Under the pieces are notes generated by a model. The model was not told the DNA's origin. It ran no database searches and was given only the letters and a program-made list of their open reading frames with translations. From Podarcis bocagei (lineage: Eukaryota), in assembly GCA_964188305.1 (NCBI GenBank), contig OZ076892.1: a DNA stretch of 64,000 nucleotides; one strand, given 5' to 3'. Positions 1 through 64,000 of this stretch are shown piece after piece. The first letter of the stretch is position 1. The number at the start of each line of letters is the position of its first letter. The translations under genes and the position numbers were made by a program.

Positions 1-429
1 GGTGGTGCAAAGGCATGAAGGCTCTTACGTTCTTAGCCATTGCCAGGGGGATTGATGCTGCAGTGGCAGGTATGAGTCATGCAATCTCAAAGAATCAGTG
101 ACTTACTGAAACGGTGTTGCTACCTGAAGAATTAATGATAGCGGCACGTTCTTCATGGGGAAACCACAGGGTCTGGAGAGGCCCCCAGTTGCACTAAGGA
201 GCACAAAACTGAGGATTTGCACAACAGCAGCTTAAGGGTTGTCCATGTAATAGCCATTGACAGGTCAGGAGTGTGTCACATTCTTCAGGAGCGAATTGTT
301 ATGGAGCCAACAGGCACCATCCCAGCTCAAGAGGAAGCTATCAGTAGGCATGGGTGGAACCTGAAGTTTGCAGAAGTACAAGAAAAACCTGCAGAAAAAG
401 TTGAAACTCAGAAATACAATTTGATTTGG

Positions 430-800
430 AGTTTAATACTAGCCTAATGAATTTGCAAAATTTGCAAAACTTCAATATCCTTCAAAGTTTGCACTTCTCT
501 GAATTTTGTGGCACAGTTCTCTAACCAAATAACATGTACAAAGGTATGCTTATTAGGCAAAGGTAAGCAAAACATGCACATATTAGTGGAAATAACATTA
601 TAGTGGGGAAAACTGAGTGCATATTAAGAGAAAATTGCACCAAAGTGCTTGGGAATTTTCACGAGGCCTTTATTTGGGGCAGCGGGTAGTTTTCTTTTAA
701 CTCCTCAAACAGATGCAGAAATGTAGAGAAATGAACTTAAGACTGAAAAACCAGAACCTGAGAGAAACTGAAATGGACAAATCTTTCCATCCCTAGCATA
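430..800. repeat. AT-rich interspersed repeat of unknown class; related copies at about 30545-31135, 46150-46520 (opposite strand) and 62220-62340
   Basis: Shared motifs tttgcacttctctgaa, atattagtg(g/a)aaataacat and aaattgca across copies. Confidence 0.55.
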
Positions 801-2485
801 GGAGAACAGCCACACGAACCTACTCCCTGGGTGGACTGAATCCCATCGGTGTTAAATCTGCCTGCCTGATAATGATAATTTTATTATTTGTACCCTGCCC
901 ATCTGACTAGTTGCCCTAGTCACTCTGGGCAGCTTCTAACAATACACACACACACACACACACATATATGAACACAGCGAAGCATGTGTACTCTGGTACA
1001 CAACAATCCATTCTTGCAGGAGAGACCTCACTTTGTGTCATGGTGACATGGCCACTGAGCTTCTTCCGGGCCCATTTTGTCCAATCAGTAGGTCGTAAAC
1101 AGCTTATCTGAGGCGTGCCAGGCATCTGGGACTAGCTGCCATTGAAATTTCCCACCATACCCCTGACGTAGTATTGCTCTCGGGCATTGTGGGGGATTTA
1201 AATGGCAGATTGGCCACCTAGTGCTGTTCACAGAACGGGGCTGGAAAACAAAATTAAAGGGGAGGCAAAGGAGGGAGATGTCAGTAGTGGACCTTGCCAT
1301 GGTACTGGGGGCCCAGCAAGTGCCCAAGGATGCCGGGTGCTGATGCTGGCCCTGCACTGATGCTTCCAATATCAGAGCTAATGGTGGGTGGGTGTGACCA
1401 GAAATCAGCTCCACTATCGGTGATAATGTTGGGAGGGAATCAGCTCAGCGAAACCGTCCTTTCCCTAGATAGCAACACTTTATTCTCACCTGCAATACCG
1501 AGAAGAGACGAGCCTTTCTCTCCAGGTCCCTTTGAGCGTTGAGGGCCCTTGAGCTCAGGAAGGATAACGACAAGATGTTCCCATTTTTGCAGACATTTCT
1601 CCCCCGCTAACACCCAATAAAATAAAACAAGAATCCTACCTTTCTCTCAAAGGAAAAAGAACCTTGAAGGCATTCAGGCCCAGCTCTCCCATGAGAACTC
1701 AATCGTGCACTACTTTCCTAGCTTTATTTTTGTTTTTCAACCATTTCCCCACCAAAAACCCGCAAATCCCTTTGAGACGACCCATCTTTCAAGGTATCTT
1801 TTTTCCCTCCCTCACTCCCATTGATATCACCTGCCCTTACCGCTGAAGAGCGCTTGTTTGCCTGTTTAAAGAAAGAAAAGAAAAGAAAGTGGGGGGGGGG
1901 ATAAAGGATGCACACATAGGATGCAGCATCATTAACAATTCTTTAATACATACAAGCAAATCTGGCAACTTTAAATCATGTTTCTTTCTTTGAAACACGC
2001 TACAGACTGTCTTTCCCACTTTCTACTTAGCAAATCTTCATAGAGTTTTTAATACTCTTTCTCCTTTTGCCATGATCAAAGGAATCGCTCTCCGTTTGCT
2101 TGTTCCTCTGATAAGTGATAAAAGATGTCAGTGAGACTAATGAGAACTCCCTCCAGCTCCCTTCATAAAGCCCCTGTAGAAAAGGAAAATCACAATGCAT
2201 CATCAAACCTTTTAGGGAAGGGAGGGGGGAGAGGGAAATGCTAGGTACAAAGGCAATGGGAAGCAGAGTATTTTGGGTGGGGGCTTTTGCAAAAGGGGGG
2301 GGGAAGATAACAGTGAAAAGAAACTAAATTCTGACCAAGAAGCTCAATTTAGATTTTAAAAAAAAAGTGGGGAGGGGGAACCAATAGGATCCTTGGCTAG
2401 ACTGTTCATAGGCCAGTTAGTTGTTGTCTTAAAACAAAATGCCCCTATATTGCTTTTTTATTTTATAAAAGCAGTAAGATAAGGT

Positions 2486-3532
2486 CAAAGGCTTTGACTG
2501 TCTCGACCACAGCAAACTATGACATGTTCTTAAAGAAATGGGAGTGCCTCATCTGTCTCCTGAGAAATCTCTATGTGGGACAAGAAGCTGCAGTCAGAAC
2601 TGGATATGGAACAATTGATTGGTTCAAAATTGGGAAAGGAGTACGGCAAGGCTGTATATTGTCTCCCTGCTTATTTAACTTATATGCAGAAATCATCATG
2701 CGAAAGGCTGGACTGAATGAATCCCAAGCCGGAATTAAGATCGCCGGAAGAAATATCAACAACCTCAGATATGCAGATGACACAACTTTGATGGCAGAAA
2801 GTGAGGAGGAATTAAAGAACCTCTTAATGAGGGTGAAAGAGGAGAGCACAAAATATGGTCTGAAGCTCAACATCAAAAAAACTAAGATCATGGCCACTGG
2901 TCCCATCACCTCCTGGCAAATAGAAGGGGAAGAAATGGAGACAGTGAGAGATTATACTTTCTTGGGCTCCATGATCACTGCAGATGGTGACAGCAGTCAC
3001 AAAATTAAAAAATGCCTGCTTCTTGGGAGAAAAGTGATGACAAACCTAGACAGCATCTTAAAAAGCAGAGACATTACCTTGCCAACAAAGGTCCGTATAG
3101 TAAAAGCTATGGTTTTCCCAGTAGTGATGTATGGAAGTAAGAGCTGGACCATAAAGAAGGCTGATCGCCAAAGAATTGATGCTTTTGAATTATGGTGCAG
3201 TCCCATGTACTGCAAGAAGATCAAACCTCTCCATTCTGAAGGAAATCAGCCCTCACTGCTCACTGGAAGGAGAGATCCTGAAGCTGAGGCTCCAATACTT
3301 TGGCCACCTCATGAGAAGAAAAGACTTCCTGGAAAAGATCCTGATGTTGGGAAAGATTGAGGGCACAAGGAGAAGGGGACGACAGAGGACGAGAAAGTTG
3401 GACAGTGTTCTCGAAGCTACTAACATGAGTTTGACCAAACTGTGGGAGGCAGTGGAAGACAGGAGTGCCTGGCGTACTCTGGACCATGGGGTCACGAAGA
3501 GTCAGACACAACTAAATGACTAAACAACAACA
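2486..3532 (+). mobile_element. BovB (RTE clade) LINE, 5'-truncated
   Basis: RT ORF with GVRQGCILSPCLFNLY and NLRYADDTTL; (CAA)n tail; 10-bp TSD AAGATAAGGT at 2476-2485 and 3533-3542; small internal deletions cause frameshifts. Confidence 0.95.
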
Positions 3533-3705
3533 AAGATAAGGTGGTTTTCAGCACTAGCCCTACCCAGGGTAGAGCCCATGAAGTTAATTAGTACGTAACT
3601 TAGGTGCATTAATTTCAATGGGACTACTCTGAGTAGGACTTAGTTCAATACCGTTCAAAGCTTGCTAATGAATCAGGGTGATGATGTCACTGGCTTATGC
3701 CAGTA

Positions 3706-3936
3706 CAGTGGTACCTCGGATTACAGATGCTTCAGGTTACAGACCCTTCAAGTTACAGACTCCGCTAGCCCAGAAATAGTACCTCGGGTTAATAACTTTG
3801 CTTCAGGATGAGAACAGAAATTGCACAGCGGTGGCAGGAGGCCCCATTAGCTAAAGTGGTGATTCAGGTTAAGAACAGTTTCAGGTTAAGAATGGACCTC
3901 CAGAACGAATTAAGTTCTTAACCTGAGGTACCACTG
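3706..3936. mobile_element. Tc1/mariner (Tigger-like) MITE, copy 1
   Basis: TIR CAGTGGTACCTC / GAGGTACCACTG with TA on both sides; three copies in the window. Confidence 0.9.
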
Positions 3937-4154
3937 TACAAAAGAAAAAGCCCTCAGGTAACCAAAAGTGGCATCTGAAAAGAGAGTAAATGCTAGGTCA
4001 TGAATGGGGAAGCTGTGGTCCTCCAAATTCTTGGGTTTTAAAATATATATAGTTGTTCAGTTTATAGCTTGGAAGATGAATCTATCCACTCCCTCCACCA
4101 CCCATTCTGTCTCATCCACACACCACTAGCATTGCTTTAAAAGAGTAAATAAAA

Positions 4155-4350
4155 TGCACAGAGGTCCCATTAGTAAAGAAAAAAGATTCTTTGCTTACAG
4201 TTTCTTCATATTTACAAGGATGGCTTTAGTTTCTAAAGCCTACATGGCGAGAGGTGGTTTCATGGCTGCCTCGTGCAGGAAGGAGGGAGAAGGCAAAGGG
4301 ACAAGATGAAGGGGCGGAGCTTGAGGGATTAGTAGGAAACCCCAAAGTGT
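4155..4350. repeat. Interspersed repeat, second copy at about 26665-26910
   Basis: Both share gaggtcccatt..taaag, tttcttcatatttacaaggatggct, gcctacatggc and tttcatggctgcctc. Confidence 0.7.
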
Positions 4351-6309
4351 TTTTTCTCCTGTTTATGTCTCACCACTACCCTCTACTGACCGGAGGCATG
4401 CAAGGTTGCTTATAGCCAACACAGATATCATTGAACTATCACACCCTTCATGCCTGAAAATTGGATGGGTTAGCCAGCGCTGCTGTGAGCTGGAGTCCAA
4501 CAATGTCTGGATGGTCACAGGTTCCCAACCATTGCTTTAGATTCTGCTTGGCTGTATCCATGAAATGCCATATCCAACCTAAACCTGGCCCACGCCCTTA
4601 AAGGTACACTGAGTTGAACTTAAGTCAAGTACAACCCTATAATTTAAGCAGATAAACTTGGGGAACTGTGGGAAACTCCCAGCAGCCTCAGCCATCATGG
4701 CCAATTGTCAGGAATGAAGGGAGATCAACAATAGCTAGAATTCACCACACTTGATACCCCTGTTCTAGACCCTTTCAAGCTCCTTGTTGGCTTTACTTGG
4801 CACAGGCCCACCTAGGCAACCAATATCACCACCACGGCCACCATTTTAGTTAGGAAAACAAAAGCAGAAATGGCCCCAGGTCTCTAGTTCTTTTTTTGTA
4901 GAATATTTCCTTGACCTCAGATGACATCTGAGCAACACAAAGAATCAATGTAATGGCTGAACCAGACATTTAACTGCTAAGCTAAACACCAGACAGGGCT
5001 GGTGAAAGTGGAAGCAGCAGCCTATTCCTTCAGCAGAGGTCTGCAATGCAAATATACAGCAGAGGAAACGTAGTTCACCACAACACATAGTTAAACTACG
5101 GAGTCTGCTCCAACAAATTGATGTGATGGGCACCAATGCGGTTGGCTTAAACCAAGGCCAGCCCAGTATGTTTTGCAGCTTGAGGCCCCCATGGGGCTCA
5201 CAGAGCTCCTTTAATGTCCTGGGGGAGAAAGCAGACCGGAGCTATGCACTGTTCTGCCCAAGGTATCTTCTATTGGTAAGTACGGATTGGCAGTTAACTA
5301 GAGGCTATTACCAGGCCTGGGGAATCTCAGGGTCTCCAGAGGTGGGGAATCAGAATGTAGCCCTCTGAGAATCCTCCTTATCTGGTCCATGGGACTCTCT
5401 CCAGGTCACCCCTTCCTCAGTCGCACCTTCTCTCTCCAGGACAAACCCCTCGCCGACCTTACTTCTTTGAATGTTTTGCCTGGCTGGAACACGTCCCTGA
5501 CCTCTGATGATTTCTTTTCCTCACCTGGATGGAGGATAGAGAGGGGTGTGAGAGTATGTATGGAAACTAGCCTGCTGTATAAAGGTAAAATTGTCATCCT
5601 TTGCCCACCCCACTTTTGCCACTGGCCCAACCTGCCACTCACATGTGGCCCCCAGAAGGCTTCCCAGAAGGGAGTGTGGCCCTCAGGCTGGAAAAGGTTC
5701 CCCACCCCTAATCTACGTATACTTACCTCCAAGCTACAAACAGCTTTGCAAGCTCATTTCTGCTGATCAATACTGTGGCACAGGGTGCAAGAGCAGGCCA
5801 CACCCTGGTCAGTTGGCAGCTCTGGGTTGCCTGCATGCTTCTTGTCTGCTCCTTGTCCCTGACCCCACCTGAGGTCCTTCCTTCATTTTGGGAATTTTTC
5901 AGTGGCTGGACCAAATTACCCAGGTAGAGGGGCATGGCGGGAGGGCAGGGGTAGAGATCTGCAGTATGAATAGGGTGGGAAAGCTGGCAATTCCAACAAT
6001 GTCCTTTAAAAGGATGTATTAAACTCAAATTCTTTGGAAAAATTAATACGCCACATACGGTGCGGTGAGAAACTTGAAGCAATTTGGAGCAAGGAGGGCC
6101 ATTAGAGGCTTTAAGCTCATTATACAAAGCAAAGCATCTTTGGGGGGATTTTTATAAGGAAACCTATTATACTCGCAGAGGAGAGCAAATTATTAAGGAT
6201 TGGGAACAGATGTGGGGGAGGAGAGGCTCCCAACTGTGGGCACGTTTAATGCTTCCATTTTTGCAGTTGGATTGGAAGAACAGAGCATGCCAAAAAAGTT
6301 CAACAACAA

Positions 6310-6872
6310 ATGAAGAAAGGGGCAACCAAAATTATCATGGAGATAGAGCGATTCCCTTACAAAGGACTTTTTAGTTTAGCGAGAAAAAGAAAGGAAGAGG
6401 TGACATGATAGAAGGATATTTTAAAAATGCATGGTGCAGAGAAAGTTGATGGAGAAAAGTTTTTCTCCCTCTTTCGTAACACTAGAATTCATGGACATCC
6501 AGTGAAGATGAATGTTGGAAGATTCAGGAGAGATAAAAGAAAGAACTTCTTCACACAACACACACTCAAACTATGGAACTTGTTCCCACAGGAAACAGCC
6601 ACGGCCACCAAATGGGATGACTCTAAAAGTGGATTGGACAAATTCATGAAGAAGAGGGCTATCAATGGCTACTAGCCAGGATGGCTATGTTGCCTCCAAA
6701 GCTGAAGGCAGAAATGCTTCTGAATACCAGTTGCTGGAAACCACAGGAGGGCAGAGTGTCCCTGTGCTCCTGGCCAGCTTGCAGGCTTCCCATTGTGGCC
6801 ACTGTGAGAACAGGATGCTGGACTAGATGAGCCTTGGCCTGATCCAGAAGGCTCATCTTATGTTCTTATGTT
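6310..6872 (+). mobile_element. CR1 LINE 3' end
   Basis: Degraded ORF2 C-terminus (EKFFSL..NTRIHGHPVK...GLDKFM) and 3' UTR ending in CTTATGTTCTTATGTT. Confidence 0.85.
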
Positions 6873-8444
6873 CCTATCCCTATGTTCAGAAAGTTGCAAC
6901 TCATCAGTCATACTGAAAATACTCTGCCCGTGCTCAGAAGCCCTGCTATTTGCATTCCTCTATCTGGCACATTCCAGAGCTGAGTCCCAGTCCTGAAACA
7001 AGATCCTGGTGGTTCTAAATGCTCAAATCCGGCTAAAACCTTTTCTATTCTCACTCCCCCCCCAACCTCTCATTTCTCAAGTGAGAATGATGACATTTCT
7101 GTTTCTTTCTCTACATCTACCCCCTTTTTTTCTTCCCTGATTTTTCTTCCTCTTCTCTTTAAAAGGGAAGAGCTGGCCTCTTCCTGCCTCTTCTCTTCCC
7201 CCATTCCCCTTCTCATTTCTATATGATTTGACTCTTATATATTTTATAGTACCCGAGGCAGTCACTTTGCAGGCCTCCTGCTGAGTAAATCGCCCTTCAC
7301 AGAGAAAGATCTTCCTGTCAATGACAGACGAGAGGTGCCAGCAGCGGCTGAGGAGGCTTAAAAAACCCATGAGTTGGCAAATCAGCAGGTATCTGTGTGC
7401 TGTTCTGGGTCCGCCCCTAGAATTAGTTCCTATCTTGTATCAAAGGAGCTTTCCTTCTTTTTTTTAAAAAAAAGTACAAGTACAAAAAGGAATGGTGGGG
7501 CCTAGAGGCTGTGTTTCAGGTTAAAAGACAAGAGCGTGGTATTTGCCTTCCTTTAAGAATTCACTTTTTTATTATTAAAAAAGGAAAATAAAAAAATACT
7601 AACACCAGCAGTTTGCTCTTTTACTTGTTTTGTTTTTCTTGTTCACTTAAAAAAAATCCTGAGAGATTGCCGAGGCAACAGGTTTGCTGAAGCTTCACTC
7701 ATGCTAGGCCATGTCCGCATGAAACATCTAAAACAGTATCACACTGCTTTAAACGGCCACGGCTTCCCCCAAAGATGCAAAATGGAACCTTCCAGACCCC
7801 TCTGATTGGCCCTTGGGATGCTGCCCTCTCCTTAAACCACACTTCAAATTCTTTTGTCCGTTCTCGAATTATGATAATGCCTCTTGCTTGCCTGGAGAGC
7901 AGATTTGTGTATTATGGCAAGCATGGAAACATCTGGCTGAATGTAGCTTTCCATACAAAGGTAAGAGTTGCTTTTTTGCTCCACCTACTTTGGCCACTGG
8001 CTCCACCCACCAGTGTCATGTGGCCCCCAGAAGGGAATGTATGGCCCTCAGGTCCTAGAATATTCCACACACCCTGCCTATGTGCAGTGGAAAGAAGATT
8101 GTCACTGTTTGCTTATAGAAGGTGTATGTATGGTGTTCAACACAGTAATACTGAGCCACAAGATACTTCCTTTCAGTCAACCCACAAACACCTGGGATTG
8201 GGCATTTCAGATGTGAAGGTTTGAGGATTGCAGCAACTCTAGGAAGAAGTGAGGCTGTGGGGTTGGCGAGGCAGAAGGCTGAAGAGGCAATGCTATTAAC
8301 CATTTGGACAGTGTATAGTTCTGGTTGCCTCGCTTCAAAAAGGATATGGCAGAGCTGGAAAAGTGTAGACTGATAAGATTCAGTCTGCAGGAGGCTCTCA
8401 CCTGCAGAGCACAGTGTTCAGCTGGGAATATAAGGAGTGAGATT

Positions 8445-8727
8445 ATATTTTAGGTCTCCTGGTCCTGAGATGTATAGGACTTTGTACACCAAAACCAGCA
8501 CCCTGAACTTAGCCAGGCAGCTACGGTAATTGTTAGACAGTACAATTCTTTCAACAGTAACATGTTGGTGATATCATGCCTCAGTGAGCAGCAGAGCCAT
8601 CACATTTTACACCAGTTGCAGCTTCCAGACCAACGTTAAAGGCAGTCCCACATGCAACATATGGCAGTAGTCCAGCCTGGAGGTTACCAGTGCATGCACA
8701 GCAAAGGCCAAGCTATCGTGGTCCAGA
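8445..8727 (-). mobile_element. Degraded LINE (L2-like) fragment interrupted by the Gypsy element; resumes at about 12340-12390
   Basis: Resembles the reverse strand of squamate L2 ORF2 (gcagtagtccagcctggaggttaccagtgcatg...ccagccaaagctggtaaaa); recognised from memory. Confidence 0.55.
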
Positions 8728-8733
8728 ACTGAA

Positions 8734-8979
8734 GTTATGTACTGAAGTTCTCACCCTGGGCCAACAGGGGGATACTGTAGATAGTTTTCACTCAGGTCCA
8801 CGTCAGTTATTTTAGACGGGAAACCCTGGGTTGTTGTTGCTACAATGTTGACAGCCGGCTGCCTATAAAAGCAGGCCGGCTGAGCTGTTTGCTGTTCAGT
8901 TTCTGTTCCAGCTTACAAAATAAAGAGCTGCTTTGGAGAAATCGCTGTGTAGTCTGCCATGTCTACCCACTATTCAACA
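8734..8979 (+). repeat. 5' LTR of the Gypsy element
   Basis: TATAAAA at 8864-8870, AATAAA at 8919-8924, ends AACA just before the PBS. The start reads (A)GTT rather than TGTT, so the left boundary is approximate. Confidence 0.8.
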
Positions 8980-8980
8980 C

Positions 8981-8998
8981 TGGCGACGAGGATGGGAT
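8981..8998 (+). promoter_or_regulatory. Primer-binding site, tRNA-Ser(GCU)
   Basis: TGGCGACGAGGATGGGAT is the reverse complement of the 3' 18 nt (ATCCCATCCTCGTCGCCA) of vertebrate tRNA-Ser(GCU) as recalled; it starts 1 nt after the LTR end. Confidence 0.88.
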
Positions 8999-9147
8999 CG
9001 ATGGACCTCAGAGCACAGCCAGATGCAGCCACCTCTGAGCAGAGCTGAATCACTGAGCGAAATCACTGAACAGAACCAATTCAGAGCTGACTGTTCTGGC
9101 TAGAGCACGGTGTTCCATCCATCGCCCTTCACGCCGGCATCGGAATC

Positions 9148-9952
9148 ATGGCTTCACTTGTGCCTCTACCGCCGTTTGCGCCAGCCTCTGAATCATGGGA
9201 CTCCTACCTCGCTCGGTTCGACTGCTACCTCCAAGCCAACGAGCTGACGCAAGTATCACAGGAGCGTAAGCGGGGCCTATTCCTTAGCCTCTGTGGGCCT
9301 GAGGTGTTTGAGACGGCCCGAGCATTGGTTGCGCCTGAAGCAGTCCAGGCAACACCGTGGGACACGATCCAAGAGAAGCTCCGCAACCACTATGCACCAA
9401 AGCCGTCCAAGATTGCTGCCTGCCATGCGTTCTACCACCGGAACCAGGCAGAGGGGGAGTCAATCAACAACTACACCACCGCCGTGCGACAGGCTGCAAT
9501 GCACTGCTAGTTCCAAGACTTAGACGATGCCCTGATGGATCGAATCATCTGCGGGGTCCGGGACATCCATCTGCAATGGCGTCTCCTCGCCAAGCCAGAC
9601 CTCACGCTACAGAAAGCCATTGAGGAGGCTGTGGCCTCAGAAGCTGCTGAACGCTCCGCCCAGGAGATCCGCAAGTCCAGCAGCCCGCGTCTTGCTAGGA
9701 AGCCAGTTCCAGTGCATCATGAAGAGGCCAGCAGTGATGAGGCATCCTCCAGTGAAGACGATGACATGCACCAGACAAAGCGGGAGTGCAGGAAGTGCCA
9801 ACAGAAGTCCAAGGGCCAACCGGAATGTGCCGGCTGCGGAGGCAACCATTCCCGTGCCAAGTGTCGATTCAGAGACGCCATCTGTAGGAAGTGTTCCAGA
9901 AGGGGCCACATTGCTAAGGTCTGCCGATTGGCTCCGCCTGACACCCCCCCCC
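9148..9952 (+). pseudogene. Gypsy gag, disrupted
   Basis: MASLVPLPPFAPASESWDSYLARF... with an in-frame TAG at 9508-9510. The same frame continues to knuckles CAGCGGNHSRAKC and CRKCSRRGHIAKVC; the frame changes at the C9 run 9944-9952. Confidence 0.88.
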
Positions 9953-9959
9953 TTCACCG

Positions 9960-12356
9960 ACTTGCAAGTCCAAGTCTTCACTCCAGTCTGCCAAGGAAAA
10001 CTGTTTTGCTCTCATCAACTGCTGCTGCCTGTCTGGAACCACGATTGGCCAAACCGACTTGCCTACGCGACGCAAGCTGAACGTCACGGTGCTCATTGAA
10101 GGAGCTCCATGTGACATGGAGATTGACACCGGGTCTGCCCTGTCCATCGTGTCTTGGAGCACCATCAAAAGACTGGTACCCAGAGTGTCCAAAAGGCAAC
10201 TCGACTCTCACCGTGTACACCTGAGAGACTACCAGGGAAATGACACCCCCGTGGTATGCATTGGCCAGTTCCGGATCGCCTTCAAGGATTTTTCGGGCCT
10301 GCTCCGGTTGGTGGTGGTCGAAGGTCAGCGGCCAAGCCTCCTAGGGCTAGACTGGTTTGATGCCCTCGGCCTGGAAGTCACCGGCATCAACTGCATCTCT
10401 AACGCAGAGACTGAGGGTCTGGTCAAAGACTTTGCCGAGATTTTTGATGGCACTTTGGGGCAATATAAAGGTACGCCCATCTCCTTTAGCCTTGATCCAC
10501 AAGTCGCCCCCATCAAGCTAAAGCCACGCCGGGTTCCCTTTGTTCTCAAGGCTAAGGTGGATGAACAACTGGACAAGGTGATTGCCCAAGGAGTTTTGGA
10601 GCCGGTTGACCACGCCAAGTGGGAAACCCCCATCGTCACGCCTGTCAAGCCAGACGGGTCGGTGAGAATCTGCGCTGACTACAAGTGCACGATCAACAAG
10701 GCACTTCAGCAGCACGCTTATCCGGTTCCTGTTGTCCAACACCTGCTGCATTCCCTGGGTGAGGATAAGGTATTCGCTAAGCTGGACCTTGCCCAAGCCT
10801 ATCAACAACTGCCCGTCGATGGTGCCACTGCTGAAGCCCAGATGATCGTCACCCACAGAGGGGCATTCCGTTGCCGCCGGTTGCAGTTCGGGGTGAGTGT
10901 GGCTCCTGGCATCTTCCAAAGCCTTATGGAGCGTCTCCTGCAAGGGCTTCCGGGTGTGGTACCATATTTTGATGACGTCTTGGTGTCCACAGACTCAAAC
11001 CAGCAGCTGTTCGAGCGCCTCCGTGCCGTGCTGACCAGGTTCCAAGAGGCCGGGCTCAAGGTAAAGTGGGAGAAGTGCCAGATCACCGTTCCACAGGTAG
11101 AGTTCCTGGGCTATCTTATCGACGCCTCCAGCCTACACCCGACCACATCCAAGATCCGCGCTATCCAGCAGGCCCCCATCCCAAAGAACAAGACGGAGTT
11201 GCAGGCGTTCCTGGGGCTGCTGAACTTTTATAACATGTTCCTGCCCCACAAAGCCACGGTGGCTGAGTCTCTTCACCGACTCCTCAGCACAAAGACGCCT
11301 TGGTCCTGGGGTCATCGGGAGACAGCGGCCTTCAACACGGTCAAGGCTCTCCTTTCATCAGACAGTGTGCTGGTACAGTACAGTGAAGCCAGGCCGTTGG
11401 TCCTTGCCTGTGACGCCTCACCTTTTGGCATCGGCGCTGTCCTTAGTCACCGTTTTCCAGACGGAAGAGAAGCACCGCTCGCCTACTTTTCCAGGACACT
11501 ATCTCCAACGGAACGGAATTACAGCCAGCTTGACAAGGAGGCACTGGCACTTGTGGCTGGAGTGAAGAGGTTCCATGAATACCTCTATGGCAGGACTTTT
11601 GACCTCATCACTGACCACAAGCCGTTCCTGGGCCTCCTCGCCGGTGATCGTCCAACTCCACCGGTCCTCTCACCGCGCATGCTGCGATGGACTGTTTTCC
11701 TGGCTGCCTACCACTACCGGCTTGTCCATCACCCGGGGAAATCGATGGGCCATGCCGACGCCCTCAGCCGTTGCCCCCTTCCAGCGTTTGTGGAAGACCC
11801 GGCTCCAGCTTCATCGCTCCTCCTGATTGAGGATCTTCCGGCAGCGCCTGTATCGGCTGCCACTGTGGCCTCCGCATCTGCCCAGGATCGCACCATCAGC
11901 CATGTGCTCAACTGGGTGTGGAGGGGGTGGCCACAAGGGCCTTTTGCATCGGAGTTCCAGCCATTTGCAACCAGACAACATGAACTCTTGGCTCATCGCG
12001 GCTGTCTGCTGTGGGGAGACCGCACCATGATTCCCCAAAGACTCCGTCAACACGTCCTGGAGGCTCTGCACGTTGGCCACCCGGGAATTGTCAAAATGAA
12101 GGCGTTGGCTCGGTGTTACGTCTGGTGGCCTAACATGGACGATGCCATCACTGCCTGGGTGTCCGCCTGTCAAGCGTGCCAAGAATCGAGGTCTGCACCA
12201 CCGGCAGCTAAGGGACACACCTGGGAGACGCCAAAGACACCTTGGTTGAGGGTGCACATCGATCTGGCTGGCCCCTTTCACGGCCGGACCTTTTGGAGAA
12301 ATCGCTGTGTAGTCTGCCATGTCTACCCACTATTCAACACCAGCCAAAGCTGGTAA
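9960..12356 (+). CDS. Gypsy pol: protease, reverse transcriptase, RNase H, truncated integrase
   Basis: Motifs IDTGSA (protease); KLDLAQAY and YFDD (RT); CDAS, DKEAL, TDHKP, HADALS (RNase H); LHVGHPG...CQAC (integrase Zn finger). Breaks after RVHIDLAGPFHGRT into LTR sequence. The frame is open from just after TGA 9939-9941; no start codon of its own is implied. Confidence 0.9.
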   Translation, partial: TCKSKSSLQSAKENCFALINCCCLSGTTIGQTDLPTRRKLNVTVLIEGAPCDMEIDTGSALSIVSWSTIKRLVPRVSKRQLDSHRVHLRDYQGNDTPVVCIGQFRIAFKDFSGLLRLVVVEGQRPSLLGLDWFDALGLEVTGINCISNAETEGLVKDFAEIFDGTLGQYKGTPISFSLDPQVAPIKLKPRRVPFVLKAKVDEQLDKVIAQGVLEPVDHAKWETPIVTPVKPDGSVRICADYKCTINKALQQHAYPVPVVQHLLHSLGEDKVFAKLDLAQAYQQLPVDGATAEAQMIVTHRGAFRCRRLQFGVSVAPGIFQSLMERLLQGLPGVVPYFDDVLVSTDSNQQLFERLRAVLTRFQEAGLKVKWEKCQITVPQVEFLGYLIDASSLHPTTSKIRAIQQAPIPKNKTELQAFLGLLNFYNMFLPHKATVAESLHRLLSTKTPWSWGHRETAAFNTVKALLSSDSVLVQYSEARPLVLACDASPFGIGAVLSHRFPDGREAPLAYFSRTLSPTERNYSQLDKEALALVAGVKRFHEYLYGRTFDLITDHKPFLGLLAGDRPTPPVLSPRMLRWTVFLAAYHYRLVHHPGKSMGHADALSRCPLPAFVEDPAPASSLLLIEDLPAAPVSAATVASASAQDRTISHVLNWVWRGWPQGPFASEFQPFATRQHELLAHRGCLLWGDRTMIPQRLRQHVLEALHVGHPGIVKMKALARCYVWWPNMDDAITAWVSACQACQESRSAPPAAKGHTWETPKTPWLRVHIDLAGPFHGRTFWRNRCVVCHVYPLFNTSQSW

Positions 12357-12580
12357 AAGAAGCTCCTATGTGCTGCTGTTGTTATAAGCAAGAGTTATCC
12401 AAAATGGCTACTCTGCTAGGTTTCTATCCCTTGCTCGGTGCTCCCTAGTAATGCTTCCTTCCACAACCACCTATAGAACGTTTTGGTTCCTACTATGACT
12501 CACTGTCACTTCAGACAGGATCAAGCTACTAATCTAAAGCAAGTCCTGCAGTTCATGGCCCTAGGGCGGATGTAGAAGAT

Positions 12581-12582
<2 letters not shown>

Positions 12583-12624
<42 letters not shown>
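12583..12624. repeat. (CA)n microsatellite
   Basis: Direct reading. Confidence 0.95.
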
Positions 12625-12625
<1 letters not shown>

Positions 12626-15600
12626 TTTGCAGAGGCTGTGAAGAAAAATTTGCTCTTTTCTGGCTGGACTGCATTACAATTATTCAGCACATTTTGGTGA
12701 GGGAGGAAATCAGTGTAAAAGGATGTGATTTTATAGGCAACTTAGGTTGATCAGTTTAGAGACAGGATGGATTCTTTTGCCCAGGCGATCATGCTGTCTC
12801 CAGCACTCGTCTGCAAACTCTTAGAAACCGTTTCAGCCAGAGAATGTGAAATTTCATACAACTGCAGCTGTATGCCAGTTCTTTAAACAATCGTCAAGCA
12901 TTACAGCCAAAAGGGCCTCTGAAGTTCTAAATCAGCCGGGGGAGAAAATATTACGGAGGGATGTGGGATTAATATCAGCTAACTTGTTAAAATTAGTCAC
13001 GGACATAATTAAGAGCATGCTCGAGAGTGTCCATGGGAAAGCAAGGGTTTTCGAGAAATATTTCTAGAGGTAAAATTATACATTGATCCCCAGTGATAAT
13101 GGGATAATGCTGTGAGTTTGCTGGCAGTGATATTGGGCTTTTGAACCTGGCAAAACTAACAGACCAGAAGCTAACGGGGAAAGCTAATCAGTTCCAGGCA
13201 ATGCTGGAGTGTTTTCCCCCCTTTCGTTCTAGGGCAGGTGGGGAACATTTAAAAACAATTTCAAATAGCAATTCAAAAGGCTTGAAGGTCCAGTAGGAAA
13301 TTTTGCTGCTGTAGACTGACTACAGTGTACCTTAGCTAATACAATCAGCTGAACCCATATGTTCACTCTGTAGATTGCAAAGTTGGGGGACATTATGGCA
13401 AATTTAGGTGCAAAATGTGACATTAAATTACTAGAACTAGTGATCAAGCCCTTGGTTGCTGGTGGGAGCCATTTCTTAGACCCACAAGGCATCCAGAGGG
13501 AGGTAAAGAAGCAATAAATGGCATATCCTCCAATGTTACAAAATGACCTTATTCAGTGGATTTATTTGAGTACCTGTACCAAGGAAATTGTAGCTAACTG
13601 AATGTACAATTATAAATGCAATGGACAAAACACAAAACTGAGCCCCAAAATGTTCTCAAACGTTACTTGTCCATCTGTAAAGTGCAACTGATGCTATCTG
13701 ACAACAGGAATGTAAGAAGAAAGCACTTTCCGTTCTGCTCTGTATTCACCACAATCGATGCTGTTTACGTTCCACTGCATTTCAGCTTCTGCCAAATACT
13801 GCAGTATTAGTTTCACTGTCCACTATCTTTCATAAGTTATGTAACTTACATGCATTTTATTGTGAAGGAAATGTCAAAATGATGTAGAAAACTGTCATTA
13901 ATTACTTATTGTTTGAGGACTTAAGAACAACAGCTATGTGAGCAAATACTAGTCGTCCCAATCAAAGATCCCAGGTACAATCCCTGGCATCACCAGGTAG
14001 GGCTTGCAATGTCTTCTGTCTAAAACCCTGGAGAGCCATTGCTAGTTAGCACTGACAATACCAATCTAGATGCACTAGTGGTCTGACTCAATATGAGGCA
14101 GCTCCCCAAAGTTATTGGCTAAGAAGAGCTATCACTAGGTTTTACAAACAGGTGCATGAATCAAGGAAATGGCAGCATTCAAATATTTTAAAAACAGTCC
14201 CTACACAGCATCATTAAGGTGCTCACAGCTTCAATTCCTTGCTTGATCTGAACAGAAGGCAAGCTACCATTAGCCCCATTCACCTCCCACAAAATTCCTT
14301 GGAGAGTTATATCCAGGCACCTAATAGCAATTTTTGTGGGACTGCTTGGAATTATGGAATCAGCACATAGGGGAAAAGGTGTCAATCGCCGCCTCCTTCC
14401 TTACTCCTGGTCTGATCCGATCTCCCACAAACTGATGCTTTTGGGTGAGAAAGGAAAACATCAAGAGATCTGATCACAAAATCTCCTATATCTTCTCTGT
14501 TCCATCCCTCCTTTCTATGACAAGGCTAGAGTTTTGTTTGCGGGAGTACAGCTTTCTTCCTCCCTCCTTTCTTTTGCAGGAGACATGATTGCAAATGCAT
14601 TGATGTTCCACTTCACACATTGGGAGGTTGAGCCCTAACTCCAATTAAGTGCTGTTTGAAAGCCTTATTTCAGCTGTCACATAAGAAAACTATGTTGGTT
14701 TTAAGAAGGGGAAAAAATAACTGTCAAAAAAAATGTTAGGGAGGAAAAATGCCCACCTGAGTGACAGCTGTATCCACAAGTAGAATGTCACACCATGTCA
14801 AAGCTGTCAAGAACTCAGAAAGGCTTGGGGAATAGGTGGCTGCCTGAATTTGCAAGAGGGAGGCTTAATTGAAAAACAGGGTTGAATAAAGTGCACCAAT
14901 GTGCAGGGCCTCAGCATAATCAGAGTCTCTGCTGAAGTCTGCTTCTCTGACAATCCCTCTGAACAGAGAAGGTATTTAAACTAGACCCGCAATTAGAAAT
15001 TCCGGTGCTTAGAATGAACTAGTTGGGTTTCACAAAATTTCCTAAATTACTCCAATACCTGAAAGACCAGCCTCCTTCGCTACAGACACTCTTGGGTGCT
15101 ACTATCACAGAGGAAGCCCTGGAATTCCACTGCAAACCTGCAAGGTCCTCGAAAAGATGGTGGCGGTCCAACTTCAGGCATGCTTGGAGGAAGCTGATCA
15201 CTTGGATCCATTGCCAAAACCTCCAACATCTCCATGTTTGATTTTATGGGCCTGCCACAAAGATTTAGGTGGGTCCGTTTCAGTGAGAGTCACAATCTTG
15301 GGTGTCAGTGATGTAAGGTGGGGAAAACTCCAGAAAATTTTCCACTGGCTTCCTTTTCCATGGAAGTTTTTCCATGTTGTAAGTTTATTCCTAACAGGGG
15401 ACAGGTGCTGATTCCAGATAAACATTAGGCAAGAGTAGCAACTTAGGGAAAAAAGCAAGCTTTGCTTACCACATACAAGTAAAATAAACAGGCTAAAGTA
15501 CTCTTGAGGGTGGGAATGGAGAAACTGTAGCCTTCCAGATTATTTATTTATTTATTCAATTTAGATCCCCCTCTTCAGGGTGACAAACACATCAATATAT

Positions 15601-18600
15601 ATGAAAACAGTTGAAAACATTATACAAGCAGTGGTTTCAGTGGCCTGGAACAGTGTCTTTCAGCCATCAAATGCCTGGATGAAAAGGAATGCTATTACAT
15701 TCCTCCCAAAAGTTAATAATGAGGGAGACAGACACACCTCACCAGGGAGGGCATTCCACCGACATGGGCCAACGCCAGCTGGGCAGCCCCCAGGGTTGGC
15801 ATCACCAGCATGGCCAACAATGGATGCTGTTGGATTCCAACTCGCATAATCTCTGAGCAGTGGCCATTGTGGCTGGTGAGAGTCCAACAAAAGCTGGAAA
15901 ACCATGTGCTCCCCATCCCTGCTCCAACCACATTACACTGCCTCTCTTTGACAAAATCTATTGTACAATCAATTTTAAAAAAACAAAACAGAAGTCCCTT
16001 GAAATGAGTTGACAACAACTCGCTCAAAAACGCCCTGAGCACTTTACTTCCACCTGATCAGAAGCTGACCTATTTCTCTAGTGCTTCTGTCTGTCTGTCT
16101 TCTAAAGAACTAATAACAAATGCTCTGCTCAGAACAAAAAAAAGTCAATGATCTTCATACTGAAATGTCTTTTGGCCCTTGCTATATGTTTTGCAATGGA
16201 CATAAATCCAGTCTTGTCTTCTAGCTTGCTCACTTTTAAAAGGGGGGGGGGAGAATAAGGGGGGGGATTGGAGTTTCAGAGAGGTCAGTTTTCACATCAA
16301 CAAGCCTGCAAGATCTAGATGTGTATCTGAAACCACACTTCCTCCAAAACAATCCTCCTCTGTTTTAATAATGACGCTGTCCTTACATCCCAGGGCTTGC
16401 TTCCAGGTCACAATAAACATACAACATGGTTTATAGCTCCCCTCCCCACCCTCTCTCTCTTAAAAAAAAAAGAACAATAATTTAAGGGGGATCTTTTTCA
16501 ACAGTTTATGTCCCAGTGAGCTCCCTGGAATCCAAGCTTCTCTCTGCAAAGGCCATTATTCTCAAATTACAAGCAGCCCTTGGATATACCCCGTCTCTCC
16601 CCCCCCCCCCGCACATTGTGCTACAATCCCTACACTGGTTAGAAAACTAGGATTACAACAGAACAAAACAGGGAGGGGGGCAGGAAACGTGTCTTCAGTC
16701 ACAGAAGAATCAACATGAAGCACTTCAGATGTGCAACTGGACATCCAGTGTTTGGGGGGAGGGGACACTGTTAGAAGCAGAGTTTGTGGAAGAATTCCAG
16801 CATTTCTTCCATGACCCAAAACAAGGGTGGCCAAGATAAAGCCCCAGGGATCAGATGTGGCCCTCTGGGCATCTTTACCTGGCCCTCAGAACTCTCCAAT
16901 GCATAACTGAACTCTGCTAATGCCTGTGAATGTAAGGAGAGCCCTGCTAGATCAGGCCAATGTCCCATGTAGTCCATTATCCTGTTCTCCCAGTGGCCAA
17001 CCTGATGCCTCAATGGGAAGCCTGCAAGCAGCATACCCTCCAACATTTGTCCAATGAAAGTAGGGACGTCCTAAGGAAAAGTGGGACTTTCCAGGATCAA
17101 ATCAGAAACCAGGACGGCTTCTCTAAATCATGGATGTCCCTGAAAAATAGGGGCACTTGGGGGGGGGCTTGAAGCAGGACCTGAGGACAAGAGCACTCAC
17201 CCTTCCTGTGGTTTCCAGCTGCTGATATAAATATTGCTTGCCTCTATCTTGTTTGCCTGGACAAAGAATAGAGAGGGCTGTGCAAGTGTGTATAGAAACT
17301 AGACTACACAAAAGTAAAAATAAATAAATTATATGTGTTGTTCATTTTGTTCTGATTTCTGCAGTCGTGGCAGACCAGAGGTAGAGGTGCCAGCAAGCCC
17401 CCATAGCCCCACAGTTGTGCCAACAGTGCCTAGTTCCAGGTTTTGCCTATGTGCCATGCACACAGGGGTAAGCTACCATCTCTGAAGGGCCGGCATGGAA
17501 TCCTCTCTGACATGCCACTTGGAAATGGAGTATTCCCCACCTTGAAACATAGACTGGCTGCAGCCCTACCCATCCCTGTTCTCCACTTAATAAAAAAGGC
17601 ATTTGCTGCCCAGTTCTTCGAAAGGAGACTCTCTTTCTTCCCCCACCCCTTGCAAAACTCCAAATGCTTTTATTTGTACATCAGAGAGAAGGGGCCCACA
17701 GAAAACAGATTGATTAACATTTGGAGGCATTTTGCTTTCTGCAGAATCAAAGCCCAAAGATTCCAAAGGGAAGGACGGAAAACGTCCCAAATGTTAATCA
17801 GTCTATTTGCAGCTTCTCCTCAGATGTTTGAAATAAAGAGCGAGTTTGGGGAGGAGGAGGAGGAGGAGAAAGGAAAAAAATAAAAAATGCTACAATTGCA
17901 TTTTGCTTGGCCAGCTGCCAAGAGATACCTCCTTCAGGAGATGGTAGTTAGCTGCACCTTAACTGTCTCATCCTTTTGTGCAGCACCCCAAACTGTGCAT
18001 GTGATTCTTACATGTTTCACTGGCTCTTTTTTTTTTTTTTAAGAAACAAAGAAAGAAAAGGAGGAAAGGGAAGGAGAACAATGAGCCAGATGGCTGCAGG
18101 CACAAACTTGCAAGCAGCAGAAGCATACAGAAAGGTGCAGGAGGCTTCATTTCATTCGGCAATGCCCTAAAATTGTCACAATGTATTCCAAGCACCTGCC
18201 ACATCCTGATTTATTTTGGATTTTGGTACATCTGTTGCAGCGGCAGTTTAACAGTCAATTCCTGTTCACAGGGAATTCTGGGCATCATAGCTCTGTGAGG
18301 GAAATAGGGGTCTCCTAACAACTCTCAGCACCCTTAACGAACTAGGGTTCCCAGAATTCCTTGGGGGAAGCCATGTCTGTTTAAAGTAATATCAGAGCAC
18401 TTTAAAGGTATGATGTGAATGTGGCCTAAATGTGGTCCATTTCTCCAGCAACCTGTTATCACTGTGGCCAACTAGACGCTGGTGTGGAACATGCAAGCAG
18501 GACCTGAGAATTCTCCCCCATTGGTTCATTTTTGTCCAATCTTCCAGGATTTAAAAACACAATTGAGTTTTCTAGAAAGGTTACGGTAGTTTTGATTCAA

Positions 18601-19144
18601 AGATGTGTTGTTGGTATCCTCTGTCAGAATTGAAATGGATGCAGATTTGGAAGAGCAGCCCTTGCCCCCCTATGGGAAAGCTGCTCCATTCTTTGTTTTA
18701 TTTTTGTTTATAGTCCCTCTGTGTATTTCATCTTCTCCTGCTGGAACCACTGCTCTGATGCATGCTAGGCATTAGCAACTGTCACACTAAATTAGGAAAG
18801 AAAAAAGGAGAAGGAGAAAATGCCCCATGGCCTTTAATGGAGAAAGTCCTATACGGGTGCCCAAGTAACATCTCTGGGGAAATCATGTATCTTATTAAGA
18901 ACCACCCAATTTCACAAAAAGAACCATACATTTATTTATTTAAAAGGGAAGGAATTCCGTTTTCAAGAGGCTTAATTCTCCTTATGTGAAAAGAATCCAA
19001 ATGACCTCAAACTCTGAAAGAGCTAATGGCCTCCAAAGATTCAGCCACTCCAAAAAGCATTCTCAAACAGATGAAATTTCTTTAATGATATTTTGCTTCC
19101 TGAGCTAGCATGGTTAGCTACAACATGTTTGTCAAACAAGAGTA

Positions 19145-19369
19145 CAGTGGTACAGTACCTCAGGTTACACATGCTTCAGGTTACAGACTCCACTAACCCA
19201 GAAATAGTGCTTCAGGTTAAGAACTTTGCTTCAGGATGAGAACAGAAATCATGCTCCAGCGGCGCGACAGGAGCCCCCATTAACTAAGGTGGTGCTTCAG
19301 GTTAAGAAGAGTTTCAGGTTAAGAACGCACCTCCGGAACAAATTAAGTACTTAACCCGAGTTACCACTG
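19145..19369. mobile_element. Tc1/mariner (Tigger-like) MITE, copy 2
   Basis: Same family as 3706-3936; TA flanks. Confidence 0.88.
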
Positions 19370-20611
19370 TACAGTATATACCTTCATATTACCACGTACT
19401 CAACATCCAGTGCACTTTCCACTGCTAGTTTTTCAAGCTGCATTCCCACAATGTTAGACACAGTCTATACTTTCCAACATGACACACTCCTGTGCAAGTC
19501 ACATTATTTGTGTGAAATTCCAGCCCCATAAAAAGTGCTTTTTGGGTACACCTGAAGATCGCAGTGGCCATTTCGGCTGCTGTCCTCTTGTGAGAAAAAA
19601 TGGGATGTCCCTTTTTTTCCTGGGGCAGTTGACAAATATGCACAGTCCATACCTATCACGTTGTTTCTTGACAAACACTGCTGTTTGATGCATTTCCCCA
19701 CCCCCACCCCTCAAACCAACTTCAATTCGACTTGAAAACATAAGCTGCATTCACTTCATACTTAAGAATATTGTATACATTTGAGATGGCTGAGCATGCG
19801 CAGATGACCGCTCCATGAATAGTAGTTCCCAGGTGTATGTGTTGGGTTGAATAAACCCCAAAATGTCTCTCAGCTTAACCTACCTCACAGAGTTGCTGTG
19901 AGGATAAAATGGAGATGGGGGAAAGTGTGTATGCCACTTGGATCTCCTTGGAGGAAATGTGGTATATAAATACAATAATCAATAATCAATCAATCAAGCT
20001 GAATGTTGGCAATTCAGAAAGGTCAAAAAGAAGTATTTCCTCATGCAGTGCACAGCCAACTACGGAATTTATTATCATATGATGTAGTAATGGCTGCCTA
20101 TGTGGCCAACTTTAAAAGGGGAACTGGACAAAGGTACAGAGAATAAGACTCTCAGTGGTTACTAGCCATGACAACTATGTTGCCTTGCATAGTTTTTATA
20201 GGAGTGGAAAAGAGAACTACGGTAATTAAGGAGCAAACAACCCAGGGCTGTCTTCCACATTTCCTAGCAAATGGGAACCAGTGTCTAATTCCCACATCTG
20301 CGTGGCCAGTGTGATAACATAACGCTGGACAAGATAGCTCTTAGGTTTGATCCAACAGGGCTCTTCCAGTGCCCAGGGCTATCCTGTTCCTGGCTTATAC
20401 CTCCTTCCCCATACCTTGTGGTATTGCTCACCATCACCATCACCCCCACAGCCCACCGAGGTCCTGCTATTTAATTTAAAAAACCAACAACATGATTACT
20501 AATTATACTACTAAGATAATCTGCAGTTATTCCAGGAATGGGGAATCTCAGGCCCAAGGAGCAGCAGCGCCCCCCCCCCTCCCCAGACGTCTCTATTTAC
20601 CCTTATGACAC

Positions 20612-20748
20612 CAGGGCTATTTTTCTAGAAAAAGAGGTGCTGGAATTCACCATGAATGCCCCCTTGTATTCTCTTATAATGATAATGGCGCCCACCTGAG
20701 AGGTTCTGGAACTGGGTTAAGGTGAGTTCCGGCCAAAGAAAGGTGCTG
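20612..20748. mobile_element. Short hAT-like MITE
   Basis: Begins CAGGGCTATTTTT and ends with degraded AAAGGTGCTG; internal inverted gctggaa(t/c)t...agttccggc motifs. Confidence 0.45.
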
Positions 20749-20885
20749 GCCACACCCCTTTCCTTCAGGCCACACCTCTCACCAGCCCAACTTCCATGAG
20801 TGTTTTGGCATGGATGGACTGTGACCTTGGAACACTGATAATGCCTCTTCAGTTGCCTGGATGGAGAAGAGAGGTGTGTGTGTGT

Positions 20886-21833
20886 CAGTGGCGTAGCGTG
20901 GGGGGTGCCAGGGGTGCCGGCCGCACCGGGCGCAACATTTTGGGGGGCGCGTTTGGCCGGCCCTCCTCGAGGAAGCAGGAACCCCACTGTCCTCGGACCT
21001 CCTCCGAAGCCTGGCGGTGGGGCAGAGAGACCTTCTCCCCGCGCCAGCCTTCGGAAGGCTGCTCCGAAGCCTGGCGGTGGGGCGGAGAGCAGTGGCGTAG
21101 CGTGGGGGGTGCAGGGGGTGCACGCCACCTGCCATGCCGCCCTGGCTGCTTCAACCGCGTCCGACAGCCGGCTCGAGGCTCCTTCCGGCCGGGTCTCCCG
21201 ACGGGGCGCTGCGGGCGGAGGCTCCGGCACCAAGCGCCATGCCGCCCAGGCTCGGGTCGCTGTCTAGACGCGCGCAGCCCGCCAAACGCGCCATCGGCGG
21301 CGCTCTAGTGCCTGCGCGCCAAGACCGCCCACCCGCCCCGACGGGCCCCCCCACCCGCGCCGGAGGCCGGCCGACGCACTGGCCCCAGAGCTGCCCCCTC
21401 CCCGCGCCAGAAAAAAGCCCCCTCCCCGCGCCAGAAAGAAGCCGCGTCGGGACTAGCTGGGCCGGGGAGGGAGACCGAGAAGGCTGCGTCGCGACGCCCA
21501 AAGACGCGCGTCTTGGCGCAAAGGGGCCCGCGGCACCCAGACGCGGAAGGGACCCTCTCCCCCTGACCCGCCACTGAACTGCAATTTCCAGCTCCCTTGG
21601 CAAATCCCAGTCCCCAATCCCCAAGATGCTTTATTTGAGGCAGGGGTCCTTTAATTGCAAAAACAACACCACGGAGGGCAGTAGTCACCACGACGTTTGC
21701 CCCAGAGTAGAGCCGTCAGTATTAATGACCATGGTTAGGGGTTAGGGGGCGCAAATTACTTGCCTTGCCCCGGGTTAGGGGGCGCAAATTACTTGCCTTG
21801 CCCCGGGTGCTGATAACCCACGCTACGCCGCTG
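20886..21833. mobile_element. Non-autonomous hAT-type element with GC/CpG-rich cargo
   Basis: 17-bp TIR CAGTGGCGTAGCGTGGG / CCCACGCTACGCCGCTG (1 mismatch). GTGTGTGT on both sides is compatible with an 8-bp TSD inside a (GT)n tract. Confidence 0.85.
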
Positions 21834-23634
21834 GTGTGTGTGTGTGTGTGTAGAAACGGACCTACTGTACGAAGCTGAAATTGCCTTCCATTGCTCCACC
21901 CGCTACTGGAACATTCCCCAAAAGAGAGCCCATGCCCTTGTCAGTCCTCACACCCCTGAAAACACACACACACCACAATTCAATTCCTAGAGGAGACCTT
22001 GGAGAAGGTGCTGGAAATGTCTTGAAGCGCAATTCTTGTTTCTAAAAAGGCTGTTAGGTTTTGAATGTGTGCCCCCCCCCCGCACCAGCCAAAGTCCTTC
22101 CCTGTCAAAGTAAGCGAGGTGAGAAAATCCAGTTATTTGTTCAAGCCGGAAGTATTAAGTAAATGTATTTTCCAACACTGTCAAAGTTGCCCATGAACTG
22201 CACACCTGCGAGGGACATCTTTGCAGGCTCTTCCCTCTCTCAAAAGCTCTTCCTCGCCAGCAGCCCTGAACCACAGACTCAGATGTTGTTAAAAAGCTTA
22301 CAGTATCAGCAGGGCCACGGCAGCCTCCATTAGAAACATGATACTAAGATGCTGATTAATACCAGGAGGGGGCTTTAATCAGCCAAAGCCATATGCTATT
22401 TAACTTAAGATGAAAGTGCAAATGATAATCATTATTTCAGAAAGGATGTATTTAAAAGGAGAGCAGAACAGCAAGTGGCATCTTTTTATCATTAGAGTTC
22501 TTCATGCAGGCGCTCACTCTTTTTTTTTTTAAGCTTTATAAGCTTTTATGAACATCTGGACCATTTTCTTCATTATATGGGTTTCCAATGGCATTATGTT
22601 TGATGTTGGGTGTGTGTGTGTTTTTCTTTTAGCAGAGCTATGCTAAATTTCTAAATAAACAATTAATTCCTATTAATTATAGTTTTCAAACTGGCAAAAT
22701 TATCCTTCATTAACTTAATCACTTCTATTTTATCTGCAAATTGTATTCACTCTTTCATAATCCCCTACATCTAAAGACTCCCCCCCCCCACTTCTACATG
22801 CCAGGCTTCTTCTGATGCCATGCATGCTGTTTGTAGCAAAGGGGTTTATTTTTTTTTAAAGCAGCCATTTCTCATTCTCTTGCAGAACATTAGATGTGAA
22901 CCACAGCCTCCCACCCGCTCCCCAGTTTCAAAAGGCAGCCTAATGCAATCTCGGTTGTTTTTAACCAAGCAGTGCTCAAAGGAATGCTCCCTCTGCCCCC
23001 AGCTCAATGGTGAAATTGGATCTACAAAGAGTCAGGACTTGATTGTCACTGATGAAACTTCAGTGTTATCATGAGGTTTGTCTGGGGTGAGGAGAAATGC
23101 CAGCCAGCATGAATAGGCAAGGCAAGTTGAAAGTAATTCATAAGCTCACATTCTATGGGATTCTAAATCATTATAAATGCAGGGGTGAGATTAATAAACT
23201 CTCACTTGCAAAATAACCGTTGCTTAGTGAGTTAGGGGCATCCTCGGAGAAGGTCCAGAAATGTGTTGTTAATTTTCTCATGCATATGATTATTATAATT
23301 TTATTTTGATAATTTATATGCCACTTAATTACAGTTGCCTCCAAGCAGTGTACTGGAGACTCAACTAAAAATAAGTTAAAACTCTAAACTCAGAATTCAA
23401 TTAAAATGCATGCTGGAGCAAAATAGACTTCAGTAAGTACCAGAGGTCCTGTCTGACCTCAACTGAAAGGGAGTTTTCATAAAATTGGGCCCACAATGCT
23501 GAATGAATGTGGATATGAGCCATGTATCCAAGCCATGGGGGACAGTGATTCTGTCTAAGACCTGAGTGATCAGGGAGCAGGTCATGGGGTATCCTGAGGT
23601 ATCCTGGATCCAAGTTGCTAAGGGCCTTGTAGAT

Positions 23635-23944
23635 CAGGGGTCAGCAAGGTTTATCTTGCCTGGGCCAGCTCGGTCCTGCAGAGATCCCTCCGCGGGCCAG
23701 ATTGTGGGTGCGCACGAGCATGCGTGCCTGCGATTTTCAGCATTTGCGCAGGCGCAGATGCGTTTTTTTGCATCTGCATCTGCACAGGCGCGATTTCCGG
23801 TGGTGCCGAAGCGAGTCCCTGCACCGTGCTGTGCCGGTTTAGCGCAGCACGCAAGTGGGTGACTCGGTTCGGGGCGGCTCGTGGGCCAGTCAAACGACCT
23901 CCGTGGGCTGCTTCCGGCCCATGGACCTTAGGTTGCTGACCCCT
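23635..23944. mobile_element. hAT MITE
   Basis: TIR CAGGGGTCAGCAA / TTGCTGACCCCT; 8-bp TSD TTGTAGAT at 23627-23634 and 23945-23952. Confidence 0.9.
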
Positions 23945-24630
23945 TTGTAGATTAGCACAGGAACCTTGAACCCGACCCAGTAGTGTATAGCAGCCAGTGC
24001 AAGCTTTTGAGCATCAGAGTTATGTTCTGCCAATAGTTCCAGCAATAGTTTAGCTGCAGTGTTCTGCATCAGCTAGAGCAGGATGCATTGCAATAGCTGA
24101 GTTTTAAGATTATGTGGTTTAGTGCAGGGAATAGAAGGAAAATGGTTATCCACCAGTGTTAACATCTACCACTGGCTGGTTGCTGGGATTCTTGGATCGT
24201 GCTCTCCACATACCAAAGTACTTTTATACTCTAAAGAAGGAGTGGGGACGCTATGGCTCTTTGGCTGCTGTTGGACTACAACTCCTGTCATTCCTGACCA
24301 TTGGCCATGTTGGTTGGGGCTGATAGGTGTTGGAGTCCAGCTATATCTGGAGGGCCACAGGCTCCCCATCTCTGTTCCAAGGCATACAGTTCACTCTCAG
24401 AATAGGAGAGATTTGTTGTCACAGAGTCCCAATCCCCAGAGTTCCTGTGAAGAGGGATTGCTTGCTAAACCACTTGGTTGACTGTAGCTCTGTGAGGGGA
24501 GTAAGGTTCTCCTAAAAACTCCCATCACCCTTTACAAATTATAGTTCCCATAATTCTTTGGAGGAAGATGTGGCTGTTTAATGTGGTATAGCAGTGCTTT
24601 AAAAGTATGGGTGTGGTTGTGGCCCCTGAG

Positions 24631-25312
24631 CAGGGGTGCCAACTCCCAGGGACTGAGCCCTTTTGCCCCCCAATATTCTTTGGGAGGGGCTAGGGCCCCC
24701 CAAACGCGGGTGGCGCTGTGGGTAAAAGCCTCAGCACCTAGGGCTTGCCGATCGAAAGGTCGGCGGTTCGAATCCCTGCGGCAGGGTGCGCTCCCGTTGC
24801 TCGGTCCCAGCGCCTGCCAACCTAGCAGTTTGAAAGCACCCCCGGGTGCAAGTAGATAAATAGGGACCGCTTACTGGTGGGAAGGTAAACGGCGTTTCCG
24901 TGTGCTGCGCTGGCTCGCCAGATGCGGCTTCGTCACGCTGGCCACGTGACCCGGAAGTGTCTGCGGACAGCGCTGGCCCCCGGCCTCTTGAGTGAGATGG
25001 GCGCACAACCCTAGAGTCTGTCAAGACTGGCCCGTACGGGCAGGGGTACCTTTACCTTTCTAGGGCCCCCCAATGTTCAAAGGAGGTTGAGGAGGCCGAG
25101 GGCAGCTTCAGTAGCCAGTTCCTTCTCTTCCTTTTCCTGCCATGTAGAGGAAAGAGCAGGGAAGCAGCCCCCTGCCAGAAGCTAGAGGAGGATGAGCTGC
25201 CAGCCATTGAAGCCATGCTGCTGCTACATTTAGCTCCACCCCTGGCTCCTCCCAACATCCTGACATCGTGTGTGCGATGTCATCCCTTTTCCCTCAGAAG
25301 TTGGCACCTCTG
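24631..25312. mobile_element. hAT MITE carrying a nested Sauria SINE
   Basis: TIR CAGGGGTGCCAACT / AGTTGGCACCTCTG; 8-bp TSD CCCCTGAG at 24623-24630 and 25313-25320. Confidence 0.9.
24704..25059 (+). mobile_element. Sauria SINE nested in a hAT MITE
   Basis: tRNA-like head (GGTGGCGCTGTGG...GGTTCGAATCCC), tail ACCTTTACCTTT, 14-bp TSD CTAGGGCCCCCCAA at 24690-24703 and 25060-25073. Confidence 0.92.
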
Positions 25313-26810
25313 CCCCTGAGATAGGTCCCACCCTACTATAAGGTAGACCTAGGTAGCTGCCTCAAACAGCTGATTTTGGGTGTCTTGAATTTGTTTTTTT
25401 AAAAACAACAACAACAACAGGGTATACATTCAAAAATAAATAAATGGTAACTGTAATAGTCAAGATGTTGTTACATTGTGCAGAAGCCCGCAAAACACCC
25501 TTTTGCAAAGCACATTCCTGAAGCATTGGCCAAAAAGTGACAGATTCCTACACGGGCCACTCCCCCTGCTGCCCCACACCATTCTCTGTTGAGAATGTCT
25601 GGTGTTCCCCTTGGGAACCCTAGACCCGGTGCTCGTTACGGTTGGCCCTAAACCACTCCTACATCAGGAGCAGTGGCAAATTAATCCATTAATTATCTTA
25701 ACCATTCAAATGAGGTCCATGTGCTAATAACCTTTTAGCCGAAAATGGTATCTTCATCTGACAGAGCTTAGACATCAGAGGAGAAACCACAGTAAATGCC
25801 TTTACTTGGACAGTTAAACTCTTCCAGAGCAAGCTCTGGAAGTGTAAAAGTTTCCTGCTTTCAAAATCTCCAAAGAAGGCTGGTTTTTCTCCCCCTCCGC
25901 CTCCTTTTTTGGGGGGGAGGGGGGGCTTCTCTGTTACATTTTGATGTTGCTTCCTGCGAATATCCTTGTCAGACGATACTAACTCTCCACCTACTCTCCC
26001 TGTCAGGAGCATTCACTGAGCTGACATTCCAAAGACTCCCTTTTTGAAAGCTGATCTTATTCAATGGTTATATTTTCCAGCAAATATTTGGAAACCTATT
26101 AGACAAGTAAAGAATCTACGGCTGCCCCCTTTCCTCCCCACCCTCTTATTATTTTTTTAAAGCAACAATGTGAAGGATGATCAAAAAATTAAAGTAACTA
26201 ATTAGGCTGGCAAATGGATTTCAGAGGAATGAACTGAAACGAGCTTGACATGCACGGAAGACATTCTCCTACTGTAGATAGAAAAAAGGGGGTGGGGGGA
26301 ATCAGCTAAGAAAACTAAGGAAAAAGTATTGGTTTGAAATACCAAGAAGGAGAAGGTTTTGGCTCTGCATAAATCCCAGATCAAAGAGTTTGGGAAGGGA
26401 TGTTAATTTCAAACAAGGTATTTGCTATTTGGGCTCTCAGAGAAGGGTCCATAAGTAGAGATCCCAAGTGCAAATTGTTGGAATCCCCAATCAAAAGGAC
26501 CACGTCCCTCTTGGGTTAAAAAATAAAATAAATTTGGTTTTATAGTTTATAGCAGAGTTAAAAAAACAACAACAACTAGGAAGCTGGAGTTTTCCAGTCC
26601 CACTATTATCCATTCTCATTCACACATTATGAGCATTGCGTAAAAGGAGTACCTGTACATAAAACACACTGAGGTCCCATTGGTAAAGTAGCAGGGGGGG
26701 GGTGTCCTTAGCTTATGGTTTCTTCATATTTACAAGGATGGCTTCAGATTCTAAGCCTACATGGCTGGAGCAAGTTTCATGGCTGCCTCATGGAGGAAGG
26801 AGGGAAGGGG

Positions 26811-26845
<35 letters not shown>

Positions 26846-29576
26846 GGAGAGAACGCAAGAGTTAGGGGCAGAACTTAGGGTTTTTGTGGAAAACCACAAA
26901 GTGTACTTTCCTTGACTTATCTGTAACTCAACCCTGTGCTCTGCTGACTGGAGGCATGAAAGGTGGCTTATATGCAACTGTAGCAAGTTGGCAGGTGATG
27001 GAGAACGACTCTTTTCTGCATGAGAACCTGAAGGTGGCTTATTTCTCTCTGGCTACCTTCCCCAGAACCTAAATGAAAGCAAGTAGCTGTCATCTTATTT
27101 TTCCAGGATTTGTATTACTTTGGCGTGTTTCCCTGCACCCCCAATTCTGGGGTCAGAAGAGAGATAATATAAAAGATGGGCTCTTTAAAGACATAAATGG
27201 CTTTCTGGACAGAATGGAGGCATCCTCTACAGTTTTATTTTTATCAATTCACAGAACAGGTCTCACATCTAAGTATGAAAAGCAAAGAAGAAATGAAACC
27301 GATGTTCCTTTGCATTGGACTGAACGTCTTTCTTCCGTGACTCAGCATCTGAAGTTTCCAAGAAGAGATTCTTGAAAGTACAGCCTTTTCTTCTCTAGTA
27401 TCATCTTCTTGCCAGGCGAGCAATCCATAAAGCTGTTACACACCTTCATCTTAGCTCTTATCCACCTCACAGTCCTTTGAACTCAGAAGGACTTGATTTA
27501 GGTTAAACATCAGGAAGAATTTCCTAACCATCAGAATAATTGGGCAATTGAACAAATTTGCCACAGGAAGATGCACAGTCCCCCATTATTCTGAAGTTAT
27601 TAAACAGAGGTGAAACCTCCGTTGGTGATGATTTGTGAAGAGAATGGACAAAGCTGCAAAAATAATAGCCCCCAAAAGCCTCAGGTTTGAATCTTTATTA
27701 GTCTCGTTGTGGACAGCAATTTACAGTTCCACAAAGGGTTGATCTCTCAGGGCTTGCTCCCCTTGGACTGCAATGTGATACTTTGCCATGTCTTTAAGTG
27801 GCAGAAGTGGGTGGTCAGCATGCATGCTAGGGTCCCCAGGCTGGGAGCATCCCAGTCCCTGAGATTTCAGGCCCCAAACCTGAGACGTAGGGCGGGCCTT
27901 GGTGATCTCATGGGAGTGGAATCTGGGGACAGAGATTAATTAGGAGAGGGGAGCGGAGGAGGGCAGACTCCACAGAGTGTCTGTGCTTTAATTTGCAGCC
28001 AGCTCCTGCTGGGCTGAGGCCTGCAAGCTATATGCACAGTCTTTGTAATGTCCCCTTCACCTGCCACTTGGAGGGGGCCAAGGAAACCTGGAGACTTCAG
28101 GTCAGACCTAGAGGTCTGGCAACTGTAGTGGATGGTCTTGTCACCATGGGAAGAAGAATGAGCAGAACTATAGGAAACAAAAGGTCCTTCAGGTTGAACT
28201 GAATTTTGCACTCAGCAATCACAGTGGGACCTTGGATGCGCCTTTTCAGTAATTAATGAAACAATAAGAGGTAACATTACAGACATATTTGGATACTTTG
28301 GAGTGCCACTTTAAATCAAGATGGCGGACTGAACCTTCCTTTTCAATTTATCTAGCTATCTAATATACAATTGTTTTTATATTGAAAAAAACCCTAAGAA
28401 AATAAAATATTATTTTAATCACTGATCTCAAAATTGGACTGATTTTTTAGATTCCCAAGAATTGTGATATGAGGCTACTAGTTTACTGTATTTGCTGGCA
28501 AACCAATAACATTTATTCTCTGGGCTGCTCACAAAAAAGTTTTATTTTTTTAAAAAAACAAACGAACAGCAAAATTAAAAATGCAATGCCGTACAAGATA
28601 AAAATAAAAGTGGCATTAAATATTGTTCTCTAAGACAGCAGTACAACACAGGGGTGAACTTGGGCCATTCACAGCCTCTCAGTCTAACCTACCTCACATG
28701 ACTGTTGTGAAGATAGCGAGAGCAGAAAATCAAGCTATGCTGCCTTGAACTAATTGGAGGAAAGGATATAATGTATGCCATATCGTAAAAAAATGTATTT
28801 GGTGTCAGAGGCAGACCATCCTGCTGCCATGGTGGGGCAAAGTTAGATCCAATGGGACTTTGGCCTGATCCAGTACGGCTCTTCTTATCTTCAAACTCCA
28901 CTGTCACAGAGGCAGTATACTTCTGAACACTGGTTGCTGGGAATCTCAAGTGGAGAAAGTTGCTAGGATCCTGTTTGAGGGTTTCCAACAGGTATCTATC
29001 TAGTTGGCCACTGCGAGATCAGGATGCTGTACTAATGGGCCATTGGCCTGATCCAGCAGTATATTATTATGTTCTTACAATGTTTGGTGCCAGTGACCTG
29101 ACTCAATATAAGGCAGTTTCCTATGTTCCTAAAAGAAATCAATTGGAAAATGTGTTTAGAATTGTTTTTTAAAAACAATATGGAATAGGAAACAATGATG
29201 AATTGCATAGCACTCCTTGCTTAGTTTTGTACTTCCTTCAATAAAAAAAAAACTTTTTTTTTAATCTCTTAAACTTGGACTAAGTAGAGTTTTAAGGTTT
29301 GCAGAGCCGTTCTCCAGCTGAGTCCTTTCCTTTTAGATATGCACACCTCCTCGTTGGACATTCATTATCAACCCTCGTGTTCGTCTTTTATCTACAAGTC
29401 CTCTTCAGTGTTCAGCATAAACTACATGGACACCTTGCAGATTGACATTTCTTCATTCATGCTTTACCTTAAACAGCATGCAAAGACATCAAAGAAATGG
29501 AGCTGGCTTTGATGTTACAAAATGAAAAACGCCTCATGATTTGCCAAGACCAGGGGAACTTCTAGTTTGCGCTCTC

Positions 29577-29613
<37 letters not shown>

Positions 29614-30148
29614 CACCTTAAAGGTGGGGGAAAATCCAACTTCCCTTCAGACATGTGAAAAATCTTTTCCTATTGTTCGACCAATTTACCCAAATGTTGC
29701 TTCCCAGCTGAAACACAAACCAGGGTGGACAACCTTTTTCTCAGTTAAGGGTCTCATTCCTTCATAAGTAATCTATCAAGGGCCAAGGGATAAAAGTGTC
29801 CTGGATTAGCTAATCCAGACTAAAGAAGGGCCTGCTCCAACTTCCACCATGGTTACCTCAGGAGCAGAACCACCACCAGATAGGAGGATAAAATGAGAGT
29901 TGCCTAAAGCAAACAATGGAGGATGGAATTTGAAGGCTCCTCTTTCGGGAGTTGCCCCTTTGGAAATTGGACAGTTTCAGAAGTCCCTGCTTGGGAATTT
30001 CAAGCAAAGTTGTAGGAGTTTCATTAAGTATAGTTTCTAGAAGGGTCACCTTTCATGTCGTAAAACCAGCCAAGAAACTTGTGCTACCTGAAAAACTGAA
30101 AAAATTATGGTGGCATAAGCTTTCATGGACCAGGGTGCAGTACATCAG

Positions 30149-30193
<45 letters not shown>

Positions 30194-30733
30194 TCTTTCA
30201 TCAAACTCAGGCTTGTGATTTCCTTGCCAAAATGGAGAGTAAATCTGCTATGTGTTGAACAAGTTCTGTCAGATGTGTTCATCATCATTATTATTATTTC
30301 TTGGAAAGTGCTTAAACGCTAATTTCGCTTGGGCTGTCTCTTTTTAATTAAAAACCAGAGGACGTCACAGGATAGGACCAAAAGCAGAGAGAAGAAAGGG
30401 TTTGAAATGTAACTCTTGCTATTCCTTCCCAGAAGCATGTCTGATGAAAGGCAAATGTCATGAGGGGAAACGCCTTGTGCAAATGAGCTGCTCCTTTGCC
30501 GAACAACCATGAGGCAGGGTGAGGCCACTTACCTCAGCTTGGGATGGGGAGAATTTAGATTCAGTTTGCAATTAAAGGAAAATCTACCTAATTTGCACTT
30601 TCTGAAACAATATGCAAATTGAAAAACAGCCATCCTTTGAAATTTATATTTCTCCAAATTTTGCAATGCACTTCTCCAGCACAGTGGTGAGTACAAAAAT
30701 GCATTTATTAAAGTATGCATATAAATGCATGCA

Positions 30734-30959
30734 CAGTGGTACCTTGGGTTACAGACGCTTCAGGTTACAGACACCGCTAACTCAGAAATAGTACCTCACG
30801 TTAAGAACTTTGCTACAGAATGAGAACAGAAATCGCGTGGCGGCGGCGTGGCAGCAACAGGAGGCCCCATTAGCTAAAGTGGTGCTTCAGGTTAAGAAGA
30901 GTTTCAGGTTAAGAACAGACCTCCAGAATGAATTAAGTTCTTAACCCGAGGTACCACTG
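30734..30959. mobile_element. Tc1/mariner (Tigger-like) MITE, copy 3, nested in an older AT-rich repeat
   Basis: Same TIRs and body as 3706-3936. Confidence 0.88.
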
Positions 30960-32569
30960 TCTTAGTGAAAATAACATACAAATACACATTGTGTTAAAGG
31001 AAATTGCTTTGCAAAAATGTATATATTAGGCAGAATTGCAGGCAAAAAAGTACATATTAGAATTTTTCACTAAAATGTGGGTGGATTTTCATTTGGACTT
31101 TTTAAAAAAGCATGATGTGGAAAATGTGGGAGATTGCAGTCAGATACAACTTGCAAGCAAAGGGCTAGTTGGTGCATGAAGGGGGAAAGGACGACAGAGA
31201 TGTATTGTAGATACTCAGCTAGGTCACACACCCTCTGCTCTGGAGAGGAAAGGAAGCATTTCTACTTCCTATCTGTGCATCATGTAAGCCACAAGAAGGA
31301 CATGTCTGTGCTTGCTTCAAAGCACAGACTGTATGTTTAAAGCTACTTTGCTGTATTTTCTACCTGAGATTATTTTGCCTTGCTGTTGCATGGAACAATG
31401 CATGACCGAGACCTTGAATCTGTAAGTATAGTATTTTAAAATTACTTTACTGTTTGTGGTTTGCTTATTGCAAGAGGGGTAGAAAGAGGTCAGCTGCTGT
31501 GTGCAGCTGAACAGAATTAAAACCACCTGTATTCCTAACACTATACTGTTGCTTAACTTATTTGGGTTTAAAACCTGCTACTGGGGCTCTGTGTGTGCAA
31601 GTCCTACGTTTTGAATTTATGCACACAGCTGATTCTTTTGTTGTCCACCCACACATGTGGGTCCACGGGAATTCATATATTTAATTTTCCTTCCACAGAA
31701 GTGTGGAGAACTTAAGTGAAGACTGGGAAAATGAGAAAGCAAGAAACTTAACAAGATGGACCAATGGACTGACTCAGTATAAGCAATTTCCTGTGTTCCT
31801 TCTCTGGGATGGTATATGATCCTGCACACAAACTGGACACAAAAAAACCTTAGAACTCCACTTGCAGGCCTGGGAGAAGGAAAAGAGGTACCTGACGAGG
31901 AATCGAATCCCCTGAGAGGATCACAAGCTTTTTTTATATAAAAAAAACAGCCACAGCTAATTTCTCAACCCCTTCCAATATGTTCAGATTTGTCGCAAGC
32001 AATGTGTGGAAGCATGTGGTTGCTGATAAAACCGCCTGTTAATGCTCTTACTGCTACATGGGCTAGAAAAGTGATCATCTATATCCATGGTGATTTAGCC
32101 CAGTGTCACCTTTGCCTCTGAAGGTGATGTAAGGTTTGCAACTGATTAATGCGGCTATCGACTCCACTTTGCTGCCTACCTGTCCTGCAAGGGTGTGTCT
32201 TATGAGTTGCTAATTAAGTGCACCTGCTGCTCTGTGGAAGATTTTAGGTTTGGGCTGGACCCTTAAAATAACCGGCTCCAGATCTGAGAGGGCCTTTGGT
32301 AATGTGCAAACTTCCCTAATGGCAACAGCAGGCAGCAGGGCTTCAGCAGAAATACACACAACTATATTGAGTGAAAGCATAACAAAGACAACCATAGAAA
32401 TATCAAAATTTTCAAAAGTTGTTGTCCATAACTTGGCTATTGAAAAACAAGGGTCTGCAGTACTTAGCTAATTAGGAACCACTGCTGTAGTGTGTTATAT
32501 GGGTGTTTAGTGTTGCTAGGATAATCCTATCCCCTTCACAGAACTACAATTCCCATAGTTCCCTGGGAA

Positions 32570-32810
32570 GAAGCAGAAGACTTTGGATTTGATATCCCGC
32601 TTTATCACTAACCAAAGGAGTCTCAAAGCGGCTAACATTCTCCTTTCCCTTCCTCCCCCACAACAAACACTCTGTGAGGTGAGTGGGGCTGAGAGACTTC
32701 AGAGAAGTGTGACTAGCCCAAGGTCACCCAGCAGCTGCATGTGGAGGAGCGGAGACGCGAACCCGGTTCCCCAGATTACGAGTCCACCGCTCTTAACCAC
32801 TACACCATGC
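32570..32810 (-). mobile_element. tRNA-derived SINE with MIR/CORE-like body and L2-type tail
   Basis: Reverse complement of an A box (tggtgtagtggttaagagc) and B box, core gcccaaggtcacccagc, and a (GAA)n-like tail. Older relatives at about 56210-56400, 62410-62590 and 19870-19980. Confidence 0.8.
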
Positions 32811-33618
32811 TGAAGAGGGGATTTATGCTAAACCACTTTAATTTACTTTAATTGTCAGACACTAAATTTGCCAGTATATGGTTGAATCCCTCCCAAAGAA
32901 GAGTGACAGTTTGGAAGGAATCTTGGGTACATGCATGTAAAAATAGATTTGGAAGGCTTTATTTAAATGGGGATCTGTGTACCAACTAGGCTGATAACCA
33001 CTTAGCTTTAAAAGTCACGTACCCTTGGACCACTCTCTGGGCATCATCTGCAAAACTCATTCAGAGACAATTACTTGAGCTAAATCTATCTGGCCCATGG
33101 GGAAAAGATGTGCCAAAGCATTTTTACTCACAAGCATCCATAGGAATCATTCCCAAAAGCCATCCCAGGAATGTAAAAAACACAATGCTGGAAACAGTTG
33201 GAGACCAAAAGTTCAGATAAACATCTGTCAGGGACAATTTCTGTCTAGGGAATCCTGTCCAACCACATTGAGTGGGTTAGGAAAGAGCAAGGCGGTCCAG
33301 GCCTTTGATATCGCTTCCAGCTCCATGATTCTATCAACAGTAGTGGAAACTACTAAAGGGTGAAGATGGAAATTGTATTTTAAAGAGAGAGGAGGGGTGC
33401 TCCATTGGGGCTTTGGCCACGGTTTGGGCCCTGGTTCCGCACAACTCTGCACTTTGAATGACAGCTGTGTAGGCCAATAAAATTGAGTGCTGATTTAAGC
33501 TTGTCCCTCCCCATTATCACCTTCTTCTGTCAGGCTGTACATCAAAGCACACACACCTTTATTTTTAAAGCATCACAACATGTTACATACAACCATGGGC
33601 TCCTTTGTAGGAGTGGGG

Positions 33619-33987
33619 CAGGGATGGCCCATCCATGAGGCGCAGGCAGTTGCCATAGGTGGCAGGCTGGGGACAGCTGGAAGGGGTGGCCAATCCTGGC
33701 ACCACTCACCCCAGCGCTTGTCACCCACTGCCCCCACTTCCTCACTCACCCCAGCGCTTGTCACCCACTGCCCCCACTTCCTCCACCTCCTCTGCCCCCT
33801 CCCCCCGCTCCTCTCCAGCCTCTTTTTTCTCCCCCTGCTGTTTTCAGCATACTGGGGCTTCCTCAGGCCATGTCCAGTTGCTTCAGGCAGCTGAGGAGGG
33901 GGCAGAAGTGGAAGAGATGGAGAAGGAGGCTGGATAATGCCATTTTCTGATTTGCCTCAAGCAGCAAAATGTCCTGGGCCAGCCCTG
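33619..33987. mobile_element. hAT-like MITE with an internal 40-bp tandem duplication (33703-33782)
   Basis: TIR CAGGGATGGCCCA / TGGGCCAGCCCTG; TSD not evident. Confidence 0.65.
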
Positions 33988-35977
33988 GTGCAGAGTATAA
34001 ATCTAACAAACACATTAAATAAATCTACAATTACCCGTTTAGCCATCCATCCATGCATTACTAATTAACAAATGAAGAGTGTGTGTGTGCAAAACTGCTT
34101 TGGTGATTTGAGGCTGGGTGGGGTGGGTGGTTTCTTGGTGACATTACAGATACTAGCCAATCATTGCTGCAACCTGCTGCAAACATGCATCTCTGCTGTC
34201 GTTTTCCAGAACTTACATCTGGAAGGTGAATGCAGTGGCAGCCTTTCCTATACAGTACTGAAAACACTACCACTGTGCCAACCAGTTCTCTTTTCTTAGA
34301 CCCACAACGTCCTTATGTGCAGCTTCTTCGACTCCTTCCGCACCCCTCCACTCCCACTTCTTAGAATAAAACACTGCTTGAAAGGCAAAGCCTTGGGTGT
34401 CCTCTTTCCCTCCACTGGAAATCACAATCATTTTAACAAGATTGGGGTTTTGGCAGGTATTTCAAGTGTCGTGGAAATTGCTATCTTTCTCTTTCTCTCT
34501 CTTCATATGGATTTTTGAAAAGGATGACAGTGGTTGGAAGACTATTGTTCAAGTTCAGATATCTTTGACAGGGTTGGCAGGTCCCCCCTCCCCATAGTGC
34601 CTTTTTTTCAATTTCAGGAAAATGTGCACGGATGACTCAGACTTTTGAGTGTCTTGGAGCCTCTTGGTGTTCATATCTTCTTGTCACTGCTGCCCTCCAC
34701 ATTCAGCTCCTCCATAGAGTTTCTGCTCTTGTTTTGCCTGCTCTGTGCTTTCGTGTACTACAAGTGAAGCAAACTGCTGGTTCTATTCAGTTTTCCCAGC
34801 ATGGGAAAATTACTAACTCAGAGTACCTATAGAGATTAAAAATACTTGTTTGTCCACTTGAATGTAGTATGCCGACTCTGTTTCCCTCTGGAGCCCACAA
34901 GCATGAAGGACAGGCCGTGGCTCAGTGGTAGAGCATCTGCTCTGCAAGAGTTAAGCAACCTCCCCCCTCCCTGCTTCATAGATTTTCCACTTTAAATACC
35001 TCACCAATGCAACTTTACATTGTCAAAGACAGCCCTGGGACTCAGTCACAAATGTTTGTAAGCAAGAGCCTTCAAATGCCTGGCCATCACAACTTGTGTT
35101 TCATGGCAAAACACGTCACTTACTATGCACACTGTAATTTGTAACTTTCATGTTGAAAGCCCAATGACATATCAGCCTGCTCCACTTCTAAACTGGTAAT
35201 TCTCCTTCCCCACCCTGCTTTTCCCCAAAATTGCTTTTTTGGTATGGCCAGGTGAAGGAAAAGTTTAGCACAGGCAGAATTGGTAAATTCTCTCCTGGAC
35301 TAGGTTAGGAATTAAGGAGGAAAGTGGGGTAGGGAAGAAAACTGCAACCTCCCTCCTTTCACCCCCCAGACTGGCAGGACTTACTGTTAGACTATTAGTC
35401 AAATATACACTGGCAAGACTCAACTGGATCTATCCATCAATCCTCAGTCATTCAATTCTTACTGCCACCATGCTTAAATGCACACGTAATTCTGTCTTTC
35501 CTTGACAGGAACAGCACAGCCGTCAAATTCATTTCCCAGAAAGAAGAGGGGAAGAAGTACTGACAGAGCGCAAGTTATAATAGAGAAGGCTGGCATACTA
35601 GTTCTCAAATTGTTCAGGCATGCAACCAGAGCGGAGGAGCAGGGCCGTTTCTCACACCATTCTGAGAAATGGTCCATCACCTGCGAGGAAGTGCAGTATA
35701 AAAAGCAGGCTTCTGTGAACACAGTTGGCAAATGCCCTTTGGGGAAAAATCATGACTGGAAGCAGCAATAAACATTTTGCTGCCTGAGGGGAAGTGCAAT
35801 ATGGTGCCTCCCCCTGCACTCCATGTACAAAAACCAACTGGGTTGGCCTCTGAATCTTACTTTGAGGGCAACAGGCAATCTTGGGGGACACAGGTCAGCC
35901 ACGTGGCACACAAAACTCTGTCCACTTCCCATCCTGCACTATCTGCCTCTTGGTAGGGCCAGCCAATGTCACAATAG

Positions 35978-36607
35978 TTTGTGCAAGTCATGGAGAAAGT
36001 GGATAGAGAAAAGTTTTTCTCCCTCTCTCATAACACGAGAACTTGTGAGCATTCAGTGAAGCTGAATGTTGGAAGATTCAGGACAGGTAAAAGAAAGGAA
36101 GGGAGGGAGGGAGGGAGGGAGGGAGGGAGGGAGGGAGTACGTCTTCATGCAGTGCATAGTGATGGTCACCAACTTAGATGGCTTTAAAAGAAGATTAGAC
36201 AGATTCATGGAGGAGTGGGCTATCGATGGCTACTAGCCAAAATGGCTATGCTCTGCCGCCATCCTATGCCCTTTTAAAATGTGGGGTTTTGGGGGGGGGG
36301 GTTGTTTTCGTTTTGATTATGTATTTTGTGTTTTTATATTTTGATTTTATTCTGTGAACTGCCCTGAGACTTCCAGATATAGGGTAGTATATAGATTCAA
36401 TAAATAAATAAATAAATAAATAAAAGTTGGAGGCAGTAATGCTTCTGAATACTAGTTGCTGGAAACCATAGGAGGGGTGTGTGTTCTTGTGCTAAATTCC
36501 TGCTTGTGGGTTTCCCACAGATGTTTGGCTGGTCACTGTGAAAACAGGACGCTAGACCAGATCATGGGCCGTTGGCCTAATCTAGCAGGATTTTCTTAGG
36601 TTCTTAT
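35978..36607 (+). mobile_element. CR1 LINE 3' end, interrupted by an L2-like 3' tail with (AAAT)n at about 36266-36425
   Basis: Homologous to 6427-6870 (EKVDREKFFSLSHNTRT...). Confidence 0.8.
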
Positions 36608-38777
36608 GCATGTGCATGCCTTCCCCATTCACTTCAGTGGAGCGGCTTGCAGGATGTGCAGCAATGGACTTAAATGCAAGAAAGCTTCTTGGAGAAGCTT
36701 TTGTGGGTGGGGGAGCTCTATGTGTGGTTTGGCTGTCTCCCATCCTCCTCAGCCAACCTCCAAATTGAGGGATAGAAGTGCCTTGCATTATTTACATTAT
36801 AAAAGTTCTATATCAAACTTTTTGATACATGGTGAAAGCCTTTCAAATACTATTTGAAATGTGTTGATTCTATGGAGGGAGGGAGGAATTCTCTTTGAAA
36901 CCTGGACAGTGTCCCTTCTGAATTGGAGGAGTATAAAGCCATCCAAGCTTGTGCCACGAGTTATAAACACTGCTGGATGGAGTGCTGTAATTGATTTTTG
37001 TTCTGTGTTTATAAAGCTGGCCAGACTTAGGTTGCAAAGATCAAAGCAGTTGGCTCACAAAGGCCTGCTTCTTCCCCTCCTCCCAGCTCCTTCATCTCTC
37101 CACTCAACTGCAATGAGTCTAGCAATACATCTGCTTCCCAGTTGCTGTCCAGCTTCCAGTGGACTCTGGCTTCCCAGATGCAATTCCACTTTTTGTTTTT
37201 CTTATTTTTCAAAGGAGAATCAGAAGGAGGTGGTGGGGTCTGTCCCCAGCCACCCCTGCTGCAATTCGCCTGAGGATATAGAACATCTGGGGCACCATCC
37301 AGCAAAAGCTAATTGCAATTTAAGTCCTCTTGGAATGAGTGGGACTTAAGTAGTCACAAAGCTGATGCCTTGTGCACACCTGGAACAGATGAGTCATGTA
37401 GCAGTGGAATGGCCTCTATCAGTTTGAAAAGCAAAGGTGTTGGTCCAAAATACTAGATGGATGGAAGGATAGATGGATGGATTGCAGTGTGATGACAATT
37501 TCAGAATTGCAGGGTTCTTTCATGATAGTTACAGCCACACATCCTTCTAAGATTATTCAACTTTCTAAGATTATACAATAAATTTATAATCCTACAATAA
37601 TAAGTAGGGATGCATTGCAACAATCAATGCCGATCTACTATTTTCTGCGCACGTACATGGGCAAATGGTTGGGAGTACTCCAACAACAACAAAATTGTGT
37701 TTACCAGGAAGCTCCATTGTATGCAACAGAACTTGCACACCATTCTCTTGACCCTGAAGCTCCTTGTGTTTGCAGTGTTGCTAAATGCTTAGCTTTGGAG
37801 CATACAGAATAACAACTCCTCAGGGTTCTTCCCATGTACCCTTGACAGAGTGACCCTAGGAGCCAAACCAGTGACTGACTCACCTCCTTTCACTCTGCTT
37901 GGCTCCAATCAGTGCAGAGAAGACTTCTCAGTGGCTAAAAAGCTCTCCGTTCATGCTGACTGGGCAGCTCTGGGGCACTGGAGACAGGGACCCCACTGCA
38001 GAAATAGTAACAGGTCTTCCACCACCCTGGACCACTACACCTCTGTCTTAGCATTTCATAGTTCACCATAGGTCCTGCGAGCAAGACCAGGTTTTGCTTT
38101 TCTGCCCTCTGAAAGTCTCCCTAAATTTGTGCCTATATAAAAAAAAATAGCCTATGCAAATGTGTCTCACGGGTCTGATATATACAGGACAAAGTCCACA
38201 CAGGATGTCCTTATCTTGGCAAAGTTCTTCATACACTTACATGTGCTTACCATGCACAATGGCCCAGTCACATGTAGTCCCACCACTTCAGCTGTGGACC
38301 CACCTGGGCCATCAGTCACTGGCATGCCAACATTAACATGTGAACTGGCACGTGAAGAAAGCAGACGCATGGAAGGGCTTTCACACCAGGCCTTCTTCAG
38401 CACCACTCAGGTGGCATTGACAGGTGGCAGTTGCCAATGTGTGGCATCCCAAGGTGTGCTACATGCCTCTGGCAGCCCCTCAGATAAACTACTCCGCTCA
38501 TTATTTTGATCAAAGCAATGTCTGTGGAACTGAGGAAATCAAATAAACAGAAGGGCCTGCTATTTCCAGTCTGTATGAGCTGCCATTTGGGAATCTAATT
38601 AGCCGGCATGATTCTCCGCTTCTCTCTCTCTCTCTTTAGCCTGATGACATCGTCATTTCAGCAAGAAGAATGCTTTAGTGCTCTGCTTCATACATTGGTT
38701 TCACATCCCATCTCCACGATCCAGCCGAGATGAAAAGGGCCTGTCATCAGTTACTGGTGTGGATAGATGCACATAGA

Positions 38778-38922
38778 GGCTGTGTACATACTATACATTG
38801 AAGGCACAATGGAACTATAGTTTACCTCTCGCAGAACTGCAATTTCCAGCACCCTTAATCTACAGTTCCTGGGATAATTTGGGGGAAGCCATGTGCTGTA
38901 AATGTATGGCATCCATGCAGCC
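38778..38922. mobile_element. MITE (possibly PIF/Harbinger type); related pieces at about 18270-18425, 24480-24625 and 43700-43930
   Basis: Ends GGCTG.../...CAGCC; shared core ctacagttcc...gggggaagccatg...aaatgtat recurs through the window. Confidence 0.5.
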
Positions 38923-39070
38923 ACAGACATGATGTGTAAATTGCCTTGAGGCCTGTCAGGCGAAAAGGTGGGGCATAAATAAATGAATTACTACTACTAC
39001 TATATAACACTTTCCCAGTGGAGCACCCTGATTCATCTTGGGTGCATTCAGATATGGGAATTATTGCATA

Positions 39071-39484
39071 ATGTCACAGAAAGTTAATGCATTGTTGTGG
39101 AGTTGTCAATGGCTAACAAGAGAAAATTTCTGTGAATGAAGTAAGAGGTGATTTTCTCTGAGCAGGGAAAAAGCACCTCATTATTTCTGTTCTTAACACA
39201 TTTGTCTCCATCTTCTTGCTTCATCCTTGATTCTTGGACATCACCAGCTTGCTTCACACCATCTATGAAGTAGTTGATGCTTCAGTAAACCACTCTCCCA
39301 GCTGCAGTAAAACCTTGCGGGTGAAGCTCACCATAGCTCCAGATGGGACTCAGAAGAAGAAGAGTATCCTACTGAACCATTCTGGTAGGAGTTTGATTCT
39401 GAATTTCCAATGACAGATTTGTCAACTCTATGAAACTGACTTAGTTTCATAGTCTTATCAATCCACCTAACCCAGTTTTGCCAT
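39071..39484 (+). pseudogene. Inverted duplicated fragment of NKD1 (exon 7 copy at 39237-39384 plus both intron flanks)
   Basis: 39237-39384 translates DITSLLHTIYEVVDASVNHSPSCSKTLRVKLTIAPDGTQKKKSILLNHS and differs at 6 of 148 nt from the reverse complement of 58752-58899. Flanks align to about 58640-59040. The acceptor AG is changed to TG. Confidence 0.93.
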
Positions 39485-41121
39485 AATGGCAAGGACTCAT
39501 CTACAGCCTTTCTGGATTCAAGGCAGATTCTCTTCCACTGAGTTGTAGTACCTTCCTTCCCACTAGAAAACAAATCATTGGAAGCCTGCAGGGCTTCATT
39601 CAGATGTGGGGTTTGTTGCGTTACATTTTCCTGATTATAATCCCAGCACTTCTGTCTCAACTTCTAAGGTTCCTTTTTCACTGCATCACCTGTTGCATTA
39701 TGGAACTGCGGTTTGATGGATATATCAACATGTCATGCTAAATTTTAAATTATGGGATTTTTCTCATACATTACGATGCAACACTCCCACAATCTTCCAG
39801 GTTTTTTTGGGGGGAAATAAGGTGGAAATGATCGCTAAAGTTTCAAAAAGATCCTGTAAAATGTTGAAATCGTCAGGAAAGGAAATGTTGGTGAGATGGA
39901 ATAAAGCCCTACCTAAATACAGTCCTTGACATTCTCCCCTTTCCATAGCGACCAGATGCTTAGCACCTGGAAAAAGTCCTGGGTTTGCTCCTGGACAGTT
40001 CCATTTGGAAAGCATCTAAGGTAGCAGGCCTGTGAAAGTCACACAGAGATCTCACCTAGTCACTGCTAGTCAGAACTAACAAGAAAGCCCCAGGGAAGAC
40101 TATCCAAAGCAGTCAAAGTCCCAAACAAGGGACAAGAAGTCATGCCGTGTGGCTCTCTGATGCTTAAAAATTGCCCCTGTTTCTTCAAGTCCGGTCTTTC
40201 TGCCCCACTGCCAGTAATGAATAATTGAAATTTTTGCTGTCCTTGAACATGGTATTTCATTGCCAAATGTAATGGCTATTAGCTTTGGATAATGGGGCCT
40301 GCAACAAAACATTTTTAGTGTGGGTTGTGTTCTCTGTTCACAATTCCAGGCACTCCATTTCCACTCCTCACAACAGTCAGCATTCCATCGCCACTGAGCA
40401 AGTTCAGCTCTCACTGAACTGTGTCAGGGAGTTGCCTCTTTTAGGATTTTTATTGCAAACCTGCAAATAGCTCCCTCTTGTGTGGGTGGTGCTGTTTTGG
40501 TGGCACTTTGCCCCCAAAGATTGGGGAATGGTTTGTTTTGGAGAGGTACATCCACTTATCTTTAAAACAAAAATCACTGATGAGGCACTCACACCTGAGG
40601 TTTCATAGCATCTTGTGCCAGTGAGTTCCATAGGTTAATTGTTCCTGTTCAGCATCCAGATGGAGCAGACAGGTGATAATAGCAATGGCAATATACTGTG
40701 ATCCTGCGGCTTGTTATGGAGATGAAATTGGCAGTTGACTGAAGCAGATAAGATCGTTCCATACTCCGTGCTGCTTTCCACTTGTGGTTTCTTAACATTC
40801 CCCTGACATGACAGACTTTGATAGCATTAACAGCTAGGCTATGTCTCTTAATTTATGCTACATTATTATTGCTTCGCTGATATTGGAAGACAAATGTTCA
40901 ACTTACAGAAGCCTCTCTCTTTCAAGCCAAAGACCATGCCCACAAAGGGTGGGGGTGGAGAGAGAGGGGGGGAAACAGCCTCCAATATATTTTCCGTCAA
41001 TGCCCTTTAAAAAAATATTAAAAAATCAATTTTTGTCGAGTTTTTACACTGCACATAAAAGACTGTGGCATCAATTAGCCTTAATTCTTTCCTCTCTCTC
41101 TCTCTTTTCTTTTTTTGGAAA

Positions 41122-41301
41122 NNNNNNNNNNNNNNNNNNNNNNNNNNNNNNNNNNNNNNNNNNNNNNNNNNNNNNNNNNNNNNNNNNNNNNNNNNNNNNN
41201 NNNNNNNNNNNNNNNNNNNNNNNNNNNNNNNNNNNNNNNNNNNNNNNNNNNNNNNNNNNNNNNNNNNNNNNNNNNNNNNNNNNNNNNNNNNNNNNNNNNN
41301 N
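41122..41301. other. Assembly gap (180 N)
   Basis: Run of n. Confidence 1.
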
Positions 41302-42423
41302 TGCATGGCTAATAGAGTTTCATATGCCCTCTCACATCCTCCCTTTTAGCATCTTTTCTCTACAGAAGCCTGCACCCCACTGAGCCAATCCACACTTCAA
41401 AAGATTTCTGTCTATCTATTAGAAACAAAGCACAAAGTGAGAACATATGGCCCCTTTTAAATTCCCCACATTTAAGTCAATATCGTTTCTTTTCTCCTTT
41501 GGCAAAGAAACATAATAAGGTTTATCTCCCCCCCTCCCCTGCCCCCCCAACCTCCTTGTCATATCCCCCTCCCCCTCCCCAAAATCTGCAAGCTCCCTTA
41601 AATTGCTTCTGCCAATGTTGCAGCTACATTTCACATCAGAACTGGGTGTCCGTATGTGCATGAAGACGTATATATACACCTTAACTCTAGCTGTGTACTC
41701 CTTGACAGTGTACTCTAGGCCATTATTTTCCTGAATTTGGATTGAAGCTGGCCATATTTCATAAGAAATGTCAGGAAAGGTATGGATTGTGACCAAATGT
41801 CCGTAGTGCACTGCTTCTGAAACCAGCAGTGGGAGTGCATTGGATGCAGAATAAACAAGAATGTGTACAAAGCTTCTATTGGTGGGAGGAAGAAATCCTT
41901 CACTCTGTTATGTTTTTGAAAATGGCTTTTGTTGCTGTTGATCCAGCAGATGCATTTAGTTGATGTTGGTGGGGGACTGGGAAGCACCCCAAAATGTGAT
42001 TTTAAAAGGATAGAAGATGTTCTTGCACAAAATAAAACATTTTCAAATGCCACAATCAGGTGATACTTACACTATATTAGAATGAGCTGATAAAGGGGCA
42101 GCAGCCAACTGCATATTTATTTGATGCGACAGTTCCAGGTGCAAGTTGAAACTTGCAAGCAATTAACTTTTAACTTTTTATGGTTTTTATTGTACTTTTT
42201 TTTGTTTTATTGCTGGAAGCTTCTTTGAACCCAGATTTTAGATTTCAAAATATAATTGCACTCTTTTGTTTAAAAGCAGGTTTTGAAGGCACAGAAGATT
42301 ACAGAAAAGATCTGAGGAATAGACTATACCGCTGGTGTTTACATAAGCGGAATGAGGCATTAGAACCCTGGACCGGTTGGTAGGCTGCAGCTGGGGGGTT
42401 CTGTTTTTGAATGCTACTCCACA

Positions 42424-42424
42424 T

Positions 42425-42468
<44 letters not shown>

Positions 42469-42481
42469 TTATTATTATTAT
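42424..42481. repeat. (TAC)n(TAT)n compound microsatellite
   Basis: Direct reading. Confidence 0.95.
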
Positions 42482-45400
42482 CCCTGTGCTTATATCCCAC
42501 CCTTCCTTCTGTAGGAATCTCAGGGCAGCTAACATATGTAAGATAAAATAATCATAAAAACAACAATTAAAAAGCACACCAATATATACAGTATAAGGAT
42601 CAAAATATAATGCAGTGTTTTCACAGATATTTTTTTAATGTAATTCTCGGTTTAGAGCAGTTCAGTCGGGATTCTGCTGTATGTGCAGATTGGCCCTCAT
42701 GCTGGATGTTTTTAGACTGATGGTTTCCCAAGGAAAAAAAAAGACGGAAGCAAGAGCCCATATAGATGGCCCAAAATGGGGACGTTCCACTGGTTGGTTG
42801 TCTGTATCCTCCTTGCAGGAGGCAGGGAGGGAGCAGGTGTTTGGTGAAACGTGTGGTAGAATGACCAATAATATCTAATCCATACATTAAATACTCCAGG
42901 GTTTTATCAGGGCCTTCTAACAACTCTGCAACATTTCTACCAACCGTCAAGGTTGTATCCAGGGAAAGGCAGGACCACTCAAAAGAATGAAACCCAGCAG
43001 CAAGCCCAGCCAAGTTATTTTTCAACCCAGGAGTGTTTCCAGCCAACTTGACAGTCAATTTCGATCACTGGCCAGAATTTCCTTGCCAACAGTCACCATT
43101 GCATTGTAGATACTGCACACAGTCATTTGAAGAAACTAATTAACATTCACTCTAATTTGGAAACTATTGCTTCAGGGTCTGAGACAAAGAAACAAGGAAA
43201 AACAGAGCCAAATGCTCGTCGTGCCCTCAGGGCAGCAATACAGAAACTGAATTAGTAATGGAGGTGGTGTTTTCATGGAGACCAAAACACTTGCTTTTTA
43301 GAAAACAGAGATCTAAAATGTTAAGTTCGGCCCAGGGGCCTGGAATTGGGGAGTGGGGGAAGTCCTCCCTTGGTTGCTCTTGATAAACATGGCCTGTCTT
43401 AGAATATTTCTAACCATCATGCCAAAAGGCCGAACTTTAGGTCGATCAAAAGTTTGTCCCCGTCTGGGGAAATCTGTTATCAAATCAAGATTCCATCTAC
43501 TCAAGAGGCAGGTTGCTTCTCAAGGTGTTCTTGACTAGGCCTCAGGCTTTTTTGAAAACTGAAATCAGGTTTTGCATTGCTCCCACCATTTTATGGGCTG
43601 ACAAGTCCAAGCCTGGTTTAAAGGTAAACAGCACCAAAACACTATGATTATCACTTTGAACAGTCGCACAAAGCCCCCACAAAGAAAGTTGGGAAGTGTA
43701 GCTTGCTAAGGGTGCTGAAAGTTGCTTAGGAAACCCTATTCCCCTCACAGATTTCCCTGAGAAGAAAAATTGATAGTTAAACCACCCTGGGAACTTTAGT
43801 TCTGTGAAGGGAATAAGTATCCTCTAACAACTCTCGGCAACTTTAAGAAACTACATTCCACATGATTATTTAGGGAAAGTCTGTTTAAGTGGTTATGTTA
43901 CTGCTTTAAATGTATAGCATGGATGGTTCCCATGAAAGGAAAGCACATGTTGCCTATTATTAGCACCTGGCTAAGTGGGCAAAGTATCCCCCACTGTAGT
44001 GAGATGCGGTCTATTTCTAATTAAAGTAAAGCAACTTTCTAAATTTGCACCTGTATATCTATAGTAGCACTTGTAAATTTTATACAGACCTGAACAGCCT
44101 TTTGTCTCTACCCCCACCCCCCACCCCACAATGCATTTTGGATTTTTTGGCAACCCCTACATTCCCAACAAATCTCCAATAATAATGCAACAACCACAAT
44201 ATAAGAAGAGTTTGCCGCAGCATTAGTGAAGGTCCTCAATCATGTGACCAAAACAATTCTTCTACTTTTTTTTTTAATAAAAAAAGTCTAGAATACAAAT
44301 GAATGAAAATGAAATGAGAACTGGAGGAATGATGACGCTGAACTTAACAAAATAAAGGGGAGAAAACGTCTGAACTAGTAAAATTTTTAATTAACAGGGG
44401 TTTCTCTTGGCACAGTTTTGCTATTAAATAAATAAAGCATTTAGTCAAAACCATCTATATTAACTATACAAAATACTGAAAAGCAAACTTTTTTTCCTTT
44501 TTCCTTTTTTACAAAAATGTTATGGAGGCTTAAGAGTTCTGTGAATAAAAAATAACCCAAAACATAAACTGTGCTACATGACATGTTCAGTTATTCACAA
44601 TTAATGCACATTAATACAAATGCAAGACAGTATTTAAATACTGTATGTTTCTACATAACTGATATAAGTTTGTTTTTGTTTGTTTGTTTGTTTGTTTAAA
44701 AAAGCACATTGATGCCATGTTACTAAAGTTCATTTGCATTTCACAAAATCTCAGCATGATATAGTTTGCATTTTGGAAAGTGAACAAAACATCTCAACCA
44801 GCCAACCCCCACATAAGACACCCTGTTTAATTTCCTTCAGTATTCACCTTAAATTCTTTGAAAGATTAGCTCCACAGAGATCAAGAACAAAACACCCATT
44901 GATTGGAAAAAAAGGTGAACCTTCTCCCCCTTCCTTCGTTCCTGGGAGCCATTTTGCTGCCATCTTTTCTGACAGAAAAACTTACAGTGCCATTGGAAGC
45001 TTGCAGGTTCAATGTCCTGACTCAGTTGATTCAAAAGAAGGAAAGCTTAGTTCCCAGTTGGGTGGTAAAACCTGTGTCTGAACCAGTGGTGTCATGAGGA
45101 TTGGTATTTGGGGCCCCCACTCTGCATGGCCCTCAAATGCAGCAGGGTTGGTTTAAGTAAATGATGCAATACACAGTTTCATCCCCACTCCCCTGGTCAG
45201 ATCATTATATCCAGTCTTAAAATTACCTAATTACAATTGCTGGTCTGGGATGTACCACTTCAATCCACAGGTGGAGGCTCACATACAAAAAAGTCCCTTT
45301 AGACACATGAACATATTAGCAGGTCAGGGAGACCCCTGACTGTGGGAAAAGTCACCCGAAATGGTCAGGGGGGTGGAGCAATTGCCCAACAGTGGAAAAG

Positions 45401-46631
45401 TGACAATTTGTAGGTGTTTTTACCTCCATTGTTAGATGCAGCAATGCTTCTGAATACCAGTTGCTGGAAATCACTGTAGAGGTCCCACTTTCACGTGAGT
45501 TTCCCACAGGCCACTGTGAGAACAGGGTGCTGGACTAGATAAGCCAATGGCCTGACCCAGCAGGCTCTTGTTTGTTATGTTTTAGTTTAGCAGAAAGGTG
45601 ACTAACAGCGTAAATTGAGGTTTTAAAATATTAATAATAATTTATTGGTTTATATTCTGCCCTTCCTCTTGAAGGAACCCACGGTGGCAAACACAGCAGT
45701 GATAAAGCATTAAAAACATTATTCTAAATAGTTAAAGAACATTAGCAACCAGTGATCTCAGGGCGGTCAGGAACAGTGTCTGCTATCAAATGCCTGGGTA
45801 AAAAGGAATGTTTTTAGATTTCTCATGAAAGTCAGCAATGAGGGAGACAGATGCATGTCACTCAGGAGGGCATTCCACTGAAAAGGCCCCATCATGGAAC
45901 CAGGAAGCCCACAGTGGTGACACCAATAACTCTATGTAACCCCCAGGTAATAGGCCACTGAATATTATTTGCTTGGCGCTTGTAGTAATGGGGATATTAC
46001 AAGGATGGTTGTGTGTCCTTTATAGAGAGCAGTTCTCTGTTTGAAACTGTCATGTATTTGAAGAGTTTTCTGGTCAAAGTCCTGGGTAAAGATAAATCAC
46101 TGAGTACAGGGGCCTTGAGCTGCTCATCAACACTTGGATTGCAGTCTGAGCAGGCACTAGGTATGGGTGAATCTGCCCATTTCAGTTTCTGATTTTTCAG
46201 TTCTTAAGTCCATTTGGATTTTTTTTTTAAGTCCTCATGGACTTAAAATGAATTTCCCCTAACATACACATTATTGTATGCAGTTTCCCCTAACGTCCAC
46301 AATTGTACAAAACAATTTTCCCCAATATAATGCATATTTGTATGTAATTCTTATTAACACACATACACACACTTTATCCAAGCATGTGCATTTTTGTACA
46401 CATTATGTGGGTGGAAAACTGCAAAGCAAAATCAAAGGAGTGTGCATTTCGAAGGATGTCTGCATTTCACTTTGCCTTTAAATGTGAACCAAAAAAAATC
46501 TCTACCTCCATCCCTAGAGAGAATACATATCACCTGGCCAGTCTTTCTACCATTTAATTTCTATTTGAATTTTTCGATATTTGCATTTGGACATGTGACA
46601 TATGCACATTTTGTGCAAATCTACACCCTCG

Positions 46632-47268
46632 TGTCATAAACAAGCAAGTCAACAGGGAGGAGGAAGGGGATCCTGGCGAGGGGTGTAGCCAGGACTGGGA
46701 CAAGCTGGAATGGGGAAGGAGAAGATTGGTGTAGAAAGTACTCACAGGGTAATGGAGGATGATGAAGGGATGGGGGTCAGTGCACAGGAACCAGAGCAGC
46801 AGGACTCATCAACAGAGCCAGAGTGACCCCTGTCTCCATGAACATGGTGGGCTTTGAAGTGTAGGGAGCAGTGGGTGATGTGTTCCAGGAGGCTGAGGCA
46901 GGCAAGGGCCGACAGCTGGCCAGGTGAGGCTAACTAGTTTTAGATTTGTGATTCCTCAGCTGGAGTAGGCTTGGAACAGGTGAGGGTCACATGGCTCATC
47001 AAGCCCAGATGCTGCAATCAGCAGCCAAAGTGAAAAAGGGCAGAACTAAGGTTCCTGATCAACTACCCATGCTGATGGCGCCAGGATCTCTGTGGGACAC
47101 TGGGCATGTGGATTAAAACTGGACTGGGGATTTGACATACTGACTTGCAGGCCAGGGGTTCAGGACACCTTGTGATCTTTTTGTAATGTGTTGTTGTTTT
47201 TCCTAGATGGTGCATAGCTGCCCTGCTTGTGGACTTATCAAAGGCAATTAGGGGAGGCAGGTGTCACA
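46632..47268. mobile_element. Possible old solo LTR
   Basis: About 640-bp purine-rich block beginning TGTCA and ending TCACA, compositionally distinct from its flanks; no TSD seen. Confidence 0.3.
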
Positions 47269-47848
47269 ATGGGAAATGGAATGTAGGACTAGACTGGCCT
47301 TTGGTCTGACTCAGCAGGGCTCTTCTGGCAACTTTATGGTTCCAGCATAGTCTTCTTTTCCCCAGCATGCTACCTGCCAAGGTTCAAGGGGATTTTTTTT
47401 ATCTTATGGAAGAGCTTTCAGGCATTTGAACCTCCAACTGGCAATATAAAACAATGCACCTCAAAAGCAAGCTCACTGCCACCACAATGAGAACTAGGCA
47501 ACTGTCCTGTGTGTTGGCTACTTTTGGTCAAGAGCAAATTTAACCATTCACATCACGCCACTGCCATTTTGCACCTACACAAAACCAGCCTTGAGAGGCA
47601 TTCTCCTTGCACAACCTTGAGTTGATTTCTATCCTTTACCCCTAACAACATACATATAATCCCCTATAAAATGATTTAAAAGGTGCTTATCCAGGAAAAA
47701 AAAATCTTAAAGGTTAGATTAAGACCACCCCAAAACACACTGCCAATGCTTGGACTAACCCAACAAAATCTTGTAGCCAACACATCCATGACTCTCTCCT
47801 GAACAAAACGGATTGCCGAAGGGAGGGGGTATTGGGAGGAGTGTTGCT

Positions 47849-48214
47849 TAAAGGTAAAGGTAAAGGTACCCCTGACCGTTAGGTCCAGTTGCTGACGACT
47901 CTGGGGTTGTGCGCTAATCTAGCTCTATAGGCCAAGGAAGCTGGTGTTTGTCCACAGACAGCTTCCGGGCCATGTGGCCAGCATGACTAAGCCACTTCTG
48001 GCGAAACAGACCAACGCACAAAATGCCGTTTACCTTCCCGCCAGATTGGTACCTATTTATCTACTTGCACTTTGACGTGCTTTCGAACTGCTAGGTGGAC
48101 AGGAGCTGGGACCGAACAACGGGAGCTCACCCTGTTGCGGGGATTCGACCCGCCAACCTTCTGATCGGCAAGCTCTAGGCTCTGTGGTTTAACCCACAGC
48201 GCCACCCATGTCCC
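47849..48214 (-). mobile_element. Sauria SINE
   Basis: (TAAAGG)n tail at left and reverse-complement tRNA head (ggattcgacccgcc...cacagcgccaccc) at right; flanked by CTTAAAG; homologous to 24704-25059. Confidence 0.9.
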
Positions 48215-50399
48215 CTTAAAGACCCCTAAAACCATTGCTAATGCAATTTCTTTACCTCTTTCTGAGTCAAAGAGAGATATGTTCTTCTGCATTGTTGGAG
48301 TTGCCTGACTGTATGTGGAAAACATACAACAGAAAACAGGAAAGGAAACGACAAACACCACTTTCTTAAGAACCTAAAGACATGGCATCTTTTCTCCAAT
48401 GGAATGTGTTACACTCGTGGGGTTGCATGCAGTATAACAAAAATCACTTGAATACATCAGACTTTGTTTAACACTATCATATAAATAAGCTTATTCCTTC
48501 TACTAGGCATGTGATATGCCTTTTTTCTTTTTTGTAGTCCATAATTATATATACATTGGAGGAAAGGAAGGGTTTGATAACACAAGCAGCAAAATAGACT
48601 AGAACAACTCAGTGGTTAAGTAAAGACTGTTCTAACCAACTTTCCCCTCCCCAGTTTTCTATACAAAAAAAATTCAGCATATAAATAATCTTTTTTTTTT
48701 TAACTTTAGAAATTCAAAGGATAAACCAAATGGGCTAGCTGTCACACAGATTAACACACTTTAAAAGATATCGCCAGACATAACTGGACCAAATGTTGAC
48801 AGAAGGAAAATAACACTCATGTAAAACATGGCTGGTTTTGTTTTAAAAGGAAGAGCAAAACATTGCTTAGATTTTCTTTTTGAGACAAGAGTTGTAGAAC
48901 TAATGAACAAGTGTTAATTCTCATCACCAGCCACAACCAGGTCAGACTCTTCAATGTATTTGGCGTCACTGTACACATCACGCTTCCTTCTTCAAACAGA
49001 ACATCCCATTCTGAACTGATCAAAATTTGAGCTGGGGCTCCCCAGTATTTTTTAAAATGGAAGAACATCTCACAATATTGTAAACAACAACAATCACAAA
49101 TACTGAAAGAAGATAAAAGCAAAAGTAAATGCTTAAAAAAAAATCCAGAGTTTTGTTTGTTTGTGTGTGTGTGTGGTCAGAGACTTCCTTTTAACTTGCA
49201 AATGCAACAAAGGGGTCCTGGCTTACTAGCTTGTTGACTGGTAAAGGGGCCAAGGACTGTGGCCAGAGGGGACGTGCGGCCCTAGAACCCCTCCCCAAGA
49301 TCTTCCTTTTGGTAGCTCCTGCAAAAGGCACACACCAAACTGTGCACCCCCTTCTTCAAAATCCTTCGCTCTCTTGTAAACACCAAATTGCCACCTGATT
49401 AGAGCAGGAAGCCTAAAACGGTCTCCTCCCTTTGCTGCTCTGCTTGACAACTTATTTTTAATGGGATGGCCAAGTGCTGAAGGGCCAGCAGCATTGCCTT
49501 CACCTCCTTACCTACTCCAGTGAGGGTCAAGGCCACAGGCAAAGGAGCTCTTTAACTTTCTTCCTTAACTGCAATGGGAACAGCAACAGAAGTCTTGGCA
49601 GAGTCTCTCCTTTTGAAATGCACCACTGTGTGCTTTGGTTCCCACATGAGAGGCAAGGAGGGTTTACTGTTGCTGCTTACAGGAAGGAGCTCTTCATTTG
49701 TGTGGGGGGCAATGGGTGCTATGCAGAAAAGACGAGAGAGCTGTCTGCTGGCGGAGCCAGATGGGAAACTCTGGTCTGATCATAGTTCCTGTACTGCAGC
49801 CTCCTCCAAATATTCTGGACTATAACTCTCATCAGCCCCAGCCAGCATGGCTAATGGTCAGGTGTGATGGGAGCTGTAGTTCAATAACAGTAGGCAAGAA
49901 CTAGGTTGGGGAAGGCTGCTGTAGAAGAAGAGAGATGAAGGCTCAAGAATGCTAGTGGGTTAATGAGAAGGGGTAGAGGGTGGTGAGCCAAGGGCCACCA
50001 GACAGACAGCAAGTCCGGTTGTCTTCATAATGCCCCCCTCTACACGTAGCCTTCTTGCCTCTGAGTGAGGAAACCAGAGCTCCTTGGGTAGCTGGATTTT
50101 TATCAAATGAAGCTAAATGTTGGAAGATTCAGGACACAGTTTTTAGTGATGGCAGCCAACTTTGATGGCTTTCAAAGAGGATCAGAAAAATTCATGGAGG
50201 ATAAGGTTCTCCATGGCTACTAGCCACAATGTATATTTTCTGCCTTCACTGTCAGAGGTGGTATGCCTCAGAGTGCTATTGGGCTCTGATCTTGCTTGCT
50301 GGCTGGCTTCCCACAGCAATCTAGGTGGCCACCGTGAGACCAAGTTGCTGGACTAGACAGAGCACTAGTCTGATCCAGCAGGCTCTTCTGTTCTTAGGA

Positions 50400-50545
50400 T
50401 TTTATAGAATCATATAATTGTAGAGTTGGAAGATACCCTGAGGACAATCTATTCCAACCCCCTGCAATGCAAGAATATATGCAGCTGTCCCATACAGGGA
50501 TCGAACTTGCAACATTTGCATTCTCAGCACCATGGTCTAACCAAT
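50400..50545 (-). mobile_element. tRNA-derived SINE with CR1-type tail
   Basis: atagaatcat tail at left; reverse-complement B box (gggatcgaact) and A-box remnant (tctaaccaa) at right. Confidence 0.65.
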
Positions 50546-51304
50546 TTGGCCCAGTGTTCTCTAGCTGCTGGTCCCGAGGGGGGGGGGGCAGGGAATCAAG
50601 CTTAACAACTCGTTGGCCATGCTTGCTCCTTTGACAGACAGTCATGACCTTTTACATCATGACTTAACCTGCTTTATGGGGTGGAGGTCATATGATAGGA
50701 ATGTGGAGGGGGAGACTAGAAGACAGATGATTTTTGTTTGTTTTTAAAGAAATAGGCAGAAGTAGTAGATGCTGCAGAACTAAAAATCAAGAAGCAGCTG
50801 GGAGATTGGGATGGGGTGAAGGAACACATATACTTGTATGTTCAAAGAGCATGTCCAAAGAGTCGCTGCTTTAAGATTAAAATGTTAATATTTTTTTCCC
50901 AAAAAAAAAAACAACCCACAGATTTGTATAAAACACAAAAAATGTACCTGAGAGTGTGTATATTCATATATATTCATATTTATATATATTTATATTTATA
51001 TATATTTGCCAACGTTTAAAAGGTGAGAAAAGCAATATTCTGTCCACAACTCACTCTCTCTAAAAGAACAATGTGGGAAATGAAGGAGCAGGAGAACCAA
51101 GCAAAAGAAGAAGAAATCCGCAACCTGCAAAATTAAATGCATACACACACGCACACACGGGGGGGGGGGCTGTAGGAAAACTATAAACTGAAAAGTGAAG
51201 GTTAGCAATGCCCCAGCTGAGTAACAATATTGCTGTCTTATATGCCTTTGTTGTCGAGATGGCGCCCAAAGCAAATTTAGAAGAAGGCATCTGATATGCA
51301 GAGT

Positions 51305-51305
<1 letters not shown>

Positions 51306-51359
<54 letters not shown>
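51306..51359. repeat. (GT)n microsatellite, read as (AC)n in the NKD1 3' UTR
   Basis: Direct reading. Confidence 0.95.
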
Positions 51360-51362
<3 letters not shown>

Positions 51363-52506
51363 ATGAAGGAAGACCCACAGGAGATTGGCTGAAGCCAGCA
51401 ACAAGCCAACTTGTGATGTCATCACAGGGTGACACCCAAGAAGGGAAAATCCAATTCACTGAGGGTTACAGAAGCAGCCTTTGCAACAGTGAGAAAGAGA
51501 GGAATGCTACAAACGAGTGCAAACCTCTTGCTATTGTTCAGAGTGGTGACTGTGAACAGAGATAAATGGGTGCAGTCTACCTACGCCCCCTTGCCTCTGA
51601 GGCCTATTTCACTCTAATGATGCCAGGACCCCACAGATCCTCTGAAGAGCCCCTATCCAGACTGCAATGGAACACGCTCCTTAATGATGGCTTTCCAACA
51701 CACAACAGCCGATAAGAAAGAGAAAATATATGTTTAAATAGTACCCAATATATAAAGCAGACCGTAAAGGTGTCTGTTTAAAAAAAAAAATGGTAAAAAA
51801 GGGGGTGGGGAAATAAGTTGAAAAACGTAGCTCTGTTGACAAATATAGTTAGTTATTTCCACATAATTAATATTAAGATATAGCTTGCAAGGAGGTGAGG
51901 AGTAAAACATATACAGGCTACATGAATGCAATCAAATAAAAACAACCCCCCAGCCCCACCCCGACATAGCACAATACAATCATTAAGAAGTTCTGAATTA
52001 TACGAGAGGTAGCAGCTGTTTATATTCCCGGAGTCCAGAACCTTCGAACATTGCTCCCCTGATGATGGGCTTGTGTGCAATGAGGCAACGAATGGGACAA
52101 GCTGGGTGTCATAGCCTTATTGTTTTGCAGCATCTCTTCCAGTTACCGCGGAGGAAGGGATCCTTGCCAGAAGTGCATTGACAACCTGCATTCAAGCACT
52201 GCTCGTGATGATAGCTATGGCTGTTTGCTCTTGTGCACGGGTGTTCTTGTACAAGCCAAACTTTAAATCCACAAATTAATAAAGTAAGCTACACAGTCCC
52301 ACATAATATAAATAGTGTTAGGTTATTATTATTATTGTTATTAATCTTAGTGTTTTCATATAACTCCTAAGATGGGTGCTAGCAGAATATTAATGGAGTA
52401 GCAACAAGGTTAATAAGAAGAACACTTTTCTTCCAGAGTGTGGCAGCTAAAAAGGCCTCCTTCATATCGGGATGGTTCGCTAACGGACGGCAGCAGGGGG
52501 TCCATT

Positions 52507-53081
52507 TCATGTCTGGTAGAAGTGGTGATAGTGGTGGTGGTGCTCGTGGTGGTGGTGGTGCTCGTGTCTCTGAATCATCTGCCCCACTTGGCCTTCGTAC
52601 AAGATGACAGCGGGCAGGTCTCTCACGTGCTCTTTTTCGAAAACCGTCCCGGGGGGCTGGAAGGTTTTGCAGACTTGGTGAGTCTCTTTGGCCCTCTGCT
52701 TGTGTTTCTTGTAAGCCGGCTGAGGCTGCATGGGGAGATAAGGAAGGCTTGGGCCCAGCCGTGTGGTGGGGGAAGCCATCGGCACGGAGGCCCCTTGGGC
52801 AGGCTTACTCCTTACGGCCCTCCCCGCGTTGGCGGAAGAGGCATTTCTGCCCTGAGCTTTGGGAGACTTGGCAAAATGCCTGCTCGCATCTTGGCTCCGC
52901 AGCCTCTGCTGTATCTCTGCAAGCTTTGCATAGGAGGCTTCCATCAAACTGACGTGGCCGGGGTCCGCTGCTGGTGATCTGCGCTGGTGGGCGTGGAAGA
53001 TTTCTGGCTCATGGGAACGGGACCTTGTTTGGTTTGCGACTCGGATGGGAGGGTCGTGTTTCTGAGCCGCTGGTGGTGATC
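52507..53081 (-). CDS. NKD1: NKD1 terminal coding exon (exon 10 by analogy to human), ending in the C-terminal histidine cluster
   Basis: Minus-strand translation (G)SPPAAQKHDPPIRVANQTRSRSHEPE...YEGQVGQMIQRHEHHHHHEHHHHYHHFYQT*, the characteristic NKD1 C-terminus. Acceptor tctacttcttgtttctcAG at 53083-53082; phase 1 joins the previous exon; TGA at 52509-52507. Confidence 0.97.
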
Positions 53082-53196
53082 CTGAGAAACAAGAAGTAGA
53101 GCACTTGGTCATTTTAAGGCTCTAAGTACTGATATGACAACAAAAGCAGGAAGCAGCTGAAGTAAAATAAACCAATGTACCAAACAGAGGATGAGC

Positions 53197-53197
<1 letters not shown>

Positions 53198-53250
<53 letters not shown>

Positions 53251-53277
53251 TATGTTTGTTTGTTTGTTTGTTTGTTT
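53198..53277. repeat. (AAT)n plus (GTTT)n microsatellites in the last NKD1 intron; (GT)n(GA)n at about 53581-53634
   Basis: Direct reading. Confidence 0.93.
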
Positions 53278-53576
53278 AAAAGCAGCTCCCTAGCAGCTGT
53301 ATTCATGATCATTTTTACACTTGGTTAATAGAGTTGGAAATTTTAGTTTAGTTCTCAAGTTCTCACTGGGTTCCAGTTACTTGAGCACCTACAAGTCTAA
53401 AGATCCAATTTTAACAACAATAAAAAGGACGGTCGGAATAGATGAGATCTAAATTATTATTCTTATTATTATTGCATTTATATCCCACTTTTTCCCTGAC
53501 AGGGACTCACGGTGGCTTACAGCTAAAACACAAACAGCTAAAAAAAGAAGGAAAAATCCAATAATAAATAAATATT

Positions 53577-53637
<61 letters not shown>

Positions 53638-53702
53638 AACATATAGATCATTACAATAGCTTCTCTAGAGAGCAGCTAAATTATAGAAAATGCATAATAT
53701 AC

Positions 53703-53833
53703 CTGGCCCAAATTTTGACGTATAGTTTTCTATTCCTGCAAGATCCAAATAGTGGTTTCTCCTTTCAATGTTTTCATCGACACAATGACGATAGCATCCA
53801 TTCTGTTCAGTTTTGGCTTCACCATGGTGGTAC
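53703..53833 (-). CDS. NKD1: NKD1 internal coding exon (exon 9 by analogy), 131 bp
   Basis: Encodes (R)YHHGEAKTEQNGCYRHCVDENIERRNHYLDLAGIENYTSKFGP(G), containing the conserved Naked motif HCVDENIERRNHYLDLAGIENY. Acceptor ccttctcacAG, donor GTatat; phases 2/1 fit both neighbours. Confidence 0.96.
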
Positions 53834-54694
53834 CTGTGAGAAGGAAGGGAAATTGCAATGCACATATTATTATATCCAGATCAGTGAGCACACACTGAAA
53901 TGATAAGCTTTGTTTTGAAGTTACAGACAGTCAGTGCTTCTGAGAGCAATGCTCCTACAAAATTCACCCTTGCTGGAATTCCTTGCAATGCCATATTCAA
54001 TAGTAGCACACATGTAATGTTGCTGGGGCCCCAGCACCCACAGGAAGCTGGGAACAGACCTCGGAGGGTGGGCAGACAGAGCTAGGCAGACCAATGCTTC
54101 AAAACAATTTTAAGTATTTTACTATTTTTAACGAGTTTGCTTTTATTACTTTGTATTTTACAATGGTGTTTTAAAATGTTGTAAGATCCCTTCAATCCCA
54201 GCTTGGGAAAAAGGCAGGATATAAATACTTAAAATAATAATAGTTGGCCATGGGGTACCCCTCGCCATCCTAATGTATTTGGCAAAGGGGAGACTGCAGG
54301 TAAAAACTCCAGGAGATAAAGAACACACTCCTGATTGGAGGGGGAAATAGTTTTAATAAAGCCGGATCAACTGTTGGCTGAATAAGTCCATTTCTCTTTC
54401 CTGTTCAAGCAGTACCATTTCATATATAGCAGAGTTATTTCCTGAGAATGAATTTCTGAAATACCAGTCATTTATGAGCCAAACAAGGAAAGGAAAAATG
54501 GGAAGAATCTTAGCTTTAACAACGATGAGGCCAAGAATGTGGCACAATAAAATGCACCAAGTCCCAACAGAACGACGTCTACATATGTAAACAATTTATT
54601 TAAAAGAACAAAAACAGACAAGTCTTTTTTTTAAAAAAAAGACACAAACCTGACCCTTTCAAGGAGATTTGTGTAACTGCTAAAATGCAACAGA

Positions 54695-55328
54695 ACAACC
54701 TCAGATATGCAGATGACACAACTTTGATGGCAGAAAGTGAGGAGGAATTAAAAGAACCTCTTAATGAGGGTGAAAGAGGAGAGTGCAAAATATGGTCTGA
54801 AGCTCAACATCAAAAAAACTAAGATCATGGCCATTGGTCCCATCACCTCCTGGCAAATAGAAGCAGAAGAAATGGAGGCAGTGAGAGGTTTTACTTTCTT
54901 GGGCTCCATGATCACTGCAGATGGTGACAGCAGCCACGAAATTAAAAGACGCCTGCTTCCTGGGAGAAAAGTGATGACAAACCTAGACAGCATCTTAAAA
55001 AGCAGAGACATCACCTTGCCAACAAAGGTCCATATAGTTAAATCTATGGTTTTCCCAGTACTGATGTATGGAAGTGAGAGTTGGACCATAAAGAAGGCTG
55101 GTTGCTGAAGAATTGATGCTTTTGAATTATGGTGCTGGAGGTGACTCTTGAGAGTCCCATGGACTGCAAGAAGATCAAACAGAGGACAAGATGGTTGGAC
55201 AGTGTTCTTGAAGCTACTAACGTGAGTTTGACCAAGCTGCGGGAGGCAGTGGAAGACAGGAGTGCCTGGCGTGCTCTGGTCCATGGGGTCACAAAGAGTC
55301 TGACATGACTAACGGACTAAACAACAAC
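54695..55328 (+). mobile_element. BovB (RTE clade) LINE, 5'-truncated, in an NKD1 intron, antisense to the gene
   Basis: Closely similar to 2760-3532; (CAA)n tail; 13-bp TSD AAAATGCAACAGA at 54682-54694 and 55329-55341; internal deletion of about 157 bp near 55180. Confidence 0.95.
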
Positions 55329-55405
55329 AAAATGCAACAGAGATGACTTTCTTTGCACATACCCCTCTCAATAGCAAATTGGTAGCCACTGAATTTATTA
55401 CTGTA

Positions 55406-55581
55406 CAGCGGTACCTCGGGTTACAAATGCTCCAGGTTACGTGTTCAGGGTTACTTCCGGGTTTCGCCGCTCACACATGCACAGAAGCGCCAAATCACGT
55501 CACGTGCGTGTGCCAACACAACACTGCAGGTTACGGACGTGCCTCCATCACAGATTACATCCGCAACCCGAGGTTCCACTG
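55406..55581. mobile_element. Tc1/mariner MITE, related subfamily
   Basis: TIR CAGCGGTACCTCGGGTT / AACCCGAGGTTCCACTG, TA flanks, different interior. Confidence 0.8.
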
Positions 55582-57625
55582 TATTTTTACAGCCAGGACG
55601 TGGAAGAGGCATTTGTAGGATGTTTTCAGGTGTAAGAATAAGAACCTGGCTACCTTGAGTACTATGCTCTTTGACTTGTACAGGGGGCATTATTTGCTGA
55701 TCCACTCTGGCAGGAAACATAGTGGGCCAATCCTGATCAAGAGATCTCCCAATTCCTGGCTAGGAGCATCATGCCAAGTTTCTGTAAAAATGCTATCTGA
55801 CTGTTGTCTTGATTATTTTCGTCCAAGGTTGGACTATGCTATGATTCAGGGCCAACATTAGCAACTGGCATCTTCAGGCAACTGCTGGGGAATCAGAGGC
55901 CTGGCAGGGTCCAATGGTGAGGGAGGTCCACCCTTAATAAGCGGATACAAGGCACCATGTTAAACTTCCTACATTGCTGTGGAGCAACGCCATCTTGGGG
56001 GCCACTGTGGGAGATATAAAATGGTGGCTACCCAGCAGCAATTGAAAGATCAATGCTGCTACCAGATAAGCCCATAGAGTGGGTGTGGGGTGCAGGAATG
56101 GGCCCACAGAGGATAATATGTCAAGGGCTCCCCTTCAAGCCTGGGGCAAGCTTTAGATCCCTATTCATGACACACCATTGGCTCCTAATACCAGTCACAT
56201 TCCAATTATTGCATTTATAGCCCACCTTTTTCTCCAAGTTACTCAAGGCAGTAAACATGGTTCTCCCTCTCCTCATTTAATCCCCACAACAACCCTGGGT
56301 GGTAAGTTAGGCTGAGAAGCAGTTACTGGCCCAAGGTCACCCAAACTAGAACCCTGGTCTCCCAGGTACTAGTGCGACACACTCTAAGCACTACAGCACC
56401 CTGGTTCAAAGAGCCGTAGCAGAAATAGAGAGAGGGTCTCAACAGTTGCCCATAACTGTGCAAAGTCACCAAAGCCCATTTCTGAGAATATCTGCAGACG
56501 CTGTTGTTGTTCTATAATAGTGCATGTAAAAAAAACAAAGAAGCAGGCAAAGAAGATGTAGGATTGTTTTAATCTGTTCTACAATGGTCTTTTAGATGGC
56601 AAGCGGGCATTCAACTCGGCACTTTCACTGTGCTGCATTTTAAATGTGTTGCTACCTGCACAGTGCCCCGAGGATAAGGTGGGATAGACATCAAAAATAC
56701 ATGAATAAAACTGATGAAAAGGCATGATATTGGGGCAAATCTTAGCCAAATGCTTCTCTTTGCTAATCTTTGCCAACAACATGACAAGATGTTTTTCAGG
56801 GAAACAAGGTCTCTTCCCAGACTGGCATCCAAAACAATATTGTGCATTCCTTCAGGGAGATACAACTTCAAATAAATCCTGTTTTATCTAATCTTTTCAA
56901 GGCTGCAAGTATACCTGCAGCTGTGCATGAAAGAGACCACTGTCTCTCTGCTTTGCTGGAAACTGATGCACCCTGAGTCACACCAGAAAAATAACTCACT
57001 CACTCACTCACTCACTTTTTTATTATTCTCTGAAGGGCATTTCTCAAAATTCTTTTTAAAGCACAGGTCATCATTTTCCTTAAATGGTTCACAAGAAATC
57101 CTGCTTCCGATCTTCATACTGTACATTGTTGTTGCCTGACAGCAGAAACTCATGCTGCTATAAATCTGTTAGCCTTTCAGGTTCCAAAGGGGTCTTTGTC
57201 AGTTTTGCTGCAAAAGATCAACTATGGATACCCCCTTTATTGTGAAATGCAGTTGCCAGGAGGTGAGAGGGCTCTGGTTTGGATCGGGACCTTAGCAGTG
57301 GGGGTGGGAAGGTTAACCCTTTCCTCCAGACAGTTTTCCCAGTTGAAACTGCCCCGATGCATACAATTATGAGTCCTGTATGTAGCATGCAGGTAAGTTA
57401 CATGTGTTTACTTGTAGCTGGCAAATATCTTAAGATGGGGAATACCTACAAGAGAGCAGCGCAAGCAAAGAAAGATTGACGGTGGCTTTAAAGAGTGGTT
57501 GAAACATAGGTATTTCCTTATCAATAAGCTTTTCATGAGTGAAGTGAGGATTTGGCAGCAGCTGGCAAGGCAGCTTCTGAAGCAAGGTCTGGAGAAAGCT
57601 GGACACCTCATTACTGAAATGGAGC

Positions 57626-57701
57626 ATGCTGTTAAGCCTGTAATGCTTGGAAGTCTGTAACTACAAGGGCGCAGTCAATCAGATGGGGCCTTCTCACCAG
57701 A
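57626..57701 (+). repeat. 76-bp direct repeat, copy 1 (identical to 59296-59371)
   Basis: Base-by-base identity of atgctgttaagcctg...ttctcaccaga. Confidence 0.95.
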
Positions 57702-58134
57702 TTATCTCCTGGCTGGGCGATGAACGAATCAGGTGGCAAGGCCGCGTTTGATAGGCTCCACCCATGTTGCCCCAAGATTCGATGCATCATTATGGCAACA
57801 TAGGAGCAAGCTGACACAGCAGCATTTGATGTAAGCCCAACTTCTTTAGCAAAGAATTTTCTTTAGCAAAGAATTATATACGGCTTAATGAACAAAAACT
57901 TTTAAATGGTTTCAAAAAGAAGTAAATAAAATAAAACATGCATATGAAGATCAAAACAACAAGGAGACATAGCATTTAGAAAAAAACCAGTAGAACTTTA
58001 AAAATAAAATATGCATAATAAAATGACAGGCATGAGTAGGCTTGCCTAAAAAACAAATTTTAAATCCTAAGCCTCTCAGGGCTGACCTTAAAGATCCCTA
58101 ATCATGAGACAAATGAAGAATTGCTCCAGCTCAC

Positions 58135-58219
58135 CTGAGGGAGCCCCTCTGCTTCTTCTCACAACTCCTCAGCTCTTCATTGGCCTTGCTTTCCGTTCGG
58201 TGCCTCGAGCTCTGAAGAT
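58135..58219 (-). CDS. NKD1: NKD1 internal coding exon (exon 8 by analogy), 85 bp
   Basis: Encodes (D)LQSSRHRTESKANEELRSCEKKQRGSL(R), similar to the human DLQSARPRAETKPTEDLRSWEKKQRAPLR segment as recalled. AG acceptor at 58221-58220, donor GTgagc; phases 1/2 fit. Absent from the ORF track; found by hand. Confidence 0.92.
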
Positions 58220-58751
58220 CTGCCCCCACGACACACACACACAAAACCATGTTCATTTTCCTATTGTTATAATTTTAACCATTTCCCCCATTGTTTTCAG
58301 AATGAACATACAACAAACATCTTCCCTCACCAAGAGTGCTATATCTTGCCATTTCCCTCTTATTATTGACATTCTTACACGGCTTAACAAGTGGGGGCCA
58401 TCTACCATTTAAATGAACTGAGCAGGGGAACATCATCTCCTCCATGACCACACCTGGAGGGAGTGGAAGATCCAGCATCCACAGAAGCATTCTTTAGTTT
58501 TGTGTTATGTGGAGGGGAAGAAATGTTTGGGGGTAAAAGGACAAAAGTGATTTAAAGGAGATTGGGGATCACGATCCCAAAAAGATTCTCCAGTTAAAAG
58601 GTTCAGGCAGTAGGTGATATGAAAAACTGCCCATCAGAGATGGCAAAACTGGTTTAGATGGACAGACAACCAACCTGGTAAGTCAGTTTTATATGCTTCT
58701 GCATAATGAGTCGACAAATCCGCCATCAGAAATTCAGAATCAAACTCTTAC

Positions 58752-58899
58752 CAGCATGGTTCAGTAGGATACTTTTCTTCTTCTGACTCCCATCTGGAGC
58801 TACGGTGAGCTTCACCCGCAAGGTTTTACTGGAGCTGGGAGAGTGGTTTACTGAAGCATCAACTACTTCATAGATGGTATGAAGCAAGCTGGTGATGTC
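58752..58899 (-). CDS. NKD1: NKD1 internal coding exon (exon 7 by analogy), 148 bp; C-terminal part of the EFX Dishevelled-binding region
   Basis: Encodes DITSLLHTIYEVVDASVNHSPSSSKTLRVKLTVAPDGSQKKKSILLNHA. Acceptor tttgattccAG, donor GTaaga; phases 0/1. I did not find the next upstream exon (EWTFTLYDFD) before 64000. Confidence 0.96.
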
Positions 58900-59295
58900 C
58901 TGGAATCAAAGATGAAACAAGCAGAGGGAGACAAATGCGTTAAGAACAGAAATAAAGAATGAGGTGCTTTTTCCCCGCTCAAAGAAAATCACTTGTTACT
59001 ATTGACAATTCCACAACAATGCGTTTACATTCTGTGACATCACAGCAGCTCAATCAATGCAGTGGTTACAGTTATTGAACTTCCATATTTTTCAATCACT
59101 CCCCTTCCCTTCTTAGTTTGTTGTCATGTCTGTTAAACCCCAAGCAAATATTTTAAAACCATCATGTACATAAAAGTGTGCTGGCAAGAAGGCAACATCC
59201 AGATGCAGGAAGTAAATAAATAATCACATGAGCTCAGAGAAATGGAAAAGGTATGTTACAACAAGATATCCTCTAAACTTTTGCCCAACTACCTA

Positions 59296-59392
59296 ATGCT
59301 GTTAAGCCTGTAATGCTTGGAAGTCTGTAACTACAAGGGCGCAGTCAATCAGATGGGGCCTTCTCACCAGAGAAGGCCCCATCTCACCAGAT
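59296..59392 (+). repeat. 76-bp direct repeat, copy 2, followed by a 14-bp inverted segment
   Basis: 59371-59384 is the reverse complement of 59351-59364. Confidence 0.95.
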
Positions 59393-60977
59393 CCTGCCAA
59401 CGACATTCAAGAAAGATCTAGCTGCCACTCAGAGATTCATCCCTTGATGAGGTGCCTGTATCAATCCATTGCAACCACCTTTTATTGGAGGTATTGTTAT
59501 AGAAGGGAATTCCTGAGTACTAAATGTTACATCTGAATGAGCTCCCCAAAATGTGTTTGTTTATTTTCCCAAGAGAATCTGACAAGCTTTAGGAAAGAAT
59601 AGTAAAATTATAGCTGTCCAGTGCTTTGCCTGTAGTAGTTTTAGGTACTTTTTTTTTGCATGACATGCCAGAAGGCATTGAACCACCGGAGCAAATGGCT
59701 TTAAAGGAGATAAGACCTTGAGCCTTCGAGCCCAGAAAGGCAGGTTAATTAAAAGCCAAAAAGGTTCAATCTCTACTGTGAGTTATAACTGAAGTTAACA
59801 GAATGACTCCATATATACGCTGATTCTAACTTAATATATAGTATGCCAGTGTCCATCTATCCCACAGAACTCTTCCTTCAGTCTCAGCTCTGAACTCACT
59901 GGGTGAGTTATGTCTCTGGTCACAAGCAGGTACATACACACAAGCAAGCAATATCATTCAAAATCTTCTGACAGCTTAGAGCCATCCTTTTGACAACATA
60001 GTGAAAATGCCAGCTAGCTGTTTGGTAGGAGACAGATGGCCATCTGAGCATTCTCACCTATCAGAAACTCCATTAACAAACCCAGCACCTCTAGAAACAA
60101 GGCTCCACAGATAAGAGGCAAACCCACTACACCGCTTACAAGGAATTTTGTTGAGAACACACGGGCAACACACCTCTCTTTGAAACCCCAATCTGTTTTC
60201 TAACACATCAGGTCAAAAAGTTCAGCACTTCACACATGACTAAGCTGAGAAGGTTTGGATGGTTGCAAATTACTTTGCTGCTCTTCAGCTATAGGTAGTC
60301 TCCACTGCCGGAAGGTCCAACTCAATCAACAGTTGTCCTGCATTCTGATTGTGTCATTGAGTTCTTGCCTAATCTTCTGTACCTCCAAGACACACATACA
60401 CTCATCATGTAATCTGCTACAAAGTTGAAGTTCTCTGTAGAATGGGGATACCTCAGTAGTACAGCAACTGCCTTGCATGCAGAAGGTCTCAGGTTCAATC
60501 TTAAGTAGCTCCTGGTAGGGCAGGCAATTCCCCCTGCCTGCAACCCCACTCCAAGTCAGTGTGGGCAATACTAGACTACATGGACCAACAGTCTGACTTG
60601 TTTCCAAACCACTGGCCCTGCTGGCTGGGACTGATGGGAACCGAGAGTCCAACAACTGGATAACTGGTTCCACATCCCTGAGCAACCCATTAGTAAACTG
60701 AAAGACCACTGAAAAGGGAGAAAAACTCCTCACTAGGCTGAAGATCTACATCAAGGATGGGTGGCTTATGGCCCTTCGGGTGTTGTTGGACTACAAACCC
60801 ATCATTCCTGACCATCAGCCATGCTGACTGGAGCTGATAGGCATTGGAGCCCAGCAACTGAAGGGCCACAGGTTCCCCATCCTTGACAAAGACTGAATGC
60901 GTGAATTTGGCTTTCACTGGCCAAATTATTATATAGCCATGGGTGGTGGGGTGGAATAGCATCACACTACTGCCCTG

Positions 60978-61260
60978 TTAAGAACATAAGAAGTGCCTGC
61001 TGGATCAGGCCAGTGGCCCACTTAGTCCAGCATTCTGTTCTCACAGGGGCCACCCAGATGCCTGTGGGAAGCCTGCAAGCAGGACCCCAGTACAAGAGTC
61101 CCCTCCCTTCCCATTTCCAGCCACTGTTATTCAGAAGCATCCCTGCCTTCAACTGTGGTGGCACAGTATATCCATCATGCCTGGTGGCCACTGATAGATA
61201 GCCCTATCCTCCATGAACTTGTCCAATCCTTTTCCAAACCCATCCAATGTCTTCACCATA
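60978..61260 (-). mobile_element. CR1 LINE 3' end in an NKD1 intron
   Basis: taagaacataaga tail at left; reverse complement of the GLDKFMEDRAI segment. Further CR1 3' relics at about 19997-20350, 28840-29075, 45430-45580 and 50105-50398. Confidence 0.8.
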
Positions 61261-62840
61261 ATCATATTAAAAACCAACATGCTGAACCACAAAACCAGGA
61301 TTCCACCTAAAGTTGATGTCTCGGTCGCAAAATTTGGGTTTATGCATGTGAGGTGTTTTCTTTCAACACGTAAGTCCTGTAGAAACACATTAAATACTCA
61401 CACTGGTGGTAGATGGGGTAGACTATGATCTGCTGTTCCACCCCCACCCCCCGTAATGTATAAGGAGGTACATTTGTTAGGAGTGGCCCATTGTAAAGAT
61501 GCTGTGTGCAGTTCTCTGACCATAATTAGATTCACAAATGCTTCAGCCTAGTTTCAAGGTGAGAACGCATTAACTGCTGTGCATTTTTCACCTCATTATA
61601 TTTTATGGAGTAAACCGCTCTCTGACCTAACTGCACAATGTTTACAAGGATTTCCCTAATCTTGCAACACATATAATAATTACGTTACACTCATGTAATT
61701 TTCACACCAAGGTCAGATGTAGCTTAGAAATCCTGCCAACCTTGCTTAGCCAAAAAAGCTACTCAAGACCATTAGGTCTACAATCTTATCCTTATTTACC
61801 TGGATGGAAGTCCTAATGAACTCAGTGAGGCTTACTTCCAAGTAATGGAATGTCCTCCCATCAGATGTCAAGGAGATTAAGAACTACACAACTTTTAGAA
61901 GACATCTGTAGGCAGATTTTTAACGTTTGTCGTTTTTAACGTTTTTAACGTTTGTCGTTTTATTATGCTTTTATATTCTGCTGGAAGCAGCCTAGAGTGG
62001 CTGGGGAAACCTAGCCAGATGGGCAGGGTATAAATAATAAAATTATGATGATTATTAAACAGTTTTAAGATTGGGCTGAGAGTAAATGTATTTTTCTTAC
62101 AAATTCTATGTACTCAGAAGCATGTCCTATTGACTTCAATGGGACACACTCCCAAGTAAGTGCATATAGGATTGCAGTCTTAGGCAATCGTTCTGTGGCA
62201 GTGTAGTAGTACCTCCAGCAAATAACTTTTAAAATCCATAGAAATAGTACCCTGAAATGCATTATTTTAAGAGAAATCATGTACATATTAGGAGAAATGC
62301 ACAAATGTGTATGAAGTTTTGTGTGGATCTTCTTCAATAAAAGATAAATAAAATAAAACTGAAAAAAGGAGAAACGTGTTTGTTTGTTTGTTTATTGTAT
62401 TGTATTCATTGCATGTATATCCCGCCCTTTTCTCCAAGGAGCTCAAGTTGGTGCACATGGTTCTCCCTCTCATTTAATCCCCACAACTCTGTGAGCTTGG
62501 TTACGCTGAGAGGCAGGTAATGCCCCAAAAGTCACACGGTGAACCCTGGTCTCCCGGGTCCTAGTCTGATACTCCAACCACCACACATTGGCTCTCACAC
62601 ACAAAAATGAGAGAAACCAAGATTGACAGGCTCTTCCATCCCTAACAGAATCTGGTCTAAGAGACCTAGTGTGGAATGGTAGATAGCGTAAAAACGTTAG
62701 GCTCAAATCAATAACAACCCCACCTTTGGCAAATGTTGGAATCAGGCCTAAGGTAGATCAGGAAGAAAGCAGTGAGGGGATGTGAGATAGGAAAAGATGG
62801 AAGGGGAGAGGGAGAGAGAGGGAGAAAGAGGGAGAAAGAA

Positions 62841-62871
<31 letters not shown>

Positions 62872-64000
62872 CCTGGTAAGTTGAAGCCTCAAGGCTGGCA
62901 AACTCTGTATGCTCTATTCCAAGTCTGAAGTCCAATTATTAACAACCATATGAAGCTAATTACAAGGCAGCTGTCAAGCTCCCTAAAAGCCTCTCGTGAT
63001 ATATAACGAGTTCATTTCTGCATGGCACAAGGAATGATGTGAAGTAATATTAGCCAAGTTTTGCAGTTATATCCACATTACAGTGTGGAAAGTTATCTCC
63101 CTCTCACGCCAAAAAGACCATAAATGGCATTTTTTCCTTCTTCTCAGTCTTCTCACCCTGGACATTAATGACACTGTTTCAAGTACAGCGGCTGGATGCT
63201 AATTTTATAATTTGCCATCACATTAATTATGCTCCTGAGTACACGCCACAATCATTTCAAAAGAAGCCTGTTGAAGATCTGAACTTGGAAGTGAAAAAAG
63301 AAAAAATGAAGGGGGGGGCGGGAGACCCAAAACACCACAAAAGAGGTATCTCAAGAAAACCATCAAAGTAGCATTACGTTTAGAAGGATCTTAAACAGAG
63401 GACTGCCGATCTCTAAAGAGTTTCCTTCTAAGATGGAGATTTGAGTACTTTTCATGGAGAATTTGTTATTACAAAAGCAAGTGCTTGAGTTAAAAGCGGG
63501 GGGGGGGGAGCTTACACTCTTTTCCTTTAGGATTTTTTGGTCATTTGAGAGTACAGATGACATTTTGCCCCATGCATAACTTGTACTCTGTCTTATGTTC
63601 CAGTTACTGATTTGGATACACAAAGAGCCTTTCCCTCCCTAAGGCTCTAAAGAAAAAGTGGCAATCAACAGTCCAGAATGCCTAACAGTAGAGAGGGTCA
63701 CAACTCAACTCATTAAAAGAACACATGGGAGTGGCGGAGTGCTAGGCCAATTGGGCTAGCCCCATTTCACCGTGGGCAGCTACCACACCCACCAGGTGTA
63801 GCTGCTATGCCCATGAACCAATCTGTCCCCTCCTTCTCCAGTTTGCTTGGCAGAAGTCTCTTTCTGCTTGTTTTTACTAGGCTGCCAAGAGGTTAGAAAC
63901 CTTTGTTCCATGGTCAGCATGGAAACACAGGCTACATTATATTTTATCATCATCATTACAGGCTAGTAAATGTTGTTGACCGCTGGGAGGAGCACAGAAA

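What the first reader, a model, noticed from the sequence alone, without database searches (positions are those of the whole stretch)
39071..39484. Inverted copy of NKD1 exon 7 with its intron flanks, 13 kb past the stop codon
Seen: 39237-39384 (+) matches the 148-bp exon at 58752-58899 (-) at 142/148 nt with no indels (2 synonymous changes; S>C, V>I, S>T, A>S). About 165 bp of upstream and 100 bp of downstream flank also align to the introns, less closely and with indels, so this is a DNA-level duplication rather than a retrocopy. The acceptor is dead (ttccAG to ttctTG) while the donor GT survives. Inference: the two copies form a ~400-bp inverted repeat ~19 kb apart. NKD1 transcription running past the poly(A) site would make RNA antisense to its own Dishevelled-binding exon and splice sites, which could drive exon skipping, ADAR editing or endo-siRNAs in a Wnt negative-feedback gene. 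The pair could also seed an inversion of the 3' end of NKD1. Caveats: the 4:2 nonsynonymous:synonymous pattern looks neutral, the likely poly(A) site near 44370 lies ~5 kb before the copy, and an assembly gap at 41.1 kb lies between the copies.
Basis: partly seen in the sequence, partly recalled or inferred. Interest (0 to 1): 0.8.

Follow-up and report, generated by a model that had tools for sequence, protein, structure and literature searches.

The report
Decaying inverted copy of NKD1 exon
A 414-base piece of the Wnt-feedback gene NKD1 (one coding exon with bits of both introns) was copied in reverse about 19 kb away, past the end of the gene, long ago; it looks like a dead, slowly decaying fragment, not a regulator.

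Summary
Window 39071-39484 (+) is an inverted DNA-level copy of 59040-58640 (-), which holds the 148-nt NKD1 exon at 58752-58899. The exon part matches 142/148 with no indel. The intron flanks match 87.5% with five indels. Bird and alligator NKD1 proteins confirm the gene, and only this exon has a second copy.

The copy looks dead:
- The acceptor AG is now TG.
- Three of its amino-acid changes hit residues that do not vary from fish to alligator, and pigeon polarises them to the copy.
- The lower exon divergence fits a neutral copy set against a constrained parent (expected 9.25 differences, seen 6, P=0.18).

The copy sits at the same locus in a relative about 1.8% diverged (organism E). It is absent from 50 kb downstream of pigeon NKD1. 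A fold-back palindrome at the right breakpoint and a non-random 28-nt flanking direct repeat suggest a templated insertion during repair or replication.

The regulatory reading has no support, but it was not properly tested. Three RNA runs gave zero reads over the copy, and they also lacked NKD1 exon 7 reads. The copy lies 4.9 kb past the likely poly(A) site. The inverted geometry depends on a scaffold join across 180 N. This is an ordinary partial pseudogene.

The parts
39071..39236 (+). Copy of the 3' end of the NKD1 intron upstream of the exon. It carries a 29-nt insertion at 39111-39139 and a 4-nt deletion. The acceptor AG is changed to TG at 39235-39236.
   Evidence: 137 aligned nt, 15 mismatches.
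39237..39384 (+). Copy of the 148-nt NKD1 coding exon ('exon 7'). The reading frame is open, with 6 differences from the parent.
   Evidence: 142/148. (89.8% to alligator NKD1, against 95.9% for the parent). (3 nonsynonymous changes derived in the copy).
39385..39484 (+). Copy of the 5' end of the downstream intron, with the donor GT kept. It contains a copy-specific 10+10-nt palindrome at 39428-39452.
   Evidence: (I3), 18 and 19: 95 aligned nt, 14 mismatches, 3 indels.
58640..59040 (-). Parent segment in NKD1: the exon at 58752-58899 with 141 nt of upstream intron and 112 nt of downstream intron.
39478..39492 (+). Palindrome TTGCCAT-A-ATGGCAA, centred exactly on the right breakpoint of the copy (39484/39485). 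Possible fold-back or template-switch scar.
   Evidence: Sequence. Such palindromes occur at a background of 4.7e-4 per position.
39040..39067 (+). Left member of a 28-nt direct repeat (22/28 matches) that flanks the inserted block. It ends 3 nt before the copy starts.
   Evidence: D1; 0 of 2000 shuffles and 3 of 1487 real control pairs reach 22/28.
39592..39619 (+). Right member of the 28-nt direct repeat, 107 nt past the end of the NKD1 homology. It lies at the edge of a multi-copy element.
   Evidence: Depth profile (bins 39501-39700).
39485..39591 (+). 107 nt between the NKD1 fragment and the right direct repeat, of unassigned origin. Positions 39505-39542 resemble 60489-60452 (-) in an upstream NKD1 intron at 76%.
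   Evidence: no homology to the adjacent parent intron. (score 20; 0 of 200 shuffles reach it).
41122..41301 (.). Run of 180 N between the copy and NKD1. The inverted geometry depends on this join.
44386..44391 (-). ATTAAA hexamer, the likely NKD1 poly(A) signal, 4.9 kb before the copy in the direction of transcription.
   Evidence: Not confirmed with RNA.
52507..53112 (-). ORF spanning the coding part of the NKD1 last exon (tblastn match 52510-53097), with the His-rich C-terminus and the stop codon at 52507-52509.
53701..53841 (-). NKD1 exon 9.
58134..58223 (-). NKD1 exon 8. It has no second copy in the window.

Best explanation
This is a non-functional partial duplicate of NKD1, an unprocessed pseudo-exon. 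A stretch of about 400 bp of genomic DNA, covering one coding exon and the adjoining ends of both introns, was copied in inverted orientation into intergenic DNA about 19 kb away, 13 kb past the NKD1 stop codon.

The event was small from the start, since both breakpoints are sharp and no neighbouring exon came along. It most likely arose by template switching during break repair or replication (a templated insertion). Since then the copy has drifted: it lost its splice acceptor, changed conserved residues, gained indels and a palindromic mutation cluster, and it still differs between close relatives.

Shown here: the copy, its limits, its decay pattern, its presence in a relative and its absence from pigeon. 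Inferred: the mechanism of origin, the age (tens of millions of years, from my own rough idea of squamate neutral rates), and the lack of function.
For: - Real and bounded: self-BLAST E=3e-114, with no homology beyond 39071 or 39484. Only exon 7 of the four NKD1 exons in the window has a second copy.
- Not an assembly ghost: a DNA run of organism E (about 1.8% diverged) yields one 1043-nt contig joining unique left flank to the copy (38319-39359, 98% identity). A separate contig from the parent locus carries the parent's TTCT indel.
- Decay: the acceptor AG is now TG. Alligator and a killifish have S, V and S where the copy has C, I and T. Pigeon polarises 3 nonsynonymous changes to the copy and the 2 synonymous ones to the parent. 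Alligator NKD1 is 95.9% identical to the parent exon and 89.8% to the copy.
- Neutrality not rejected: exon 4.1% against flanks 12.5% (Fisher p=0.006). With the parent exon frozen and the copy drifting at half the flank divergence, 9.25 differences are expected and 6 are seen, P(<=6)=0.18.
- Still changing: organism E's copy keeps the ancestral C at 39304 and G at 39164, and lacks 14 nt at 39440.
- Age and origin: flank distance is JC 0.137, about 7 times the divergence between organisms A and E. The copy is absent from the pigeon locus out to about 50 kb past the stop. The right breakpoint sits at the centre of a 7+7 palindrome. A 28-nt flanking direct repeat is non-random. No terminal inverted repeats, poly(A) tail or matches to other repeats in the window mark the block. 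No Rfam family matches.
- No RNA reads over 39001-39600 in three RNA runs.
Against: - The exon part of the copy carries somewhat fewer changes than expected: 3-4 on the copy's branch against 7.8-9.25 expected, P about 0.05-0.11. If some parent change is allowed, the total gives P=0.067. Mild constraint or a past gene-conversion episode therefore cannot be excluded.
- The reading frame is still open and the donor GT is intact.
- The RNA test has no positive control, because NKD1 exon 7 reads, which would have been laid at the 90% threshold, were also absent.
- A random 414-nt piece of this window would contain a whole exon only about 1% of the time (my estimate from the exon map). That is ordinary across a genome-wide scan but unexplained for this one event.
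Confidence: 0.8

Rival explanations
1. Cis-regulatory antisense arm. NKD1 transcription that fails to terminate reaches the copy, and the RNA pairs with the exon 7 region. The pairing would be within one molecule or with neighbouring nascent transcripts. The result would be exon skipping, ADAR editing or endo-siRNAs that tune this Wnt feedback gene.
For: The geometry is right as assembled. The - strand RNA over 39237-39384 would be antisense to the exon. The predicted core duplex is -283 kcal/mol against -60 for shuffles, and about -599 for the full arms. Pseudogene-derived endo-siRNAs are a known phenomenon (PMC3616710, abstract seen).
Against: - The copy is 4.9 kb past the likely poly(A) signal, with six more AATAAA/ATTAAA hexamers on the way.
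- No RNA read was seen on either strand in three runs (weak, because NKD1 itself was not seen).
- The arms decay at a rate compatible with neutrality, and the copy keeps diverging between close relatives.
- From general knowledge: exon 7 would normally be spliced minutes before polymerase reaches a site 19 kb downstream, and cleavage at the poly(A) site separates the two arms.
- Canonical RNAi from long dsRNA is constrained in mammals (PMC11239679, abstract seen); whether that holds in this animal is unknown.
Confidence: 0.04
2. The copy, or its exon core, is kept similar to the parent by something other than chance. This could be occasional gene conversion between the inverted arms, or nucleotide-level constraint because the fragment has been co-opted, for example as part of an unannotated + strand transcript that uses the surviving donor.
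For: The exon core is three times less diverged than the flanks (p=0.006). The copy's branch has only 3-4 exon changes against 8-9 expected. The frame is open and the donor GT is intact.
Against: - The contrast is explained by constraint on the parent alone (P=0.18).
- Divergence jumps to 11-13% right at the exon edges, which a conversion tract would not respect.
- All polarised changes on the copy's branch are nonsynonymous and fall at deeply conserved residues.
- The acceptor is lost, with no AG in the pyrimidine tract.
- No RNA was seen.
Confidence: 0.08
3. Assembly problem. The left contig (up to 41121) could be misplaced or flipped, so the true arrangement would not be an inverted repeat 19 kb apart. 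In the extreme case the copy itself would be a false duplication.
For: A run of 180 N lies between the arms.
Against: - A false duplication is excluded: flanks are 12.5% diverged, homology is only 414 nt, and independent contigs from another organism carry both loci in their own contexts.
- Misorientation of the whole left contig cannot be excluded, but there is no positive sign of it.
Confidence: 0.08
4. Alternative origin with the same present state: a reverse-transcribed fragment of unspliced NKD1 pre-mRNA inserted by LINE machinery, with the 28-nt direct repeat as a long target-site duplication.
For: The fragment is centred on an exon, and transcribed DNA is the substrate of such events. 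A flanking direct repeat is present. LINE reverse-transcriptase fragments are present in the window.
Against: No poly(A) or microsatellite tail is present at either end, and no LINE or SINE 3' end is joined to the fragment in a recognisable way. A 28-nt repeat is long for a target-site duplication. The palindrome at the right breakpoint points to DNA strand switching.
Confidence: 0.1

Closest known systems
Unprocessed (duplicated) partial pseudogenes and gene fragments
   Same: Genomic copy that includes intron sequence. Only one of ten exons is present. A splice site is lost, conserved residues are replaced, and no expression was seen.
   Different: Very small (414 nt), inverted, and placed just downstream of its own parent gene rather than in a larger segmental duplication.
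Templated insertions and fold-back or template-switch rearrangements at DNA breaks (MMBIR/FoSTeS-type events; PMC11724301 for the yeast fold-back class, abstract only)
   Same: Inverted copy of a nearby template. There is a palindrome exactly at one breakpoint, extra unassigned sequence next to it, and no transposon hallmarks.
   Different: Much longer than the 5-34-nt insertions in that yeast study. The 28-nt flanking direct repeat is not a standard feature. The event is old, so the junctions are eroded and microhomology cannot be read with confidence.
Gene-pseudogene inverted repeats that yield endo-siRNAs (mouse oocytes, from my own knowledge; PMC3616710 for a human case, abstract seen)
   Same: An arm antisense to a coding exon lies near the parent gene, and the predicted duplex is strong.
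   Different: No evidence that both arms are ever in RNA, no small-RNA data, and the arm lies outside the annotated transcription unit.
Inverted repeat pairs within one transcript that are edited by ADAR or steer splicing (inverted Alu pairs, long-range intronic pairing; from my own knowledge)
   Same: Long, nearly perfect complementarity that covers a splice acceptor, an exon and a donor.
   Different: Those pairs lie inside the same pre-mRNA, usually within a few kb. Here one arm lies 4.9 kb beyond the likely cleavage site.

Membership tests
Unprocessed partial pseudogene (duplicated gene fragment) | Homology to the parent includes intron sequence (not a spliced retrocopy) | tested here: met
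   137 + 95 aligned intron nt flank the exon copy.
Unprocessed partial pseudogene (duplicated gene fragment) | Incomplete gene: it cannot encode the parent protein | tested here: met
   Only exon 7 has a second copy in the window; there is no exon 8, 9 or 10 copy.
Unprocessed partial pseudogene (duplicated gene fragment) | Disabling changes or relaxed constraint | tested here: met
   Acceptor AG>TG. Three nonsynonymous changes at residues invariant in alligator and fish are polarised to the copy. The neutral expectation is not rejected, P=0.18.
Unprocessed partial pseudogene (duplicated gene fragment) | Not expressed as a functional product | tested here: inconclusive
   Zero RNA reads in three runs of a relative, but NKD1 itself was not detected there.
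Templated insertion / template-switch duplication | Inserted sequence copied from a nearby locus, often inverted | tested here: met
   The template is 19 kb away in opposite orientation.
Templated insertion / template-switch duplication | Junction signatures (microhomology, fold-back palindromes) | tested here: inconclusive
   A 7+7 palindrome is centred on the right breakpoint, against a background of 4.7e-4 per position. The left junction is ambiguous within 3 nt. The event is old and the junctions are eroded.
Transposon-captured gene fragment (Pack-type element, Helitron capture) | Terminal inverted repeats or other element ends bounding the fragment, a short family-typical target-site duplication, and multiple genomic copies | tested here: not met
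   No inverted repeats bound the block. The direct repeat is 28 nt. Depth over 39101-39400 in a whole-genome run is about that of copy plus parent only.
Hairpin or antisense endo-siRNA locus | Both arms present in RNA (one read-through transcript or convergent transcripts) | tested here: inconclusive
   No reads over the copy, but there was no NKD1 signal in the same runs.
Hairpin or antisense endo-siRNA locus | 21-23-nt small RNAs mapping to the arms | not testable with these tools
ADAR-edited inverted repeat pair | Both arms lie inside one transcription unit | tested here: not met
   The copy is 4.9 kb beyond the ATTAAA at 44391, and six further hexamers intervene. The poly(A) site itself was inferred from sequence only.
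NKD1 (naked cuticle homologue 1) as the parent gene | Sequence identity to named NKD1 proteins, a His-rich C-terminus, and exon order | tested here: met
   70% identity to bird NKD1 over the last exon. Four exons map colinearly to alligator, pigeon and echidna NKD1. The C-terminus is HEHHHHHEHHHHYHHFYQT. Pfam has no model for this family.

The most novel reading that the evidence does not exclude
In tissues with strong Wnt-driven NKD1 transcription, read-through transcripts reach the copy. The 148-bp, 96% matched duplex with exon 7 and its splice sites would then be edited or diced, adding an RNA-level brake to a Wnt negative-feedback gene in this lizard lineage.
Probability: 0.03. Interest if true: 0.6.

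Novelty: new member of a known kind. Interest (0 to 1): 0.15.

Why it matters
As read here, it matters little. It is one more small duplicated gene fragment, useful mainly in three ways:
- as a dated marker shared by this group of relatives;
- as a fairly clean natural example of a templated inverted insertion with a breakpoint palindrome;
- as a warning for annotation and read mapping, because exon 7 reads and the copy cross-map at 96%.

It would matter more if the arms were shown to meet in RNA. That would be a self-made antisense control of a Wnt feedback inhibitor, but nothing here points that way.

Tried and rejected
- **Pfam scan of four NKD1 exon peptides.** No family matched, so identity was taken from the word search and tblastn instead.
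- **Cross-species test in squamates.** The two word searches returned no squamate NKD1. Presence in distant lizards and snakes therefore could not be tested. The alligator locus was too long to fetch. Only pigeon was obtained, and it has a single exon 7.
- **Extension of homology beyond 39071 and 39484.** Not distinguishable from shuffles.
- **Transposon capture.** No terminal inverted repeats and single-copy depth.
- **Known RNA families in 36.5-41.1 kb.** None.
- **RNA test.** Zero reads, but the internal control (cross-laid exon 7 reads) was also zero, so I do not count it as evidence of silence in NKD1-expressing cells.
- **A contig of organism E joining 39066 to 39670.** I considered it as an empty-site allele and rejected it. 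Only 28 nt lie on one side, the offset does not fit the direct-repeat register, and the right side is a multi-copy element.
- **tRNA scan around the 76-nt repeat near the parent exon.** None found.
- **Steps deliberately left out.** I did not lay reads over, or try to read across, the N run at 41122-41301. Human NKD2 entries appeared in the hit list, and I did not fetch, align or search with them.

Full report
**1.

Reading both places and aligning them shows that 39237-39384 on the + strand is a reverse-oriented copy of 58752-58899 on the - strand. The match is 142 of 148 bases with no indel. Frame 0 is open in both copies.

A self-BLAST of the window gives 39140-39484 against 59000-58640 at 84.4% (E=3e-114). 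A further block, 39071-39110 against 59040-59001, is 90% identical. The two blocks are separated by a 29-nt insertion in the copy. Beyond 39071 and 39484 the similarity is no better than for shuffled sequence. The duplicated segment is therefore 414 nt with sharp ends.

The acceptor ttccAG has become ttctTG and the donor GT is kept. The N run is at 41122-41301.

**2. The parent is NKD1**

Pfam has no model that matches these exons. The 201-residue last-exon ORF (52507-53112, -) ends in the His-rich tail. It is 70% identical to proteins that NCBI and UniRef name NKD1 or naked cuticle homologue in birds.

tblastn with alligator, pigeon and echidna NKD1 (proteins returned) maps four colinear exons on the - strand: 58752-58899, 58134-58223, 53701-53841 and 52510-53097. 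It finds one extra hit only, the copy at 39237-39383.

The human gene has 10 exons, and its EFX motif binds Dishevelled (PMC2776356). That this exon is 'exon 7' and belongs to the EFX region rests on that numbering and on my own memory of the protein. Exons 1-6 lie outside the window.

**3. The copy is real DNA, not an assembly ghost**

Twenty runs from eight studies hold the stretch 36.5-41.1 kb. They carry five coded organism labels, with word shares from 0.87 down to 0.55. That corresponds to up to about 1.8% divergence.

In a DNA run of the most distant label (organism E), one 1043-nt contig runs from unique left flank into the copy (38319-39359, 19 differences). A second contig covers 39334-39534. 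A third, from a 1711-nt contig on the other strand, is the parent locus laid across; it carries the parent's TTCT indel at 39180 and the parent's letters at 39381 and 39388. Both loci therefore exist separately in a second organism.

The orientation of the copy relative to NKD1 still rests on the scaffold join across the 180 N. I did not try to read across it.

**4. How the copy has evolved**

Split by part:

| Part | Differences | Divergence | Indels |
|---|---|---|---|
| Exon | 6 of 148 | 4.1% | none |
| Flanks | 29 of 232 | 12.5% (JC 0.137) | five |

The contrast is significant (Fisher p=0.006). This is what is expected if the parent exon is frozen by selection while the copy drifts. Half the flank divergence predicts 9.25 differences, and 6 or fewer then has P=0.18. 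If the parent is allowed some change, P falls to 0.067. That is a mild deficit that I cannot call real.

Divergence rises to 11-13% immediately at both exon edges. This fits selection on the parent better than a gene-conversion tract.

Outgroups place the amino-acid changes on the copy. Alligator and a killifish have S, V and S where the copy has C, I and T. Alligator NKD1 is 95.9% identical to the parent exon and 89.8% to the copy. With the pigeon exon as outgroup, three nonsynonymous changes are derived in the copy, the two synonymous ones are derived in the parent, and one is ambiguous. Synonymous polarity at that distance is weak.

The copy is still changing. Organism E keeps the ancestral C at 39304, so S>C is recent in the window's lineage. 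E also keeps G at 39164 and lacks 14 nt at 39440.

Part of the downstream-flank divergence is a cluster that created a perfect 10+10-nt palindrome in the copy only (39428-39452). This looks like a template-switch mutation. Without it the flank divergence is nearer 10.6%, and the neutral expectation (7.8) is even closer to what is seen.

**5. Age and origin**

The flank distance is about seven times the divergence between organisms A and E, so the event long predates their split. With a neutral rate of roughly 1e-9 per site per year (my own rough figure), it is tens of millions of years old.

The pigeon NKD1 locus was fetched with about 50 kb past its stop codon. It has a single exon 7. Squamate NKD1 proteins did not come up in either word search, so more distant lizards and snakes could not be checked.

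No terminal inverted repeats, poly(A) tail or similarity to other repeats in the window bound the block. Depth in the whole-genome run over 39101-39400 is about that of copy plus parent. These results argue against capture by a multi-copy transposon.

Two junction features stand out:
- The NKD1 homology ends at 39484, exactly at the centre of the palindrome TTGCCAT-A-ATGGCAA (39478-39492). Such palindromes occur at 4.7e-4 per position in this window.
- A 28-nt direct repeat (22/28 matches) lies at 39040-39067 and 39592-39619. The left member ends 3 nt before the copy. No shuffle out of 2000, and only 3 of 1487 real control pairs, reach that score.

Between the NKD1 fragment and the right repeat lie 107 nt of unassigned sequence. 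A 38-nt part of it (39505-39542) resembles 60489-60452 (-) in an upstream NKD1 intron at 76% (0 of 200 shuffles reach the score). This may be a second template, or a shared old repeat; depth there is raised about fourfold. I could not decide between the two.

Taken together, these features fit a templated, strand-switching insertion during break repair or replication better than retrotransposition or transposon capture. This is an inference.

**6. The functional reading**

If NKD1 transcription ran on to the copy, the RNA would indeed be antisense to exon 7 and its splice sites. The core duplex is predicted at -283 kcal/mol, against -60 for shuffles. The supporting facts are thin:
- The copy begins 4.9 kb past the ATTAAA at 44391, and six more AATAAA/ATTAAA hexamers lie on the - strand in between.
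- In two bulk RNA runs and one single-cell RNA run of organism E, no read lay on 39001-39600 on either strand. About 1.7-1.9 billion letters were read from each run.
- The reads that did land in the 3-kb stretch were all partial, 90-95% matches to short high-copy cores (37.7-37.8, 38.88-38.91 and 40.6 kb), so they came from elsewhere.

The 90% threshold would also have laid reads from the true exon 7 onto the copy, and there were none. NKD1 was therefore not sampled in these runs, and read-through remains untested.

From general knowledge, exon 7 should be spliced well before the polymerase is 19 kb further on, and cleavage at the poly(A) site separates the arms.

An inversion by recombination between the arms is conceivable. 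However, the longest perfect identity is 46 nt, and the product would break NKD1.

**7. Verdict**

The best reading is an old, inert, partial pseudogene of one NKD1 exon made by a small inverted templated duplication. It is a new instance of a known kind and of low interest, unless RNA from NKD1-expressing tissue shows that the two arms meet.

No N was filled. Human NKD2 entries listed were not fetched or used.

Noticed in passing
window 57626-57701 and 59296-59371: A perfect 76-nt direct repeat brackets NKD1 exons 7 and 8, the two members being 1.67 kb apart. The upstream member runs into a 14-bp-stem palindrome at about 59358-59397. It could be two ends or fragments of one element, or a recent local duplication. 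ARAGORN finds no tRNA here.
   Followed up: partly
window 9148-12356 (+): Retrotransposon-like gag and pol ORFs: a zinc-knuckle gag and a 765-residue pol ORF with protease, RT, RNase H and the start of integrase. GC is high. Only described, nothing rebuilt.
   Followed up: no
window 2494-3534 (+) and 54694-55331: Two LINE reverse-transcriptase fragments, RTE/BovB-like by eye, about 90-91% alike. The second sits in the NKD1 intron between exons 8 and 9.
   Followed up: no
window 7249-7482 (+); pigeon locus L001: Residues 371-439 of the pigeon protein model named NKD1-like (P0012) are not NKD1. They match this window through stop codons at 42% identity. The match lies about 45 kb past the NKD1 stop, so a non-coding stretch conserved between bird and lizard was probably mis-annotated as coding in pigeon.
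   Followed up: partly
window 47856-48207 and 24708-25059: A second inverted pair in the window, 80% identical over about 355 nt. One arm is in the presumed NKD1 3' UTR. It is probably two copies of a repeat family.
   Followed up: no
window 38878-38910: A 32-nt core that is very high-copy in the genome run and attracts RNA reads whose both ends continue into unrelated sequence. It is a mapping trap right beside the finding.
   Followed up: partly
window 39428-39452: A perfect 10+10-nt palindrome present in the copy but not in the parent intron. It replaces a stretch of unrelated letters, so it looks like a template-switch mutation cluster. The relative, organism E, lacks 14 nt of it.
   Followed up: partly
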